DNA of 64,000 bases, taken from positions 30,613 through 94,612 of the forward strand of contig CAIRMR010000189.1 of assembly GCA_903879715.1 (NCBI GenBank), in the 5' to 3' direction. Positions within the stretch are counted from its first letter, which is position 1; the number at the start of each line of letters is the position of its first letter. This document shows positions 1 to 64,000 of the stretch, in pieces. Origin of the DNA: an uncultured Bacteroidales bacterium. GTDB taxonomy: Bacteria > Bacteroidota > Bacteroidia > Bacteroidales > UBA4417. The notes beneath the pieces are model-generated. The model saw only the letters and a program-made list of their open reading frames with translations. It made no database searches and was not told where the DNA came from. The translations under genes and the position numbers were made by a program.

Positions 1-415
1 CAGGATTTGCCTGGAACTGAAAAAATGTATAATTATCGCTCAGAAAGTTCTTTGGCAGATAATGAAATAACTGGTCATCAAAATGACAAAAAAAGCCTTC
101 AGTATCAACGGTCATTATTTCGTGCTGAGTAATCTGGTACGCGGGTAAAAAAAATATAGATGAATCGCCGAATTCATACATAGAAAGTCCTTTGCTTCGT
201 TTGGAATAGCCTTTTCTTTGATAGATAAAATCAAAAATAGGTTTGCGGTGCGGCGGAGATGGAAAAGTCATTTCATTTACGAAGGTCTCAAGGCGATTAA
301 CGTGAAAGTATGAGTGTTTGGCATTGGAAAGCACAGGTTTCCAGTCAAATGTTCTTGAATGGAATGTTGTTACTTCGGTAAGCAGCGAGACTGGTATATT
401 ATCAGGCTTTTCCAT
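1..415 (-). CDS. AraC-family transcriptional regulator, N-terminal part (gene runs off the window edge); third paralog of the 27154 and 28285 genes
   Basis: Translation from the ATG at 415..413 has no stop down to nt 1: MEKPDNIPVSLLTEVTTFHSRTFDWKPV..PPHRKPIFDFIYQRKGYSKRSKGLSMYEFGDSSIFFLPAYQITQHEIMTVDTEGFFCHFDDQLFHYLPKNF..FFQFQANP. It is collinear with the N-terminal halves of ORFs 27154..28053 and 28285..29193. Nt 1-25 are identical to 27645-27669. Confidence 0.8.
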   Translation of the reverse strand, partial: MEKPDNIPVSLLTEVTTFHSRTFDWKPVLSNAKHSYFHVNRLETFVNEMTFPSPPHRKPIFDFIYQRKGYSKRSKGLSMYEFGDSSIFFLPAYQITQHEIMTVDTEGFFCHFDDQLFHYLPKNFLSDNYTFFQFQANP

Positions 416-576
416 GCTTTTACAAAAAATGTTTGAATTTAAACCGGAAGGAAATATTTATTTACAGTTGTAACCAAAGTTCAGCATTATTATATGCATA
501 CTTTCGCATTTTAAATGGCTAAAAATAGATAAAAATATAAGATGAGGTTAATAATAGTAAATCCTTTTTCCTCAGT

Positions 577-1476
577 TTATATCTCACAAAGTAATGTTAC
601 CGGGAATTTCTCTTCACCATTTACTTTCATGTACGATTCCAGGTCGCTAAAAATACTTTCAAATCTATCAAATCCTGATTCGTAAACATAACTCCCTTCT
701 CTCTTAAAACTTTCTTTGATTTTTAGTTTACCAACCGTTTCAATTTTGTCCTTGAAGCCTATAATGTCTTTATGAGTGACTAAATGGTATGGCAGACCAA
801 AGAAGTAATTTGTTGCACTTTTGTAATATTTCCAGATTTCTTCAATATCCGGCTGGTACGAAAGCGTTATCATCTCATCAAATCCGGAACTTATTATCCG
901 GCCAGCAATAAAACAGTTATGAAAGTCTGCTGGTATTGGTTTGACTTTGCTTTTATAAGTTGTTGCAACCAGGTCGTATGTGCAATTTCCACGCTGCTGG
1001 GTCACTTTAACACAAACAACTGCATAATAATTTTTATCCGGTAGTTGAAAAGCAAGTATGTCGTCCGGCTGAAAATACAGTTTTGAAATAAGTCTGTATT
1101 TTTTCCGCTTCCTGATTTTATAATTCGACTGACTAATCTTCTCTAAAAGTTTGTCCAGTTCCTTCTGACGCTTTTTCCCTTCCGTTTTTCCTGATTTTTC
1201 AGTCCAACAATTAACGCCGGCTGCTACTGAAATTACATTTTTTACCTCTGTCAGAATTTCATTAGTCAGTTCGCCGATTTCCCAGAAAGCTAGTGCGTAA
1301 GCTGTTACAAATATTTCATGATAAAAATCAGTTTCTGAACCAAAGTCAGTTTTTACAAATGGAATCTCCTTTCTAATAATTTCTATACTTGCATCGCTGT
1401 CATACAAGTCCATAATTCCATTGTAGGTATCGCGTGAAAGGTCTCCATCTATTATTTTTGTTCCTTCAATTGCCAT
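577..1476 (-). CDS. hypothetical protein (N-terminal ~120 aa resemble DUF4259-type helical proteins; C-terminal part unrecognised)
   Basis: 299-aa ORF with an ATG start. The N-terminus (IIDGDLSRDTYNGIMDLY ... AYALAFWEIGELT ... KRQKELDKLLEKI) resembles the WG-x-FDND/helical pattern of DUF4259. No catalytic motif was recognised. Confidence 0.45.
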   Translation of the reverse strand: MAIEGTKIIDGDLSRDTYNGIMDLYDSDASIEIIRKEIPFVKTDFGSETDFYHEIFVTAYALAFWEIGELTNEILTEVKNVISVAAGVNCWTEKSGKTEGKKRQKELDKLLEKISQSNYKIRKRKKYRLISKLYFQPDDILAFQLPDKNYYAVVCVKVTQQRGNCTYDLVATTYKSKVKPIPADFHNCFIAGRIISSGFDEMITLSYQPDIEEIWKYYKSATNYFFGLPYHLVTHKDIIGFKDKIETVGKLKIKESFKREGSYVYESGFDRFESIFSDLESYMKVNGEEKFPVTLLCEI

Positions 1477-1637
1477 TGTATTCGGTCTTTAAGGTCGCTA
1501 GTTCCGTTTGTGGCTGCAAATAGTGGGAAATCAGGATGTTGCTGAACTTTTCGATGTGCTCAAGATCGCCTGCTTTTGAAATTCATTTTTCAACATCCTT
1601 ATTCTCTGTTTTATGATTCTGTATTTGTTACCGGCTT

Positions 1638-2825
1638 TTATTCTTTCAACTCTTTTTCAATAAGCTTTAAAGTCAATTCCAGTCCATTTGAATCTTTAAG
1701 CTTTTGCGAAATTCCGATTGCATTTTTCTTGTATTTATCATTGGAAACACATTCATTAATTGCTAATGAAAGCGCTTCTGCAGACAGCTTTTTAAAATCA
1801 CACGCATTGGGTCCCAAACCCAGTTTAACTATCTGTTTGCGATTCTCAAACTGATCCGCCATAAACGGAAACGCAACCTGTGGAATTCCGGCTCTTGCTG
1901 CCAATGCCATGGTACCTGTTCCGCCATGATAAACTATTGCCGCCAAACGTGGAAAAAGCAATTCAAAAGGCATTTCATCCACATATAATACATCCGCTGT
2001 ATTATTCTCAGGCAATTCAGCCCAGCCTTTAGAAACTATCAAACGTTGATTTGTAGTTTTTGCCAGATCGCTGAAAATCTGGTTGTATTTTTCGGGACGC
2101 GCAACCGGATTACTGCCAAACCCAATAAACACAGGAGGGTTTCCCGAATCAAGAAATTTTTCAACGTTCTCAGGTAATCCATTTTGTGAAGGAAGTATCA
2201 TATACCCGGTTTGGGTATACTTAAATGAAACGCCTTCACGAGCCGCATTTAACTCTTTATCACAGGCAACAATTACGTTGTCGCCCATCCAGTCTGCCCA
2301 AACATCTTTGATGGGCTGTAATCCAAGATTGGACCGCTTTTTATTGAGAAAGCTTTTCATCACCATATTTGTCATGGATTTTCCAAACCCAAACAGTAAA
2401 CGGTTTAGAAAAGGATCAGTATGGCTTGTCCCTAATAGTACCGGATAAAAAACGACAAACCGGTAAGGAACTTTTAAAATATCTGCAACTGTGTGAACGC
2501 CTAAAACAAATCCTACACCTAATACCAGATCGGAGCCTTTCAGTAATTCAGGCAGTAAATTGATTTGGGTTTCGGTCTCTTTTTTCATTTCTGCAGGAGA
2601 CGGTGATTTGGTTGCACCACCTTTCATTTGGGCGTTTTGCTTAAATAACTCCTTGTAATTTGGACCAAATGCCACAAATGGAATACTGTACCGATTTACA
2701 AGCTCTTCATTTTCGGGAGGCGCACAACAAACTATTTCGTGTCCATTTCTAACTAATCCTGTTGCCAGGGCAAGCATGGGTTGTACATCTCCCCTTGTAC
2801 CGTTTACTACTATTGCAATTTTCAT
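1638..2825 (-). CDS. GT1-family UDP-glycosyltransferase (MGT/sterol-flavonoid glycosyltransferase-like)
   Basis: N-terminus MKIAIVVNGTRGDVQPMLALATGL. C-terminal nucleotide-sugar motif YHGGTGTMALAARAGIPQVAFPFMADQFENRKQI is typical of GT1 (GT-B) UGTs. Confidence 0.85.
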   Translation of the reverse strand: MKIAIVVNGTRGDVQPMLALATGLVRNGHEIVCCAPPENEELVNRYSIPFVAFGPNYKELFKQNAQMKGGATKSPSPAEMKKETETQINLLPELLKGSDLVLGVGFVLGVHTVADILKVPYRFVVFYPVLLGTSHTDPFLNRLLFGFGKSMTNMVMKSFLNKKRSNLGLQPIKDVWADWMGDNVIVACDKELNAAREGVSFKYTQTGYMILPSQNGLPENVEKFLDSGNPPVFIGFGSNPVARPEKYNQIFSDLAKTTNQRLIVSKGWAELPENNTADVLYVDEMPFELLFPRLAAIVYHGGTGTMALAARAGIPQVAFPFMADQFENRKQIVKLGLGPNACDFKKLSAEALSLAINECVSNDKYKKNAIGISQKLKDSNGLELTLKLIEKELKE

Positions 2826-3127
2826 AATTATAAGTTGTATGATTTTTAACTTTTATGAAATGGTAAATAGTTTACGAGTTTATGAAAGAGTTTATGTTAA
2901 TCTCAATATCTGATAATCAGACTTTGTTTTTAGTTTGGCAGTTTGCAATCATCTGCTTTCAGTTTACAGCTTTCCCTTTAATCCCCGAACGCTTTCTTCC
3001 TTTATGCCAACTCCAAAGCGTCCGGGAAATCAAAAGTGTTGTTACCCAATCAACCAAACCACCGAACCACCGGTAAAATTATTTTGAATGCTTCTCCAAT
3101 TGTGTTTTGGAAGCAGCATTATTCATT

Positions 3128-4162
3128 TCACTGAGCCAAGGAGGGAAATACGCATGAAAAAATCAGGACTGCCAATCCGGCTGCCAGCCAAACAAAAGTA
3201 GCTCTCTTGCTGCCAACCCATTCTTTCAGAATGATTCCCCAAACGTTACTGAAAAGGATATTCAGCGACATCAGTATACTCCACGAAAAGGCCATCATGA
3301 TGCTGCCTTCAACAAAGAAACTCTTGCCTAAAGCCAAACCAAAAAACTGTGAATACCACAGAACCCCGGCCAAAGCACAAAACAACAGGTTGTTAACCAA
3401 TACTGAGCCTGGAACCGAGATGTATTCCTTAATTGTTTTATTTTTAATATTCTGAAAGATGCAGTAGGTAGCATTGGTAATAAAGCCTCCAACAGTTACC
3501 ATCAAAATAACCGGCAGACCGGCAAATAAAGCTTGGGTTCCCAATGAAAGAACGGTTTCTTTAATAGGTTCACCAGCGCTTAATCCAAGGCTGAAGCAAG
3601 CGCTCATTACACCAGCAAGGAGTGCAACCAACAAACCTTTTCCCAAAGCAAAATCTTTGATTGCTGCCTTTTGTTGTTCGGCTGTCATATTTTTGGAGCG
3701 CAAACTCCCTGCATAACCAATTATTGCAATTCCGGCTATTGCAATACAGACACCGATCAATAATATCAGTCCTTTACCTGTAAACAGGTCAGTTCCCATT
3801 AGCATGGCCGGAATTAATGTTCCGAAAGCCGAACAGGTTCCCAACGCTATCGACTGTCCGAGTGCAACACCCAGGTAGCGCATACTCAAACCGAAAGTCA
3901 GGCCACCAACGCCCCATAACATACCATATCCTAAGGCTTTAAGGGAGGCACCACTGCCACTGGAAAGAATAAGGCTTAATGAAGAACTTTCGGGAACTGC
4001 TAATAATGCTCCCAGATAGGGGAATACCAGCCAGGCAAAGATACCTTGTGTAAGCCAGAAACTTTCCCACGACCAATTTTTAACTTTTTTGATTGGAACG
4101 TAAGAACTGGATTGTCCCATGCTGCCAAATGCAATGATAATGATTCCTATAATTGTATTCAT
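3128..4162 (-). CDS. rhaT: L-rhamnose/proton symporter
   Basis: 344 aa, the same length as E. coli RhaT. It is polytopic and carries the motif YVPIKKVKNWSWESFWL (E. coli: YAPFKKVKKWSWETMW). Confidence 0.9.
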   Translation of the reverse strand: MNTIIGIIIIAFGSMGQSSSYVPIKKVKNWSWESFWLTQGIFAWLVFPYLGALLAVPESSSLSLILSSGSGASLKALGYGMLWGVGGLTFGLSMRYLGVALGQSIALGTCSAFGTLIPAMLMGTDLFTGKGLILLIGVCIAIAGIAIIGYAGSLRSKNMTAEQQKAAIKDFALGKGLLVALLAGVMSACFSLGLSAGEPIKETVLSLGTQALFAGLPVILMVTVGGFITNATYCIFQNIKNKTIKEYISVPGSVLVNNLLFCALAGVLWYSQFFGLALGKSFFVEGSIMMAFSWSILMSLNILFSNVWGIILKEWVGSKRATFVWLAAGLAVLIFSCVFPSLAQ

Positions 4163-4250
4163 ACGAGGATTTTATGATATAGGGCTTTTTCGTGCCTGTT
4201 TAAGACTAAGCCCTTCGGTTTGTTAGTTTTAGTGAATTCTGTTAAAGGTG

Positions 4251-4363
4251 CAAATTCCAGGTTTCAAATTCCAAATCTCTTATACCAGGACTGTTCTTTT
4301 TCTTTTATCTGATTTTCAATCTTTTCATCCGCTATCTCCTTGGGTCTTGAGACTTGGAATTTG
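4251..4363. repeat. three copies of the 9-mer CAAATTCCA (two direct, one inverted) forming a 14/15 inverted repeat in the rhaA-rhaT spacer
   Basis: caaattcca occurs at 4251-4259 and 4265-4273, and tggaatttg at 4355-4363. Segment 4265-4279 (caaattccaaatctc) is the reverse complement of 4349-4363 (gagacttggaatttg) apart from one mismatch. Confidence 0.6.
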
Positions 4364-4416
4364 GCTCTTGGTTTCTTTTAAATCTGATAATTTTATCCGG
4401 TTTAAAATCCGGGATA

Positions 4417-5673
4417 CTACCGTTTGCTTGTCACAGCTTTTTCATATGCCTCAATTTCAGCAATATAATCAACTCCTACTGCAACATTATTTTTCAAACA
4501 GAAATAGTCGAATACATCATTCCATGGTAAACCTTTAGCTTCTTCGAGCAAAGCAAGTCGCTGGAAATACTGTTCATTGGCTTCATACTCTCTCAGTTTT
4601 TCAATAGGCTCAAGCAATGCCTGCAGGAATGCTTTCTGCGTGGCACGGGCTCCGATTACATAAGCACCTATGCGGTTGATGGAAGCATCAAAATAGTCTA
4701 ATCCGATATTTACCCTGGTAAGTGCGTTTGCCCGGGTAATTTCCTGTGCCAGCATAGTTACGCTTTCGTTCAGGATCACCACATGATCACTATCCCAACG
4801 GACAGGACGGCTAACGTGCAACAACAATTCGGGAAGATAGAGAAGGAAGGAAGATATCTTATCAAATATCTCTTCTGTTGGGTGGAAATGGCCAAGGTCT
4901 AAGGTTGCCATAATTTGATTTTGTATGGCATAACCCATATAAAATTCGTGAGAACCTGCTGTGAAACTTTCAAGTCCGGTTCCAAACAATTTACATTCTA
5001 CTCCGTCTTTAACATTTGCGAATTTCTGTGCAAATATTTTATCCAGTGAATCTTTGAGAAGAGAACGATACAACAAACGATCAACAGTTAAATCTTTTTG
5101 CCCGTCGTGTACCCAAAGGTTGTGGCAGGCTTTGCTTCCCTGCTGACTTCCCATTGCATCGGCAATGCGACGGCTACGGATAGTATGCTCAATCCAGAAA
5201 TCACGAATGCCTTTATCCCGATGCGATAAGGATTGATCCCCGCTTTTTGGATGTGAAAAACTGCTGCTGTTGAAATCTAGCTTCATGTTAACACCTTTGG
5301 CCCAATCAATCCAGCTTTGGAAATGCTCCGGCTCAATCTGGTCACGATCTACTTTTTTGCCGCCAAAATCGCCGTAAATAGCGTGTAAACTTAAACGATG
5401 ATCGCCGCCTAATAAGGTTTTTACTTTTTCAACATCTTTGCGAACTTCTTCTATGTTGCGTGCCTTGCCGGGATAGTTTCCGGTTGCCTGTATTCCACCG
5501 CTGAGTGATCCGCCTGAATTTTCGAATCCTGTTACATCATCCGTTTGCCAACAATGGAGCGACAACGAGATATTTTGCAATTGTTCTAACGCTTTGTCTG
5601 CATCTACACCCAAAGCGGCGTATCTTTCTTTTGCTACCTGATAGTTAAGACCTATCTGAACATCATTTTTCAT
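4417..5673 (-). CDS. rhaA: L-rhamnose isomerase
   Basis: 418 aa, collinear with E. coli RhaA: SLHCWQTDDVTGFE, GGIQATGNYPGKARN, LDLGHFHPTE, LLLHVSRPVRWDSDHVV, GLDYFDASINRI. Confidence 0.95.
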   Translation of the reverse strand: MKNDVQIGLNYQVAKERYAALGVDADKALEQLQNISLSLHCWQTDDVTGFENSGGSLSGGIQATGNYPGKARNIEEVRKDVEKVKTLLGGDHRLSLHAIYGDFGGKKVDRDQIEPEHFQSWIDWAKGVNMKLDFNSSSFSHPKSGDQSLSHRDKGIRDFWIEHTIRSRRIADAMGSQQGSKACHNLWVHDGQKDLTVDRLLYRSLLKDSLDKIFAQKFANVKDGVECKLFGTGLESFTAGSHEFYMGYAIQNQIMATLDLGHFHPTEEIFDKISSFLLYLPELLLHVSRPVRWDSDHVVILNESVTMLAQEITRANALTRVNIGLDYFDASINRIGAYVIGARATQKAFLQALLEPIEKLREYEANEQYFQRLALLEEAKGLPWNDVFDYFCLKNNVAVGVDYIAEIEAYEKAVTSKR

Positions 5674-5735
5674 GGTTTTTGATTTTTTGTATTTTTGTTT
5701 TATTAATTGATTACTGTGTAAGAGTTTGGCGGAGT

Positions 5736-7034
5736 TTACTTTAAAAACACTTTCCTTAATTCTTCAACTTGATTATCATTAATGGGAACCATTTCACCTA
5801 GTGATGCGCCAATAACCAATGATTTGGCACTAAATTCGGCAACTTCGAGCCGGTCGAATGTTTGCAGAAGCTGGTTCCCTGTAATAAGTACCGAATCGTT
5901 CTGAATAATTACGGCAGGATTAGTACCTGAAATTATTTGAGCGATTTCATTGTTTTCTTTAAAAAGACTGGTGAAATTTAGCGAAGGCACATCCTGTAAA
6001 AAGATCCAGCTTTCGGGGATGGTACGTACATTGAAATGGGTTTTGGTCACGCTAAAAGCCATCAGGTAGGGCGATTGCGTCATGATAATTGAATTTACAT
6101 CCGGGTTGCGTTTGTAAATTTCCTGGTGAAGCCAAGCGGCGCGGCTGGGTATTTTACCAGGTTCTCGTTCACCGTTTTTTACCTGCACAATATCACCGAT
6201 TTCCAAATCCCATCGGGGTACATCGGTCGGCGTTATCAGAAAATCATTGTTTCTCCATCGCATCGATACTGTACCGTACGAACTGATCATCAGGCCCTGT
6301 TCACAAGCTCGCTTGACGATTTTACATATTTCAGCACGTTTCTCGCATTCGTCGGATGGATAATCAACCTGATCCATTTCCGGTAGGACGGCAGGCACCT
6401 GGGCATCAAATTCACCGATTTGCTCATCAGTTAAATATTCAGGTTTGCCAATACCAGAGCCAAATAATATGGCCCTTGCACAAAATTCCAGAGTCTCAAA
6501 ACGTTGAAAAACATCAGCCATATCACTTCCGCCAACCACCGTTCCGTGGTTTTCCATAATAATGGCTTTGAATCCTTTCTCGAATTCTTTGGCAATTACT
6601 TTACCAAGGGCGTTGCTTCCTGGAAGTTCATAATCGGCATATCCGATTGTTCCACAGACATGCCTGGCCTGCGAAATCACATTGGTATCGGGTATCTTGC
6701 GCACAATGCTGAACGAAACCAATGCCGGAGGATGTGCATGAATAATGGCTTTTAAATCGGGACGTATGTCATAAATAGCTCTGTGAAAAGGGTATTCAGA
6801 CGAAGGTTTATGCTTCCCGACGATGGTGCCGTCGCGTTTCACGCAAACAATATCCGAAGGCCTTAACGAACCTTTGTCAATAGCTGAGGGAGTGACCCAC
6901 ATATCACCATTCTCTTCAATAATTGACACATTTCCGCCTGTTGTGGTTGTCATTCCACGCTTATATATCCTGCTGATGATCAACGTGATCTGATCACGCG
7001 GATGCATTAATTTAGTGTTCAGTTTCTCGTTCAT
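5736..7034 (-). CDS. tandem class II aldolase/adducin-domain protein (intact FucA/RhaD-like N-domain plus a degenerate C-domain)
   Basis: The N-domain has GGNVS, PSSEYPFH, IHAHPP and ENHG, which are the Glu and three Zn-His positions of FucA-type aldolases. The C-domain aligns but reads YGTVS, IPSRAAWLH, IIMTQSP and IQNDSV, so all four positions are replaced. Confidence 0.8.
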   Translation of the reverse strand: MNEKLNTKLMHPRDQITLIISRIYKRGMTTTTGGNVSIIEENGDMWVTPSAIDKGSLRPSDIVCVKRDGTIVGKHKPSSEYPFHRAIYDIRPDLKAIIHAHPPALVSFSIVRKIPDTNVISQARHVCGTIGYADYELPGSNALGKVIAKEFEKGFKAIIMENHGTVVGGSDMADVFQRFETLEFCARAILFGSGIGKPEYLTDEQIGEFDAQVPAVLPEMDQVDYPSDECEKRAEICKIVKRACEQGLMISSYGTVSMRWRNNDFLITPTDVPRWDLEIGDIVQVKNGEREPGKIPSRAAWLHQEIYKRNPDVNSIIMTQSPYLMAFSVTKTHFNVRTIPESWIFLQDVPSLNFTSLFKENNEIAQIISGTNPAVIIQNDSVLITGNQLLQTFDRLEVAEFSAKSLVIGASLGEMVPINDNQVEELRKVFLK

Positions 7035-7070
7035 TTCTTTGTTTTTAACAATTCACATTCCCTTTGAAAT

Positions 7071-7592
7071 CTAAAATAGTAGAATCAGAACGGTAAATAA
7101 AATTCCTGCGCCTGCCAATATCAATCCACGTTTATGAGTTTTGCTACCAGGTTTAAACATCCAAAGTGATGAAATTGCCATAAATAGGAGTAGAGCACCA
7201 AAAACCAGGTTGAACCAATGCGTTGCCTTTAAGCTGATAGCCTTGTGAAAATCAGTGAGTTTATTGAAAGGGAACATAAGTTCTTTGACTGTAACCACAG
7301 CAGCGCCTGAGGTTTGATTGTAATAACCGTTTTCAAAAGACACTATTTCACCTTCGGTTTTAGTGATTTTTATTTCGCGCATCCTAAGTTCCTTGGCAAG
7401 GTCTTCAACTGCCAGGCCGGGTTTCAACTGCTTCTCCATAGTGACTTGTTTCTGCATAAAATCGGTGTTCCTGTACATAAGCAGTATCCCGCTTAAAGCG
7501 TAAACCACTACCAGCCCAAAAACAAAAAAGCCAATGTCGCGGTGCCAAATCCGTATATACTGGATCAATGATTTACTCTTCTTCTCTTCCAT
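7071..7592 (-). CDS. small membrane protein, PepSY-associated-TM-like
   Basis: 173 aa with an N-terminal WHRDIGFFVFGLVVVYALSG helix and two C-terminal TM helices. No catalytic motif. Confidence 0.4.
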   Translation of the reverse strand: MEEKKSKSLIQYIRIWHRDIGFFVFGLVVVYALSGILLMYRNTDFMQKQVTMEKQLKPGLAVEDLAKELRMREIKITKTEGEIVSFENGYYNQTSGAAVVTVKELMFPFNKLTDFHKAISLKATHWFNLVFGALLLFMAISSLWMFKPGSKTHKRGLILAGAGILFTVLILLF

Positions 7593-7694
7593 AGTGTAAT
7601 TTCGTGTATTAGTTTTTTAAATCTGTTACCTGATTTATTATTTGTTAATCCTTTCCAAAGTCAATATTGATGGGCAATCTCTTTTAGGAAAATT

Positions 7695-9155
7695 TTATTG
7701 CTTCCCCGTTTGCTGTTTTAAAATAGATTGGTAATTGTAATAGCTTTGCTTTGGTATCCGTTGTTGCGTATCGAAATCAACATGAATAATTCCGAATCTT
7801 ACGGTATATCCGAATATCCATTCAAAATTGTCCCAGCCACTCCATACACAATAGCCTTTCAGGTTTGCTCCATCAGTTTTTGCCTGTAAAGCGGCAGCTA
7901 TATGCCGGGTAATGTAATCGGAACGTAAGATGTCATTTACTTTTCCATCTACTACCTTATCTTCATTGTTATTAAAGAATGCTCCATTTTCAGTAATAAT
8001 GGTTATGGGATTTCCATATTCATTCTTGATTCGCATAAGCAGGTTGTACAATTCCTCAGGCCTTACCGGACCGTTATTCATTTTGACTGAATCCGTATTA
8101 TTGCCCATCCACGAAACACCCATCGGGGAGTTTTTGTCATGCTTAACCAAAGCCGGGGCATAAAAATTGATTCCTAAAAAATCCGGTTTGTTCGAAACAA
8201 TTAACTTCATATCCTCCGCTGACGGCTGGAAAGAAGGATTGTATTTTTGAATGGCTGATAAAGCGTTTACCGGATAATTGCCTTTGAAAACCGGGTCGAG
8301 GACTATCCTGTTCAGCAATTCATCCTGAAGCGATACTGCCTTTACATCAGCCGCATTAGTTGAATCCATTGGCAGGCAGGGCGAAAGATTAAATGTAATG
8401 CCGATCATTCCATCAAGTTGAAGGCTGTGGTATAATTTTATCGCTTCGGCACTTGCCAGGAATTGGTGATGTACGTTATTGATTTCATTTGCGTATCTGA
8501 CGTTAGCCGGCTCCTTGCTTTGCATAGGATTCATCAAAAAATCGGCAAGGAAAAACTCAATGTAAGGCTCATTGAAGGTGATAAAATGAGTTACTTCTTT
8601 ACCGAAATTTTCAAAAATAACCGAAGCATATTCTTTATACCATTGAATCGATTCGCGATTAGTCCAGCCGCCTTTTTCCATCAGTGCCTGTGGCATATCG
8701 AAATGATACATTGTAACAAATGGCTGTATGCCGGCATCTTTTAAATCTTTGATCAGGAGGTGATAATGTTCGATGGCTTTTTGATTGACCTCACCTGTAC
8801 CTTGTGGTATAATGCGGCTCCATGGAATTGAAAAGCGATAGGTATTCACACCCAACTCCTTCATCAGTTTAATGTCCTGCAGGTATTGTTTCCTATCGTA
8901 CATATTGATGGCAATATTCGCGGTTTGCTTTTCGCCGATGGTAAATTGAGTAACGCCAATTTTATTTGCGAAAAAATCCCATTTGCTTTCCCCTTTTCCA
9001 TCTGCCTGGTATGCTCCTTCAACCTGGTAAGCCGCTGTTGCAACGCCCCAGAGAAAATCATCGGATACTTTTTGAGTTGGATTATCCTTATGTTGGTTAC
9101 AAGCATAAGTAATTGAAAGGGAGGTTATTAACAATAAAATAAAAGATTTTCTCAT
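7695..9155 (-). CDS. GH1 beta-glucosidase, lipoprotein signal
   Basis: FLWGVATAAYQVEGA, acid/base motif TFNEP, nucleophile motif ITENG. The N-terminal signal ends in ...ITYAC. Confidence 0.9.
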   Translation of the reverse strand: MRKSFILLLITSLSITYACNQHKDNPTQKVSDDFLWGVATAAYQVEGAYQADGKGESKWDFFANKIGVTQFTIGEKQTANIAINMYDRKQYLQDIKLMKELGVNTYRFSIPWSRIIPQGTGEVNQKAIEHYHLLIKDLKDAGIQPFVTMYHFDMPQALMEKGGWTNRESIQWYKEYASVIFENFGKEVTHFITFNEPYIEFFLADFLMNPMQSKEPANVRYANEINNVHHQFLASAEAIKLYHSLQLDGMIGITFNLSPCLPMDSTNAADVKAVSLQDELLNRIVLDPVFKGNYPVNALSAIQKYNPSFQPSAEDMKLIVSNKPDFLGINFYAPALVKHDKNSPMGVSWMGNNTDSVKMNNGPVRPEELYNLLMRIKNEYGNPITIITENGAFFNNNEDKVVDGKVNDILRSDYITRHIAAALQAKTDGANLKGYCVWSGWDNFEWIFGYTVRFGIIHVDFDTQQRIPKQSYYNYQSILKQQTGKQ

Positions 9156-9206
9156 GCTTAGTTTTTTCTTTAGTGCCTTTTTATATTAAGCAGATGATAT
9201 TTTCCT

Positions 9207-10376
9207 AGTTAAAAAGCAGTTGAGTAAATTGAGTTAAATACACACGCCAGTTCGTCCAGGTATGGCCGCCTTCGCTTTCGTAATAGGTATATTTCATTCC
9301 AATACCATCAAGCTTTGCGCGGTAATCAGTTAAATTTTATATAAAAAGTCTGTTTTACCAACCCCTATCCAATACAGCTTGTAACCGTTTTTCATCTGCG
9401 TATTCAATGTGCCATCAATGTTTTCGTAAACTTTTGACGTCGCTTTATCATCGCTGATGATAGCGGCTGAGAACAAACCTACATAATCGAAAGTATTGGG
9501 ATAATACCTTGAAATATGAAGTGAATGAAAGCCTCCCATGGATAATCCTGCAATGGCGCGACCCGATTTTTCAGCTTTCACGCGATAATTGGTTTCAACA
9601 AATCTGATCACATCCATAAAGGTTTCTTCGAACTTGCCATCCATAGTATTAGGTAACTGGAAAGTAGGTTTATACATTCCAAAGCTCGATTCGCCCGGAG
9701 CTGCCTCCTGGGCAACATTTCCATTGGTCATCACAACGATCATAGGTTTTGCTTTCTCCTGAGCAATGAGGTTGTCAAGAATCTGGGAAGTGCGGCCAAG
9801 GGCTATCCATGCTTCTTCATCACCACCCATTCCGTGCAACAGATAAAGTACCGGGTATTTCTCTTTGCTGGTTTCGTAGCCCGAAGGAGTGTAAATGGTG
9901 ACACGGCGCGTTGCTCCGTTCCCCGGGGAATCGTACCAGCGGCGGGAAACAGTTCCATGAGGAACTTTATTCACTTTGTACAGATTACCTTTATCACCAT
10001 TCACAAGAAATACGTTGGTTACAGTAGCCACATCTCGGATAAAGTAAACGTTATTCGGGTCGGTAGTTGTTAAACTGTCGACGATAAAAGAGTAACTATA
10101 CAAATCAGATGGCAATGCCGCGGTGGTGTAACTCCAGACTCCTTTATCATCTTTGTTCATAGGTTCCGATCCATGAGTCCAACCCTGCGTTGGCATCCAG
10201 TCACCGGTAATTTGAACCACTTTGGCGTTAGGTGCCTGGTACCGGAAAGTAACTGTATTGTTATCCTTTACTTCAGGCGAAACAATGCCCGGAGCTCCCC
10301 ATAATGCTTGCTGAGCAAACGAAGTGAAGCCAGTAAAAATAGAAAATACAAGGGCGAATAGAATTTGTTTTCTCAT
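9207..10376 (-). pseudogene. CE1/esterase-D-type esterase with an N-terminal Ig-like (E-set/CBM48-like) domain, interrupted by a 1-nt frameshift near the 3' end
   Basis: ORF 9330..10376 carries YLLHGMGGDEEAW and the nucleophile motif GLSMGG but ends at ...GKTDFLYKI*. The next frame continues as DYRAKLDGIGMKYTYYESEGGHTWTNWRVYLTQFTQLLFN* (stop at 9207-9209). One extra A in the run at 9335-9338 would restore ...FLYKNLTDYRAKLD... Confidence 0.7.
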
Positions 10377-10452
10377 TGTTAGTTATTTGAATTGTTTAAC
10401 AGAAATGGCATAGCAGAGATTTAGTAATCAATCACACCCAATTTGACAAATT

Positions 10453-13400
10453 TTATTTTGAACCTCCTGCTGTAAACTCATAACTTCCCGATTTCAGTTC
10501 ATAAACTGCTTTACCGCCTTCGTACCTGAGGAACTTGATTCCTTTGGCTTTTTTAACCGGTTTGCCGGCTTCCTTTACAGTTTTTATTGAAGATGTAGGA
10601 AGATATAAAGTGGCTGTTGTATTGGCCGGAACGGTTGCGATATAAGTCAGATTGCCATTAGTCACTTTCCAGCTGCTGAAAATTTTACCATAAGTTGATT
10701 CATAAAATCCTTTTGCTTCATTCATTTGTCCTGTAGGATCGGGTTCAGGCTGCAGAATAAATTTCTTAAAACCAGGGTCATCACGCTGTATTCCTAATGA
10801 ATACGCCATCATCCACTGACCTACCGCTCCAAAGGAATAATGATTAAATGAATTCATGCCGTTGTTGCCACCAAATCCTTTTTCCACAGTATATCCGTTG
10901 AGCCGTTCCCAAATGGAAGTTGAACCCTGATCAATGGAATAAAGCCACGACGGATATTGATTATTCTGAAGAACTTTATACGCCAGTTCACTAAATCCAT
11001 TATCCGATAGGGCTTTGCTAATCCAGGCCGTACCTATAAATCCTGTCATAAGTGAATATTTCGGGCGGATGATTCCTTCGTCATCTTGGTTTTCACGTTC
11101 AACGGATGCTGCAAGGTTTTTAACCATATACGGGATATTTTCATCGTTGAATGCCCCCAATGCGAGTCCAACCGCATAGGATGTTTGTGTGTCAACGAGC
11201 TTAAATTCAGGCGCTTTTGAACCAGGCATCGGGAAATCCATTGCCCCGCCAATTCCAATTGTTTTGTGATCCTGGTTTACAAAGGTTTTGTTAAAGAACT
11301 CTTTGCGCTCATTCTGCATTTTCTGGTATTTCTCAGCGTCGGCTTCCTTTTTGAGAATCCTTGCAACTTTCACCATTATCCCAAGATCGTAGATATGATA
11401 AGCCGCCACGAGGAAAGCCTGGCCGGTCTGGCTGTTTTGCGGACCAAGCCAGTCGCCTAATACACCATCTTTACTCCGTCCGGTTGTTATATCAATGGTG
11501 GTTGCCAGATAGTTAATATAGGCAGCCATGGCATTGTAATTCTCCCGTAGGATTACTTCATCATCGTATTGCTGGTAAGTTTCCCAGGGAATTACTATCC
11601 CGGCGCTACCCCAAAGAACTCCGCCGAAACCATTACCAACCGGCGCAACATCAGTAAATCTGCCGGCAGGCGACTGCACATCACGCATGGCATACATATG
11701 ACGCTTAAGGAACTGGTCGGCATTGGAAACATAGGTTGCAGTGCGGGAAAAAACATTAATATCTCCCGACCAGCCCATCCGTTCATTACGTTGGGGACAA
11801 TCGGTGGGAATGGTGAGGAAATTATCAATATTCGACCAAACCAGGTTCGACCAGAGTTGATTTACTTTTGGGTTCGAAGTTTTATAGTCTGCTGTGAGTT
11901 CACGTACCGAACTTATAACCACACCTTGCACTGCATCCAAGGGAAGTGGTTCATCAATACCGGTGATTTCAATATACTGGTACCCATGCGAAGTGAACTT
12001 TGGCTGGAATACCTGGCTGCCTTCTTTCATTGTGTAAACATCCTGGCTTAACGCAGCCCGATAGTTTTCAGTCATTATCATACCAACATTATTACCGGAT
12101 TCTTGCAGGTCGGGGTACATCATCTCAGCAAAGCGTAAGGTAATTTTTTGCCCTGATAGTCCATTAGAAATTGTTATCCTGGGAACGCCCACCATATTTT
12201 GACCCATATTATAAACGAAAACCCCTTCCCTGACTTCCTTTACACTTTGCGCTGTTAGAACCTTGTAGATTCCCGCGTTATTACCTATCTGGCCGATAAG
12301 TGACAGTCTATCGTAATTTAATGTTGAAGTGTTACCCATCATATCTGTTAAACTGCCCTGGTAAACTGTGCCTTCGAGAGGAATATTCGATGCTTTCTCC
12401 CAATTCTTATCGTCATAAGCAGCCGTACACCAATCTTTTACGGCAGCTTCACGGTTAGCATCATATCGTTCACCCATATCCAGGCTGCTGTAAATTATAG
12501 GCCCCTGGTTATAATATTTCCAGTTGCGGTCATTGGTAGTTATTATATCCTTGGAACCATCTTCGTACAAAATAACAATCTTTGCCAGCAATGACTGACG
12601 ATCTCCAAAATGGTTCCAGATGGTGCCAAAACTTAACAATCCGCTCCACCAGCCTTCGCCGAGCATGGCGCCCAAAGCGTTCTGCCCACTGCTGACCATG
12701 TTGGTAACATCGTAGGTTTGATATAAGTGAGTAATGTTGTATTGGGTCAAACCCGGATTGTAATAATCGTCTCCAACACGCTTCCCGTTCAGGTAAACCT
12801 CATAAATTCCCCTAGAAGTAACATACAGCCTGGCGCTTTCAATTTTTTTATTGCTTACTGCGAATTTGGTTCGAAACATAGGCATGGCATTATGGCTTGG
12901 ATCAGCTACCATCATAATTCCTTTTTCACCTCCTGAAACCTGGTAAGCGCTATTTTTTATCGCAATTCCTGAAGTAGCATCCGATACATATGATGTAAAT
13001 ATTCCATCATAAACCGGTTTTGTTAAGTCCTCACTGAACAAGACAGTTTCGGGAGCCCGTGAATTGGATACTGAAACATTTGTGAAGACAGCTTTCTGAC
13101 CGGCATCGAGGGAAAATCCCATATCACAAAGCTGACCATAAGTAATAACGTCACCGCCTTTGCCCATGGGATTGAGGTTGACAATAGCGCCTTTTCTTTG
13201 TTCTCCGAAGCCCTGAAATCCTGTTCCCGCATTCGGATCGGGAACGAAAAATGAATCACTATCATCCATGATGATGGCTAGTTCTCCAAATATATCTTTG
13301 ATCAGAAAGCGATGTTCTTTATTCTTGTTGTCCTTATTGATAAACTCGTTTTTGATCTCAAAGGTTTTTACCGGTACAGTGGCAACATCTTTGTCGGTAT

Positions 13401-14118
13401 AACCGGCGCGATACACATTTAATTCTGCCTTACCGGTTTCCGAATCATCAACTGCCGAAATATCGAGTTCAAGCTTTAAATAACTTTGGTTTTTACCATT
13501 TTGCAACTGGAACAGATTTTTGTTCTTGTCCATCAAACGTGAATCATTGGCTCCCAGGATGAAACCTGCTTTAGTGCTTCCTTCGGCAATAGATACGGAA
13601 TATTTCAGCGTGAAAATGGGCAAATAATGGGAATACAGGACCATATCTTTTTCGCTTCCACCGATCCAGGTTGCTCCGTCCCAGGCTGATAATTTAGGAT
13701 CCGGATTCATCAGTCCCGTTTCAAACCAGGAAGATGTAGTTGAGATTGATCCGGTCTGATCCCATACGGAAACTGTCCAGGTATATCGGGTTGTTGCTCC
13801 AAGCGGAGTTCCTGCATACACAATCCCGACAGACTTATCGCTATTTACCTTTTTTGTATCCCAAACTATAATACCCTTCGGATCTTTTACAACAATCTGA
13901 AAAGCAGTCTGCGAGTAATTGCGTTTACCCTCAGGAGCATTCATCTGCCAGCTGAAACGAGGCTGCTTAACATCAATTCCTAAAGGTGTTTTGGTGTATT
14001 CCACCTGAAGATTCTCAATCACAACTGCGGAAGCTGCGTTTGCCAGGATAAAGCCTGATAGCAATATTGCTGCGGTGATAAGAATTTTCAAACTTGTTTT
14101 TTTTCTATGATTATACAT
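10453..14118 (-). CDS. GH78 alpha-L-rhamnosidase (large, multi-domain, secreted)
   Basis: 1221 aa with a signal peptide and the family-typical motif TDCPQRNERMGWSGD. The C-terminal part has the six-hairpin/GH78 layout. Confidence 0.9.
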   Translation of the reverse strand: MYNHRKKTSLKILITAAILLSGFILANAASAVVIENLQVEYTKTPLGIDVKQPRFSWQMNAPEGKRNYSQTAFQIVVKDPKGIIVWDTKKVNSDKSVGIVYAGTPLGATTRYTWTVSVWDQTGSISTTSSWFETGLMNPDPKLSAWDGATWIGGSEKDMVLYSHYLPIFTLKYSVSIAEGSTKAGFILGANDSRLMDKNKNLFQLQNGKNQSYLKLELDISAVDDSETGKAELNVYRAGYTDKDVATVPVKTFEIKNEFINKDNKNKEHRFLIKDIFGELAIIMDDSDSFFVPDPNAGTGFQGFGEQRKGAIVNLNPMGKGGDVITYGQLCDMGFSLDAGQKAVFTNVSVSNSRAPETVLFSEDLTKPVYDGIFTSYVSDATSGIAIKNSAYQVSGGEKGIMMVADPSHNAMPMFRTKFAVSNKKIESARLYVTSRGIYEVYLNGKRVGDDYYNPGLTQYNITHLYQTYDVTNMVSSGQNALGAMLGEGWWSGLLSFGTIWNHFGDRQSLLAKIVILYEDGSKDIITTNDRNWKYYNQGPIIYSSLDMGERYDANREAAVKDWCTAAYDDKNWEKASNIPLEGTVYQGSLTDMMGNTSTLNYDRLSLIGQIGNNAGIYKVLTAQSVKEVREGVFVYNMGQNMVGVPRITISNGLSGQKITLRFAEMMYPDLQESGNNVGMIMTENYRAALSQDVYTMKEGSQVFQPKFTSHGYQYIEITGIDEPLPLDAVQGVVISSVRELTADYKTSNPKVNQLWSNLVWSNIDNFLTIPTDCPQRNERMGWSGDINVFSRTATYVSNADQFLKRHMYAMRDVQSPAGRFTDVAPVGNGFGGVLWGSAGIVIPWETYQQYDDEVILRENYNAMAAYINYLATTIDITTGRSKDGVLGDWLGPQNSQTGQAFLVAAYHIYDLGIMVKVARILKKEADAEKYQKMQNERKEFFNKTFVNQDHKTIGIGGAMDFPMPGSKAPEFKLVDTQTSYAVGLALGAFNDENIPYMVKNLAASVERENQDDEGIIRPKYSLMTGFIGTAWISKALSDNGFSELAYKVLQNNQYPSWLYSIDQGSTSIWERLNGYTVEKGFGGNNGMNSFNHYSFGAVGQWMMAYSLGIQRDDPGFKKFILQPEPDPTGQMNEAKGFYESTYGKIFSSWKVTNGNLTYIATVPANTTATLYLPTSSIKTVKEAGKPVKKAKGIKFLRYEGGKAVYELKSGSYEFTAGGSK

Positions 14119-14174
14119 GTTAAAGTGTTTTCAGATTTTAGTCCGTAACAAATAAGCGTTATTACACATTCAAT

Positions 14175-16628
14175 TTACTTCTCTATCTTTAACTCATTAA
14201 TTTTTTCAGCAGGTGCAAGTGCCACACTCACCTTTTCAACTGAGAGTAATTTATTTAATTCAAATGCATCTTTTACTTTAATGTCCTTTGAGGAAGCGCC
14301 GATTTTAACTGTATAGGTACCTGCTTCAGCATCCCATGAAGAAGTAGATGAACTGAATGAAGCCAGGCTGCGCTTGTCAAGCACAAAGGTGAGTGTTTGG
14401 CTTTCGCCGGGTTGCAGAAGTTTGGTTTTTTCGAAGCCTTTTAATTCACTTTCGGGTTTATCCAGTTTTTTGGCCGGCGCTCCCAGGTATAGCTGAACGA
14501 CTTCTTTTCCGGCAACTTTCCCTGTGTTCTTTACATCCACTGTAACAGTGAGTTTGTCGGTAAAATTTTTGGAACTCAGCTTCAGGTTGCTAATAGCAAA
14601 GTTGGTATATGACAATCCATAACCAAACTCGTAAGCTATAGGAATTTTAGCCGTGTTGAAATAGCGGTAACCTACATAAATGCCTTCTTCATAGGTAATT
14701 TCCCACGGCGTGCGCTGCATAAATGAAAATCCGGAACCATCTTTTTTTGTATCAATGGCCCCAGCCGATTCTGGAGCGTGACCCGGGAAATTCTTTACAG
14801 TGGGCTCATCGCTGTACAACATTGGGACAGTAACAGGCAATTTCCCCGATGGGTTTACTTTCCCGCTAAGAACATCGATTACTGAATTTCCGGCTTCCTG
14901 GCCGGGCAGCCATACCAGTAAAATGGCATCAGCCATATCGCGCCAACCGGATATTTCTGTAATTCCGGCAATGTTCAGCACAACAATTACTTTTTTGTTT
15001 TTGGCATGGAAAGCTTGAGATACATTTTTAATCAGTTCGTTTTCGGTAACAGTAAACCTGAAATCACCTGCCGAATCAATGCGATCAAGACCTTCTCCCG
15101 CATTACGTCCAATGGTAATCAGGGCCAGATCAGCTTCATCAGCCATTTTTGTAGCCAATTCGGGAGATAGTTTCATTTCCTCAACAGGTTCCATTCCACC
15201 CATAAAGGCAACAAAAGGATTTTTCGGTTTTCCCTGTTTGGCCCGTGTTCCCTTGATGTAAGCCTGGTATGCTGATGCCAGTTCGGCTACAGGCACATAT
15301 CCGCCATTGGTCAATCCGTCCATCAGGGAAATTGTGTAGGCTTCATTAACATCACCGCTACCGGTTCCTCCCGAAATGAATTCGTACGATGTAGTACCAA
15401 ATGCTGCTATACTTTTAACTGATTTTGAAATCGGCAAGGCATTCTTTTCATTTTTCAATAAAATCATTCCATCTGTAGCAGCTTGTCGGGCAACTGCAGC
15501 ATTTGCTTTCAGATCAGGCGAATTTGAAATTTTGTACTTGTTGTAGCGTGGGCTTATCAGCATTATTTCCAGTATCCGCGCAATGTTTTTATCCAGGACT
15601 TTTTCGTCGAGTTTACCGCTTTTTACGGCATCAACCAGCTGCTGGATTTGAATAGGTTCGCCGGGCATGATCATGTCGTTGCCGGCAAGCATCTGGGCAA
15701 TTACATCGCTGCCGCCGGTCCAGTCGGTCATAACATAGCCTTTGAATCCCCAATCGTTGCGTAATATTTTGGTCAGCAGATCATTGCTTTCAGAAGTGTA
15801 GGTTCCATTGATTTTATTGTACGACGACATCACCGTCCAGGGCTGGGATTCTTTTACGGTGATCTCGAAACCTCTAAGGTAAATTTCGCGTAAAGCCCGC
15901 TGGCTTACCATGGTATTTACTGTCAATCGGTTTGTTTCAGAATTGTTAGCGGCAAAATGTTTGATAGAAGTTCCAACTCCATTAGACTGAATGCCTTTTA
16001 CCATAGCGGCAGCCATTTTCCCTGAGACCAGCGGATCTTCGGAATAGTACTCAAAATTCCGGCCACAGAGCGGATCGCGGTGAATATTTAGAGCGGGACC
16101 AAGTAAAACATCAGAACCGTATTCTTTCACTTCATTTCCCATGGATTGCCCGACACGATGAACCAAATCGGTATCCCAGGTGGAGGCTAACAAGGTAGCC
16201 ACCGGCCAGGCGGTGCAGTAATAGGTCTTATCGGTTCCTTTACGCTTAGGCTGAATCCGTAAACCGGCAGGCCCATCCGTTAAAACCTGCGAAGTAATGC
16301 CCAGTTCAGGGAATTCGGCAGAAAAACCCGCCGCTCCCGGTAAATAAGTACGGACCTTATTGACCATACTTTTATAAGCGGTGTCCTTAGTATCCTTAAG
16401 CGGATCGGCAAACATGTCTCCTAATTTCTCCAGAACCTCGGGAGGCAACTCTATAAACATTCCTGTTCCGATTACTAATTTAGCCTTCTGATCGAGGGTC
16501 ATTTTGGAGATTATGCTCTTGATTTTAGAATCATTGGATTCATTTCCTTTTTGATTTTGAGCAAAGGCGACATTAATTCCTATCAGCATGACAATGAGGA
16601 ATGCTACTGATTTAATCTGGATTTTCAT
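14175..16628 (-). CDS. GH3 beta-glucosidase (BglX-like), secreted
   Basis: KHFAANNSETNR, nucleophile region KGYVMTDW, and a C-terminal fibronectin-like domain (GYGLSYTNF). Confidence 0.9.
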   Translation of the reverse strand: MKIQIKSVAFLIVMLIGINVAFAQNQKGNESNDSKIKSIISKMTLDQKAKLVIGTGMFIELPPEVLEKLGDMFADPLKDTKDTAYKSMVNKVRTYLPGAAGFSAEFPELGITSQVLTDGPAGLRIQPKRKGTDKTYYCTAWPVATLLASTWDTDLVHRVGQSMGNEVKEYGSDVLLGPALNIHRDPLCGRNFEYYSEDPLVSGKMAAAMVKGIQSNGVGTSIKHFAANNSETNRLTVNTMVSQRALREIYLRGFEITVKESQPWTVMSSYNKINGTYTSESNDLLTKILRNDWGFKGYVMTDWTGGSDVIAQMLAGNDMIMPGEPIQIQQLVDAVKSGKLDEKVLDKNIARILEIMLISPRYNKYKISNSPDLKANAAVARQAATDGMILLKNEKNALPISKSVKSIAAFGTTSYEFISGGTGSGDVNEAYTISLMDGLTNGGYVPVAELASAYQAYIKGTRAKQGKPKNPFVAFMGGMEPVEEMKLSPELATKMADEADLALITIGRNAGEGLDRIDSAGDFRFTVTENELIKNVSQAFHAKNKKVIVVLNIAGITEISGWRDMADAILLVWLPGQEAGNSVIDVLSGKVNPSGKLPVTVPMLYSDEPTVKNFPGHAPESAGAIDTKKDGSGFSFMQRTPWEITYEEGIYVGYRYFNTAKIPIAYEFGYGLSYTNFAISNLKLSSKNFTDKLTVTVDVKNTGKVAGKEVVQLYLGAPAKKLDKPESELKGFEKTKLLQPGESQTLTFVLDKRSLASFSSSTSSWDAEAGTYTVKIGASSKDIKVKDAFELNKLLSVEKVSVALAPAEKINELKIEK

Positions 16629-16740
16629 TGTTTAAATTTTTACATTTTTAAAGAATAGTCTTCACTGAAGATCTTTTTACTTTTGTTAGTGAAAATAAGT
16701 GTAACCGAACCCGGAGGATAGGTTACACCTTTATCTTGAT

Positions 16741-19700
16741 CTATTTTGAAATTTGTAGAAGCTGAACTGGCCCTAGTAAACCGGAAGGCAGCAAAGGTGA
16801 ATTTGCTTGGTAAAAGGGCATGGTTGTATAGGTTACTTTGTTGGCAACTCCGGGTTGCAGGTCGCCAATCAGGCGGTTCACCCAGAGGTTGGTGACCTTA
16901 ACTTCAAGGGTGTTTTTACCTTGCTTCAGAGCAGATGTAACATCAATCCTAAACGGTTTCTTCCACAGAATTCCCAATGATTTTCCGTTTACGATTACTT
17001 CGGCCAGGTTCTGAACATCGCCAAGATCAAGGCATAAACCAGCACCCTTGGCAAACCAGTCGGCAGGAGCGTCGATGGTCTTGGTATAAGTGGCTATACC
17101 TGAGAAATATTTCACACCAGCGTCAGCATTATCCGTTAATGAAGCCAGTTCATTCAGTTTTATCGCAGCGGGTGCGCCACGGTCTTTCTGGAAGCTCACG
17201 TTCCATTCGCCTTTAACGCCTGCCAATGATTTTTCTTTAACAGCAGGCAGTTCAACTGCATTTTTTGTGGCTTTATCTTTGAAAACCACGAAAACAGCCT
17301 GGTTGGGTTCAAGATTCAGTTTTACTTTCGTACTGCCTTTCGAAATAGAGTAGGAGAGTGGACTGCTGGTCCCTGTTTCAGGATTCCAAAGTACCGGCAC
17401 TTTTCCGGCAACGCGGAAGGTTGCTTCCAGGTTTTCAATCCTGTCGTTACGATTATCTACCCAGTATATGTCGCGATCGGAAGTTCTGCGATGCACATAC
17501 ATCAGTTTGGTATCACCTTGTGGTTTGGTGTAGGTAAAATCGGGTGCCATATTCAGGGCAGGCAACACTTCACTTAACGGTTTACCTGTCATTACTTTTT
17601 TATTATTGCCACCCCAGATTTCCTTTACCAGTTTGTTGAATTCATCCTGGTTATCCGACAAACTTGGCGTACTTTCTGGTTTTACCCCGGCAATGGTTGC
17701 GCCTGCTTTTACAAGAACACTCAGTTTGCGTAAAACAGGTAACGACATTTTACATGCATTGCTGTCTAATGCAAGCACCTGGTAACTCATGCCACTTGGT
17801 GTAACGATTTTACCATCTTTTACAGAAAGTAAATTCATCAGGATATCGGGGTTTGCAAAATCATAATTGTATCCTTCGGGAACTGCAGGTAGTTTTCTGC
17901 CAAACAAGGATGTAATGTTATTGTCTTCACCATAATAGTAAATCACGTCGGCAACAAATTTACCCTGCTGCAACATATAGCTGCTGCGACTTAGGTAATC
18001 CGTCCATGCTTTGGCTTGTCCTGCCCAGGTTTCGTGGCGGGTAAACCATTGTCCGAAAGGCCCAAGGCCAAGGCCTGGAATTTTATCATCGACGGGTTGG
18101 TGAGGTGAGCAATGAATTACAAACCGGTTCAAACCGCTGGCCAGCTCAAGATCAGCGGTAGGTTTTAAATTCTGAGGATCATAGGACCATGCTGTACCAC
18201 CCAGGCCAAAAGCGGTAAGTGATTCGGCCGCTACCAGGTTTTGACCGTAAATATGGGCTACCGAAGCAGACTCACGGATATCAGCTGTATAACTAGTCAG
18301 ATCAAAATTATTCATCATGCTGGGCGTCCACATAGCTGACATAGGAACTGCTGCTGTACGTTTTACATCCATACCATCAGCGATAAGAGCCCGCCATGCT
18401 TCGTGTGATTCGGAATACCGTTTCATGCCACGCTCAGCCAGTAGGGTGGTTAAAGCGTCGTAATGGTATTCTGCTACCAATTCGATGAGAGTATGCCTGA
18501 AATCGAAAAGGAATTGTTCGCTTGCTTCGGCGCTTTTAACAATATGTCCGGCCAATACTGGCATCCAGGGAATCATATTGTAACCACGTCGTTTCTGAAA
18601 TTCCTGCATCATATTTCCGGTCCAGTTCTGTGCACCGGCTTCCCAGCTATCGGTAACAATATACTGCAGGCCTTTTGAACCCATCAATCCACCGGTGGCA
18701 CCTTTATATTGATCGAGGTAATTATTGAAATATTTTTTAACTGCCACAGGATCCAGTTTATCTACTTCCAGGCCTGTAGCTTCAGGCGATGCCGGATGAT
18801 TTTCGATACCAAGTAAAGAGTAACCAAAACGGACCACTTTCCATTCACCGGCAGGTACAACCCAGTTCAGTGAACCATCAGCGTTAAGCTTGCCAGTCAA
18901 GTCAACAATATCATTTTCGGCAACCACATCATTGGTTGATGCTGTTGCTTTGGCATACATTTCCGTAACAGGAGCAAAAGCATCTTTTTCTTCAAACCTG
19001 TTGATACGTGAAGCAGGATGTAGAACTATTTCGGCGATCTCTGTACCTGGTGAAGCAACAGGTTTATCAGCTATTCCCATCATGGCTGCAAAGGGATTGG
19101 ATTGAACGGGTGGATTTTTTACAGTCACACGGAAATATTTTGCGGTTGTTTCAGGTATGGCAATGGTTTGCTGTAAAATAGCTCCTGGTGGAATGTGACA
19201 AACGAATTTGAAGTTCACCCCATCATCGCTGGTTTCCAGGGTTCTGGAATCAGTAGCAGCAGCTCCCTGCCCGAACATTCCGGGTTCTCCGCCACCAACC
19301 ATGGTTATGGCTTTTATGGTTTGGGGTTGAGCAAAGGCAAACTGTATCCAGGCAAAACCCTTTACTGAATCGCTTGGTAAGAGAATGGTTTTTCCGAGGT
19401 CACCATCGGTTAATTGGGTCAATGTAAAATTGCCACCACTGGAAGTAATCTCAGCGCCTAACTCACGCAACGATTTATCAGCAGCAGGAAGTTTAAATGC
19501 CACAACTGCAATATCTTTATAAAAAGAAGGTAGTTTTGATTGATCAACAGGTATTCCAAATACAGGTTGCATGGGTATATTTTGAAAAGGACCTGTTATC
19601 CCTGTAGATTGTGCCAGTTTAATGTTAGCATCACCACCCTTCACACGTGTTTCTGTCCATACAATTTTTTTCATTCCATCATCCGGCTTCACCCATGGGC

Positions 19701-20115
19701 CGCCGCTTTCGCTCCATCCGGGTGAACCGGCTATGGCCATCTCCAGCTTTAACGAATCAGCCAACTTGGTTGTGAACAGAAAAGCATCCTTCCATTCAGG
19801 AGTCATATAAATTAAACGTTTTTCCACTATTTGAGGCGTTTGCAGTGCGGCATCAAAATTCTGGAAGCCTCCGATGCCTGCACTATTCATCCATTTCAAA
19901 TCTTTGGCAATACCATCTTTGGTAATGTTTCCGTTCATCCAATGCCACCAAACCCGGGGTCTTGCTGCGTTGGGTGGTGTTACAAATTCTTTATAGATTT
20001 TGTCGGGAGAATTTCCTTTTGCAGGAGCAGCCGACTGGGCAGAAGCAGGTTGTGATAGGGCCACTGTTGCCCATAACAAACAGGTTGTAACGGAATACTT
20101 AAGTGCTTTTTTCAT
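16741..20115 (-). CDS. large secreted glycoside hydrolase, GH106-like alpha-L-rhamnosidase candidate
   Basis: 1124 aa. The N-terminal motif PRVWWHWMNGNITKDGIAKDLKWMNSAGIGGFQNFDA and the C-terminal galactose-binding-like domain match my recollection of the GH106 (PF17132-type) family. The assignment is from memory only. Confidence 0.6.
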   Translation of the reverse strand: MKKALKYSVTTCLLWATVALSQPASAQSAAPAKGNSPDKIYKEFVTPPNAARPRVWWHWMNGNITKDGIAKDLKWMNSAGIGGFQNFDAALQTPQIVEKRLIYMTPEWKDAFLFTTKLADSLKLEMAIAGSPGWSESGGPWVKPDDGMKKIVWTETRVKGGDANIKLAQSTGITGPFQNIPMQPVFGIPVDQSKLPSFYKDIAVVAFKLPAADKSLRELGAEITSSGGNFTLTQLTDGDLGKTILLPSDSVKGFAWIQFAFAQPQTIKAITMVGGGEPGMFGQGAAATDSRTLETSDDGVNFKFVCHIPPGAILQQTIAIPETTAKYFRVTVKNPPVQSNPFAAMMGIADKPVASPGTEIAEIVLHPASRINRFEEKDAFAPVTEMYAKATASTNDVVAENDIVDLTGKLNADGSLNWVVPAGEWKVVRFGYSLLGIENHPASPEATGLEVDKLDPVAVKKYFNNYLDQYKGATGGLMGSKGLQYIVTDSWEAGAQNWTGNMMQEFQKRRGYNMIPWMPVLAGHIVKSAEASEQFLFDFRHTLIELVAEYHYDALTTLLAERGMKRYSESHEAWRALIADGMDVKRTAAVPMSAMWTPSMMNNFDLTSYTADIRESASVAHIYGQNLVAAESLTAFGLGGTAWSYDPQNLKPTADLELASGLNRFVIHCSPHQPVDDKIPGLGLGPFGQWFTRHETWAGQAKAWTDYLSRSSYMLQQGKFVADVIYYYGEDNNITSLFGRKLPAVPEGYNYDFANPDILMNLLSVKDGKIVTPSGMSYQVLALDSNACKMSLPVLRKLSVLVKAGATIAGVKPESTPSLSDNQDEFNKLVKEIWGGNNKKVMTGKPLSEVLPALNMAPDFTYTKPQGDTKLMYVHRRTSDRDIYWVDNRNDRIENLEATFRVAGKVPVLWNPETGTSSPLSYSISKGSTKVKLNLEPNQAVFVVFKDKATKNAVELPAVKEKSLAGVKGEWNVSFQKDRGAPAAIKLNELASLTDNADAGVKYFSGIATYTKTIDAPADWFAKGAGLCLDLGDVQNLAEVIVNGKSLGILWKKPFRIDVTSALKQGKNTLEVKVTNLWVNRLIGDLQPGVANKVTYTTMPFYQANSPLLPSGLLGPVQLLQISK

Positions 20116-20136
20116 CTTTAAGAGACATTTTTTTGT

Positions 20137-21021
20137 TTATTTTTTTGCAATAAAACCTAATAGTGTTAGCCAATCGCCAAACCCTTCGTACCATTTATCA
20201 ACCGGCAGGTTTTGCACTCTCATTCCAAATCCATGGCCGCCTTTCGAATACATATGAAGTTCGGCAACGTTTCCGGAAGCGATCCAGTTAATGTAAAGCG
20301 TTGCAATGCTGGGAGCAAATCCCAGTTGGTCGTCAGTAGCTGCGGCAATAAAAGCTGGTGGTGAATTTTTCGGAATATCAGCTATGTTCACCACCCCGGT
20401 ATAAGGATATATAGGCGCAATAAAATCGGGACGGCTTTCAGGTGTGCTGATCAGGGTAGCGCCTAAAGTCAGCGTGCCACCGGCTGAAAAACCCATCAGC
20501 CCGATTTTATGTTTATCCAGTCCGAATTCCTCAGCATGTTCCCGCACATATTTTATAGAAGTCAATCCATCCTGAAAAGCTAACGGAACCACAGGTGCAT
20601 TTATGGAATCTAATTTTTTAGAGTTGCCCATCAGCTTGAATACTTCTGCTCCAGGGTCATCCGTTTCGGACTTTACTACCCGGTATTTTAACACAAAAGC
20701 TGTAACACCTCTCGAATTCAGCCATTTGGCAACATCATATCCTTCGCTTCCGATTGATAAGGTGTGAAAAGCTCCTCCCGGACAAATAATAACGGCTGTT
20801 CCGTTAGCTATAGATTTGTCAGGTCGGAATATAGTCAAGGTCGGATCAGCAACATTGTAAACTATCTTAGACTTAAACATTTCATAGTATTTTTCCTGCT
20901 CATGCCAGGTCCAGTTTTCCGAACCGGGAGCTTTTCCTTTATAAAGACGAATGACTTCCTGCGAATATGCCTGTATGCAGAGGAAGCCAATTAGTAATGT
21001 GAGTGTTATTTCCTTTTTCAT
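20137..21021 (-). CDS. secreted alpha/beta-hydrolase esterase (acetyl/feruloyl-esterase-like)
   Basis: Signal peptide, ICPGGAFH oxyanion region, nucleophile motif GFSAGG, C-terminal GGHGF. Confidence 0.75.
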   Translation of the reverse strand: MKKEITLTLLIGFLCIQAYSQEVIRLYKGKAPGSENWTWHEQEKYYEMFKSKIVYNVADPTLTIFRPDKSIANGTAVIICPGGAFHTLSIGSEGYDVAKWLNSRGVTAFVLKYRVVKSETDDPGAEVFKLMGNSKKLDSINAPVVPLAFQDGLTSIKYVREHAEEFGLDKHKIGLMGFSAGGTLTLGATLISTPESRPDFIAPIYPYTGVVNIADIPKNSPPAFIAAATDDQLGFAPSIATLYINWIASGNVAELHMYSKGGHGFGMRVQNLPVDKWYEGFGDWLTLLGFIAKK

Positions 21022-21297
21022 TTATCTTCCCCTATTTTATTTTACAATTTATTTCATTTATCTTCATCTTGACTATATAATCCGGAATCAAATACACTTC
21101 AATATCCTGAGCTTTGCATGTATGAAACATCAAATGTTGCATGAACTTTATTTAGGCTTAATCTTCGATTCAATTGTCAATTTATTCGGATGGCAGTTTC
21201 TTAAGGAATTGGAAGTATTTGTTAAATATCAAACATTGTGTGAGTTAGGATAACAACTATAACACTTTTTTAAATCTCATAACTTCAGGAAACTATC

Positions 21298-21326
21298 AAT
21301 GAGAGGGGAAAAACTCCCCTCTCATT
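21298..21326 (-). terminator. perfect 12-bp stem / 5-nt loop hairpin downstream of the TBDR gene
   Basis: aatgagagggga-aaaac-tcccctctcatt, with every stem position paired. It lies 34 nt after the TBDR stop. The trailing U-run is weak. Confidence 0.5.
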
Positions 21327-21359
21327 ATAAAATGATAGTTTCAAAATTATTTTATCTGA

Positions 21360-24200
21360 TTAAAATCTGAAAGTTGCCGTCAGGTAGTACGACCTGGCAG
21401 GAATCATAACGGTAGAATATTTAGTGTCGTTTGCAACTGCCTCTTCATACATTTCCTTGGTAAAACCTTGCCTGTCAAGAGCCTGTAAGAAAGTACCCGG
21501 ACGGCTCCAGCTCATTACACCATAGGTATTGAAAATGTTGTTCATCACAAAGCTTAACTGGAATTTCTTTGTAAATTCATAACCTGTACTCAGATTGAAC
21601 TGGCTGAATGATGGCAGCAGGAAAGCATTGGCAACATTGGCCTGGCGTTTGCCCATAAATGCCCAGGTGATCTGCGCGTAGAATTTATCGCCATTGTAAG
21701 AAGGGGTAATGTTGATTATGCTTCTGGCCATGTTATCGGTTTCATTTCCTGAATAAGATGCAATTGAATCATCCTCTGGTCCAAATCCATTCATCAACCA
21801 GGTGTTAAAATCAGTGGCAATTCCTTTTTGCAGAGTTAGCACACCACGTATATTGAAATGCTTTGCCAGATTATAATCAGCCTCTATTTCCAATCCCATT
21901 GTTGTGTATTTGTTGTATAGTATAGGGAGACTGTATTGCGTCTGATCTTGGTTAGTTCCGGCTTGTATATTGGCTACATTGCTTAGCACACTGTAAAAAG
22001 GAGTAACAAAAAGGCCAAGTTTGTCACCTTTAAATTTTACTCCCAGTTCAAACTGATCCACTTTTTGAGCGATAGGATCTAAGGTTTCAACTAAGAAATC
22101 AGTGGTAGCGTTGAAGTATAAATCCAGATCAGGCGCCTTATTTCCTTCTGAGAAACGGCCATAGATTGCAAACTTTTCGCTAAATGTATAATTGGCGCCC
22201 GCTGAGAACGAGAACGTGGAAACCTTTTTATCATAATGGAATGTGTTTGGAGTAAGACCATATACGTTGTCAAATAGTGTATTTGGATCCTTATCCAAAC
22301 CGCCATCTGTAGAAGTGGCAGTTGTAGTAGGTGAGTTATTCCCTGTAGGATGCATATTTTCCCAACGTACTCCCCAGTCGAAGTTGAGGGCTTTGCTTAT
22401 CTGCCAGTTGTGGCCAAAGAAAAGAGCTAACTGGCTTTGAATTGCGTCATTAGGGGCAACCGCTCCTGTAATTGCCATAACACCACTACCATTGGTAGCA
22501 TGTTTTATTGCTCCGCTGGGATCTGTAATTGTTATTCCAACTATTTCAGGCTTGTCCTGGATAGTACCTACCATTGCTCCGCCACCTCCGAATGCCATTT
22601 TACGATTGATTACTGAATGACCATAAAAGCCGCCAAATGTAAAGCTCATATTATTGAGTTTCTTATTCAGGGAGAACTGCTCAAGAAATTCCTTTGCATG
22701 GTTTTCACTGTAGGCGAGAGGTTCGAAAAAGAGGGAATTCGGCATCACTTCACTGCCTGGTAGAGTACTGCTATTCACATGAAAATCAAAACCGCTGAAA
22801 GAAGTAACATTCAACAATTCCTTGCCTGAAGTAAGACCACGGAATGAATAAGTGCCGGGATTGCCAAGCATTCCCAGGATTGCATAGGAAACCAGGTCGG
22901 TCATATCAAGCGGATACACCACAGCCTGGGTATTCCACCTGGCACCTTTATCAGAATAACGCATTGCATTGGTAAAAGTCCAGTCCTTGCCAAAATGCTG
23001 TGTCCAGTTAAATCCCACCGTCTTGTCTATAGAGTGGATCAAGTCCCTATTGTTGTATGTTAAAGCATCTCCGGTTTGATTAACCGGGAAAGTCTGCTGT
23101 GTTGAAGGCGCAAGAACTGAGGAATAATTCGTGAATCCTTCAACAGGTACTGGATCGGTAAAACTTGCGGTTGGCGTAAATTCGAACCAACCGTTGCGAT
23201 CGTTCAGATACTTTGCGTAGAATTTTAAATTACCTGTTTTGTATTTCTTAACCACGTTGGCTTTAACCTGTGCCCCGTTGTTCATAGGATAACTACTTGT
23301 AGGGTGCTGCCCCTCATCATACCTGTAAAATCCACCGAAATCATAGTACCAGCCTTTACCTAAAGGGCCGCCTACATTGAAATCGGTACGGAAAAAATTA
23401 CTATGTCCGTTTGCTTGCAAACCATATTTGGTACTGACTTCGCCTGCTACCTGATCACCTCCTTCTTTCATGATATAGTTAAAGATGCCTCCGGGAGCAT
23501 TGGCGCCCAGGATGGATGCAGTACCGCCACGAACTGCCTCTAACCTGCCAACAGTAGCATCGGAACGAAGAAAATAATCGGGGCCATAATTATTGTAAGT
23601 TGCATTGGTAACCGGCAAGCCGTCTTCCTGCATGGATACATAATAATATCCGGAAGCTCCATCATTCGATCCAACGGATACGCCTCGTGAATACACCGTG
23701 TTACGGATTTCACCTAAAGATGAGTTTACATACACACCAGGAACATTTTTCAAAAGATCCGCGGCGCTGTTTGAGGCTAAGCGTTCCAGTTTCTTGGTGT
23801 TAATAGCTGTAATAGCTACTGACGATTCCATTCGGGTCCGTTTGTCGAATACTCCGGTTACCACATATTGGTCAAGCGTAACCGCGTTCTCAAGTAAAGT
23901 AATGCTCAAACCTGTTAACTGAGGTACACTTACTTTCACCTCCTGGGGATCATAACCAACAAAAGAAACCTGAAGCACATAAGAGCCATTGGCTACTTTA
24001 TCGATAGTGAATTCACCGTCTATATTGGTGACCGTACCTGTTGTGGTTCCTTTAATCAATACTGTTGCACCCGGAAGTGAGGCATCATTAGCTCCGAAGA
24101 TTTTACCTGAAATTGTTGCATTCTGGGCAAAAAGAGATAAACTAAAAACCGTCAGCAAGATTGCTAAACAGGTTCGAATTTGCGGTAATTTGTTTTTCAT
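21360..24200 (-). CDS. TonB-dependent outer-membrane receptor with CarboxypepD_reg N-terminal domain (no adjacent SusD)
   Basis: The track ORF begins at a TTG (24263). The likely true start is the ATG at 24200 (MKNKLPQIRTCLAILL..signal). It has a Carboxypeptidase-regulatory-like domain (ISGKIF..GATVLIKGT..DGEF), a plug and a barrel, and a C-terminal ...TATFRF with terminal Phe. Confidence 0.9.
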   Translation of the reverse strand: MKNKLPQIRTCLAILLTVFSLSLFAQNATISGKIFGANDASLPGATVLIKGTTTGTVTNIDGEFTIDKVANGSYVLQVSFVGYDPQEVKVSVPQLTGLSITLLENAVTLDQYVVTGVFDKRTRMESSVAITAINTKKLERLASNSAADLLKNVPGVYVNSSLGEIRNTVYSRGVSVGSNDGASGYYYVSMQEDGLPVTNATYNNYGPDYFLRSDATVGRLEAVRGGTASILGANAPGGIFNYIMKEGGDQVAGEVSTKYGLQANGHSNFFRTDFNVGGPLGKGWYYDFGGFYRYDEGQHPTSSYPMNNGAQVKANVVKKYKTGNLKFYAKYLNDRNGWFEFTPTASFTDPVPVEGFTNYSSVLAPSTQQTFPVNQTGDALTYNNRDLIHSIDKTVGFNWTQHFGKDWTFTNAMRYSDKGARWNTQAVVYPLDMTDLVSYAILGMLGNPGTYSFRGLTSGKELLNVTSFSGFDFHVNSSTLPGSEVMPNSLFFEPLAYSENHAKEFLEQFSLNKKLNNMSFTFGGFYGHSVINRKMAFGGGGAMVGTIQDKPEIVGITITDPSGAIKHATNGSGVMAITGAVAPNDAIQSQLALFFGHNWQISKALNFDWGVRWENMHPTGNNSPTTTATSTDGGLDKDPNTLFDNVYGLTPNTFHYDKKVSTFSFSAGANYTFSEKFAIYGRFSEGNKAPDLDLYFNATTDFLVETLDPIAQKVDQFELGVKFKGDKLGLFVTPFYSVLSNVANIQAGTNQDQTQYSLPILYNKYTTMGLEIEADYNLAKHFNIRGVLTLQKGIATDFNTWLMNGFGPEDDSIASYSGNETDNMARSIINITPSYNGDKFYAQITWAFMGKRQANVANAFLLPSFSQFNLSTGYEFTKKFQLSFVMNNIFNTYGVMSWSRPGTFLQALDRQGFTKEMYEEAVANDTKYSTVMIPARSYYLTATFRF

Positions 24201-24268
24201 CTGTTTGATTGGGGTTAAGGTTTGTAACATTGGTTTAATATTACAAATATCACATCCAAACAACCAGA

Positions 24269-24360
24269 TTTGTTAATCCAAAACAAATCAATACTATTCA
24301 CAATCAGTACAATTTTGAATATTCTTTGAGTGAGATACACTTTTGGCTTTTAAATAGTAA
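24269..24360 (-). pseudogene. decayed 3' remnant of an AraC paralog plus its 3' flank
   Basis: The minus strand reads ..LLFKSQKCISLKEYSKLY* (stop at 24304-24306), compared with ..RFFKSQTGYTPKEFLELY* in the 27154 gene. The 3' flank ttgttaatccaaaacaaatcaatact (24269-24295) matches 27120-27145. Upstream of this the homology dissolves and stop codons appear. Confidence 0.45.
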
Positions 24361-24635
24361 GGAAACTCTGCTTTTACATTTGGATACGAAATGCAGCAAA
24401 AGTCAGTCATTCAGGGAAAATTGTGTATCCGGATCGTATTTCCTCTCTAAAATCAGGCTTATTTCGATTATTCCCGAAACGGAATTCAAAATATAGCAAC
24501 TAAAACTTCTATTAGGGCCGTTTGATACAATATTCAATAAGCGGGCATGTTCAGATATGGATTTTTCTTTATATATAAATTTTTATGCCATTGTTGTCTC
24601 GTAAATTTGCAAAAACCAAATGCACAGATTTTTAT

Positions 24636-26915
24636 CTATAAGCTGAAAGTATAAACGTATTTCAATATTATATTCTGATTATTAAATGCCGGTAAACGAG
24701 GATCCTCTATATCCCTGTATGTGTTTCTTCCTTCATTGATAACTATATAGAAATCATTTCCTTCGCGTGGATTATACCTGAATCTGAAGTTTGTCATCAC
24801 CATGTTTTCTGTAGTATTATACTGAATAAATGTACTGATTGAAGTTTTGGTGGTGAACATAACCAGTGCTTTAAAACCGGCAATACCGCCGCTGAAGGAT
24901 TGGTTCCTGCTACTAAACTTCAGGAAGTTTTGTTCATACTGTAAACCCAGTTGCAAACTTGATCCAATATTCAATGAAGGTTTAATTTTAAACGAAAACC
25001 GGTTGCCGTCGTAAAAAGTACCGGCAAACAAATCAACTCCCATAACAAATTTGTTCGACATGGGTGAGTTAAGGTGAGTTTCAACCTGGTTAAATGAATA
25101 TTTCCCTGTTGGCACTTCACAATCTTTTGAAAAACTAAACGTATCTATAACATTTTCAAAAATATTCTTTAAAATAAATACTCCGCCAAATCCAGATTTA
25201 AAATCCAGATTATACGAAAGTTCAGTTTCAACAGATTGTGCCGAATTGCTAATGTTATCCGTATATGCCATTGAACTGAAACGGATTCCATGGTTCATAA
25301 TGCCTGATTCTTCACCCGGAATCCAGCCGTAACCAAATCCGGCATAATAAAGTGTGTAGTTATTGCGTGCCTGGAATCCGACTTTCGGATCAAAATCCTT
25401 ACCGCTCCTGGTCCAATTGAAATTATAATTCACTCCCTTCTGGGTGTACCTGTCCCAGCTTATATATAACTTGGACGGATCGAGGGAAACCATATTATTT
25501 TCAAAATGATTATCTATCACCTGCGAAAGTTTAACATTTAAGTAATCATTTTCAGCAACTTTAAATATCCCGTCTATTCCATACGCTGTATTGTATGAGC
25601 CATCTGTCCCGATTCTTGTTGTTACAATCCCGCCTACATAACTGCTTTCATTAATTACCTGCCGTCTCAGCCTTAACAATCCGAAATTTTCAGATGCCAG
25701 TTTCCCCACAGAAGTATCTGCCACATCAAATGACTGTGTCTGCAGATCAAGCATACCAATATCCCATTTGCCCGCCATGCCAGTTATTTTTGCTCCGGCT
25801 AAAATCGGGACTCTTTCGCCTCCGTTCAGGCCTATCTGACGGCTATAGAAAAGGCTGCTCCCGGGCTCAAAGTCAAATTTTAATGAACTGGAACGCTCCT
25901 GGAAAAAAGTTCTTTTTTCAGGGAAAAACAATGAAAACCGGGTAAGATTAATCTGTTCATCATCCGCTTCAACCTGTGCAAAATCTGTATTAATAGTCAG
26001 ATCCAAAGTTAAATTATTGGTGAGCCCGTATTTCAGATCAAGTCCTGCATTCAGTTTTGGCGTATTTACTGTTTCGTAAGCGGTTCCGGTTTCGTCCTTT
26101 ATGCTATTGCGTTGATATCCGCTAAATACATATGGAGCAATGTAAAATGGTTTACTGGATTTAATTCCTTCGAATATCACTTCCTGAGATTTCGAAGGCC
26201 GGAAAACACTCGACATACCCCAGTCGGGCGGAATGGCAGGAAAAACATCCACTTCGTTTTTGTGAGCGAGCATCCGGACACAAGTCAGTCCCATCACTAT
26301 AAGCCCATCATTTTCCTTAAAACGCATACTCGAAACCGGGATGCGGAATTCGGCAAACCACCCCTGATCATTTCTTGTGGTTTTTACATCCCAGAAAGTA
26401 TTCCAGCTTGTACTCAATGGATTTTCCCCAAAAGGGATATCCATTCCTATTGCATCCTTGGAAATGGTAAAGTCTGTTCTTAAACCTGTAGGAGTAGTTA
26501 TAAATCCAAGTCCGTTTTCTTTGTCGTTAAACGAATCAAAAATCAGCATCAGGCTCTCACTCAATACGTCCATCTCATCTCTTTTTTTTGATGAAACCAG
26601 CATGTCCGAAGGATTTGAATCAAATAACCTGGCACCGACATATACGTAAGTATTATCGTAGCATATCATTACCTCGCTTTTTTCGGTAGGCTGATTTCCA
26701 AAAGTAGGGGTATGCATGATCATTTCGAGCGGCTTTAACGATTGCCAGCAGGCATCATCCACAACACCATCGAAACTAAATTCACCTTGTATTTTTGGTA
26801 TAACGTAGCTGTTCTGATTATATGCAGAATAAGCGCAAAGCGTAAATATTGCAATCATTACAATCTTAAGAAGGAATGTCCTTGACGGAAACAGATTCAA
26901 AATTGATTTCTTCAT
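24636..26915 (-). CDS. CBM9-like/DOMON plus DUF5916-type outer-membrane barrel protein
   Basis: 759 aa with a signal peptide. The N-terminal segment IPKIQGEFSFDGVVDDACWQSLKPLEM..VYVGARLFD is typical of CBM9_like_3. The remainder has beta-strand-rich alternating patterns and ends ...YVYTFSL. Confidence 0.6.
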   Translation of the reverse strand: MKKSILNLFPSRTFLLKIVMIAIFTLCAYSAYNQNSYVIPKIQGEFSFDGVVDDACWQSLKPLEMIMHTPTFGNQPTEKSEVMICYDNTYVYVGARLFDSNPSDMLVSSKKRDEMDVLSESLMLIFDSFNDKENGLGFITTPTGLRTDFTISKDAIGMDIPFGENPLSTSWNTFWDVKTTRNDQGWFAEFRIPVSSMRFKENDGLIVMGLTCVRMLAHKNEVDVFPAIPPDWGMSSVFRPSKSQEVIFEGIKSSKPFYIAPYVFSGYQRNSIKDETGTAYETVNTPKLNAGLDLKYGLTNNLTLDLTINTDFAQVEADDEQINLTRFSLFFPEKRTFFQERSSSLKFDFEPGSSLFYSRQIGLNGGERVPILAGAKITGMAGKWDIGMLDLQTQSFDVADTSVGKLASENFGLLRLRRQVINESSYVGGIVTTRIGTDGSYNTAYGIDGIFKVAENDYLNVKLSQVIDNHFENNMVSLDPSKLYISWDRYTQKGVNYNFNWTRSGKDFDPKVGFQARNNYTLYYAGFGYGWIPGEESGIMNHGIRFSSMAYTDNISNSAQSVETELSYNLDFKSGFGGVFILKNIFENVIDTFSFSKDCEVPTGKYSFNQVETHLNSPMSNKFVMGVDLFAGTFYDGNRFSFKIKPSLNIGSSLQLGLQYEQNFLKFSSRNQSFSGGIAGFKALVMFTTKTSISTFIQYNTTENMVMTNFRFRYNPREGNDFYIVINEGRNTYRDIEDPRLPAFNNQNIILKYVYTFSL

Positions 26916-27153
26916 TCAGTATTCATGAAAGCTATATGCGTTAGCATTGAATAAAATAGTCCACCGTTTATGAACTCAATCCGGTAATCCGAATTAACAG
27001 AAACTGAGTACAACTTAAACGAAAGTAACGGGAACCGTGGTGTTCAGCATCTTCAACTTAGCCAGGCCATTTGAACCCATATTAATGAGGATACAAATGT
27101 CTGAACCGATTGAACAGCTTTGTTAATCAAAAACAAATCAATACTGCTCTATA

Positions 27154-28053
27154 TCAGTACAATTCCAGGAATTCTTTGGGTGTATACCCGGTCTGGCTCT
27201 TAAAAAAACGGGAAAAATTGCTAGGGCTTTGGTTTCGCAATTTAATAGCAACCTCGGCAATCTGCATATTCGAATATTTTAAAAGTGTTTTTGCCTCCAG
27301 GATAAACATTTCATTGAGTAGTTCCTGGGCAGTCATATTTATACTGCTGATTACACATTTATTTAAATAGTTTGATGAGATATTTAATAGGTGAGCATAT
27401 TCGGTAATGGTTTGTTTTTCGTAGATAAATTTTACCAGTGCATTTTTGTATTGTTCCGTTATTTGAAAAGAAGCATTTTTTGCCTTTACCGGTTGTGTGG
27501 TCAGGTCCTTCTTTACTTCTTCAAAAAGCGTTAAGAGATAAGTGGCAAAAAAGTTTTTCTCTATTCCTTCGTTTTCATAAACCATAAACAACCTCTCCTG
27601 TATTGCTTCAATGTTTTTCCTTGCAGAATCGGAAATAGAAATTACAGGATTTGCCTGGAACTGAAAAAACGGGTAATTTTCACCCAGAAAGTTCTTCGGT
27701 AGGAAATGAAATAATGTTTCATCAAAATGACAAAAAAAGCCTTCTGTATCGCTGCTCATTATTTCATATTCAGTAATCTGGTAGGCAGGAAGAAAAAACA
27801 TCGAAGATTCACCAAACTCATAATGTGTCAGTCCTTTACTCCTTTTATTAGATCCTTTTTTAATATACAAAAAATCAAAAAGTGGTTTGCGGTGCGGGGG
27901 CAAGGGTGATTTCAATATATAGTTTTCTAATCGGTTAATATGGAAATATTCAAGCTTGATATTGGAAGTGAATTTTTCCCAATCCAGTGATTTTGAATAA
28001 AAACTTGTGAATTCGGAAAATTTCAGGAGTGGAACTTTTTCTTTCTTTTCCAT
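27154..28053 (-). CDS. AraC-family transcriptional regulator (paralog A)
   Basis: The C-terminal double HTH reads YAHLLNISSNYLNKCV ... IAEVAIKLRNQSPSNFSRFFKSQTGYTPKEF. Roughly 70-90% aa identity (by eye) to 28285..29193. Confidence 0.9.
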   Translation of the reverse strand: MEKKEKVPLLKFSEFTSFYSKSLDWEKFTSNIKLEYFHINRLENYILKSPLPPHRKPLFDFLYIKKGSNKRSKGLTHYEFGESSMFFLPAYQITEYEIMSSDTEGFFCHFDETLFHFLPKNFLGENYPFFQFQANPVISISDSARKNIEAIQERLFMVYENEGIEKNFFATYLLTLFEEVKKDLTTQPVKAKNASFQITEQYKNALVKFIYEKQTITEYAHLLNISSNYLNKCVISSINMTAQELLNEMFILEAKTLLKYSNMQIAEVAIKLRNQSPSNFSRFFKSQTGYTPKEFLELY

Positions 28054-28221
28054 TCTTTAACAAATGTTTTTGAGTAGTACCAGTATGAAAAAATGGAATA
28101 ATGTGGAATGGAATAATTCCATTCAAAAATGTAAACTTAATATGTAATAATATGAATTGACCGTTTACGAAAATGATCAGGATTTTAAAACCGTTTGTTG
28201 TTTAAAGCCAGATGTTATTCA

Positions 28222-28229
28222 CAAAACTA
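28222..28229 (-). promoter_or_regulatory. candidate Bacteroidota -7 box TAGTTTTG inside a duplicated ~24-nt box
   Basis: Plus-strand caaaacta lies within cacaaaactacaaaatgttt, 169 nt upstream of the 28053 start. The same box sits 172 nt upstream of the 29193 start. Confidence 0.35.
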
Positions 28230-28284
28230 CAAAATGTTTTAGTGTTCCTGTGAAAATTTTAAAACTAACCTGAATCGTTCAATG

Positions 28285-29193
28285 TCAATACATCTCAAGG
28301 TATTCTTTGGGAGTAATACCTGTCTGGCTTTTGAAAAAGCGGCAAAAATTACTTGGAGATTGGTTGCGTAATTTAACTGCCACCTCTGCAATTTGCATAT
28401 CTGTATATTTTAAAAGTGTTTTTGCCTCAAGGATAAGCATTTCATTAAGTAGATCCTGGGCAGTTTTATTAATGCTGCTGATTACACATTTATTCAGATA
28501 GTTTGATGAAATATTCAATAAGTGGGCATATTCAGCAATGGTTTGTTTTTCATAAATATGTTTTACCAGGGCATTTTTATAAGACTCTGTTATCTGAAAA
28601 GAAGCAGTTTTTGCCTTTTTGGGTTGAGTTGGCAATTCATTCCTCACCTCTTCAAAAAGCGCTAAAAGATAAGACGCAATAAGTTTTTTCTGCATTTCTT
28701 CACCTTCTTCGTAAATTGACAACAGTCTCTCAAAGATGGCCTCCACATTCTCGGAAGCAAAATTGGTAAGATGAATTACAGGATTTGATTCAAATTTGAA
28801 AAATGCATAATTATCACCCAGGTAGTTCTTAGGCAGAAACTCAAATAGCTTTTCATCAAAATGGCAAAAAAATCCAATAGTATCGCTACTCATCATTTCA
28901 TGCTGGGAAATCTGGAAAGCCGGTAAAAAAAACATGGAGGATTTCCCAAACTCATACATGGTAAGCCCTTTAATCCTCTTTGAATACCCGGTCTTTATAT
29001 ATATGATATCAAAGAGAGGCTTGCGATGCGGTGGTAATGGGAAGCTCATTTTTCCTACAACCGTTTCTAAACGGTTAATATGAAACAGAGGATGTTTGTT
29101 AACGGAAATAATAGTTTGCAAATCAAACGTACTTGAATGGAATCCTAACATTTCTGAAGGTTGCAGGACTGGTATTTTTTCTTGCTTTTCCAT
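28285..29193 (-). CDS. AraC-family transcriptional regulator (paralog B)
   Basis: Same architecture as paralog A. HTH: YAHLLNISSNYLNKCV ... IAEVAVKLRNQSPSNFCRFFKSQTGITPKEY. Confidence 0.9.
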   Translation of the reverse strand: MEKQEKIPVLQPSEMLGFHSSTFDLQTIISVNKHPLFHINRLETVVGKMSFPLPPHRKPLFDIIYIKTGYSKRIKGLTMYEFGKSSMFFLPAFQISQHEMMSSDTIGFFCHFDEKLFEFLPKNYLGDNYAFFKFESNPVIHLTNFASENVEAIFERLLSIYEEGEEMQKKLIASYLLALFEEVRNELPTQPKKAKTASFQITESYKNALVKHIYEKQTIAEYAHLLNISSNYLNKCVISSINKTAQDLLNEMLILEAKTLLKYTDMQIAEVAVKLRNQSPSNFCRFFKSQTGITPKEYLEMY

Positions 29194-29364
29194 TCGTTAA
29201 CAAATACTGTTAGTGATGTTGTAATAGGAATACTTTTATTTTTCTGGTCACCTGGGCTCACATCTTAATTAAGAGTAAGCATCCGTAAATTGAAATGCGG
29301 GAAAAGCGGATAAAATTAAAATCGGATTTAGACCGGAATGTCGAATTTTATCATGACCAATACA

Positions 29365-29372
29365 CAAAACTA
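29365..29372 (-). promoter_or_regulatory. candidate -7 box TAGTTTTG (duplicate of 28222..28229)
   Basis: cacaaaactacaaaatgttt is conserved with the copy upstream of paralog A, at nearly the same distance from the ATG. Confidence 0.35.
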
Positions 29373-29758
29373 CAAAATGTTTCTGTACTTTCAAGGTACT
29401 TTGAATTTTTTATGTCTTCAAAGAATATAAGGCGGGAAACTGGCGTGATGGTTATAGAGATTTTGAGATTGCCTTACTCAAAATATTTTCGAACCTTTTT
29501 AAGGTAACATGTTTACAATAACATTGAAAAGTCCTGTATTTCAGTATCTTTGCAGTGATTTCTGCAATGAAATAAATAGAAAAAACAATTTATTTTCAAG
29601 AGACTTTTACAAGTTTTCTCAACAGATTTATATTCCTGAATGTGTACAGGTTTACAAGTAAAGACTGTTAATAAAGTGTTTGTTAAAACACTATTTCCAC
29701 TCATATTTATTTCGTTTAATGGAAGACAGTAGACATATGAACAGTAAAAAAATCACCT

Positions 29759-31021
29759 ATGAAAACCAAAGCAGTAAGAATATATGGGAAAGACGACCTC
29801 CGTTTAGAGGAATTTGAACTTCCTGAAATGAAAGAAGATGAGATTCTGGCAGAAGTGATTTCGGACAGCATCTGTATGTCGTCTTACAAGGCAACCAAGC
29901 AAGGTTCCGACCACAAGCGTATTCCAAATGACATACATATTAATCCTACCATTATCGGGCACGAATTTAGTGGAATTGTAAAATCAGTTGGTAGTAAATG
30001 GCAGCATCAGTTTAAAGCCGGCGACAAATTTTCAATTCAGCCTGCCATGAATTACAAAGGAACCCTTGATGCCCCCGGCTATTCATTCCGCTGGATAGGT
30101 GGTGACGCAACCCATGTTCTTATTCCTGGTTCGGTTATGGAAATGGAATGCCTTTTACCATTCAACGGGAAAGAGTTTTTCCTGGCTTCGCTAGCCGAGC
30201 CAATGTCATGTGTAATAGGTGCTTTTCACGCTAATTACCACACCCGTTCAGGATCGTACGTTCACGAAATGGGGATTAAAGAAGGCGGTAACCTGGCCAT
30301 TCTTGCAGGTGTAGGCCCGATGGGACTTGCGGCTATTGATTATGCACTTCATTGTGACCGTAAACCGGGGCTGATGGTTGTTACTGATATTGATCAGACC
30401 CGCCTCGACAGGGCAGCCAAGCTTCATAGTCCTGAGGAGGCAGCCCGTGAAGGAATTAAATTGATTTATTTGAATACATTCAACTCTGCAATAGCAGTTC
30501 AGGAACTGAAAGCACTCACGGACGATGCCGGGTACGATGATGTATTTGTTTTTGCGCCTGTTAAACCGGTTGTTGAACAGGCCGATCAGATACTGGGATT
30601 TGATGGTTGCCTGAACTTTTTCGCCGGTCCATCCAATCCTGAATTTAAAGCTGAATTTAATTTCTATAATGTTCATTATGCGTTCACTCACCTGGTAGGT
30701 ACCAGCGGCGGCAATACGGACGATATGCGCGAAGCGCTCCAACTCATGGCTGATGGAAGGATTAACCCTTCCGGCATGATTACTCATATCGGCGGATTGG
30801 ATGCAGTAATTGAAACTACCCGTCACTTGCCCGAAATCCCCGGGGGCAAAAAATTAATATATACGCACAAGAAATTCCCCCTCGTGGCACTGGATCAACT
30901 TTCTGCAAATAGCAACGATTTCCCTTTTATGGCTGAACTGGATAAAATGGTGATGGCAAATGAAGGATTATGGTCGCTCGAAGCTGAAAAGTACCTGATG
31001 GAAAACGCGCCGGAGATATAA
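29759..31021 (+). CDS. zinc-type medium-chain dehydrogenase/reductase (sorbose-1-phosphate-reductase-like, 420 aa)
   Basis: Catalytic-domain motifs SDSICMSSYK and GHEFSG, and the Rossmann motif LAGVGPMGLAAI. It is longer than classical ADHs. Confidence 0.75.
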   Translation: MKTKAVRIYGKDDLRLEEFELPEMKEDEILAEVISDSICMSSYKATKQGSDHKRIPNDIHINPTIIGHEFSGIVKSVGSKWQHQFKAGDKFSIQPAMNYKGTLDAPGYSFRWIGGDATHVLIPGSVMEMECLLPFNGKEFFLASLAEPMSCVIGAFHANYHTRSGSYVHEMGIKEGGNLAILAGVGPMGLAAIDYALHCDRKPGLMVVTDIDQTRLDRAAKLHSPEEAAREGIKLIYLNTFNSAIAVQELKALTDDAGYDDVFVFAPVKPVVEQADQILGFDGCLNFFAGPSNPEFKAEFNFYNVHYAFTHLVGTSGGNTDDMREALQLMADGRINPSGMITHIGGLDAVIETTRHLPEIPGGKKLIYTHKKFPLVALDQLSANSNDFPFMAELDKMVMANEGLWSLEAEKYLMENAPEI

Positions 31022-31276
31022 CACTGGCATTTTAAACAGAACCTTTTATTTGAATATTTGTTCTGGAAACTGACGCTTTTCAATCACCATTAGCGTTAGA
31101 AATGATAAAAATAATAGAAAAGTACTGATCCAAAGGGTATTATTTTAACCTTTGGATTCATTCAGATCGAAATGATGATAATCATTTGCATGGCTCAAGA
31201 GGTAATTATCTAACTATCATTTTACCTCACGAAAGGATGACTTTGTAGTACTAACTTTTCCTGCGGTTGGAGGGTA

Positions 31277-31783
31277 TTATTTAGAGAGCTGGTTGTATTC
31301 AATATCGGAAACAGGTTGGAGCCAAACCACACTTCCTTTATCTGTATTTGGGCTTATCGCAATATGAGTAAGACCATTAACGGGTGCTGCGCCGTGCCAG
31401 TGCTCTGTATCAGGTGGAATTTTTACAACGTCGCCTTTTTTGATCACCTGGGCTGGCTTTCCTTTTTCCTGGTAATACCCCGAGCCATCAGTAACAAGTA
31501 GAATTTGTCCGCCCGGATGTTTGTGCCATTTGGTTCTTGCGCCCGGCTCAAAAGTTACGTTGCCTATTGAAGTAGTATAGATGCTGTCATTGTTTACAAG
31601 CATCTGAAGCCATGCTGTGCCGGTGAAATTATTATTGGCGATTTTTTCACCTTTTGGGAAAATGGTTTCTGTTTTCTGTTCTTTTGTGGTGTTGGGCTGA
31701 TGGTTGGTGCAGGCAACCATAAAAACCATTATTGAAACTGCGATAGCAATTGAAATTCTGTTCATAAAGTTTAATTTTTGCAT
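31277..31783 (-). CDS. cupin-domain protein, lipoprotein signal
   Basis: Signal ...MVFMVAC. Cupin motifs WHKHPGGQILLVTDG and PPDTEHWHGA. Confidence 0.75.
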   Translation of the reverse strand: MQKLNFMNRISIAIAVSIMVFMVACTNHQPNTTKEQKTETIFPKGEKIANNNFTGTAWLQMLVNNDSIYTTSIGNVTFEPGARTKWHKHPGGQILLVTDGSGYYQEKGKPAQVIKKGDVVKIPPDTEHWHGAAPVNGLTHIAISPNTDKGSVVWLQPVSDIEYNQLSK

Positions 31784-31869
31784 GTTGTTTTTTTGTAGGT
31801 TATTTTGACCTGGAATTTGCTTTTAGATTGATATAGAAAATGGAGATCGAATATTCTGCTTCAGGCTGT

Positions 31870-32934
31870 TTATCGGTTCATTTTTTTAAAAATCACCAAC
31901 ATGGTTTCTGTATCCAGACTTTCCATATCAATCAGCCTTAAAGATTTTATCATCTTCAGGGTAGAAGTTTTATAGTGCTGAAAATGGGGCGTTTTCAGAT
32001 GTGATTCGTAAGCGGCGCGGCTCGCATATATCTCCAAAAGGCGAATCTGATTGGGATTTTCTTTCTGATACATGGGAAAAATTACTATTACGCCCTGCTC
32101 CACTTTTACCGATGCGGCTGCTTCTTCTTTCAGGATAAGAGTAAATTCCTCTAAAAATTCAGGGAAGATTTCAATTTCAGCGATTCGCACCATCCTGTCA
32201 GATTCAACCTCTGGAATGGTTGGTTGCGATACTAATTTACGTACTACATTAGCCTGTGTGCGGCTGATGTGGATTTCAATAAGGTTGGCAAGTTCGATCA
32301 ATTGGGTTTCAGTGATACCTGTATTTTTGCCTACTTGAATATGGGATTTTAATTGTGGTTCCAACCCCGGCATTGAAGCTAAAGCTGTAATTGTTACCAG
32401 CTCACGTTGTTTGTAACTGAGGATGTCATTTTCAAAGATATCAGCGAAGAGGTGCTCCTTTAAAAACGTATCAATGCGTGGGGCAAATTCTCCATACCCT
32501 TTTGCCGGTCGAGGTTGTGGCGATTTGGTTAGTACTTCCAGTGTTTTTCTTCCCTGCTCATACTTGTCAGTATTCCCTGTCAAAGGCGATGCTTCCCGGC
32601 CCACAATATCTGTAATGCCTTTTGATTTTCTTTCGTCCAAAACGGCCATAAATGTATTAATAGCGTTCAGGCTGCGTGGAAATCCGCAATAGGCATACAA
32701 ATGAACAAGAACTTCCTTTATTTCGTTCACCGTAAGGCCGGCATCGAGACCAGCATTAAGTTGTATGGTCACATTTGATAAATCACCCTTTGCCGTTAAG
32801 GCTGAAATTGCAATAATGCTTTGTTCGCCAGGGCTTAAAGTGCTGATTTCATTCATGTTGTTTTGAGCTTTCAGGGTGAAGGAAAAGCAAGTAATTGCCA
32901 TGATTACCGTAATGTGTATTTTGATTTCTTTCAT
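31870..32934 (-). CDS. secreted carboxymuconolactone-decarboxylase (AhpD-like) repeat protein fused to an ABM (antibiotic-biosynthesis-monooxygenase-like) domain
   Basis: The track start is a TTG at 32943; an ATG (MKEIKIH..) lies at 32934. There are two CMD-like repeats (..VNEIKEVLVHLYAYCGFPRSLNA.. and ..YKQRELVTITALASMPG..) followed by a ferredoxin-like C-terminus (IEIFPEFLEEF..YESHLKTPHFQHYK). Confidence 0.65.
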   Translation of the reverse strand: MKEIKIHITVIMAITCFSFTLKAQNNMNEISTLSPGEQSIIAISALTAKGDLSNVTIQLNAGLDAGLTVNEIKEVLVHLYAYCGFPRSLNAINTFMAVLDERKSKGITDIVGREASPLTGNTDKYEQGRKTLEVLTKSPQPRPAKGYGEFAPRIDTFLKEHLFADIFENDILSYKQRELVTITALASMPGLEPQLKSHIQVGKNTGITETQLIELANLIEIHISRTQANVVRKLVSQPTIPEVESDRMVRIAEIEIFPEFLEEFTLILKEEAAASVKVEQGVIVIFPMYQKENPNQIRLLEIYASRAAYESHLKTPHFQHYKTSTLKMIKSLRLIDMESLDTETMLVIFKKMNR

Positions 32935-33065
32935 AGCGTACAAAATCTGTTGGTGAATAAATTCCGATTCAAATTCTTCCTGAGCAAATCTATAACTTTA
33001 ATTCTCAAATTATCATGATCAAATGTAATCGACAAATGTGCTGCATCCCTTCTTCACTTAGACGG

Positions 33066-34703
33066 TTAGATGCCTTTAGGTTGTAGTTTATCCCCAATTT
33101 TCACAGCCTTTTCAATCACATCCAGTCTCGCTTTCCTTGGATCAGGTTTACCGACTGGTTTACCATCGGGTTGTATATCAAGGATCTCATTTGTTTTTGG
33201 GCTGTAAATGGGCCATTCCGGAAGATTTTTACCATTAGGATTGCCTGTTCTGGCGAAGTTTGCCCAATAGGCATTCAACATCCTGGCCAACTCTTTGTCT
33301 TCGGGCGTTGGAGGGGGTGGAGGCGGCCCGAAGCCACCGATCCCGAGGTTATCGAACACAAATGAAATATCGGTTCCGTGTCCGGGGCCATACTTCATCC
33401 ACTGTTTCATGGCAACAGGTACATATGAGAACAGAAAAATGTAGGCCGGTTCGCCAACAGCTGCAAAAGAACTTGCTGTGAACCGTGAAGGCTCTGCCCA
33501 TATTTTATCCGTGTTAAATTTTGTTTGTATCTCAGCGAATTCTTTGTCTCCATCCGGATCATAGGCAGCTTTAGCCTCATCTTTGAGTTCCCCGAATAGT
33601 GAAAACAGTTCTTCTTTCGAATTACTGGCGTTTACAAATCCTCCACCTATTTCTGCGCTGTTATTCCCGATCATGAGTGGAACATGCGCCTGCCTGCCTG
33701 CCTTGTACGCACTTTCGGAAGTTTCAACGACCAGTTTCCCGTCGAGTATCGGGCCCGAATAGATTCGCGCACCTCCCTGTCCATCATTTTCCTGTCCACC
33801 GTCCACAATATCTTCAACTTTAAGGGCTCGAAGTTTGGCCAGCGCGGCCGCGTCTGTACCCTCAATCCCATGTTTACGGGCAAAGTTTACTCCAACCGTT
33901 TCTGCTGAAACAGGGTAATAAGTGCTTGCATTTTCTTTACTGATCGGTCTGCCGGTCAAAACGCCATCCCGTCCACCGCCGGAATGACTGATCGCTTTAT
34001 GAAACAATCCCTTTGCAGCCGGAATCGTCAGAAGTGAATGTACTGAAACGCCACCGGCAGAGAAACCGAAAATGGTCACATTTTTTGGATCACCACCAAA
34101 CGCGGCGATGTTCTGTTGTACCCAGTGGAGAGCAGCGATCTGGTCCATAAATGCGTAGCTACCCTTTGGTTCTTCCGGATGCTCGGCACTCAAAGCAGGG
34201 AATGCGAAATGTCCGAGTCGCCCCAAGCGGTAATTTAAGGTAACAAGAATAACGCCTTTTTTGGGAAACTGACCTTCGACACCAGGCCCGGAGCCACTAC
34301 CCCCTACGAATGCACCACCGTGGATCCAAACCATAACAGGTAACTTTGCTTTGGGTTTGGTTTCGGCAGGTAGCCATAAATTAAGATACAGGCAATCTTC
34401 GGATGAACCTTCAGATATTGTACCGGGAGCAGCACCCCATCCAGCCTGGGCACAATTTGGGCCAAACTTGCTTGCGTCTCGTTCTCCCTGCCATGCGGCA
34501 ACGGGTTGTGGAGGACGCCAGCGAAACTCACCTACAGGCGGAGCAGCATAAGGGATTCCCTTGAAGCTTTCAACACCGCCTTCAGAAACACCACGTACAA
34601 CTCCTGAGGCGGTTCGAACTTCCGGAGAAGTATTGACATTTGTTTGCTGCCCATGCAAACTGAGACTGATAAGGAGGGCTAAACCTGTTACTATTTTTTT
34701 CAT
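33066..34703 (-). CDS. type B carboxylesterase (para-nitrobenzyl-esterase-like), secreted
   Basis: [16 protein letters not shown], nucleophile motif GFSAGG, 545 aa with a signal peptide. Confidence 0.9.
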
Positions 34704-34724
34704 CTGGCTGGTTTGTTTTTGCTT

Positions 34725-35921
34725 TTATTGTTTGGGAGGTGCTTCAACACCTGAGAAATCAAGGATCATTTTTGGCAGACGCTCTCCTTTAACCTGGATC
34801 TTAACTAACTCTGAATTAAAACCATTTAATTCATCAGCAGTAAACCGTACTGCATCAGAGCCAGTGTTTTCAAACATATGTGCCATTTGTGTTGTACCCG
34901 GAATGGGTACAATCCAGGGTTTTTGTGCAAGTAACCAGGCCAGGGAAATTTGAGCGGGAGTTGCTTCTTTTTGGGAAGCCCACTTTTTTAACAAATCTAA
35001 CATTGCCAGGTTGTCGGGTAAATTCTCCGGCGAAAAGCGTGTCTCCATGCCTCGGATATCGCCTTGGGCAAAACGTGTATATGCGTCAATGGCGCCCGTA
35101 AGGAAACCAACTCCAATGGGACTCCAGGGAACGAATCCAATACCGAGTTCTTCGCAAAGAGGAATAATGTCTTTATCTGAGCCATGATACAATAAGGAAT
35201 GTTCATTTTGAATGGCTGTAACCGGATGCACCTTATGCGCCCGACGAACCGTTTGCGGACCTGGTTCTGAAAGTCCATAGTGCAAAACTTTTCCTTCCTT
35301 AATGAGGTCTTTAATAGTTCCCACTACATCTTCAATTGGCACCTGGGGATCAACACGATGTTGGTACAACAAATCAATACGGTCGGTACGAAGACGTTTC
35401 AACATGTTTTCCACTACAATCCTGATATGTTCCGGTTTGCTGTTTAATCCCGGTAAGCGTTGGCCGGTTTCCTGGTCAAGATTCCAGCCAAACTTTGTGG
35501 CTACAACCACTTTATCCCGAAAAGGCTCAATGCCTTCACCTAATATTTTTTCTACCTCAAAAGGACCGTATGCCTCAGCCGAATCAAAAAACGTTACACC
35601 ATTATCAAAAGCCGTGCGTATAATTTTGTGCATTTCGGAACGCAAAGGGATAGTCGTTTGGTAGGTTCGGCTCATATTCTGAACTCCAAGCCCAATGCTT
35701 GAAACTTCAAGCTTACCGAGTTTCCGGCGTCCGGGGGAAGTAGCTGGCGAATCATTTGTGGCGTTTTGTTCAGGTGAAATAGCATTACCATCTTGTGCCA
35801 TAAGTAATTGTGCTCCTGTAGCCGTAGCAACTAACGCTCCTCCGGCAACTGTAAATCCTACTTTCAAAAAATTACGCCGGTTAAAGCCTGTATCCACTTT
35901 CTTATTTATCGAATCTTTCAT
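34725..35921 (-). CDS. aldo/keto reductase with twin-arginine (Tat) signal
   Basis: N-terminal FNRRNFLKVGFTVAGGALVA..A matches the S/T-R-R-x-F-L-K Tat consensus. AKR core: FFDSAEAYGPFE, LYQHRVD, HYGLSE. Confidence 0.85.
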   Translation of the reverse strand: MKDSINKKVDTGFNRRNFLKVGFTVAGGALVATATGAQLLMAQDGNAISPEQNATNDSPATSPGRRKLGKLEVSSIGLGVQNMSRTYQTTIPLRSEMHKIIRTAFDNGVTFFDSAEAYGPFEVEKILGEGIEPFRDKVVVATKFGWNLDQETGQRLPGLNSKPEHIRIVVENMLKRLRTDRIDLLYQHRVDPQVPIEDVVGTIKDLIKEGKVLHYGLSEPGPQTVRRAHKVHPVTAIQNEHSLLYHGSDKDIIPLCEELGIGFVPWSPIGVGFLTGAIDAYTRFAQGDIRGMETRFSPENLPDNLAMLDLLKKWASQKEATPAQISLAWLLAQKPWIVPIPGTTQMAHMFENTGSDAVRFTADELNGFNSELVKIQVKGERLPKMILDFSGVEAPPKQ

Positions 35922-35942
35922 TTTGACTGTTTTAAATATTTA

Positions 35943-36416
35943 TTAGTGACCACCAGGAGTAAGCAGTTTTGAAAAAGACAATGATCCCAGTTTCCATTCA
36001 CCGTTTTGCTTTACATACACTTCGGTAACCATAAAAGGATTAGTAACTTCGTTTCCGCCAACCACGGCCAGCAAATCAATTCTGTTTAAAAGAATTGCCG
36101 TATTATCAATAATGTTTACTGTTACATCATGGATATCAGCTTTCTTGTACCAGATTCCTCCACTTTTAATGATGTTGATTTCCTGTTCTTTTCCCCATGA
36201 TCCGCCCATATGGACAAACATGGATTTTTCATGGAAGAGATTATTCAAGACATCTATATTTTTGTCCGACATCCATTGCCATTTATCTTTTGAAAGAGTA
36301 ATGATTTCCTGCTCGGCAGCGGTGAAGGTTTTGTTAGTCGGATTTAAACCAGCTTGTCCAAAGGACAATTGAGCACTAGCGATTATTAAAAATAAACCGA
36401 GAATTATTGCCTTCAT
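35943..36416 (-). CDS. secreted NTF2-like (DUF4440/SnoaL-like) protein
   Basis: 157 aa with a signal peptide. The cone-fold pattern ..WQWMSDKNIDVLNNLFHEKSMFVH..VTEVYVKQNGEWKL is present. Confidence 0.55.
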   Translation of the reverse strand: MKAIILGLFLIIASAQLSFGQAGLNPTNKTFTAAEQEIITLSKDKWQWMSDKNIDVLNNLFHEKSMFVHMGGSWGKEQEINIIKSGGIWYKKADIHDVTVNIIDNTAILLNRIDLLAVVGGNEVTNPFMVTEVYVKQNGEWKLGSLSFSKLLTPGGH

Positions 36417-36471
36417 AGTTTTAAGTATTAATTGGTTTTACAATTGAGATATTTTTTGTTGATTCAGGCAA

Positions 36472-38383
<1,912 letters not shown>

Positions 38384-38400
38384 TTTAAACTGTTTGACTA

Positions 38401-39489
38401 TTATTTATCTAAACCTTTTTCCTTTAACCATTTGGACATTAAATCAGCAATCTCATGGTTGTTTAAATCCGAAAATGGGAAGTGCGTATTCCCTTTTATT
38501 CCTATTTCTGGCAGATGTACCACTGTAACATCACCGCCATGTTTGTTCACAGCGTCCCTCCACAACTTTGCCATTTCCATACGTGCCCGCCATCCATCCT
38601 GACCCGGATTAGCATTTGGCTTATCGGGGATATTATCGCCATAATAAATAATGATCGGGATTTTGGTAAGCTTCATAAAATCTGATGATGGCACTCCAAT
38701 AGCTGTGAGTGTGCCCCCTGCCATAGGGATAGGTGCGGGCACTTCTCCTTCGGGAAACACGAAACCGCTACCAGGCTCATACGAAACTATGGCTTTAACA
38801 TTTTGATTTTTAATGGCAGTTGCCCAGCCCATTCCTCCTGAATGTGAGTGTGTAACAAGAATGGCCGCACCGATTTTAGTGAACAAAGCCGAAACTGCAT
38901 CTGAATTCACATTCATATCAATAGGCCCGATATTGGGCACCATCTGGCGAAAATACTGGTTCAACGTATTGGTGTCGCGGGCAAACTGTACTCCATCAAA
39001 ATAGTTTGGCCAGATGCCAACACGAAACGTATCAAACCATCCCTGTTCGTCCGGCGTTGGAGTAATGGTTCCGGCAACTGTGCTGCGTCCGGCATTTCCT
39101 CTCCTGGGTTGGTCGATCAAATAAACAGGAAAATGCCTGCGTAAAAAAATGTTCTGATATCCTTCACGCCCGTCGGGTGTGGTTTCCCAGGTTTTGGAAA
39201 ACTGCCCGATCCCATGCCACATCACCAAAGGATATTTGCGGGCTTTTACCGGAATCTGGTAAAAAACATAGGCGTGATCGCCATGAAAGGTTTGTCCTTC
39301 CGGAGTTGGTTTGTACGGATCAAATGTGCCTGAATTGGTGATTACCGTTCCGCCAACAGCAAAGCTGCCTTGTTCATGAATCATCAATGGCTGCTCTTTG
39401 GTTGTGGCACAGGATGACAGGATGATGACGGATAAGAAAAGGAAGGCATTAAATATTTTTGAAAGTTTCGACCTGTTTATAGTTTTCAT
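38401..39489 (-). CDS. alpha/beta hydrolase, lipoprotein signal
   Basis: The track start is a GTG at 39495; an ATG lies at 39489. Signal ..VIILSSC, elbow-like LVTHSHSGGMGW, and a C-terminal GNTHFPF. Confidence 0.6.
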   Translation of the reverse strand: MKTINRSKLSKIFNAFLFLSVIILSSCATTKEQPLMIHEQGSFAVGGTVITNSGTFDPYKPTPEGQTFHGDHAYVFYQIPVKARKYPLVMWHGIGQFSKTWETTPDGREGYQNIFLRRHFPVYLIDQPRRGNAGRSTVAGTITPTPDEQGWFDTFRVGIWPNYFDGVQFARDTNTLNQYFRQMVPNIGPIDMNVNSDAVSALFTKIGAAILVTHSHSGGMGWATAIKNQNVKAIVSYEPGSGFVFPEGEVPAPIPMAGGTLTAIGVPSSDFMKLTKIPIIIYYGDNIPDKPNANPGQDGWRARMEMAKLWRDAVNKHGGDVTVVHLPEIGIKGNTHFPFSDLNNHEIADLMSKWLKEKGLDK

Positions 39490-39512
39490 TTTCACCTTGT
39501 TTTTTTATACCA

Positions 39513-39520
39513 CAAAGGTA
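39513..39520 (-). promoter_or_regulatory. candidate -7 box TACCTTTG for the 39489-33066 hydrolase/AKR operon
   Basis: Plus-strand caaaggta lies 24 nt upstream of the ATG at 39489 and matches TAnnTTTG exactly. Confidence 0.45.
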
Positions 39521-39617
39521 GATGCAAACTATAAAGACATTGGTAGACAGATTACTGTATCTTCTACCATTTTTACTGATTTGACTTTTTGCGTGCAGGC
39601 AACTGTATTAGAATGCT

Positions 39618-39625
39618 TAATTTTG
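39618..39625 (+). promoter_or_regulatory. candidate -7 box TAATTTTG for the AraC gene at 39648
   Basis: Exact TAnnTTTG match 23 nt upstream of the ATG, divergent from the box at 39513. Confidence 0.45.
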
Positions 39626-39647
39626 TATCAGAAAAACAAAAGCAGAA

Positions 39648-40559
39648 ATGGAACGGACATTCAGATTTGATACGGTTACTGAATACAATGCCTTGAATAA
39701 TCAAGAAACGTTGCACCCTTTGGTGAGTGTAATTGATTTTTCGAAGGCAAATCCAAGGTCGTGGGGTGGCGAAAAGAAAGTCCGGATAAATTATGGTATG
39801 TATTGCATTTTTTTGAAAGACGTTAAGTGTGGCGATTTAAAATATGGACGTAATTATTATGACTACCAGGAAGGCACTTTGGTTTTTGTTGCTCCTGGAC
39901 AAGTGATGGAAATAGAAAATGACGGACAAGTATATCAGCCAAAGGGATATGCCCTGGTGTTTCATCCCGATCTGGTATATGGAACTTCATTGGCCAGAAG
40001 CATAAATGAGTATACTTTTTTCAGCTACGACGCACGCGAAGCACTTCACCTTTCGGAACGCGAAAGGCAGGTGGTTTTGGAAAGTTTTTCAAAAATAGAT
40101 TTTGAATTGCATCAGAACATTGATAAACACAGCAAGAAACTTATTGCCTCTACTATTGAATTATTCCTGAATTACTGCGAACGGTTTTACGACCGTCAAT
40201 TTATCACAAGAGAAAACGTAAATAAGGGAATTTTAGAAAAGTTTGAAGAACAGTTGAACGGCTATTTCTCATCTGATAAGCCTCAAATATTCGGATTACC
40301 CTCTGTTGCATATTTTGCTGAAACACTTCATCTGTCAGCGAACTATTTTGGCGATCTAATTAAGAAGGAAACCGGAAAATCCGCAAAGGAATACATACAG
40401 GACAAAATTATTGATGTCGCAAAAAACAAGACTTTCGGTGCTGCGAAAACTGTAAATGAAATTGCCTATGAATTAGGTTTTAAATATCCACAGCACTTTA
40501 CTCGGCTCTTTAAACAGCGTGTTGGATGTACACCGAATGAGTATAAAAGTTTGAACTAA
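39648..40559 (+). CDS. AraC-family transcriptional regulator
   Basis: C-terminal HTH: VAYFAETLHLSANYFGDLIKKETG ... IAYELGFKYPQHFTRLFKQRVGCTPNEYK. Confidence 0.9.
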   Translation: MERTFRFDTVTEYNALNNQETLHPLVSVIDFSKANPRSWGGEKKVRINYGMYCIFLKDVKCGDLKYGRNYYDYQEGTLVFVAPGQVMEIENDGQVYQPKGYALVFHPDLVYGTSLARSINEYTFFSYDAREALHLSERERQVVLESFSKIDFELHQNIDKHSKKLIASTIELFLNYCERFYDRQFITRENVNKGILEKFEEQLNGYFSSDKPQIFGLPSVAYFAETLHLSANYFGDLIKKETGKSAKEYIQDKIIDVAKNKTFGAAKTVNEIAYELGFKYPQHFTRLFKQRVGCTPNEYKSLN

Positions 40560-40695
40560 CTATAATTCTTTTTGTTTTATCATGTGGTAAAGCAGTTCAA
40601 ATTGAAAAATAATTACAGTGTATTATCACCAACATTTTATAACACATATAACAAGCAGCAGCCGTCATCATGTGTTAACTAGAAACAGATGATAA

Positions 40696-41571
40696 ATGTT
40701 AAAATTCAAAGATTTTGCATCGTACAACAAATACCTCGGCTTACCAAAGCCATTAAACAACGATATTGATGTTGGGTATTACGACCCGCCTAATATGCTT
40801 CTAAAGTCTGAACCAGTAATGGTGGACTTTTACAGAATTTCCTTCAAAATTAATTTTAAAAGCAGAACTACACCAGATACAAAACCGGTAACAGCTGTGT
40901 TTTTTAATAGCCCCGAACTTGTAATGAAGGAGGGATGGGACGTAGAACCAACTTATACAGGCATGTATTTACAACTTTCCAAAAAAATAATTGAAGAAAA
41001 CCGTTTCCTTTTCAGAACATATCTGGACTATGGACAACACGAAGCCTTATATTTAACAGAAGAAGAGGTACAAGAAATTAGTTCTGTCTTTCGATTAATG
41101 TTTAAATATTATGAAAGTGGGAAAGAACATTTTAGTGTTTTACTTTCCTATGTAAATGTATTGATATCGCTGGTCGAAGCTTTCTACAAGAGGCAATTTT
41201 CAACTGACCCAAAACAATACAACAGCATCGTCACAGAATTTCAACAAAGTTTAATTGATTACTACAACCAACCTGCAAACCAACTGCCATCGGTACAATA
41301 TTTTGCTAATAAATTGGGGTTAACTGCAAACTACCTGGGCGACATCGTTAAGCATTTTACCCAAAAATCTGCTCTTGAAAATATCCATGAAATTGTCATC
41401 AATAAAGCAAGTGAACTTTTGGGAAATAACCCACAAATGAACACAACTGAAATCGCTTATGAATTAGGATTTGAATATCCCAACTATTTTTCCAAATTCT
41501 TTAAAAAGCAAGTGGGATTAAGTCCCAGGGAATACCGCTTACAACACAAGGCAAAACTCCAGAAGCAATAG
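40696..41571 (+). CDS. AraC-family transcriptional regulator
   Basis: C-terminal HTH: VQYFANKLGLTANYLGDIVKHFT ... IAYELGFEYPNYFSKFFKKQVGLSPREYR. Confidence 0.85.
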   Translation: MLKFKDFASYNKYLGLPKPLNNDIDVGYYDPPNMLLKSEPVMVDFYRISFKINFKSRTTPDTKPVTAVFFNSPELVMKEGWDVEPTYTGMYLQLSKKIIEENRFLFRTYLDYGQHEALYLTEEEVQEISSVFRLMFKYYESGKEHFSVLLSYVNVLISLVEAFYKRQFSTDPKQYNSIVTEFQQSLIDYYNQPANQLPSVQYFANKLGLTANYLGDIVKHFTQKSALENIHEIVINKASELLGNNPQMNTTEIAYELGFEYPNYFSKFFKKQVGLSPREYRLQHKAKLQKQ

Positions 41572-41574
41572 TTC

Positions 41575-41601
41575 AAACGTCCTCATTTGAGGACGTTTTT
41601 T
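41575..41601 (+). terminator. rho-independent terminator
   Basis: aaacgtcctca-tt-tgaggacgtttttt sits immediately after the stop at 41571. It has a GC-containing stem followed by a T-run. Confidence 0.75.
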
Positions 41602-41664
41602 GTTATAAGTAATTTGTTTCTTTTATTTTGGTAGTATGTTTCCTTCGGCTACTTCGCCTGATTT

Positions 41665-41672
41665 TACCTTTG
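41665..41672 (+). promoter_or_regulatory. candidate -7 box TACCTTTG for the AKR-mdaB pair
   Basis: Exact TAnnTTTG match 26 nt upstream of the ATG at 41698. Confidence 0.45.
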
Positions 41673-41685
41673 CACCATAATTTAA

Positions 41686-42816
<1,131 letters not shown>

Positions 42817-42847
42817 ATAATTTGATCAAACATTGAATATCATAGAA

Positions 42848-43447
42848 ATGAAAAAAGTATTGCTAATCAACACACATTTAACCTATCCAAATTGGACAGA
42901 AGGAACACTAAATAATTCATTTATTGAAAAAGCAAAATCATTTTTTGAAACAATAGGTTTTGAAGTGTTAGAAACAAAAGTAGAGAGCGGTTACAATCCT
43001 GATGAAGAAGCAGAAAAACATCTGGAAGCGGATATTGTTATTCTCCAAACACCAGTAAATTGGTTTGGTGCACCCTGGATCTATAAAAAATATGTGGATG
43101 AAGTTTTTAATAGTGGATTGTTTAGTAAAAAATTCTTGACAGGCGATGGACGAACCAGACAAGATGATTCCAAACAATATGGAACAGGCGGACTCTTACA
43201 GGGCAAGAAATTTATGATTTGTGCTACCTGGAATGCACCGGCCGAAGCTTTTGACAATCCTTCTCAAATACTCATGCAAGGAAAAAGCACTACAGATCTT
43301 TTCCTGAACATTACGAGTAACTACAAGTTTTGTGGTTTTGATATATTGACGGGCTTCAATTGCTTTGACATTTACAAAAATGAAAACAAAGCGAAAGACC
43401 TGGAAAATTATCCGGCACACTTGAAAAGTGTATTTATAGATAAATGA
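42848..43447 (+). CDS. mdaB: flavodoxin-like-fold NAD(P)H:quinone oxidoreductase (MdaB-like)
   Basis: The track start is a TTG at 42833; an ATG (MKKVLLIN) lies at 42848. The protein is collinear with E. coli MdaB: NWFGAPWIYKKYVDEVF, GDGRTRQDDSKQYGTGGLLQGKKFM, TWNAPAEAF. Confidence 0.8.
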   Translation: MKKVLLINTHLTYPNWTEGTLNNSFIEKAKSFFETIGFEVLETKVESGYNPDEEAEKHLEADIVILQTPVNWFGAPWIYKKYVDEVFNSGLFSKKFLTGDGRTRQDDSKQYGTGGLLQGKKFMICATWNAPAEAFDNPSQILMQGKSTTDLFLNITSNYKFCGFDILTGFNCFDIYKNENKAKDLENYPAHLKSVFIDK

Positions 43448-43451
43448 AGAA

Positions 43452-43554
43452 TAAAAAAGCTTATGAATAAGGGTTTAAATATCCACAGCACTTTACGCGG
43501 TTATTTAAGAGCAAAACAGGATTCACGCCTAATGAATACCGGCTACAGAATTAA
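43452..43554 (+). pseudogene. 3' remnant of an AraC-family gene (last ~30 codons, internal stop)
   Basis: Reads ..AYE*GFKYPQHFTRLFKSKTGFTPNEYRLQN*. It is collinear at nucleotide level with the 3' end of 39648..40559 (..AYELGFKYPQHFTRLFKQRVGCTPNEYKSLN*). No upstream part of the gene exists. Confidence 0.7.
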
Positions 43555-43719
43555 ATTTTAAAAATGCATAAAGTAAATTGCAAACGATTGTAATAAGGTT
43601 GTAATTCTATTGAATAATTTATCGTGAATACCTGTTTGCTACTGAAAACTTAATCAATGTCGAGGTAAACCCAATTAACATAAATAGTTCAACTTTGTTT
43701 CCTGGTATATAATTTGGGC

Positions 43720-44472
43720 TTAACTGGTTGCCAGAAGAATTGATATTTTGCGCAACCTCAAAGCGAAAAGTATCATCCATGCCATTAACATCAGACCTCC
43801 CGGAGCTGCAAATAAGGTAGCCATGCTTTTAACTTCAGGGACAAATGTTACCAGAATAAGGTAGACTGAAATCATTATGCTGCCTATCAGGCCAAGCCAG
43901 GCATTGGTCTTACTAAAAATCCCGGTTTTCAGCATTAGCCATGAAATGAGTATTCCACCCAAATTGGGCAGGATAAAGCTAATAAACATTCCATAACTTC
44001 CGTGGATGCCTTTTAATAGCATTGCTTCACCTGCCGCTGCAAACAGTATTTTTTGAGATTCGGAAGAGGCTGCATAATATTTTGAACTTAATTCAACCAT
44101 AGGCAATGCTGCATTTCCGGTAACCATTGCAATTGTGCCAACCAGAAAAACAATAAATGCAAGTAGGGAAAAGCCAGGTTGTATTTTGCTAAGAACAACA
44201 TACAACGCCAGGTAAGCCGGAATCATTATCAATTGAACAATTATATTTAACAGATCCAGATTGTACAAACCCAACAGCGGATTGCTTTGCATCTGCGTAA
44301 AGCGCTCTACTGCTGTTTGAGGAAGTTCGGCTAAATTTCCTCCGGAGATTGTTCCAAAAACAATATCGATGATTGTTCCAGCAAAAGCAATGAAGGTGCA
44401 TATTGAACCAAGCCAGATGACACTTTTCCACTTTGTGTCGACAATTCCAGTAACTGATATTATTTTACTCAT
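43720..44472 (-). CDS. polytopic membrane protein (DUF4386-like)
   Basis: The track start is a GTG at 44577; the likely start is the ATG at 44472 (MSKIISVTG). There are about 6 TM helices and no catalytic motif. Confidence 0.4.
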   Translation of the reverse strand: MSKIISVTGIVDTKWKSVIWLGSICTFIAFAGTIIDIVFGTISGGNLAELPQTAVERFTQMQSNPLLGLYNLDLLNIIVQLIMIPAYLALYVVLSKIQPGFSLLAFIVFLVGTIAMVTGNAALPMVELSSKYYAASSESQKILFAAAGEAMLLKGIHGSYGMFISFILPNLGGILISWLMLKTGIFSKTNAWLGLIGSIMISVYLILVTFVPEVKSMATLFAAPGGLMLMAWMILFALRLRKISILLATS

Positions 44473-44664
44473 GCTGAAAATGTTTAGTTGATTGGAAAAT
44501 AACTCTTTAACATTGTAACTGTGGGTTATTAGCTTTGCGAAGATGTCGTTTTTACCACTAAACTGCATACGAAGCACAGCACCTCAAATTTAGGAAAAAC
44601 TATTATAAAAAGCACTAAATCTTACTTTTTCCAGGCTGCTTTTTAGGTTGCGCTATTTCCGTCA

Positions 44665-45015
44665 CTATTTCACCAGGGCCGAGACTGTATGAGCTATAAT
44701 TTTGCTGTCAGTGATAAAAAATGTATCTGTGCCAAACGGAATTTCTGCCACATCCGATTTGCTTGACCAGATGATGTGTGCTACGTTATCACTAATAGTT
44801 AATTGCTTCATCTCAAAAAATGAACCGGTTGGAATTGCGGTAAACATTTCCATGAAAAAGGAACGGATTAACTGTAATCCTTTAAGTTTTCCTTTGTCAA
44901 TTAATAGAACTGAATGTTCAGTATAGTCCAGCATTATTTCATCAAGGTTATTGTTGCCAAATGCTGTCAGATGGTGCATTAAAACTTCATAGGTAGCTGT
45001 TTCGATTGTATTCAT
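44665..45015 (-). CDS. SnoaL/NTF2-like small protein
   Basis: 116 aa, with an alpha+beta cone pattern (..LDEIMLDYTEHSVLL.. ..HIIWSS.. ..DTFFITDSKI). Confidence 0.5.
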   Translation of the reverse strand: MNTIETATYEVLMHHLTAFGNNNLDEIMLDYTEHSVLLIDKGKLKGLQLIRSFFMEMFTAIPTGSFFEMKQLTISDNVAHIIWSSKSDVAEIPFGTDTFFITDSKIIAHTVSALVK

Positions 45016-45027
45016 GTTTAAGAGTAT

Positions 45028-45068
45028 TTAAAACAAACAAAGTAGTCCAGAGAGGTGGACTACTTTGT
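45028..45068 (-). terminator. rho-independent terminator after the 45089 gene
   Basis: Stem acaaagtagtcca (45037-45049) pairs with tggactactttgt (45056-45068) around a 6-nt loop. A T-rich tract follows on the minus strand (plus-strand ttaaaacaaa). Confidence 0.7.
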
Positions 45069-45088
45069 TTTGTCAATGTTAATAAAAG

Positions 45089-45508
45089 TTATTTAGGTTG
45101 GTTATACATGTACCGTGCAATTTTCCAAACGCCACCTTCTTTGTGTATTACAAAGGTTTCACGGTATTCAGTTACAACTGTTTCGTTTTTTGCTTTAATT
45201 ACAAACGAACCTGCTGAAGTAGAACTTACGATTGCATAGTTGCCTTGAATAATAACTTCGCCAATGCTTACTTTAAGTGAGTAACTGAAATTTTCAAATA
45301 CGTATTGGAATGTTCCAATTACCTGTTCGCTTCCGGTAGCTGTTGGTGCACCCTGTGCAAGCAATACCCCGGTTTTTGTAAAAAAGGAAGTTACCTTGGC
45401 CGCATCTCCTGAATTTAATGCGTCGAAATAATTATGCACCAAAGTTTCTACTGCTGATTTGTCCTTTGACTGCGCGTTTGCTGTGTTTCCCATTAATAAT
45501 AATGACAA
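45089..45508 (-). CDS. NTF2-like (SgcJ/EcaC / DUF4440-type) protein; its signal-peptide start is out of frame
   Basis: HNYFDALNSGDAAKV..GGVWKIARYMYN is typical of the family. The ORF as drawn starts at a TTG. An ATG-led MKKSIIGLLTI signal start at 45539 lies 31 nt upstream, in a different frame. Confidence 0.6.
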   Translation of the reverse strand: MSLLLMGNTANAQSKDKSAVETLVHNYFDALNSGDAAKVTSFFTKTGVLLAQGAPTATGSEQVIGTFQYVFENFSYSLKVSIGEVIIQGNYAIVSSTSAGSFVIKAKNETVVTEYRETFVIHKEGGVWKIARYMYNQPK

Positions 45509-45563
45509 TAGTTAATAAACCTATGATTGACTTTTTCATTTTTCTTGATTTTTAGTTGATTAA

Positions 45564-46214
45564 TTAAATTTTTGCTTTTGCTTCTGATGCAGTTACCGTT
45601 TTACCTAATGCTCCAAACTCGTGCAAGTCGCCAAAAACTTCTAGACGAATAGACTGATTTAAGCCTCCAACACGAACAGCTGCAAACCCATTATCAGCAA
45701 TTAACTCTTCAATCTGAGAGTCGATTGTTTTGTCGTCAGTTGCGTAAAACAATGTAGCCTCCTCTGGTTTCTGATAAGCAGCTGTTGCCAATGAACCGGC
45801 TCCTAATGTTCCCAATGCTTTTGCAAGTTTTGCATTTTTAGGAAGAAATGTGGCATTGATTTGTCCTGCAGATTTTTCTGCATCAATGATTTTTTTGAAC
45901 CCACCCTTTTCGTCTGGTGCAATTGGATTTGATGGGTCAACAATAATTTTACCTTCCAGGGCAGTCGCATTTTGTTGTAAAAAATCGCCAATTGCTCCAA
46001 ATGGAATTGACAAAATTAAAATATCGGCTTCTTTCACGGCTGTTGCAATATCGCCAGGCTGTGCAGAAGCTCCCCATTTTGCAGCAAGTTCTTTTGCTTT
46101 TGCTACATTTCTGTCAGCTGCAATAAATGTCCTGTTTGATTTTGCAAGGTTGGCGGCTACTGCTTGTCCAATTTTTCCTAAGCCAATTATGGCTACTTTT
46201 GATTTAGTTTTCAT
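45564..46214 (-). CDS. NADP-dependent oxidoreductase, F420-reductase (Npd)/ProC-like Rossmann protein
   Basis: VAIIGLGKIGQAVAANL dinucleotide fold, 216 aa. Confidence 0.75.
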   Translation of the reverse strand: MKTKSKVAIIGLGKIGQAVAANLAKSNRTFIAADRNVAKAKELAAKWGASAQPGDIATAVKEADILILSIPFGAIGDFLQQNATALEGKIIVDPSNPIAPDEKGGFKKIIDAEKSAGQINATFLPKNAKLAKALGTLGAGSLATAAYQKPEEATLFYATDDKTIDSQIEELIADNGFAAVRVGGLNQSIRLEVFGDLHEFGALGKTVTASEAKAKI

Positions 46215-46316
46215 ACTATTTTCGTTTAATTGTTGTTACTGATTTAACGATGCAAAGGTCCGTTGGAAGGCGGTGTCGCTCCAATGATCTTTGACAAGAA
46301 ATAGTATTGATGTAGA

Positions 46317-46928
46317 TTAAGACTTTCGTTTAACCTGCTTGTTGCGTAAACGGCTTAAAAACTCAGGAGTCATGCCTAAGAATGAAGCAACCTGAGTTTG
46401 AGGCAGGCGATTTGTGAGGTGAGAATATGTTTTAAGAAATGACAAATAATTTTCTTCCGCGTTGGAACTGATGTTTTGGAGGAGTCTTTTTTGAAGTGAT
46501 ACATAACTGTTTTCGACCAGTACTCTGAATATACGGTCAAATTTTGGTGCCTGGGTGTATAGTGTAAGCAAATTTTCGTAACTGATCTGCAATACCATAG
46601 TATCCTCGATAGTATCAATATTAAGTGCTGATGGAGTTCGGTCATGAAAGCTGCCGATGTCCATTAACCACCAATTTTCTGAGGCAAACTGTATAATATG
46701 AATGTTGCCGCCAGTATCCACTTTATACATTCGCAAGCAACCACGAACTACAAAATTGCACTGATTGCAAATGTCGCCTTCCTGCAAAACATACTGACGC
46801 TTTCTGTAAAGCCGGGGTTTAAATAACTCAATAACCAAATGCTGTTCCTTTTTATTCAGAGGCATTATTTCCTGAAAATAATTCAGAAGCGGCTCAATTT
46901 GTGTCTGTAATATGTCGTCTTTGTTCAT
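46317..46928 (-). CDS. Crp/Fnr-family transcriptional regulator
   Basis: cNMP-binding beta-roll (..LQEGDICNQCNFVVRGCLRMY..) and a C-terminal HTH (..LPQTQVASFLGMTPEFLSRLR). Confidence 0.85.
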   Translation of the reverse strand: MNKDDILQTQIEPLLNYFQEIMPLNKKEQHLVIELFKPRLYRKRQYVLQEGDICNQCNFVVRGCLRMYKVDTGGNIHIIQFASENWWLMDIGSFHDRTPSALNIDTIEDTMVLQISYENLLTLYTQAPKFDRIFRVLVENSYVSLQKRLLQNISSNAEENYLSFLKTYSHLTNRLPQTQVASFLGMTPEFLSRLRNKQVKRKS

Positions 46929-47191
46929 GGTTTCGTTCGGTCTGTTTTTTTAAAAGTCGGGTAGTTGTAAGTATTACCCACAACGTATGTTGGCAGGGCG
47001 AGGATGGCGTTTACACACTAAATTAAATGAAAGGCACAACATCTCAATTTTACCTTAAACTGAATACCACCACTGTACTTGATACAAAGCACAAAATTAC
47101 TTTTAATCACTGAACCGACAACATCTTGCAGCTTATGGTATTCTATCGATTGCATCTCCGACCTGAAGGTCAGGGCAAATGATTGAATCAA

Positions 47192-47704
47192 TTATTTGTA
47201 TTTAAGTATTCTGTTTTTGTTGTTGTGTAACTTGCGGACTGTAATGATATAGATAGAAATTCCGATAAGCAGAATACCGATTTCGCCAAACCAGGCAACC
47301 ATACTGTTTGACCATAGACCGAGTCCATACGTTGCGGTATAGTCAGAGAACCAGGGTAAGCCTGTATCGGCTGGATAAAATGCAGATTTTGGTGAGGCAA
47401 TAAAATCCAGAACCAAATGGCTTAGAACAAGCAGACCTAAAAGAAGGCTTATTTTTAATTTACGGTTTACCAGAAAGAAGATAAATGCAGCAAGCCCGGA
47501 CCAAACCAATCCCATGAGAATACTATGTGAATATGGTGAATAAGGAGGTGCCGCAGCATCGGGTGGATGCTCAATACCTATCGCCCAGAGGGTCATGAAA
47601 ATGATTTCAATTAATTCGGCTGCAACAATCAATAATACAACATTTACCGTGGGAACAATTTTTTTTGCTGCAAATCCTAATCCGATGTGTGCAAGGGCGG
47701 GCAT
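47192..47704 (-). CDS. membrane protein, YdjM/DUF457-like putative metal-dependent hydrolase
   Basis: 170 aa with 4-5 TM helices. Motifs HIGLG at the N-terminus and SHLVLDFI. Confidence 0.4.
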   Translation of the reverse strand: MPALAHIGLGFAAKKIVPTVNVVLLIVAAELIEIIFMTLWAIGIEHPPDAAAPPYSPYSHSILMGLVWSGLAAFIFFLVNRKLKISLLLGLLVLSHLVLDFIASPKSAFYPADTGLPWFSDYTATYGLGLWSNSMVAWFGEIGILLIGISIYIITVRKLHNNKNRILKYK

Positions 47705-47729
47705 AGTTAAATTCCAATAAATAGAATAT

Positions 47730-47737
47730 CAAAGGTA
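47730..47737 (-). promoter_or_regulatory. candidate -7 box TACCTTTG
   Basis: Plus-strand caaaggta lies 26 nt upstream of the ATG at 47704. Confidence 0.4.
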
Positions 47738-47979
47738 GAAATATGAAATGATTGCCAGAGTATTACAAACTAAATTTTTGAAAAATGTTTTATTGGGTTT
47801 TATGTTGCTTGAACTCTTGAATGCAATAACATTGAGAAAAAAGAATTGGTTTTGCAAATTTAAAGCTCGCTTAAAATATGAGCCTGCGGGGTTATTTTGA
47901 GGCACACTAAGTTGTATTTGATTTTTCCTACAAATGTTGTGACATCACTTCTTCTTCACTCTGTGTCAGTAAGGTATCC

Positions 47980-48810
47980 CTACTTTATTGCTTTCTCATT
48001 ATAATTTATCCGAACGCCATACAGATCAATCAGCAGGTTCAGTCCCAGCATCCCATTCGGATTTTCAGTTCCTTTAAGTTTACCGGAAAGAGCATCTTTG
48101 CTAATTGTAGCCTCATCATCCACGCGTTGCTTCGTTTCTACATTCGTGCCAAAATAATGTCCCGGATAAAGGGTTTTTATTCCGGATTTCTGCATAATTG
48201 CGCTCATTTTATGGCACGTAGCTAGGAGAGTTGAGAAGTCTTCGGCCAATAAAAGATTCCCTGAGCCGAATGAATCTCCACTGAATCCGTATCCTGCGGC
48301 TTTGTCGATATATGTGGTGGAACCCGGAGTGTGAGCCGGTGTAAAGACCACTTCAATCGTTCGACTACCCAGGTCGAACAGTTGCCCGTCTTCCAGATAT
48401 TTTACTTTCCCTTTGTAGTCCGGCATAAATTGAGGAATATTCACTGTATCGGCCGCAGCAATAAAAATTTCCGGAAAAACATCAATCGATGCCCCGGTGT
48501 GATCCGGATGAACATGAGTAGCTACAAGAGTTACCGGCTTTTTTGTAATAGTTGCCACAATCTTGTCCAGGTCCTTAATATTGGTTCCGGCATCGATCAA
48601 TAAGGCTTCTTTGCTTCCTTCAACCAGGTAAATGCTTTCATTAAACATCACATGACCTGTGCCTACCCAGGTATGATCATCAATCTGGTGAAAGACTACA
48701 TCGTCATTTTTAAAAACTTCTTTCCCCGCGATTTCCGTTGCTGGCATCTGGGCAAAGGTGGATGAACAGAAAATGATTAAAATTACTGTTGCCAAAAATA
48801 GCTTGTTCAT
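47980..48810 (-). CDS. secreted MBL-fold metallo-hydrolase
   Basis: Signal peptide, motif ATHVHPDHTG (HxHxDH), and downstream H/D ligands. Confidence 0.85.
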   Translation of the reverse strand: MNKLFLATVILIIFCSSTFAQMPATEIAGKEVFKNDDVVFHQIDDHTWVGTGHVMFNESIYLVEGSKEALLIDAGTNIKDLDKIVATITKKPVTLVATHVHPDHTGASIDVFPEIFIAAADTVNIPQFMPDYKGKVKYLEDGQLFDLGSRTIEVVFTPAHTPGSTTYIDKAAGYGFSGDSFGSGNLLLAEDFSTLLATCHKMSAIMQKSGIKTLYPGHYFGTNVETKQRVDDEATISKDALSGKLKGTENPNGMLGLNLLIDLYGVRINYNEKAIK

Positions 48811-48988
48811 GTGTTTGTTTTTTAATTTTTATAGGTCAAATGGAATTGCTCACAACTTTCTTGATTTTAATTGGTGGCCATAAGCTCAAGGTTAGCCAGA
48901 TTGATCAAAATATCATCTTCGTATGGTATTTTATTCCAATCATGGCTATCTCAATTAAAATTTCAGGTTGATCATTCATTTGCTGAAG

Positions 48989-49945
48989 TTAAAGTTTAGC
49001 AGCAATAAATTTCTCGAGTTTAACCAGGTCTTCGGCAAACTTGCGGATTCCTTCCGAAAGTTTTTCCACTGCCATAGCTTCTTCATTATGCATCCAGCGG
49101 AAATCTTTTTCATCGAGGTGAATTTGCTGAATATCAGTATTTTTAGATTTTTCAGGATCGAGTTTTCGCAGGAGTTCACCTTCGTTGTTTTCCAGTTCGG
49201 CGAGCAAATTCGGCGATATTGTCAAGAGGTCGCAGCCTGCCAGCTCAATTATTTCCCCAATATTCCGGAAACTGGCACCCATTACCTCGGTTTTGTAACC
49301 AAACTTCTTGTAATAGTTGAAGATGTAATTCACGGATAATACGCCCGGATCTTCGTTGGAAGGAATGGAATCAACTCCGCGGTCTTTTTTATACCAATCG
49401 TAAATTCTACCGACAAATGGTGAAATAAGCTGAACCTTTGCCTCGGCACATGCAATGGCCTGGGCTTTGCTGAAAAGCAGTGTAAGATTGTTATGAATTC
49501 CTTCCTTTTCAAGCTCTTCTGCTGCTTTGATACCTTCCCAGGTACTTGCCAGCTTAATTAATATTTTTTCGCGGGAGATTCCGTTGCTCTCATAAAGGTT
49601 AATTATTTTGTGCGCTTTGTCAAGACTACCCTGGATATCGAACGAAAGTCGCGCATCTACTTCAGTTGAAACCCGTCTCGGAACTATTTTTAAGATCTCC
49701 AATCCAAAGTTAACTGCAAGCATATCCATGCTTTCCGCCAGTTTTGACTCAAAAGTACTGCCCTGTTTCCTGCCATATTCCACGGCTGCGTCTACAAGGT
49801 GTGCGTATTCCTTTTTCTGGGATGCAGCGTAAATTAGTGATGGATTTGTGGTGCCATCAATGGGTTTGAATTGTACATAGCTTTCAAAATCGCCGCTATC
49901 GGCTACTACCTGCGTAACTAGTTTGAGTTGTTCTAAAAGGTTCAT
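48989..49945 (-). CDS. tal: transaldolase, TalB-type (canonical active site)
   Basis: 318 aa, collinear with E. coli TalB: [23 protein letters not shown] (the Glu codon gaa is read at 49661-49663), [32 protein letters not shown]. Confidence 0.95.
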
Positions 49946-50073
49946 TTTCCCGGATTTTATTTTACAGATTTGAATTATATTTCTATTTGTGGATGCTTAT
50001 TTTCAAGTAATAACCGTTAACAGAATGCATCGGTGAGTATTGATAAGATTCTATTATCGGGCATTAAAAGGGA

Positions 50074-51030
50074 TTATAGTTTGGCCGCTATAAATTCTTC
50101 AAGTTTTATTATGTCAAAAGTAAAGCTGCGTATTCCTTCCGAAAATTTTTCAACCGCCATTGCGTCTTCATTCTGCATCCAGCGGAAGTTCTTGGCATCA
50201 AGATGTATTTTCTGAACGTCAGTCGCTTTTGATTTCTCCGGATCAAGTTTTCGGACCAGCACATCCTGGTTATTCTCCAGTTCCGAAAGGAGATTTGGCG
50301 GTATAGTTAACAAATCGCAACCTGCAAGTTCAATGATCTGGCCTATATTCCGGAAACTGGCACCCATTACTTCGGTACGGTAACCAAATTTCTTGTAATA
50401 ATTATATATATAATTCACAAATTGTATTCCCGGATCTTCGTCCGGCGGAATGAAATCGACCCCGCGATCTTTTTTATGCCAATCGTAGATTCTACCAACA
50501 AAGGGCGAAATAATCTGAACCTTAGCTTCTGCACCGGCAATGGCCTGGGCTATGCTGAAAAGCAGAGTCAGGTTACAGTGAATGCCTTCCTTTTCCAGTT
50601 GTTCCGCAGCTTTGATGCCTTCCCAGCTACTGGTCAGCTTAATTAATATTTTGCAACGCGGGATTCCTTTATCCTCAAATAGCTTTATTATTTTCCGTGC
50701 CTTCGTCAGGCTACCATGCATATCGTACGAAAGCCTTGCATCCACTGCGATGGCAACTCTTCGTGGAACGATTTTCAATATTTCAATCCCAAAATTAACC
50801 GCAAGCATATCCATACTCTCAGCCAGCCTTGATTCAAAATTATCTCCTTTTTTTCTTCCATATTCTAAAGCGGCATCCACCAGGCCAGCATACTTCTTTT
50901 TCTGCGCTGCAGCAAATATCAGGGTAGGATTGGTTGTGCCATCAACTGGTTTGAATTGAGTTATGATATCAAAATCAACGCTATCAGCATCCACCTGAGT
51001 ATATTGCTTAAGTTGTTCCAGAAGGTTCAT
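50074..51030 (-). CDS. transaldolase paralog with the catalytic Glu replaced (STE to AIA)
   Basis: About 75% identical by eye to the neighbour. Asp, Lys (ILIKLTSSW), Asn, Ser and Arg are retained, but the sequence reads RRVAIAVDARLS. The codons gcc atc gca are read directly at 50746-50754. Confidence 0.9.
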   Translation of the reverse strand: MNLLEQLKQYTQVDADSVDFDIITQFKPVDGTTNPTLIFAAAQKKKYAGLVDAALEYGRKKGDNFESRLAESMDMLAVNFGIEILKIVPRRVAIAVDARLSYDMHGSLTKARKIIKLFEDKGIPRCKILIKLTSSWEGIKAAEQLEKEGIHCNLTLLFSIAQAIAGAEAKVQIISPFVGRIYDWHKKDRGVDFIPPDEDPGIQFVNYIYNYYKKFGYRTEVMGASFRNIGQIIELAGCDLLTIPPNLLSELENNQDVLVRKLDPEKSKATDVQKIHLDAKNFRWMQNEDAMAVEKFSEGIRSFTFDIIKLEEFIAAKL

Positions 51031-51078
51031 AAAACCGGGATTAATTTCAAGAAGGTTTGAATTAGGTTGTTTCTGTTT

Positions 51079-51744
51079 TTAGAATTCGATATCGTATAAT
51101 CCTTCGGCATCAATCTCAAACTGTTTCACACCTATATCGGTCATAGGATGGGTGATAAGCTGGTGAAGCAATTCGGTGCTGATAGTTGCTGCGTGTGAAC
51201 CTGCCATACTTACGCGGTATATCTGGTCGACAGTTTTAAAACTGGCCGCCAGCACTCTGCCTTTCAGTCCATAGGTTTCAATATTCTCAACAATATCGCC
51301 TACTACTTCAATTCCGTGCGAAGAAATATTATCCAGACGATTTACGTAAGGGGCCACAAAATCAGCACCAGCCTTCATGGCTACCAATGCCTGTTGCTGT
51401 GTAAAAATTACGGTCGCAGTAACATTAATTCCCGCATCCTTCAGGATGCGCATTGCTTTATAGCCATTTGCAGTAACCGGAATTTTAGCATAAAAATTAT
51501 CGCCGAAATCGAAATAGCTGCGGTATTTTTTAGCTTCACGCACCATGTCATCCGTTTCGGCAGAAATCATTTGAACGTGTACCATCCCGGTGCCTACTAA
51601 TTCCTGTATGCCTTGGATGGACTCAGAAAGTTTGTGCACGGAATGACTAAGAATTGTCGGATTGGTGGTAACACCCTCCAGTGGGAAAAAGGAATACAGC
51701 TCCCGAAGTTCATCCAGGTTGGCTGTGTCGGCCATGTATATCAT
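51079..51744 (-). CDS. fructose-6-phosphate-aldolase-type (FSA/TalC subfamily) enzyme
   Basis: 221 aa: GVTTNPT, Schiff-base YAKIPVT, and the FSA-diagnostic pair Gln (VHVQMIS) and Tyr (VAPYVNRLD) where transaldolases have Glu and Phe. Confidence 0.8.
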   Translation of the reverse strand: MIYMADTANLDELRELYSFFPLEGVTTNPTILSHSVHKLSESIQGIQELVGTGMVHVQMISAETDDMVREAKKYRSYFDFGDNFYAKIPVTANGYKAMRILKDAGINVTATVIFTQQQALVAMKAGADFVAPYVNRLDNISSHGIEVVGDIVENIETYGLKGRVLAASFKTVDQIYRVSMAGSHAATISTELLHQLITHPMTDIGVKQFEIDAEGLYDIEF

Positions 51745-51807
51745 AGTTTTTAAATTTATTAGTCAATGAGTTAAAAAAAATCAAATTTGAGATTCAATCG
51801 TTGAGCT

Positions 51808-53778
51808 TTAGCTCAGCATATTTTGTCCACCTGTCACCGGAACTGCCTGGCCGGTTTCGTATTCCTGTTCGATAATGTAGTAAACTGCCCGCATCACATC
51901 CAGTGGCGTGCAACCACGACCAGCCGGAACCTGGGCTTCATAAAAATGCTTTACATCATTTATTGTTTTAGCGCCGGGCACTTTACCGGTACGAAGATAC
52001 TGGACAAAAAGCCCGTTTTCAGGATCTGCCCACAGCGGTCCATCATAAAAGTTACCAGGGCAAACCGAATTGACCTTGATTCCGAAAGACATGAGTTCAA
52101 GGGCAAAAGATTGTGTGAGTCCAATTCCGCCGAATTTTCCACCAGCATAGGCGAAATTCCTGTTACTACCTTTTAACCCGGATTTTGAATTAATCTGGAT
52201 GATATCGGTAAAGTGACCTGGTTTGTATTTGTATTGAATTTTCATGACCGCTGAAGCATATTTGGCGCAAAGGAAATACCCGGTGTAGTTCACTTTGGTC
52301 ATCAGTTCGAAGGTTTCGGGTGTCATTTCGTCCAAACCGCCGGCACGTAATATTCCGGCATTGCTGATAAGAACATCAAGTCCACCAAATTCGCAAACGG
52401 TTTGAAAAACTAAGTTTTCAACCGAAGTGGCATTTGATACATCAGCTTTCACATAAAAAGCTTTGTTCTTGCCTTTGCCACCGTTCAGCGATTCAACAAA
52501 TTCTTTTCCTTTTTCTTCGTTCAGGTCTGCAATAACCACGTTGGCACCATTCTCCATCAGGTTTTCGACAATTCCAGCGCCAAATCCCTGGGCTCCTCCG
52601 GTAACAATTGCGATTTTCCGATCTGCACGACCGGCAGTTGCTCCCATGGCAAGCGCCAGTCTGTATTGCTCCACTTCCCAGGTATCAATAAACTGTATTT
52701 GTTCGGGAGTCATCGGACTTTGTCCTCCAAATTTCTCAGTATACAAGCTGATCAAACAAGTGTCGTTCATTACATCTTCGATGGTTGTAACTCCTAGGGC
52801 ATTGTCACTTGCCAGGATGCAGCCAATCCCTTTGATACAAATTATTTTCGGAGATTTGGGCTGATTTTTAATATATGTTTCAATTTTTATTGAGAGATCG
52901 TTTAGCAAGGTATCAGTATCACCGGTATATTCGGCAAAAACGAATGAAGAATTGCAATAAACGATACCATCAGGAATAAAAGGAGTAGCAATTTTTTGAT
53001 ACTCCTTTTCTGACGAAAAGAATTTTTCGTAATAAGAATTGTTTACAACTTTAAGTGTTTTCAACCCATTGCCTGACAACATCATACGGATAGCTGGGAT
53101 GATTTTTGCTGCAGACGGATCAACCGGCAATTTTATTTGTTGAGGTACCTTGCCGATAGCAGCATCCAGTCTGTCAATTACCTTATAATAAAGTTTGTGA
53201 ATTTCGTCAATACTATCTGCAGCGACAAAAATGCCGTGGTTCTGCAATAAGATTATCTGCGGTTCAACATTAGTCCTCTCGCGATATGCATTGATCCTGC
53301 TCTGAATTTCTTTAAATAAAATATATCCTGGATCGACATAAGGCACAAAAACAACATTGTCGCCAAACAGAATTGAGGTCCGTTTTTCAGCATCCTGGCT
53401 GCACATTAGCCCGTTAACTTTGGTGCTGTGCGTATGAACCACAAAACGGAATGCCATGAGATCGTGTAAGGATGTCTCTACCGATGGGCGCTGACCTTTT
53501 TCAGGATGTACACGCGAATTCAGTAAATCAAATTTAATCTGGTTTTCGCGTTCCATCTCATCGTTGGAATACGTTTTTTCAGAAATCAAATGAAGCATTT
53601 TTCGGTCAAGTTGAGCAAAGCCTGATTCGTCGATGGTGGCCAGGCTGGAACCGCTGGCTTTGATGTAGATATGATTTTCATCCTTAAACGAAGTATTGCC
53701 TCCGCCGGCTATAACAAAGTCTTTCTTCTGTCCGTAAAATTGCGATACTTCGATTAATTCCTGTATTTCGGGTCTCAT
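51808..53778 (-). CDS. bifunctional class II aldolase / short-chain dehydrogenase (RhaEW/YuxG-like)
   Basis: The track start is a TTG at 53799; an ATG lies at 53778. The N-terminal part has GGGNTS..VVHTHS. The C-terminal part is an SDR with VTGGAQGFGAG and YAGGK (YxxxK). Confidence 0.9.
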   Translation of the reverse strand: MRPEIQELIEVSQFYGQKKDFVIAGGGNTSFKDENHIYIKASGSSLATIDESGFAQLDRKMLHLISEKTYSNDEMERENQIKFDLLNSRVHPEKGQRPSVETSLHDLMAFRFVVHTHSTKVNGLMCSQDAEKRTSILFGDNVVFVPYVDPGYILFKEIQSRINAYRERTNVEPQIILLQNHGIFVAADSIDEIHKLYYKVIDRLDAAIGKVPQQIKLPVDPSAAKIIPAIRMMLSGNGLKTLKVVNNSYYEKFFSSEKEYQKIATPFIPDGIVYCNSSFVFAEYTGDTDTLLNDLSIKIETYIKNQPKSPKIICIKGIGCILASDNALGVTTIEDVMNDTCLISLYTEKFGGQSPMTPEQIQFIDTWEVEQYRLALAMGATAGRADRKIAIVTGGAQGFGAGIVENLMENGANVVIADLNEEKGKEFVESLNGGKGKNKAFYVKADVSNATSVENLVFQTVCEFGGLDVLISNAGILRAGGLDEMTPETFELMTKVNYTGYFLCAKYASAVMKIQYKYKPGHFTDIIQINSKSGLKGSNRNFAYAGGKFGGIGLTQSFALELMSFGIKVNSVCPGNFYDGPLWADPENGLFVQYLRTGKVPGAKTINDVKHFYEAQVPAGRGCTPLDVMRAVYYIIEQEYETGQAVPVTGGQNMLS

Positions 53779-53872
53779 AATTTGTTGATTGATGTTCAAG
53801 GTTCAAGAATTCACAAGGACTATTTCCCAATTTTCTATTTTCTTTTTTTTAAAATTCAAGGGGTCAAAGGCA

Positions 53873-55132
53873 TTAGCCATAGAATTCTATACCTATTTGC
53901 CCAACGAAATGCGAAATTACTGCATGGCCAAGTTCAACAAATGAATCGTATTGGGATGATTTTGCACTACCTGTGCTATTAAGATAACCTTCGTTACCAT
54001 TGGCAACCAGGTATTGATGGGCTGCCAGGATGCAGGCTCCTTCGAACCCGATTTGTTCCAGATCAGTGTCCAATTCAACTCCTGCACTACATGAAACTTT
54101 AATCGGATCGAGCTGGGGTGTATTGTGTTCGGTTCCAAATGTGATCAGGAAATTCTTTGACCGAAAGTAAGTTACAAAATCTTTCAGAACAGGGAAAGTA
54201 TTCCGTCCCGGAATCAGTTCAACACTGTAAATTCCTTTACTCACAAGCTCCTCATACAAAGCTACTTTATTTTTTTCATAATCTGTAAAATTCCCTTTTG
54301 CATCGTCAAGTAGAACAGGGTAACACGGAATGCCCCCGCCACTGAGAATAACTTCTTTGACCTGTTCGAGGCTTAAAAAAGCTTTAGGATCTTCAGGCAC
54401 AAATGCCCGCCCACCGGTTTTTAACAGATTTCCACGAATTTCATTTTCTAGCCCGGTTACATTGTTTAATTCCGATTTCACTTCTTTACCGGAGAATAGC
54501 TGCTTATAAAAAGACTTCTTCTCTTCTTTTGAATCAAATTTTTCATCAATAGCCACCCGCAAAGCTTTGGAAATATGCCTTTCGCGAAGCATATTCTTTG
54601 CGTACCTCGCTTTCAACTCGTCAAATGTAAAACTGAATCCTGCGTTCAGTTCCTTCAGAAAAGAATTCAGTTTATCTACCATTTCGGCAGTCTGAATATT
54701 GCTTTCCGTTTGTACCTGTTGAAGTAAAGAAAGTGCATCTTCGCCAATTACCAGCGGCTGAGTCAATCCTTTCCCGCTCATGTAAGTACGACCGGGATTG
54801 GCCGGATCGTTCACACGAATACCTCTAGCCTGCAAATCTTTTTGCAACGACATAAATTCGATGTTGAACAAGGGGAAAATATTGTATTTCTGTGCCAAAG
54901 CAACAAACTCGGCATACCCATCGGTAGTATAAAAGTCATTGATACCAAGTACCTGGATTCCTTCTGCTTTAGCCATCCGGAACGCCTGTTCAATTTCGGT
55001 AAAGGCGCTGAACGAGAAAGGTGTATGAAAATGGCCGTTTACTAAAAGAACTTTTTGCTCACCTGCAGTTTTAATGTCATCAAGCAATGTCTGCCTGTCA
55101 GGAAAGCTTTTAAATATGGATTGATTGTTCAT
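53873..55132 (-). CDS. PHP/amidohydrolase-like HxH metal-fold protein of unknown function
   Basis: The track start is a TTG at 55153; an ATG (MNNQS) lies at 55132. LLVNGHFHTPFSFSAF resembles PHP motif I, followed by LGINDFY, FNIEF, FGTEHNTP and AAHQY. It does not resemble RhaA, or P. stutzeri-type RhaI as I recall that sequence. Confidence 0.45.
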   Translation of the reverse strand: MNNQSIFKSFPDRQTLLDDIKTAGEQKVLLVNGHFHTPFSFSAFTEIEQAFRMAKAEGIQVLGINDFYTTDGYAEFVALAQKYNIFPLFNIEFMSLQKDLQARGIRVNDPANPGRTYMSGKGLTQPLVIGEDALSLLQQVQTESNIQTAEMVDKLNSFLKELNAGFSFTFDELKARYAKNMLRERHISKALRVAIDEKFDSKEEKKSFYKQLFSGKEVKSELNNVTGLENEIRGNLLKTGGRAFVPEDPKAFLSLEQVKEVILSGGGIPCYPVLLDDAKGNFTDYEKNKVALYEELVSKGIYSVELIPGRNTFPVLKDFVTYFRSKNFLITFGTEHNTPQLDPIKVSCSAGVELDTDLEQIGFEGACILAAHQYLVANGNEGYLNSTGSAKSSQYDSFVELGHAVISHFVGQIGIEFYG

Positions 55133-55232
55133 TAAATTTTGCTGTTTGGTCAATTTTGAGAATTTGGATCAAAATAATGTATTGCCTTGTTTTTATATCC
55201 ATTACGGACTTGTAACTAGTTTTCTCAGATTC

Positions 55233-56603
55233 TTACTTGACTAGGGCAAAAGGCATAATCTTCTTCAGTCCCAGATCCAGCTTGGTTTCAATTCCTGTGA
55301 ATGCTTTATTCCACAAAATCATAGCGGCTCCTAAGGCCGTAGCATTGTCAATTTCAGAAGTAAACACCGACTTCCAGGGCAGCAAAGCAGCCAGCAACCG
55401 GACAAAGATTTCATTCCGTGCAAAACCGCCTGTGACATAAATCGACCGGGTTGAATCGTTTTTAGGTACAACAAGTTGCAGCGAATCAAGTCCAAGGTAA
55501 GTCAAATCAATAATAAGCTGGTGATATGCTTCTTCGTAAGAAGTAAAAGCGGAAAGATCTACAGTTGAATCGATCGAATCAGCAGGCACACCGTTCCTGA
55601 AAAAGACCCGATTATTAAGAAGTTTTTGTACTAAAATTTCGTCAGCTTTCACACTTTTATAAAAATCAGCTTTAACACCAAAATGACTGGCGATCCGTTC
55701 TGTATTAACATCGTGCATGTGACCCATGAAAAGGCGGGCAGACTTTACCTGTTTTTGCCTTGTGCTCATATAGCAAAGGCCATCTTTACTAAGTTGCTCA
55801 GCGGTTAATGGCTCATCGTTAAACGGGTTCATAAAAATACACCAAGTTCCTGTAGATATAAGAATGAAAGTATCTGCACTGCTTAATAAATATGGAGCCA
55901 GTGATGACGAGCTATCATGGATACCGATTCCAACCTGTACTTTTTGGCCATCGATACAAACTTCGGCTGACTCATCATTGGAAACGGGAGCGGGCAATTG
56001 TATTTGCTCATCTTCCAGCCATTGATGGTAGCTATGTTTATCGAAATCCCACAAAGATGTATGGCAACCGATAGAAGTTAATTCGGAACTGATTTTTTTT
56101 GAAAAAATATAACTCAGGTACTGGGGGAAATGTAAAATATGCTTAACCTTTTTAAATAATTCCGGCTTTTGCTTCTTTAGCCAAAGGATCTGCAAGCCTG
56201 AATTCAGCATTCCTGACGCGGGCGATGCGGTTTTACGCGAAAACTCTTCCACTCCTCGATACTTTTCATAAAATCCAGCCAATACATGATCCGGCATAGG
56301 TTTCAAGTAATTGTAGATGGGTGTTACTCGTTGCCCGGCGGAATCGAGGTAAGCCATTGATGCACCGTAAGTGGCAAAATTTATAGCTTTGATGTTATAA
56401 TCTGATGATGCCTGAAATGTAGTGATAGATTTTACCATCCAGGTTTCAATTTTTGCAATATCATCGCACGAAAACCCTTCATCATCGGTTACTTCTGCAA
56501 ATTTTTCCTCAGTCTGGAAGACAAGTTTTAGCCCTCTATCGAAAAGAAGAATCTTTTTATGGGTTTTACCTATGTCGAAAATGGCAATAACATCTTTCTT
56601 CAT
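55233..56603 (-). CDS. FGGY-family carbohydrate kinase (rhamnulo-/fuculokinase-like)
   Basis: The track start is a TTG at 56654; an ATG (MKKDVIAIFDIGKTHKK) lies at 56603. The protein has an N-terminal FGGY phosphate-1 motif and a C-terminal VTGGFARNEIFVRLLA. Confidence 0.8.
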   Translation of the reverse strand: MKKDVIAIFDIGKTHKKILLFDRGLKLVFQTEEKFAEVTDDEGFSCDDIAKIETWMVKSITTFQASSDYNIKAINFATYGASMAYLDSAGQRVTPIYNYLKPMPDHVLAGFYEKYRGVEEFSRKTASPASGMLNSGLQILWLKKQKPELFKKVKHILHFPQYLSYIFSKKISSELTSIGCHTSLWDFDKHSYHQWLEDEQIQLPAPVSNDESAEVCIDGQKVQVGIGIHDSSSSLAPYLLSSADTFILISTGTWCIFMNPFNDEPLTAEQLSKDGLCYMSTRQKQVKSARLFMGHMHDVNTERIASHFGVKADFYKSVKADEILVQKLLNNRVFFRNGVPADSIDSTVDLSAFTSYEEAYHQLIIDLTYLGLDSLQLVVPKNDSTRSIYVTGGFARNEIFVRLLAALLPWKSVFTSEIDNATALGAAMILWNKAFTGIETKLDLGLKKIMPFALVK

Positions 56604-56720
56604 TTTTTCTTGGCTTATAAAATATGGTGGCTTGTGAATTTTTACGGGAGACAAAAAGGCAACTTATCTGATAACAAAAGTAGTTTTGACATGTACATGC
56701 ATCAATAGGTAAAATGTTTA

Positions 56721-56728
56721 TATATTTG
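56721..56728 (+). promoter_or_regulatory. candidate -7 box TATATTTG for the AraC gene at 56749
   Basis: Exact TAnnTTTG match 21 nt upstream of the (GTG) start. A second match, TAGTTTTG, lies at 56681-56688. Confidence 0.4.
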
Positions 56729-56748
56729 CACAAAATGACACAAAACAG

Positions 56749-57618
56749 GTGATAAACAAATTTAAATATATTACTGCATCAGAGGAAGATAAAGAATGGG
56801 GGCTACATCTAAATGTTGTAGGAATAGCCGGCATTGAAAAAAGTTCCGACTACCCGCCTGCCGGCCACCCGTCAGGATATACATTCGACTGGAGGGCAGG
56901 CAGGACACTTCATGAATATCAGATAAATTACATCACCGAAGGATTTGGAATATTTGAAAACAAACATGGCTCATTCCGGATAACACCCGGAACTATAATT
57001 ATTCTTTTCCCTGGCGAATGGCATAGGTACCGACCCTTAAAAAAAACAGGATGGAAAGAACATTTCATTGGTTTTGATGGGTCGTTGGCTTCTACACTTC
57101 TAAAGGCTGATTTTTTCAGGAAAGAAAGTCCGATAATTAAAATTAATTTTCGGAAGGAACTACATGATCTGTTTTTAATGATCTTTGAAAATGCCTTTTC
57201 TGAAAAAGCAGGCTACCAGCAAATTTGTACAGGATTAATCATAACATACATCGGACAAATTATTTCAATAATTAAGAACAAGGAATTCGAGGGCAAGGAT
57301 ATTGAAAAGCGAATTCAACAGGCATGTCTGATTCTACGCGACAACCTGGAATCGAATATTGATGCAAGGGAGCTGGCTGGAGGATTAAATACAGGGTATT
57401 CCTATTTCAGGAATATGTTCAAAAAATATACCGGGATGTCGCCTGTGCAATATCATTTGCAACTCAGGATTAAAAAAGCCGAAGATTTGCTGCTTATGAC
57501 AAAGAAGCCTGTTAAAGAGATTGCATATGAACTGGGATTTCAATCCATATATTATTTTTCGCGTTTATTTAAAAATAAAACAGGAAAAAATCCGAGTGAT
57601 TTCAGGATGTTGCTGTAG
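56749..57618 (+). CDS. AraC-family regulator with cupin-type sugar-binding N-domain
   Basis: GTG start. N-terminal cupin (FGIFENKHGSFRITPGTIIILFPGEWHRY) and C-terminal HTH (IAYELGFQSIYYFSRLFKNKTGKNPSDFR). It is divergent from the kinase operon. Confidence 0.85.
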   Translation: MINKFKYITASEEDKEWGLHLNVVGIAGIEKSSDYPPAGHPSGYTFDWRAGRTLHEYQINYITEGFGIFENKHGSFRITPGTIIILFPGEWHRYRPLKKTGWKEHFIGFDGSLASTLLKADFFRKESPIIKINFRKELHDLFLMIFENAFSEKAGYQQICTGLIITYIGQIISIIKNKEFEGKDIEKRIQQACLILRDNLESNIDARELAGGLNTGYSYFRNMFKKYTGMSPVQYHLQLRIKKAEDLLLMTKKPVKEIAYELGFQSIYYFSRLFKNKTGKNPSDFRMLL

Positions 57619-57631
57619 GACCAACAGTTGC

Positions 57632-58669
57632 CTACTCAAAATCAATTATAGCCTTCATCACGCCATCCCGGTAATCAGCTACCAGTTCAAAGGCTTTTTG
57701 TGTTTCATCAAAACTAAACCGGTGAGTTAGCATCAAACTAACATCAACTGTTCTGTTCAACATCATTCCCAAAGCAGATTCCACACAGCCGACTTGTCGC
57801 CTGACATTGGTTATGGTTATTTCTTTCCTCCTCAAAGAGTCAACATCGAATGACCATCTGCTGAATTCAGGGATTCCAATAATCATCAGTTTCCCACCTG
57901 GTTTGAGAATTTCAATGGCCTGGTCAATTGCTTCCTGCTTACCGCAACATTCAAAGACCGCATCAAGAAGAAGAGGCTCTTTTTCTTTAATGAAACCAAC
58001 AATATCGTCATTTTCAGGATTCCCAATCCAGCTTGCGCCGCATTTTCCCGCAATTTCAAGACGTTTATTGATTTTATCGGTTACATATACTTTTGCGGCT
58101 CCCTGTGCCAGCGACGGTAGGAGAACGCTCATGCCGATGGGACCAAATCCAAGGATTCCAATTTTTGCGTCTTTCATCGGAATGCTTTGCTTCACGGCAT
58201 AAACTCCTATTGCTAACGGTTCCGAAATGGCAGCCTGGTCATAACTAAGTTTATCTGAAATCGGGACGCAGCTGGATTCAGGCATTACAATGTACTCACT
58301 TATGCAGCCTTCGGCTTGCCCCGGGCAACCCAGGAATTTTAATTTCCGGCAGGTATGTTCCCGACCTGTGAGGCACTGATCACATTCGCCGCAAGGCATA
58401 GCAGGTTCTATTGCAATACGTTGACCAACTTTAACGCGTATTACGGATTTCCCAACTCCAACAACCTGCCCCGCTCCTTCATGACCAAGCGCGAAAGGAA
58501 ACTGAACCACCTGGCTCCCGATTTTTCCCTCTTTATAATAATGAACATCGGAACCGCAAACACCTACAGTTTTCATTTTTATCAGAACATCCGTGTCGTT
58601 TATGATCGCCGGGTCCGGGACTTCAACTATACTGATCTGCTGTATAGCAGTGAGCTGCATTGCTTTCAT
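57632..58669 (-). CDS. Zn-dependent polyol/secondary-alcohol dehydrogenase (sorbitol/butanediol-DH-like MDR)
   Basis: GVCGSDVHY, GHEGAG, a structural-Zn loop CGECDQCLTGREHTC, and a GFGPIG Rossmann motif. Confidence 0.85.
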   Translation of the reverse strand: MKAMQLTAIQQISIVEVPDPAIINDTDVLIKMKTVGVCGSDVHYYKEGKIGSQVVQFPFALGHEGAGQVVGVGKSVIRVKVGQRIAIEPAMPCGECDQCLTGREHTCRKLKFLGCPGQAEGCISEYIVMPESSCVPISDKLSYDQAAISEPLAIGVYAVKQSIPMKDAKIGILGFGPIGMSVLLPSLAQGAAKVYVTDKINKRLEIAGKCGASWIGNPENDDIVGFIKEKEPLLLDAVFECCGKQEAIDQAIEILKPGGKLMIIGIPEFSRWSFDVDSLRRKEITITNVRRQVGCVESALGMMLNRTVDVSLMLTHRFSFDETQKAFELVADYRDGVMKAIIDFE

Positions 58670-58807
58670 ATCAGAAACATTTTTTAAATTACTTATCGAT
58701 AATGACAGTTATCTTGTAGAAAATCTATTCCTGAATGTGACTTATGGATTAAATGTCAACCAAATAAGACTCAAGGGTTTCCCCTGATTTTTATTGTAAA
58801 GAAACAA

Positions 58808-61276
58808 TTATACACCTTTTTTATTCCTTTGTTTAATGCTCTCATCTCCAAAGTCGGTACCTGAAATATGGCCTTTTAATGGTACGATTTTCTGGTCGAT
58901 GGCATCGATTATCCATTCCGCCTGAGGGAAATAATAGTTTTCCAACTCGTAAGCAGGAACAATCCAGTTGCGTGAACCCACAACAATAGGAGCTGCATCC
59001 AGGTCATCGAAAGCAAGTTCGGAAATGGTGTGCGCCATTTCTTTCAGGAATGATCCACGGGAATTTGCATCGCTGGTTAAAACGATACGACCGGTTTTCT
59101 GCACAGATTCTATCACCAGGTCGTAGTTAAAAGGAACCAGGCTCCTTACATCAATAACTTCGGCCGACATACCATATTTCTCTTTCAGGATATCAGCGGC
59201 TTCGAGCGCACGATAAAGGGTAGCACCGATGGAAAGAATTGTAATGTCATCACCTTTGCGCTTGATATCAGGTTCTCCGAAAGGAATTTCATAGTAACCT
59301 TCGGGCACTCCGCCTTCATGAAATAATTCAGCCACGTCATAAATCCGCTGGCTTTCGAAAAATATAACCGGGTCGGTTCCCTGCAAAGCTGTATTCATAA
59401 GACCTTTGGCATCGTAAGGTGTTGCCGGGAAAGCAATTTTTAATCCTGGAATATGAGCAACCAGTGATGTCCAGTCCTGCGAATGCTGCGCACCGTATTT
59501 CGATCCTACCGAAACCCTGATTACCACAGGCATTTTGATAATATTCCCGCTCATTGCCTGCCATTTTGGAAGCTGGTTAAAGACTTCATCGCCGCAACGT
59601 CCCAGGAAATCGCAGTACATAATTTCGGCAATTACTCTTCCTCCGGCCATTCCGTAACCAATTGCGGTTCCAACAATTGCGCCTTCAGCGATAGGCGAAT
59701 TAAATAGCCTGTGGTATGGCAAAGCTTCGGTTAATCCGCGATAAACTGCAAATGCTCCGCCCCAGTCACGGTTTTCCTCGCCATAGGCTACTAGTGTGGG
59801 ATCTTTGTAAAACCTGTCGATAATGGCTTCGAAAAGAGCATCTTTCAACTGGTAGGTTTTTAATTTCGAATGAGGTTTTCCTTCTTTGTCAAGCCCGAAT
59901 CTCTCTTTTTTCTTTAATTGCTGTACCCTTGGATTTTCTTCCATTGTCATAAGAGTGTCAGGGGTACGGTCTTCCATTTTATCGACAGAACTATCAGAGA
60001 ATATCATATTTCCGATTGTTTCAGGATAAGCTAGGAGGTCCATACGTGGAGAAACGCTATCGTCGATTGCCTTTTTCAACGCTTTTACGATGCTTTCCAC
60101 AACCACTAATTTTATGGCTTCTATTTCCTCTTTAGTCGCAATGCCCGAACGGATCAAATCTGCCGGGTAAGCAAGCAGGGAATCCTGTTTTTCCCATGCG
60201 TCTATTTCTTCCCTGCTGCGGTACGATGATGCATCGGAAGGGGAGTGGCCTGTAAAACGATACGTGAGTGTATCGAGTAAAATCGGACCTTTTTTCTCTT
60301 CAATAATTTTCTTTTTGCGGCGGAACGCGTCAATAACAGCCAGTGGATTGTATCCGTCAACCCGTTCGGCATGCATCATTTCAGGATTTACACCGGCACC
60401 AACGCGGGCAAGCATATCATAACCCATAGTTTCACCACGGGTTTGGCCACCCATGCCATACTGGTTGTTCATAAAGTTGAAAATAATCGGCAATCCGCCT
60501 CTGTATGGTTCTTCCCATAAGGTGCGGAACTGATCCATAGTCGCGAAGCTGATACCTTCCCAAACGGGACCGCAAGCCATAGATGCATCGCCAATATTCG
60601 CTACGATAATCCCCGGCTTGGCATTCACTTTTTTGAATAATGCCGCGCCAACCGAAATATCGCCTGAACCGCCTACTATTGCATTATTCGGATATACTCC
60701 GAAAGGTGTAAAAAACGCGTGCATCGAGCCACCTAAGCCTTTGTTGAATCCAGTTTTCCTCGCAAAAATCTCTGCCAGGGTTCCGTATAAAAGGAAGTCG
60801 GTTGCAAGCTCTTTTGTGTCGCCTTTAAATCCTTTTTCGACTACCCGCAAGGTTTCGCCATCGAAATGAACCTCCATGATATCCATCAATGCTTTTTCAC
60901 CAAGTTGATGAATCGCGGATAAGCCTTTTGCGAGTATCTCGCCATGCGAGCGGTGCGATCCAAAAATATAATCATCCACGCTGAGCGTATATGCCATTCC
61001 TACTGCAGCTGCTTCCTGTCCCATCGAAAGGTGAGCAGGACCAGGATGGTTATATGGAATCCCCTGGTATTCACCTGCTGTTTTAATCAGGTTCAGCATG
61101 GTTTCGAACTCCCGGATCAAAAACATATCGCGGAATATCCTGAGAAAATCTTCTTTTGAATAGATTTTCTTTTCCTCTTTTAATGTCTTGCTGTATTGGT
61201 TTACCGGAATTGAACCAAAGTGAATTTCACCTTTTTTCCTGGCATCTGTCGGATCTATAAATTGTGATTTAGGCAT
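58808..61276 (-). CDS. fused E1 alpha-beta component of a 2-oxoacid/acetoin-type dehydrogenase complex (TPP-dependent)
   Basis: 822 aa. The alpha part has [27 protein letters not shown] and IGDAS..NN, which is the pyruvate/acetoin-type signature. A ~100-aa linker follows. The beta part has [27 protein letters not shown]. Confidence 0.9.
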
Positions 61277-61358
61277 GATATGACGTTTTTAAGTAATGTT
61301 TTTAATGGGATAGAAACTATCCTCTGATAGCTTCCATCTTCGCTTTATTTTATATTTT

Positions 61359-62651
61359 CTAAACAAGATCGTTGCTTAAGTTTTCAACCTGATTCCTTAT
61401 TTCTTTAAGAAATGCGGAAGCCGGGGCGCCGTCGAGTGCACGGTGATCGTATGTCAGCGACAGACCGATAACCGGAATAAAAGCTATGATTCCGTTTCCG
61501 ATATCAGCAGGACGATACGTGATGGTATTCACTCCAAGAATACCCGACTGTGGCAGGTTGATAACAGGAGTAAATAATTCAACACCATATGAACCTAAGT
61601 TCGATATTGTAAAACTGGCGTTTTCACTACGTAAGAGTTCAGGATCAACATTTCCTTTACGGCAATTTTCGGCCATTGCTTTCATTTGGGTAGCCAAAGC
61701 TTTTAGTTTCAGTTCATCAGCATTACGGATAACAGGAACCATCAGACCACGATCTGTATCAACAGCAATTCCAAGGTGAACTTTTTTAAATGTTTTGGTC
61801 CTGTCGCCAAGAAAATGTGAGTTTATGGCATGCATTTTTTCCAGTGCGCGAACGGTTGCGTAACAAACCAGGTCATTCAACGTAATATTAGGTATTTCGC
61901 CTTTTTCGGCCCTTACCTTATATATTGCACGAAGTTCGAGCAGTTTACGTGCATCGGCACTGGTATGGTGGGTAAGTTGAGCTGAATTTTGAAGGGAAGC
62001 ATGGATACCTTTTGCAATCAGTTTACGCATATTGCTCAGAGGGCTTTCAACGTAATCATCATTTGAAGTAATCGGTATAAAAGCCGGAATACTTGCAACT
62101 TGCACAGGTTTTACGGTGTTAACAGCGACAGGTTCAGCTTTCGGAACAATTACGGCAGCAGATTCAACATCCCTGACGATTATCCTTCCATTTGGACCGC
62201 TGCCTTGTAATCCCTGTAAAGAAATGCCATTTGCCTGGGCCATACACCTGGCGCGTGGCGAAATCCTGATTTTTGAATCAGATGGCGTATCAACAGTCAC
62301 AACATTTTGGCCTGGTGCAGGAAGATTCCCGGAATTTGTAGTTTCATCAGAAGGCGAAAGTTCTGCAACAGCAGGAGTTGAAGCAGAGGAACGAAAAGTT
62401 TCAACAGATTCACCTGCCTTGCCGATTACTGCAACATTAGCCAGAACAGGCACTTCATCGCCTTCCTCGTAAAAGATTTCCAGCAAAATGCCTGATACTT
62501 TGGCAATTTCATCGAAAGAAGCTTTATCTGTTTCATAGCAAAATAAAACATCCCCTTCTTCGACGATTTCACCCTTTTTCTTTTCCCACCTTGTAATGAT
62601 GCAGGATTCGACCGATTGCCCGAGCCGGGGCATAAATACAGCTTCAGCCAT
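61359..62651 (-). CDS. dihydrolipoamide acyltransferase (E2): lipoyl, E3-binding and catalytic domains
   Basis: Lipoyl domain with ETDKA, PSBD ISPRARCMAQANGISL..GSGPNGRI, and catalytic YDHRALDG. Confidence 0.9.
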   Translation of the reverse strand: MAEAVFMPRLGQSVESCIITRWEKKKGEIVEEGDVLFCYETDKASFDEIAKVSGILLEIFYEEGDEVPVLANVAVIGKAGESVETFRSSASTPAVAELSPSDETTNSGNLPAPGQNVVTVDTPSDSKIRISPRARCMAQANGISLQGLQGSGPNGRIIVRDVESAAVIVPKAEPVAVNTVKPVQVASIPAFIPITSNDDYVESPLSNMRKLIAKGIHASLQNSAQLTHHTSADARKLLELRAIYKVRAEKGEIPNITLNDLVCYATVRALEKMHAINSHFLGDRTKTFKKVHLGIAVDTDRGLMVPVIRNADELKLKALATQMKAMAENCRKGNVDPELLRSENASFTISNLGSYGVELFTPVINLPQSGILGVNTITYRPADIGNGIIAFIPVIGLSLTYDHRALDGAPASAFLKEIRNQVENLSNDLV

Positions 62652-62782
62652 GTTTTTAGAGATTAATTTGGATTACTAAAATGCTTCTAACTTGTAAACA
62701 TAAGATAAATCCGAATCAGATAATAAGTTTGGAAGTACCGGAATACCATTACGTTAAAAATATCTGTAAAATTATACATTAA

Positions 62783-62798
62783 ACTTGTATATACAAGT
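62783..62798. promoter_or_regulatory. perfect 16-bp palindrome ACTTGTATATACAAGT, a candidate GntR/HutC operator
   Basis: Self-complementary across all 16 positions. It fits the GT-Nx-AC architecture of GntR operators and lies in the divergent E2/gntR spacer, directly upstream of the -7 box at 62808. A 12/16 copy lies at 62690-62705. Confidence 0.55.
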
Positions 62799-62807
62799 AA
62801 TTATGAT

Positions 62808-62815
62808 TAATTTTG
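62808..62815 (+). promoter_or_regulatory. candidate -7 box TAATTTTG for the GntR gene
   Basis: Exact TAnnTTTG match 39 nt upstream of the ATG at 62854. Confidence 0.4.
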
Positions 62816-62853
62816 TAAGATTATTTTAAAAACCATTATTAATCCCTTAAACT

Positions 62854-63573
62854 ATGACTCTGCCAGCTCCGAAATTGCCGCATTACAGGAGACTTTATGA
62901 AATGCTCCGCAAGCAGATTATTGATGGTGTATTTACCGAAGATGATCTGCTTCCATCGGAAAATGAACTTTGTGCTATCCATGGGCTAACCCGACCGACA
63001 GTGAGGCATGCACTCGATGCGCTGGTTAATGAAGGTTTTATAGGAAAGCACCAGGGAAAGGGAAGTATTGTGCAAAAGCTGCCTAAAGGAATTGGAATTC
63101 TCTCCATTGCGGGTACCACATCAGCTCTCGGAGGGAAAAACCTGCGATCGGAGTTATTGGTTAAACCTTATGTGAAAGCATGGGATGATCCGTTCATGTT
63201 CAAACTTTCTGAAACCGAACTCAATTCAGGATGCATTCATATGGAGCGGATCCGGTATTATAATGATAAGCCGATATTTTATGATATCAATTTTATTCCC
63301 AATATTAATGTACCCCGTTTCACCTCCCGCTCATTTGAAAATAATTCGCTTTTCGATGTTCTTCGAAACGCGTACCAGGTTGAAATAAAAGGAGGAGAGC
63401 AGAAGATAAGAGCCATCGAGGCAAGTGCTACAATCTCGCAGCATCTGGCTGTAAAATCTGGTCATCCGGTGTTGCACCTCGAACGTAAATTCGATACCAA
63501 CAAGCCCGGTTTTTTTATTTACTCATCCATTTATTGTAATACAGAAGAACAGGCGGTTTACGGAATTTTTTAA
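62854..63573 (+). CDS. GntR-family (HutC subfamily, UTRA effector domain) transcriptional regulator
   Basis: LPSENELCAIHGLTRPTVRHALDALVNEGFI..HQGKGSIV winged helix, with a UTRA-length C-terminus. Confidence 0.9.
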   Translation: MTLPAPKLPHYRRLYEMLRKQIIDGVFTEDDLLPSENELCAIHGLTRPTVRHALDALVNEGFIGKHQGKGSIVQKLPKGIGILSIAGTTSALGGKNLRSELLVKPYVKAWDDPFMFKLSETELNSGCIHMERIRYYNDKPIFYDINFIPNINVPRFTSRSFENNSLFDVLRNAYQVEIKGGEQKIRAIEASATISQHLAVKSGHPVLHLERKFDTNKPGFFIYSSIYCNTEEQAVYGIF

Positions 63574-63680
63574 TCTTAATTAACGTAAAAACTTTTATCA
63601 GCCTTGAATCGCTAAGATCAATGATCAAAAACTAGTTTTTTGCATTAACACAAACAAACATACTAATCAATTTAACATCA

Positions 63681-64000
63681 ATGGCAAACGACACAATTTC
63701 AAAAGCGGCTGACAATATCCGGATTCTTTCGGCAGCAATGGTTGAAAAAGCAAAATCAGGGCATCCGGGCGGAGCCATGGGTGGTGCTGATTTCATAAAT
63801 ATCCTTTATACAGAGTTTCTCAGGTACGATCCTTCAAACATGAACTGGCATATGCGTGATCGCTTTTTCCTTGATCCCGGCCATATGTCGCCCATGCTGT
63901 ATTCTGTTTTAGCACTTTCAGGAAACTATAGTCTTGACGATCTTAAGAATTTCCGCCAATGGGGAAGTTGTACTCCGGGGCATCCCGAAGTTGATCCTGA
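63681..64000 (+). CDS. tkt: transketolase, N-terminal part (runs off the window edge)
   Basis: MANDTISKAADNIRILSAAMVEKAKSGHPGGAMGGADF..DRFFLDPGHMSPMLYS is a canonical Tkt N-terminus. Confidence 0.95.
   Translation, partial: MANDTISKAADNIRILSAAMVEKAKSGHPGGAMGGADFINILYTEFLRYDPSNMNWHMRDRFFLDPGHMSPMLYSVLALSGNYSLDDLKNFRQWGSCTPGHPEVDP

Follow-up and report, generated by a model that had tools for sequence, protein, structure and literature searches.

Class II aldolases form C4-ring homotetramers and share an active site that lies at the interface between adjacent subunits, and DHAP aldolases with this fold serve stereoselective C-C bond formation. RhaD of E. coli, a member of the superfamily, has single-domain subunits of about 274 aa and assembles as a homotetramer. 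For the rhamnulose-1-P aldolase step, RhaD and RhaE are the only enzymes given in published reconstructions, and RhaEW (YuxG) is a validated bifunctional rhamnulose-1-P aldolase/lactaldehyde dehydrogenase (Rodionova et al. 2013, PMC3870299). FucA has its active site in a cleft between one subunit and the next, and uses Glu73 together with the neighbour's Tyr113' for catalysis (PMC11841055). The fold can also outlive catalysis: the eukaryotic adducin head is reported to be a class II aldolase fold without catalytic residues that survives as an oligomerisation or interaction module (PMC12599920).

Within the window, by which we mean the whole 64,000-nucleotide stretch that was analysed, we found a gene encoding two class II aldolase domains in one chain. 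We assign a probability of roughly 0.6, as a joint figure for the whole explanation, to the following reading: the gene originated when one aldolase domain was duplicated and fused, and its product is a DHAP-dependent, metal-dependent FucA-type aldolase that cleaves L-rhamnulose-1-phosphate into DHAP and L-lactaldehyde, with the cis and trans halves of the active site split between the domains. The gene is organised as follows:

5736..7034, minus strand: whole gene, a tandem class II aldolase of 432 aa (ORF list and translation, Pfam, homologues)
6399..7034, minus strand: domain 1, residues 1-212, a FucA-type class II aldolase domain predicted to be catalytically intact (PF00596, hhalign, E-H-H-H pattern)
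6351..6398, minus strand: linker between the domains, residues 213-228, a poorly conserved coil (DSSP on the model, conservation)
5739..6350, minus strand: domain 2, residues 229-432, a class II aldolase fold that lacks the metal, Glu and phosphate residues (full-length PF00596 match, 82 bits)

The ORF runs uninterrupted for 432 aa on the minus strand, from an ATG at 7034 to a stop at 5736-5738. Pfam matches PF00596 (Aldolase_II) in two stretches of the protein at 238 bits overall; scored separately, domain 1 reaches 160.7 bits and domain 2 reaches 82 bits (gathering score 22.2), and both span profile positions about 2-181 of 183. These two full-length matches bear out the original prediction of a 432-aa protein with two such domains. 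Aligned with each other, the domains share 27% identity (E 8e-25). An AlphaFold2 monomer model (pLDDT 92.2, pTM 0.91) shows the same order of secondary structure twice, at 11-210 and 226-429, and its pTM implies a fixed inter-domain arrangement. Foldseek aligned the model with FucA, YgbL and AraD at target TM 0.7-0.85 over ~200 columns each, so that in the predicted structure the class II aldolase fold, with its central beta-sheet between helices, is present twice in one chain. The linker is coil between helices 202-210 and 226-244 (DSSP; model numbering is true numbering minus 1), with only 1 of 20 columns invariant among close orthologues and a mean top-residue frequency of 0.22 in the deep family. 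Promoters and terminators scanned for around the gene were no more numerous than in shuffled sequence.

We mapped both domains onto the E. coli FucA sequence, which is identical to PDB 1FUA, and counted residues at each position in an alignment of 135 diverse members of the tandem family. Domain 1 carries the following elements of a FucA site:

6930..6938, minus strand: G33-G34-N35, phosphate-binding loop, equivalent to FucA G28/N29 (G34 and N35 each in 132/135)
6795..6806, minus strand: P77-S78-S79-E80, phosphate serines and catalytic Glu, equivalent to FucA S71, S72 and E73 (E80 in 135/135)
6732..6740, minus strand: H99-A100-H101, two metal-binding His, equivalent to FucA H92 and H94 (each His in 133/135)
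6543..6551, minus strand: N162-H163-G164, third metal-binding His, equivalent to FucA H155 (H163 in 133/135)

Domain 1 keeps all 11 of the 11 FucA catalytic, zinc and phosphate positions, along with the equivalent of the T43 region, and hhalign relates it to FucA with 99.9% probability. It therefore has the three-His metal ligands (H99, H101, H163), the acid/base Glu (E80) and the G-N and S-S phosphate residues (G34-N35, S78-S79) of that enzyme, and E-H-H-H occupies the four catalytic positions in 132 of the 135 members. The motifs quoted in the original prediction are where it put them, both in domain 1 (PSSE77-80, HAH99-101, NHG162-164) and in domain 2 (PSRA296-299, MTQ318-320, NDS379-381).

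Similarity scores leave some room for an active domain 1 with another substrate or reaction, such as L-fuculose-1-P, L-xylulose-1-P, a 5- or 6-deoxy-ketose-1-P, or 4-epimerisation, decarboxylation or dehydration. We consider this unlikely, though it is the strongest of the competing explanations. The top NCBIfam scores go to OtnC (NF043034, 171.6 bits for two stretches combined, cut-off 250), FucA (NF005302, 150.7 against 264; NF040649, 146.1 against 250; with TIGR01086 at 105.8 against 400.25) and an L-ribulose-5-P 4-epimerase subfamily (148.9 bits), while the RhaD model NF002963 reaches only 56.1 bits (cut-off 170), over domain 1 alone. Likewise, the best PDB sequence matches of domain 1 are FucA (4c24/4c25), the B. 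thuringiensis aldolase 6btd (with 6btg) and YgbL (6voq). The PDB entries 6VOP/6VOQ carry the label YgbL, OtnC is a 3-oxo-tetronate-4-P decarboxylase and 6BTD/6BTG is a B. thuringiensis aldolase of 5-deoxyribose salvage. YgbL/OtnC and 6BTD/6BTG are among the closest solved or curated relatives of domain 1 and, unlike the tandem protein, are single-domain; no otn or 5-deoxyribose salvage genes were found near the tandem gene. The invariant Glu80, which matches the acid/base Glu73 of FucA, speaks against a changed reaction. Since the protein falls below the curated cut-offs of every equivalog (FucA, RhaD, OtnC, AraD and MtnB), its substrate can be assigned only from genomic context.

That context is rhamnose-related. 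The tandem gene lies inside a GH78/GH106 rhamnosidase cluster of the window, and three further genes bear on its role:

4417..5673, minus strand: RhaA, L-rhamnose isomerase of the E. coli type, 62 bp downstream of the tandem gene (PF06134 570.7 bits; NF002203 636 bits, above cut-off)
3128..4162, minus strand: RhaT, L-rhamnose/proton symporter (NF010022 419.9 bits, cut-off 369)
55233..56654, minus strand: FGGY-family kinase, about 48 kb from the tandem gene (54-68% identical to operon kinases)

The tandem gene thus occupies the rhaD position beside rhaA-rhaT on the same strand, as had been proposed, and fills the rhaD slot in Marinilabiliales-type genomes as well, where the order is rhaT-rhaM-rhaA-FGGY kinase-(fucO)-tandem gene. 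In NCBIfam the window's FGGY kinase matches rhamnulokinase models best, with scores that stay far short of the cut-offs. Kinases encoded just ahead of the tandem gene in eight loci (L005, L006, L011, L039, L067, L072, L075 and L076) share 54-68% identity with it, and by sequence it is likely orthologous to the (rhamnulo)kinase whose gene adjoins the tandem gene on its upstream side elsewhere. A non-phosphorylated substrate, suggested by an apparent lack of a kinase in the window, was ruled out by the kept phosphate loop and this kinase at 55.2-56.7 kb.

We surveyed the context in 80 loci, a census skewed towards relatives from Bacteroidota at >=70% identity. In 49 of the 80, the gene next upstream on the same strand encodes an FGGY kinase. 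E. coli-type rhaA is near the tandem gene in 17, of which 11 also have the upstream FGGY kinase, and most of these have the order araC< rhaT-rhaM-rhaA-kinase-(fucO)-tandem gene. Neither RhaD nor RhaEW was found within ~9 kb on each side of the tandem gene in any of the 17; Draconibacterium and Mangrovibacterium are examples of organisms whose operon has neither of them nearby. Over that span the tandem protein is the only aldolase seen beside the rhamnose isomerase, kinase, mutarotase and transporter genes, which weighs against another substrate. So do the recurrent partners of the tandem gene across the 80 loci, which are rhaA or rhaI, rhaM, rhaT and a kinase; fucI, fucK, fucP, fucU and otn were absent from the recurrent annotated neighbour clusters, in a census run without fuc probes and with many rarer clusters unannotated.

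Other lineages give a more mixed picture. In 33 of the 80 loci, from Flavobacteriaceae, the order is rhaEW-rhaI-kinase-tandem gene followed by aldA, lldD or lutABC. These last encode just the enzymes that remove free lactaldehyde and lactate, and a downstream FucO-type reductase, AldA-type dehydrogenase or LldD/LutABC fits a lactaldehyde-producing aldolase. With RhaEW in the same operon, however, the tandem protein is not the only candidate aldolase in Flavobacteriaceae; it may be redundant with RhaEW there or have a different substrate. The tandem gene of Sphingobacteriia, Chitinophagia and Cytophagia is paired with fucO beside pta-ackA or adhE rather than with rha genes, and in Bacillota its context is not rhamnose-specific. 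The Flavobacteriaceae operons, the fucO pairing and the Bacillota loci all lend weight to the alternative of another substrate. Taken together, the context points to an L-rhamnulose-1-phosphate aldolase that is non-orthologous to RhaD and RhaEW, and L-rhamnulose-1-phosphate is most probably the substrate. If this assignment is true, it would account for the aldolase step in the rhamnose catabolism of many Bacteroidota, degraders of rhamnosides from plants and algae.

The tandem protein shares with RhaD the superfamily, the position in a rhaT/rhaM/rhaA/rhaB-type operon and, on our reading, the reaction, but the two are not orthologous. It also differs from RhaEW, whose second domain is an SDR dehydrogenase and which has Asp instead of the catalytic Glu (PMC3870299); the second domain of the tandem protein is PF00596. 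We detected no RhaEW-type second domain: adh_short was not matched, and TIGR02632 was absent from the best 25 of 30 NCBIfam matches. The joint presence of the tandem gene and rhaEW in 33 of the 80 loci marks them as distinct genes, not variants of each other.

We then asked what domain 2 retains. The counterparts of the catalytic motifs are degenerate:

6138..6149, minus strand: P296-S297-R298-A299, counterpart of PSSE with Glu replaced by Ala (position 299 is A23/S22/L16/Y11 and others in 135 members)
6075..6083, minus strand: M318-T319-Q320, counterpart of H-A-H (position 318 is T30/I25/V13/F11; position 320 is Q41/A17/H10)
5892..5900, minus strand: N379-D380-S381, counterpart of N-H-G (position 380 is D39/E15/G11/N10)

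SYGT252-255 stands in the place of the domain-1 GGN33-35. The FucA catalytic, metal and phosphate residues are replaced by M318, Q320, D380, A299, T255 and R298, and the catalytic quartet of domain 2 takes 131 distinct combinations in the 135 sequences. The domain is still recognisable, with an hhalign probability of 99.3% against FucA; it matches its own domain 1 at 84 bits, and solved aldolases at 37.7 bits at most. It is also strongly constrained. Median identity among close orthologues is 73.9% for domain 2 versus 77.4% for domain 1, with 74 of 200 versus 90 of 199 columns invariant. Most of its conserved residues pair with conserved ones of domain 1 (R242 with R22, S257 with S37, H303 with H84, Y307 with Y88, P340 with P115, E397 with E180) and are fold determinants. 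Two others, E341 and R259, are near-invariant and specific to domain 2, each at >=90% in the deep family.

Two further elements of domain 2 correspond to those that act in trans in FucA:

6006..6020, minus strand: I339-P340-E341-S342-W343, a conserved loop specific to domain 2 (E341 in 133/135, S342 in 101, position 343 Y81/W25/F14)
5745..5747, minus strand: F430, a conserved C-terminal aromatic aligned with FucA F206 in the C-terminal tail (F89 and Y14 of 114 non-gap sequences)

The loop is homologous to the FucA loop I108-P109-A-I-H112(-Y113) that enters the neighbour's active site (hhalign, FucA R106-I115). We took the loop and tail equivalences from hhalign, as hmmalign misplaces the loop. 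A residue-exact match of the domain-2 aromatic to FucA Tyr113 was not obtained, since hhalign aligns this aromatic with H112, one residue off. In domain 1 the equivalents of E341, S342 and position 343 are Asp in 71 members, Thr in 51 and variable, with the aromatic absent, and the counterpart of F430 (F209) is aromatic in only 35 of 135 members. Conservation is reciprocal: mean top-residue frequency is 0.85 in domain 1 versus 0.30 in domain 2 at cis positions, and 0.33 versus 0.68 at trans positions, with domain backgrounds of 0.54 and 0.44. Permutation gave p values of 5e-5, 0.014, 0.035 and 0.012 for this pattern, in a test that is post hoc because the trans positions were chosen after the loop had been inspected.

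Because domain 2 keeps the trans elements and domain 1 loses them, domain 2 looks like an obligatory trans-partner of domain 1 as judged from conservation, not the generic scaffold that had been suggested. The description of domain 2 as dead holds for the cis half (metal, Glu and phosphate loop) and fails for the trans elements, the Glu341 loop and Phe430. The phosphate-binding positions of domain 2 are variable too, which makes a regulatory or substrate-binding module at the canonical site, another role put forward for it, unlikely.

We propose that, once the domain had been duplicated and fused, each half specialised in one part of the interface active site. Domain 1 would give the cis half, namely the phosphate loop, the acid/base Glu80 and the three metal-binding His. 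Domain 2 would give the trans half, a Tyr113'-type loop (Glu341 and the aromatic at 343) and Phe430 in the place of Phe206'. Most likely, then, the two domains build a single composite active site, to which domain 1 contributes in cis and domain 2 in trans. The functional unit would be the D1(cis)/D2(trans) interface, with no activity expected at the reciprocal interface, D2(cis)/D1(trans). Two tandem chains together would form a (D1-D2)2 pseudo-tetramer and have two active sites instead of four. We infer the interface geometry, the oligomeric state and any catalytic role of Glu341 from this comparison. The likeness to FucA lies in the fold of both domains (Foldseek target TM about 0.8). FucA, by contrast, consists of four identical subunits, and the tandem protein is one chain with two non-equivalent domains, which would place the cis and trans halves of the site on separate domains in a rhamnose rather than a fucose context.

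A bolder version of this proposal is tentative. The protein may be a natural 'single-chain heterodimer' in which Glu341 replaces Tyr113' as the C4-hydroxyl base and the aldehyde pocket is asymmetric and free to evolve independently. It could also be a third, hitherto unrecognised non-orthologous type of rhamnulose-1-P aldolase after RhaD and RhaE, in Bacteroidota and parts of Bacillota. If the cis/trans division is correct, the family would illustrate cleanly, in nature, how duplication and fusion can split the interface active site of a homo-oligomer between a cis-specialist and a trans-specialist domain. The reciprocal loss can be read from sequence alone, and the family would offer a tractable case for why half-of-sites pseudo-oligomers are selected. 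An aldehyde-side pocket on a separate domain could also be engineered without disturbing the metal site.

The strong purifying selection on domain 2 and its near-invariant, domain-specific E341 and R259 would also be expected if it had gained a function of its own: binding an allosteric ligand, docking the kinase, FucO or RhaEW, or catalysis by different residues. Adducin is a precedent, as a non-catalytic class II aldolase domain reported to have turned into a protein-interaction module (PMC12599920), and domain 2 shows an A-H-H-D pattern in 2 of the 135 members, which could in principle bind metal. We nevertheless consider this improbable, and more so than a different substrate. Within the canonical pocket the positions for metal, Glu and phosphate are unconstrained, which rules out a conserved alternative metal or ligand site there; most of the conserved residues of domain 2 are those fold determinants with domain-1 counterparts; and its domain-specific conserved residues fall in exactly two FucA trans elements, as expected for a trans-partner. 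All adducin subunits are dead and lack an enzymatic partner, whereas the dead domain here is covalently paired with a predicted live one, and adducin chains appear only among our weak matches, with marginal sequence similarity (14 bits).

An artefactual fusion (an assembly error, or a missed stop or frameshift) or a decaying, remnant domain 2 is conceivable a priori only and can be dismissed, given the uninterrupted ORF, identical or near-identical full-length proteins in NCBI, JGI, ENA and Logan assemblies, full-length homologues in >=596 species-representative genomes that align end to end down to 32% identity, and a domain 2 that is nearly as conserved as domain 1 where the linker is not. 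The covalent active/dead pairing envisaged in the original prediction is thus confirmed as genuine.

The survey of the fusion's distribution that had been called for shows it to be widespread. The same architecture occurs in several Bacteroidota orders, and we also found members in Bacillota and Spirochaetota. Many genomes hold full-length homologues at 70-81% identity. At E<=1e-30 we recovered 423 clusters (50% identity), and the best 150 of the 423 are nearly all full-length tandems. We found no solved tandem structure, all PDB matches covering one domain, and no curated family for the tandem in NCBIfam. The family was likewise absent from the literature searched, on tandem and pseudoenzyme class II aldolases, on Pedobacter and Echinicola fitness, and on ulvan and rhamnose in Flavobacteria; PDB, NCBIfam and this literature yielded no enzymatic, genetic or structural data on any member. 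Thousands of these proteins are currently labelled 'class II aldolase/adducin family protein', or else 'L-fuculose-phosphate aldolase' or 'methylthioribulose-1-phosphate dehydratase', and the latter two labels are wrongly applied to tandem proteins.

The tandem aldolase is encoded by an uninterrupted reading frame on the minus strand, an orientation the original prediction did not mention, and its motif positions were confirmed in both domains:

5736-7034, minus strand: tandem aldolase gene, ATG at 7034, stop at 5736-5738, 432 aa
Domain 1, minus strand: GGN33-35, PSSE77-80, HAH99-101 and NHG162-164
Domain 2, minus strand: SYGT252-255, PSRA296-299, MTQ318-320 and NDS379-381

Pfam matched PF00596 (class II aldolase/adducin domain) as two stretches; scored separately, residues 1-214 (160.7 bits) and 224-432 (82 bits) each cover the whole profile. 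With E. coli FucA (sequence identical to PDB 1FUA) as the residue reference, profile alignments place the domain 1 motifs on G28/N29, S71/S72/E73, H92/H94 and H155, and the domain 2 residues map to the same positions. All motifs quoted originally are present and both domains align to FucA, bearing out the description of two aldolase domains, the second devoid of catalytic residues. The domains align with each other at 27% identity (E 8e-25), and domain 2 scores 84 bits with its own domain 1 and no more than 37.7 bits with any solved aldolase, which fits an origin of the pair by internal duplication. An AlphaFold2 monomer model (pLDDT 92.2, pTM 0.91) indicates, from its pTM, a fixed inter-domain arrangement.

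The family is large, uncharacterised, and generically or wrongly annotated. A word-indexed protein search returned 6614 relatives, the best 120 of which, drawn from NCBI, JGI, ENA and Logan assemblies, are all ~422-470 aa with 98-100% query coverage and 72-100% identity. An exhaustive search of 50%-identity representatives yielded 423 clusters at E<=1e-30; nearly all of the best 150 are 400-470 aa, with end-to-end alignment down to 32% identity. Scanning species-representative genomes confirmed at least 596 relatives, the best 80 belonging to Flavobacteriaceae, Marinilabiliales/Prolixibacteraceae, Sphingobacteriaceae, Chitinophagaceae and Hymenobacteraceae, and a profile search found members ~50% identical in Bacillota (Caldicoprobacter, Thermoclostridium, Anaerobacterium, Paenibacillus, Oscillospiraceae) and Spirochaetota. 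Source labels range from 'class II aldolase/adducin family protein' and 'L-fuculose-phosphate aldolase' to even 'methylthioribulose-1-phosphate dehydratase'. The protein falls short of every NCBIfam equivalog cut-off, no PDB chain spans both domains, and literature searches turned up nothing published on class II aldolases in tandem form; the aldolases in the reference reconstruction of rhamnose pathways are RhaD and RhaE(W) only.

As originally predicted, the gene lies beside rhaA-rhaT, all on the minus strand:

62 bp downstream of the tandem aldolase gene, minus strand: RhaA
Next downstream, minus strand: RhaT
7071-7592, minus strand: 173-aa membrane protein with weak PepSY_TM-like matches, 36 bp upstream
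Upstream, minus strand: GH1
Further upstream, minus strand: GH78, GH3 and GH106 rhamnosidase/glucosidase genes, esterases, TonB receptor and AraC regulators
55233-56654: FGGY kinase, 54-68% identical to kinases directly preceding the tandem aldolase elsewhere

The 173-aa protein matches no NCBIfam family and has no homologue beside the tandem aldolase in 80 other loci. No kinase adjoins the gene in the window. Directly downstream of rhaT is a GT1-family glycosyltransferase (1638-2825, minus strand), an odd neighbour for genes of rhamnose breakdown. It is matched best by models of glycosyltransferases that inactivate rifamycin and macrolides, with every score far short of the cut-off.

We inspected ~9 kb on each side of the gene in 80 loci, the best of the at least 596 relatives; in 49 of them the gene is immediately preceded by an FGGY kinase on its own strand. 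Type I (33 loci, Flavobacteriaceae) reads regulator< rhaEW-rhaI-kinase-GENE, where GENE is the tandem aldolase, with lldD (18 loci), aldA (17), lutABC (14) and a transporter downstream. Type II (17 loci with E. coli-type rhaA, Marinilabiliales-like) is typically araC< rhaT-rhaM-rhaA-kinase-(fucO)-GENE, with the kinase directly upstream in 11 of the 17; within the inspected ~9 kb on each side, none contains RhaD, the E. coli-type rhamnulose-1-phosphate aldolase, or RhaEW, the bifunctional aldolase/lactaldehyde dehydrogenase. Type III (Sphingobacteriia, Chitinophagia, Cytophagia) pairs GENE with fucO, a FucO-type lactaldehyde reductase, beside pta-ackA or adhE. This conserved pair directly follows pta-ackA (phosphate acetyltransferase and acetate kinase) in loci L013 and L028 and AdhE in L017 and L040, with no rhamnose genes within 9 kb of these pairs.

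The recurrent partners (rhamnose isomerases, mutarotase, transporter, kinase and lactaldehyde/lactate-disposing enzymes) fit an L-rhamnulose-1-phosphate aldolase releasing free L-lactaldehyde, and the family is probably a third, unrecognised and very widespread type of this enzyme. Its predicted role is analogous, not orthologous, to that of RhaD, whose model has a cut-off of 170 bits and gives 56 for this protein. The strongest competing explanation, which we consider possible though distinctly less probable, is that the protein acts on another substrate or performs another reaction of the fold: among curated models, OtnC, FucA and an epimerase subfamily score best, ahead of RhaD, but no fuc or otn gene occurs among the recurrent neighbour clusters annotated. 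Bacillota contexts are not rhamnose-specific. The validated RhaEW shares the operon in L001, L002 and 31 more loci (for example, L007-L010 and L018-L021), where aldA, lldD or lutABC are also found; the two may be redundant there, serve under different conditions or differ in substrate.

Conservation separates the two domains. In an alignment of the query and 134 full-length representatives, each from a separate 50%-identity cluster (n=135), the acid/base and metal positions of domain 1 read E-H-H-H in 132 and its phosphate loop G-G-N is retained in 132-133. The four domain 2 equivalents show 131 different combinations in 135 sequences, and its phosphate positions are just as variable. Because this variability is family-wide, the loss is, as far as the alignment reaches, ancient and universal, and a conserved alternative site in the canonical pocket is ruled out. 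Among close orthologues, median identity to the query is 77.4% in domain 1, 73.9% in domain 2 and 60% in the linker, and 90/199, 74/200 and 1/20 columns, respectively, are invariant; judged by these values, domain 2 is not decaying. Two of the 135 representatives, P0179 and P0260, carry A-H-H-D at the four domain 2 positions, a potential 2-His-1-carboxylate that could be chance or mark a lineage with a metal-binding second domain.

Of the domain 2 residues that are conserved throughout the deep family, most are fold determinants whose domain 1 counterparts are conserved too. Unconserved in domain 1 are the equivalents of a near-invariant domain 2 loop, I339-P340-E341-S342-[Y/W/F]343 (133/135 have E341 and 120/135 an aromatic at 343), and of C-terminal residue 430, which is F or Y in 103 of the 114 sequences without a gap there. 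By hhalign, the loop aligns to FucA R106-I115, the stretch bearing Tyr113, with aromatic 343 on H112, one residue off Tyr113, and F430 exactly on F206. The FucA active site is a cleft shared with the adjacent subunit, where catalysis is by Glu73 and the neighbour's Tyr113' (PMC11841055). PDB matches include FucA mutants at Y113, F131 and Y209, with no F206 mutant entry among the matches listed. These mutants belong to the structure-directed mutagenesis series of Joerger et al. 2000, which reportedly addressed what the C-terminal tail (F206, Y209) does.

Mean top-residue frequency at cis positions (metal, acid/base Glu and phosphate residues), trans positions (loop and C-terminal tail elements that in FucA reach the neighbouring subunit's site) and domain background.
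11 cis positions: domain 1, 0.85; domain 2, 0.30
5 trans positions: domain 1, 0.33; domain 2, 0.68
Domain background: domain 1, 0.54; domain 2, 0.44

Permutation gave p = 5e-5 to 0.035, with the trans positions picked post hoc, after the loop was seen. At the level of sequence, the reciprocal cis/trans specialisation is unusually clean. We put a probability of about 0.6 on the reading that, after duplication and fusion, a symmetric interface active site was split between the domains. The cis half (metal, Glu, phosphate) would come from domain 1 and the trans half (loop, tail) from domain 2; the opposite interface (domain 2 cis, domain 1 trans) would be a dead site, and a dimer of tandems would form a FucA-like four-domain ring with two active sites. 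Glu341 may, hypothetically, replace Tyr113' as base; residue 343 is Trp or Phe in ~29% of members and so is not always a proton-transfer Tyr. The original reading largely stands, refined on one point: what is dead in domain 2 is its cis half-site alone, and the domain looks like a dedicated trans partner of domain 1. Tandem duplicates with one active and one inactive copy are well known from enzyme evolution, and the reaction here is probably ordinary chemistry. That domain 2 acquired a new function in regulation, docking or non-canonical catalysis seems unlikely, given that its specifically conserved residues fall precisely in the trans elements. An artefact or decaying relic is refuted: the frame is unbroken, full-length relatives occur in at least 596 genomes, end-to-end relatives come from several assembly sources and domain 2 is conserved, making the fusion genuine.

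The window also holds a rhamnoside/glucoside-degrading cluster at 7695-29193, with GH1, a CBM48-esterase, a 1221-aa GH78, GH3, a 1124-aa GH106 and an esterase, together with:

21360-24263: TonB-dependent receptor, with no SusD-like partner seen beside it
24636-26915: DUF5916 protein
27154-28053 and 28285-29193: two tandem AraC regulators

Its content points to the breakdown of plant rhamnoglucosides, such as flavonoid rutinosides. A second sugar-phosphate cluster, mostly on the minus strand, spans 48989-58669 and includes the FGGY kinase:

48989-49945 and 50074-51030: two transaldolases
51079-51744: fructose-6-P aldolase
51808-53799: class II aldolase and SDR fusion, 663 aa, sharing only ~25% identity with RhaEW and reaching no curated cut-off
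53873-55153: PHP-domain protein, 426 aa, no NCBIfam family
56749-57618, plus strand: AraC regulator
57632-58669: Zn-ADH

Its grouping of aldolase-SDR, PHP protein and kinase seems unusual. A cluster that may process an aglycone or xenobiotic lies at 33066-43447, densely packed with three aldo/keto reductases, a carboxylesterase, two alpha/beta hydrolases, a DUF4440/SnoaL protein, a flavodoxin-like protein and two further AraC regulators. The minus-strand stretch 58808-62651 encodes a 430-aa E2 acyltransferase and, downstream of it, an 822-aa protein in which the alpha and beta subunits of a 2-oxo-acid dehydrogenase E1 are fused.

Follow-up and report, generated by a model that had tools for sequence, protein, structure and literature searches.

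A natural TalB-type transaldolase paralog lacking the catalytic glutamate, probably re-specialised, in a recurrent sugar operon of Bacteroidales

Transaldolase (TAL) and fructose-6-phosphate aldolase (FSA) are classic examples of class I aldolase-type enzymes and are widely used to form C-C bonds in biocatalysis. The TAL reaction yields S7P and G3P from F6P and E4P. In E. coli TalB, Glu96 carries out the proton transfers together with Asp17, Lys132 and a bound water. Whether the acid/base residue is Glu or Tyr is what divides transferase from aldolase chemistry; in this superfamily it is the Glu-for-Tyr swap that separates TAL from FSA (PDB 4RZ5, 4RZ6 and 9QPK; Sautner 2015). Across class I aldolases the catalyst of carbinolamine dehydration varies and moves, being a Glu, a Tyr, or an Asp at another site (PMC2728841). 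A natural protein that is kept by selection with neither residue, and with a unique buried Asp, would test how movable this catalytic role is, and might in addition provide a new scaffold or specificity. Nothing on transaldolase Glu96, E96A or E96Q was found in the literature searched. Glu93 of NgTAL, considered as a counterpart, is a different, non-catalytic residue (PMC8964421).

The window analysed here is a stretch of 64,000 nucleotides from an uncultured Bacteroidales bacterium. It includes two intact TalB-type open reading frames that lie head-to-tail on the minus strand, as a first-pass annotation of the sequence had described. In the direction of transcription the upstream copy is the variant and the downstream copy is the canonical paralog. 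Residues are numbered as in E. coli TalB unless the variant's own numbering is given, in which Ala95 corresponds to TalB position 96. Direct reading of the codons confirmed that the upstream copy encodes VAIAVDARLS, with gcc-atc-gca exactly where the annotation had placed it and the Ala that replaces Glu96 encoded by gca (50748..50746). The motif region of the variant reads ...PRRVAIAVDARLS, whereas the canonical copy and all other homologs inspected carry STE at this site. The change from VVADSGD to VDADSVD was also borne out by the translation: the variant N-terminus is QVDADSVD versus QVVADSGD in the downstream copy, and VVADSGD is found in all other homologs inspected.

Table 1. Features of the tandem TalB-type pair and the neighbouring operon; positions refer to the window.
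Feature	Position	Strand	Evidence or remark
Canonical TalB paralog, 318 aa (P0012), STE kept	48989..49945	-	ORF; TIGR00874 483.1 bits
Spacer, 128 bp, variant to canonical TalB	49946..50073	-	Between the two ORFs
Variant TalB-type gene, 318 aa (P0001)	50074..51030	-	ORF and translation; catalytic Glu96 replaced by Ala
Codons aag-ctg-acc-agt-agc: Lys131 (=K132), Leu, Thr133 (A134T, unique), Ser, Ser135 (T136S), variant numbering	50626..50640	-	Direct read
Codons gcc-atc-gca: variant Ala93-Ile94-Ala95 (S94A, T95I, E96A)	50746..50754	-	Direct read
Codons for variant Asp14-Ala15-Asp16-Ser17-Val18 (VDADSVD): V15D, retained D17, G19V	50977..50991	-	Direct read
FSA-type aldolase, 221 aa; Gln at the TAL Glu site, Tyr in PYVNR	51079..51744	-	Alignment to PDB 3r8r (transaldolase) and 9v4b (FSA)
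Class II aldolase-like/short-chain dehydrogenase fusion, 656 aa	51808..53778	-	RhaD/COG3347-like; below all NCBIfam cutoffs
419-aa protein with a PHP-family phosphoesterase-like fold	53873..55132	-	Putative phosphoesterase
FGGY-family sugar kinase, 456 aa, first operon gene	55233..56603	-	Opens the operon
AraC-family regulator, divergent from the kinase operon	56749..57618	+	Divergent

An assembly error does not account for the variant. The first-pass annotation had named a misassembly of the three codons as one finding that would overturn its reading; three other assemblies (ENA ERZ27313537, Logan ERR4222574 and ENA ERZ18659942), produced by different assemblers, contain the gene with an identical nucleotide sequence. 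Two of the three reach across junctions with the neighbouring genes. The FSA-variant-TalB gene order recurs on independent contigs, and short contigs cover both the FSA-variant and the variant-TalB junctions. The source assembly is of metagenome type and a single version of the sequence exists, which would favour an artefact, whether by sequencing error, strain collapse or chimeric assembly, in the three codons or in the tandem layout. Yet the two copies differ by 236 nucleotides and 71 residues along the entire gene, not by three codons, and we consider the chance of an artefact negligible.

Variant and paralog align without gaps and are 78% identical in amino acids and 75% identical in nucleotides. 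By sequence the variant belongs to the TalA/TalB-type subfamily I, with scores of 269 bits to PF00923 and 444.6 bits to the NCBIfam equivalog TIGR00874 (cutoff 396.2). Annotation pipelines will call it a plain transaldolase because it scores above this cutoff, and it is a concrete case of an equivalog call masking a missing catalytic residue. The AF2 model has a pLDDT of 98.1 and Foldseek TM-scores of 0.95-0.99 to solved TalB-type transaldolases from E. coli, yeast, mouse and human; the variant is thus predicted to keep the TalB-type (beta/alpha)8 barrel and C-terminal helix.

Alignment to E. coli TalB agrees with the annotation that the Schiff-base Lys and the other named active-site residues are kept. 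Eleven of the 12 known active-site residues are present in the variant (D17, T33, N35, K132, N154, T156, S176, F178, R181, S226 and R228). The Schiff-base K132 and D17, both expected of a subfamily I transaldolase, are therefore in place, as are the water-positioning and donor-binding residues N35, T156, N154 and S176 and the phosphate site R181, S226 and R228; only the catalytic Glu96 expected of this subfamily is an Ala. Around it the barrel has been remodelled. Besides S94A, T95I, E96A, V15D and G19V, the variant carries A134T, Thr136Ser and Leu174Ile, which line the barrel as G19V does, and, two residues past Asn35, another unprecedented change, Ser37Thr. By strand assignment, positions 15/17, 94/96, 132/134/136 and 174/176/178 share an inward-facing register. 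Charge and hydroxyl count are conserved in the exchange: Glu96 and Ser94 are lost, and Asp15 and Thr134, both unique in the family, are gained.

Private states, those unseen in the 118 other closest homologs, number 31 in the variant and two in the canonical paralog. Those of the variant occupy 7 of 27 barrel-lining positions versus 24 of 291 positions elsewhere (Fisher p = 0.009); canonical sequences have 4 of 192 private states on the barrel lining. Invariant columns are likewise changed more often on the lining (7/23) than in the rest of the protein (13/121; p = 0.02, or 0.047 when position 96 is left out). The overall rate of change is about equal between lining (7/27) and rest (64/291; p = 0.40), an equality that would also be expected if constraint had been selectively lost in part of the active site.

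The altered motif goes well past what chance variation would give and has no counterpart in the family sampled. STE is present in 119 of 119 other closest homologs, and every one of the 163 other TalB genes from 165 loci has Glu at position 96. Glu96 is likewise the residue in 124 of about 136 alignable cluster representatives (50% identity), and the full-length exceptions carry Gln only, never Ala. Asp15 was found in none of 150 diverse representatives and none of the 119 other close homologs, and Thr134 in none of the 150. No protein among 5.8 billion clusters exceeds 79% identity to the variant, whose best non-self match is 79% identical and bears STE. Scans of genomes and metagenomes revealed no other AIA gene, and a search with a 40-aa peptide around the AIA motif returned three short fragments, all STE, by matching that was apparently driven by length. 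In a close relative whose TalB is 96% identical to the canonical copy, the corresponding operon contains a single TalB. The existence of an AIA-type clade that co-occurs with this locus is thereby refuted: in the sequences sampled, the variant is a singleton of a single lineage, and it is from this one sequence that its function is read. In a neighbour-joining analysis with 200 bootstraps, ~25% of replicates place it beside a clade of 63-66 members as sister, and 35% pair it with a single taxon; since this placement has no consistent support, the age of the duplication rests on the saturated dS.

The variant is an old copy under purifying selection and not a decaying pseudogene. Against its paralog, pS is 0.70, dS is ~2.0 (saturated), dN is 0.135 and omega is 0.066; against L084, a related contig with a single TalB, and L085, dS is ~1.6. 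The canonical paralog compared with L084 gives a dS of 1.1, a dN of 0.023 and an omega of 0.021. A three-point estimate for the variant branch, resting like the other selection estimates on one variant sequence, gives dN ~0.12, dS ~1.3 and omega ~0.1, and uncorrected proportions put the omega of this branch at no more than ~0.28. Neutral simulations run to 0.2 substitutions per site left 0.1% of the genes free of stops and 0.6% with all 11 active-site residues; with at least 0.4 substitutions per site, 0 of 5000 did either. The variant also keeps 124 of 144 clade-invariant columns. Decay is contradicted by the saturated dS at a dN of 0.135 and by the retention of these columns and of 11 of 12 active-site residues, and the marks of a pseudogene (omega near 1, stops or frameshifts, loss of functional residues) are not those of this gene. 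The canonical paralog is 95-96.5% identical to its orthologs in related genomes and ~96% identical to those of single-copy genomes. Recent gene conversion between the copies was rejected, as 60-nt windows are 67-85% identical and contain no identical tracts; GC content gives no sign of a recent foreign origin (variant 41.9%, paralog 42.3%, window 40.8%).

Both TalB-type genes stand at the end of a putative sugar-catabolic operon (Table 1). The FSA-type aldolase, which ends 48 bp upstream of the variant, is the third family member at the locus; like the operon itself, it is absent from the first-pass annotation. It has the FSA signature of Gln, Tyr and a short chain, whereas the variant has Ala, Phe and 318 residues. 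The operon recurs in Bacteroidales with the kinase, the PHP-like phosphoesterase, the aldolase/dehydrogenase fusion, FSA and TalB; since it is uncharacterised, the paralog may be a handle on a sugar pathway. A sulfoquinovose (sulfo-TAL) or rhamnose pathway was considered and finds no support, as no RhaA-type or SQ isomerase is present and the 419-aa protein is PHP phosphoesterase-like. The spacer upstream of the canonical TalB shows a weak alignment with the upstream region of L084's single TalB, and no terminator-like site was found on its minus strand. A scan for sigma-70 promoters and terminators gave counts at or below shuffle expectation, and the sigma-70 model is not applicable to Bacteroidota promoters.

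The first-pass annotation had left open whether the paralog is crippled, a subunit of a heteromer or re-specialised. Because selection has kept the copy and reshaped its active-site lining, we favour the last: the variant is probably a re-specialised rather than a broken enzyme. The lining-focused new states and the charge-conserving polar swaps speak for it, and omega, the kept residues and the neutral simulation speak against a crippled copy in decay. The narrower proposal, that selection maintains a Schiff-base enzyme of sugar phosphates whose proton relay has been rewired, has, in our judgement, an even chance of being right. On this reading the variant is an old tandem duplicate of TalB, closing an operon under AraC control and surviving, among the sampled genomes, in one Lentimicrobiaceae-related lineage of Bacteroidales, where purifying selection preserves a folded class I enzyme (Schiff-base lysine) that binds sugar phosphates. 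Lys132 would still form the imine, Asp17 would still handle the C4-OH, and Arg181, Ser226 and Arg228 would still hold the phosphate. Asp15 would be a buried carboxylate on strand beta-1, two residues ahead of the catalytic Asp17, and Thr134 a new hydroxyl two residues past Lys132. The proton transfers of Glu96 and its water may then have shifted to another network, of which Asp15 and Thr134, working via water, are the most plausible members, where the closeness of the two residues to Lys132 and the catalytic water comes from beta-strand register and barrel layers only. With an altered rate, partitioning or specificity the variant could serve the operon pathway and leave housekeeping to the canonical TalB. 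Catalysis by the variant, the replacement of Glu96 by Asp15 and Thr134 and any new specificity are what we infer from these features. An unphosphorylated or deoxy donor, as the annotation had suggested, is not favoured because the variant retains an intact phosphate site (R181, S226, R228) and both C1-OH-binding residues (S176, N154).

Two other explanations take the loss of Glu96 as a loss of function. Schörken et al. reportedly found in 2001 that the main effect of E96A in E. coli TalB is a lower kcat, and the simplest expectation for the variant is therefore a poor transaldolase. It could be a partly disabled enzyme with no new role, kept by residual activity, dosage or co-transcription, its lining changes reflecting relaxed constraint after the loss of E96. 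The mutation is known to lower activity, and the structure of the mutant is solved (PDB 1I2O); the omega of the variant branch is ~4-5 times that of canonical TalB; the barrel lining changes at the protein-wide rate; and one TalB suffices in close relatives. However, saturated dS with omega ~0.1 means long retention, and weak redundant copies do not normally survive, of which the single-copy relatives may be an example. Nor would relaxation alone easily explain a family-unique buried Asp in the hydrophobic core, or 11 of 12 catalytic and binding residues kept where neutral expectation is near zero, and we regard such a relic as unlikely.

Similarly improbable to us is a protein without turnover that acts as a sugar-phosphate binder or sensor, or as a partner of the canonical TalB (in a dimer) or of FSA. 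The missing acid/base residue next to intact phosphate- and sugar-binding residues would fit this, as would the clustering of unique changes in the C-terminal helix (L295F, K301S, E304F, L306I and K311E, with R300 kept). In TalB this helix adds to the dimer contact around R300. A pure binder, however, has no obvious need for Lys132, Asp17, Asn35 and Thr156 together. Neither does the canonical copy look like a co-adapted partner, since it has only two private residues, at positions 10 and 116 and thus outside the C-terminal helix, and is 96% identical to single-copy orthologs. Each active site of the TalB dimer works independently of the other, and R300 variants are active as monomers, so there is no evident catalytic reason to form a heterodimer; PDB 9QPK carries R300E. 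The heteromer subunit of the first-pass annotation finds no positive support.

The re-specialised reading can be carried further. Tentatively, and as a possibility that we think rather doubtful, the variant may represent a third natural acid/base architecture of the TAL/FSA superfamily, in which a buried Asp15, Thr134 and water stand in for both Glu96 and Tyr. It would then work through a Schiff base but differ in partitioning or donor preference, for example by a longer-lived enamine, and be dedicated to a Bacteroidales sugar pathway with an FSA-type aldolase and a PHP-family phosphoesterase.

Among described proteins, E. coli TalB (PDB 1ONR, 1UCW) has the same length and fold as the variant (TM-score 0.96, ~50% identity), but has Glu96, Ser94 and Thr95 where the variant has Ala, Ala and Ile, and the variant alone has Asp15 and Thr134. 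The engineered TalB mutants E96A (1I2O), E96Q (4RZ5) and E96Q/F178Y (4RZ6, 9QPK) likewise have no carboxylate at position 96, and the fold tolerates its loss. These are single or double laboratory mutants, whereas the variant is natural, has ~30 further unprecedented substitutions and is kept by selection. FSA (E. coli FsaA, PDB 1L6W) belongs to the same superfamily, PF00923, and also misses the Glu, with Gln59 instead; it is a 220-aa protein of decamer type with Tyr131 as acid/base, in contrast to the 318-aa TalB-type variant with Ala and Phe at these sites. As the variant keeps Phe178, it has neither the TAL-type Glu nor the FSA-type Tyr. Five of 150 cluster representatives (P0148, P0162, P0201, P0217 and P0232) are natural full-length TalB-type proteins without Glu96 as well. 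They are 40-45% identical to the variant and have Gln, not Ala; two carry an FSA-like Tyr178, two have altered phosphate sites, and Asp15 and Thr134 are absent from all five. A precedent for a proton-transfer residue that is not fixed in place comes from LsrF and the archaeal class I aldolases, with the catalyst at a different position, by analogy only since they are different families.

Two intact TalB-type genes lie in tandem, separated by a spacer of 128 bp. The variant and the canonical copy align without gaps at 78% amino-acid identity (75% nucleotide identity), and both score above the curated cutoff (396.2 bits) of TIGR00874, the NCBIfam transaldolase equivalog, with 444.6 bits for the variant and 483.1 for the canonical copy. 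In transcription order the variant comes first. It carries PRRVAIAVDARLS, in which the codons gcc-atc-gca at 50754..50746 give AIA in place of the canonical STE, and it has QVDADSVD where the canonical copy has QVVADSGD. In E. coli TalB numbering, which agrees with the PDB titles of the TalB mutants D17A, N35A, E96A, T156A, S176A, F178Y and R181E, the changes are V15D, G19V, S94A, T95I and E96A; D17, T33, N35, K132, N154, T156, S176, F178, R181, S226 and R228 are retained. The first-pass annotation had described the tandem copies, the loss of the motif, the codons and the retained residues, and these observations were borne out in every detail.

Features of the TalB region and of a related cluster in Proteiniphilum sp. 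X52
Feature	Position	Strand	Remarks
Metallo-beta-lactamase-fold protein	47980..48810	-	apparent N-terminal signal sequence; directly downstream of canonical TalB
Canonical TalB	48989..49945	-	intact, 318 codons, PF00923 + TIGR00874
Variant TalB-type gene	50074..51030	-	intact, 318 codons, PF00923 + TIGR00874
FSA-type aldolase, 221 aa	51079..51744	-	Gln at transaldolase Glu position; Tyr in PYVNR
PHP-family phosphoesterase-like protein, 419 aa	53873..55132	-	annotated hypothetical; predicted fold
Zn-dependent dehydrogenase	57632..58669		accompanies fused E1
Fused E1 alpha+beta (TPP-dependent dehydrogenase), 822 aa	58808..61276	-	
Further gene of the fused E1 module	61359..62651	-	same module as 822-aa fused E1
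Proteiniphilum sp. X52 cluster	contig L014, 1..13600		E3 fragment, fused E1 alpha/beta, PHP-like, aldolase/SDR fusion, Zn-ADH-like, 432-aa double class II aldolase, TalB

The identical variant protein is recorded on seven contigs. Its gene is nucleotide-identical in three other assemblies (ENA ERZ27313537, Logan ERR4222574 and ENA ERZ18659942), on whose contigs the order FSA, variant, canonical TalB is also visible; this identity excludes an assembly error in the three codons. The two copies differ by 236 nucleotides and 71 residues, which are spread over the whole gene length and not confined to these codons. That the motif or the tandem arrangement is a sequencing or assembly artefact is hardly conceivable.

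Against 5.8 billion protein clusters, the closest match to the variant other than itself had 79% identity, and all 119 other top matches carry STE. Among 165 fetched genome and metagenome loci, Glu96 is present in 163/163 other TalB genes and AIA was found on the organism's own contigs only. In 150 representatives of 50%-identity clusters, Glu96 occurs in 124 of about 136 alignable sequences and Ala96 in no full-length one; Asp15 and Thr134 are absent from all 150. As top matches, loci and representatives hold no other AIA gene, the variant is a singleton, and the search for an AIA-type clade that co-occurs with the locus came back empty. The full-length representatives without Glu96 (P0148, P0162, P0201, P0217 and P0232), which are natural proteins of TalB length, all carry Gln. 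Some of them also have Tyr178, the same pair as in the engineered FSA-like TalB E96Q/F178Y (PDB 4RZ6), and others combine Phe178 with changes in the phosphate site (R181G/L, S226Y). These proteins may be aldolases built on the TalB scaffold.

Pairwise omega between variant and paralog is 0.066 (dN 0.135), and that of canonical TalB orthologs is 0.021. Three-point decomposition assigned to the variant branch a dN of about 0.12, a dS of about 1.3 and an omega of about 0.1; uncorrected proportions gave about 0.28, a deliberate overestimate. In unconstrained simulations, 0.1% of sequences were stop-free and 0.6% kept the 11 retained active-site residues at 0.2 substitutions per site, and 0/5000 did either at 0.4 or more. 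Of 144 columns without variation among 119 canonical sequences, the variant also keeps 124. The low omega, the simulations and the kept columns together indicate a functional, selected protein and rule out a pseudogene. Of the crippled enzyme considered in the first-pass annotation, the pseudogene form is therefore rejected, and a merely crippled relic is only made less likely.

Thirty-one residues of the variant, and two of the paralog, were never seen in the 118 other closest homologs. The AF2 model of the variant (pLDDT 98.1) reaches TM-scores of 0.95-0.99 against solved TalB-type transaldolases from E. coli, yeast, mouse and human, and positions in the same strand register in this model as known inward-pointing catalytic residues were taken as barrel-lining. 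Unprecedented states occupy 7/27 lining positions (TalB 15, 19, 94, 96, 134, 136 and 174) against 24/291 elsewhere (Fisher p = 0.009); in canonical sequences, private states on the lining number 4/192. Clade-invariant columns are changed at 7/23 lining and 13/121 other positions (p = 0.02, or p = 0.047 without position 96), and when all differences are counted the lining and the other positions changed equally fast (p = 0.40). The lining statistic would look the same if active-site constraint had been partly relaxed, but the strictly kept remaining catalytic set and a buried, family-unique Asp argue for function. The lining lost a carboxylate and a hydroxyl (E96A, S94A) and gained a carboxylate and a hydroxyl (V15D, A134T), so that its polar inventory is conserved. 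Position 15 is in strand beta-1, two residues ahead of Asp17, and position 134 in strand beta-4, two residues past Lys132; by this register both point into the barrel.

In TalB, Lys132 makes the imine, Asp17 works on the C4-OH, and Glu96 moves protons together with a water that Asn35 and Thr156 keep in place. The donor C1-OH is bound by Ser176 and Asn154, and the phosphate by Arg181, Ser226 and Arg228. Both binding sites are intact in the variant, which speaks against the unphosphorylated or 1-deoxy donor suggested earlier. Within the superfamily, the acid/base residue separates transferase from aldolase, being Glu in TAL and Tyr in FSA; PDB 4RZ5, 4RZ6 and 9QPK are consistent with this distinction, as is the title of Sautner 2015. 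As the variant has neither Glu96, unlike TAL, nor Tyr178, unlike FSA, we propose a rewired proton relay. The variant would still act on a phosphorylated ketose through a Lys imine, the candidate members of the relay being Asp15, Thr134 and water, and the rewiring would alter rate, partitioning or specificity. From the strand register we infer that Asp15 may take the place of Glu96. Relocation of this role has precedent among class I aldolases (PMC2728841).

Two other readings were weighed against the rewired relay. E96A lowers activity and the omega of the variant is raised 4-5-fold, as would fit a weak relic without a new role; given its long retention and unique buried Asp, we consider this unlikely. 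It is also rather improbable that the variant is a non-catalytic binder or heterodimer partner, since it keeps the complete residue set for imine chemistry and the canonical paralog is without co-adaptation, although a cluster of unique variant changes in the C-terminal helix would suit such a role.

A close relative, whose TalB (P0019) shares 96% identity with the canonical paralog, has this operon too, and TalB occurs in it once (gene order Zn-ADH, AraC, FGGY kinase, PHP-like, class II aldolase/SDR fusion, FSA-type aldolase, TalB). Contig L084, another relative's locus, has FSA and then one TalB, and among 85 loci two TalB sites were found in our organism only. With the TalB of a Lentimicrobiaceae MAG the canonical paralog shares 89% identity, so the organism belongs to that Bacteroidales family or lies close to it. 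Variant and paralog are saturated (pS 0.70, dS about 2); the variant is about equidistant from L084 and L085, a further TalB locus (dS about 1.6), and the canonical copy is at dS 1.1 from L084. These distances show that the duplication did not happen recently. An NJ tree attaches the variant (branch length 0.20; paralog 0.02) outside a 65-member clade holding the paralog, at a node with low bootstrap support. The GC content of the variant fits the genome, and no tract suggestive of gene conversion between the copies was found. An old tandem duplication, lost or not sampled in the sister species, is the most economical account.

The variant begins 48 bp past the FSA-type gene, which has the signature residues of a true FSA. 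Thus, Gln/Tyr (FSA), Ala/Phe (variant) and Glu/Phe (TalB) place three acid/base configurations of one superfamily in a single operon. Upstream of the FSA gene are a class II aldolase-like/SDR fusion, which is under every curated NCBIfam cutoff, the PHP-like gene and an FGGY kinase of the sugar operon with a divergent AraC regulator. The spacer before canonical TalB weakly resembles the TalB upstream region of a single-copy relative, L084, and the arrangement is consistent with co-transcription of the variant with the sugar operon, TalB retaining the ancestral upstream region. Downstream of TalB, the slot of the metallo-beta-lactamase-fold gene holds an AAA_14/DUF4143 gene on the opposite strand in the P0019 relative and a SIS-domain gene in L084.

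The PHP-like protein (AF2 pLDDT 77) has a long helical insertion and is matched by Foldseek to RNase AM 9etk, 2yb1 and 3e0f; nameless homologs, among them P0285-P0403 and L014:3527-4702, run into the thousands in Bacteroidales and Prolixibacteraceae. Proteiniphilum sp. X52 again clusters the PHP-like gene, the fusion, fused E1 and TalB, and this recurrence points to a sugar-phosphate pathway that is as yet uncharacterised. On the other strand of that contig lie an apiosidase-like glycoside hydrolase and UxuA, which hint at a link with plant-wall sugar catabolism, possibly apiose-type. In our organism the fused E1 is accompanied by an E2 acyltransferase and a Zn-dependent dehydrogenase, adjoining a GntR regulator, and the set looks like an acetoin/2-oxoacid dehydrogenase module; in Proteiniphilum, however, the same fused E1 has the PHP-like and aldolase/SDR genes for direct neighbours, so that it may be part of their pathway.

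The variant is a singleton from one uncultured lineage whose significance hangs on biochemistry, and it offers a clean experiment of nature on the acid/base residue in a thoroughly studied family of enzymes, inside an uncharacterised pathway. Compared with TalB-type transaldolases, it passes the sequence and fold tests but fails one defining catalytic feature, Glu96, and on its sequence it is best regarded as an altered TalB-type protein rather than a confirmed transaldolase.
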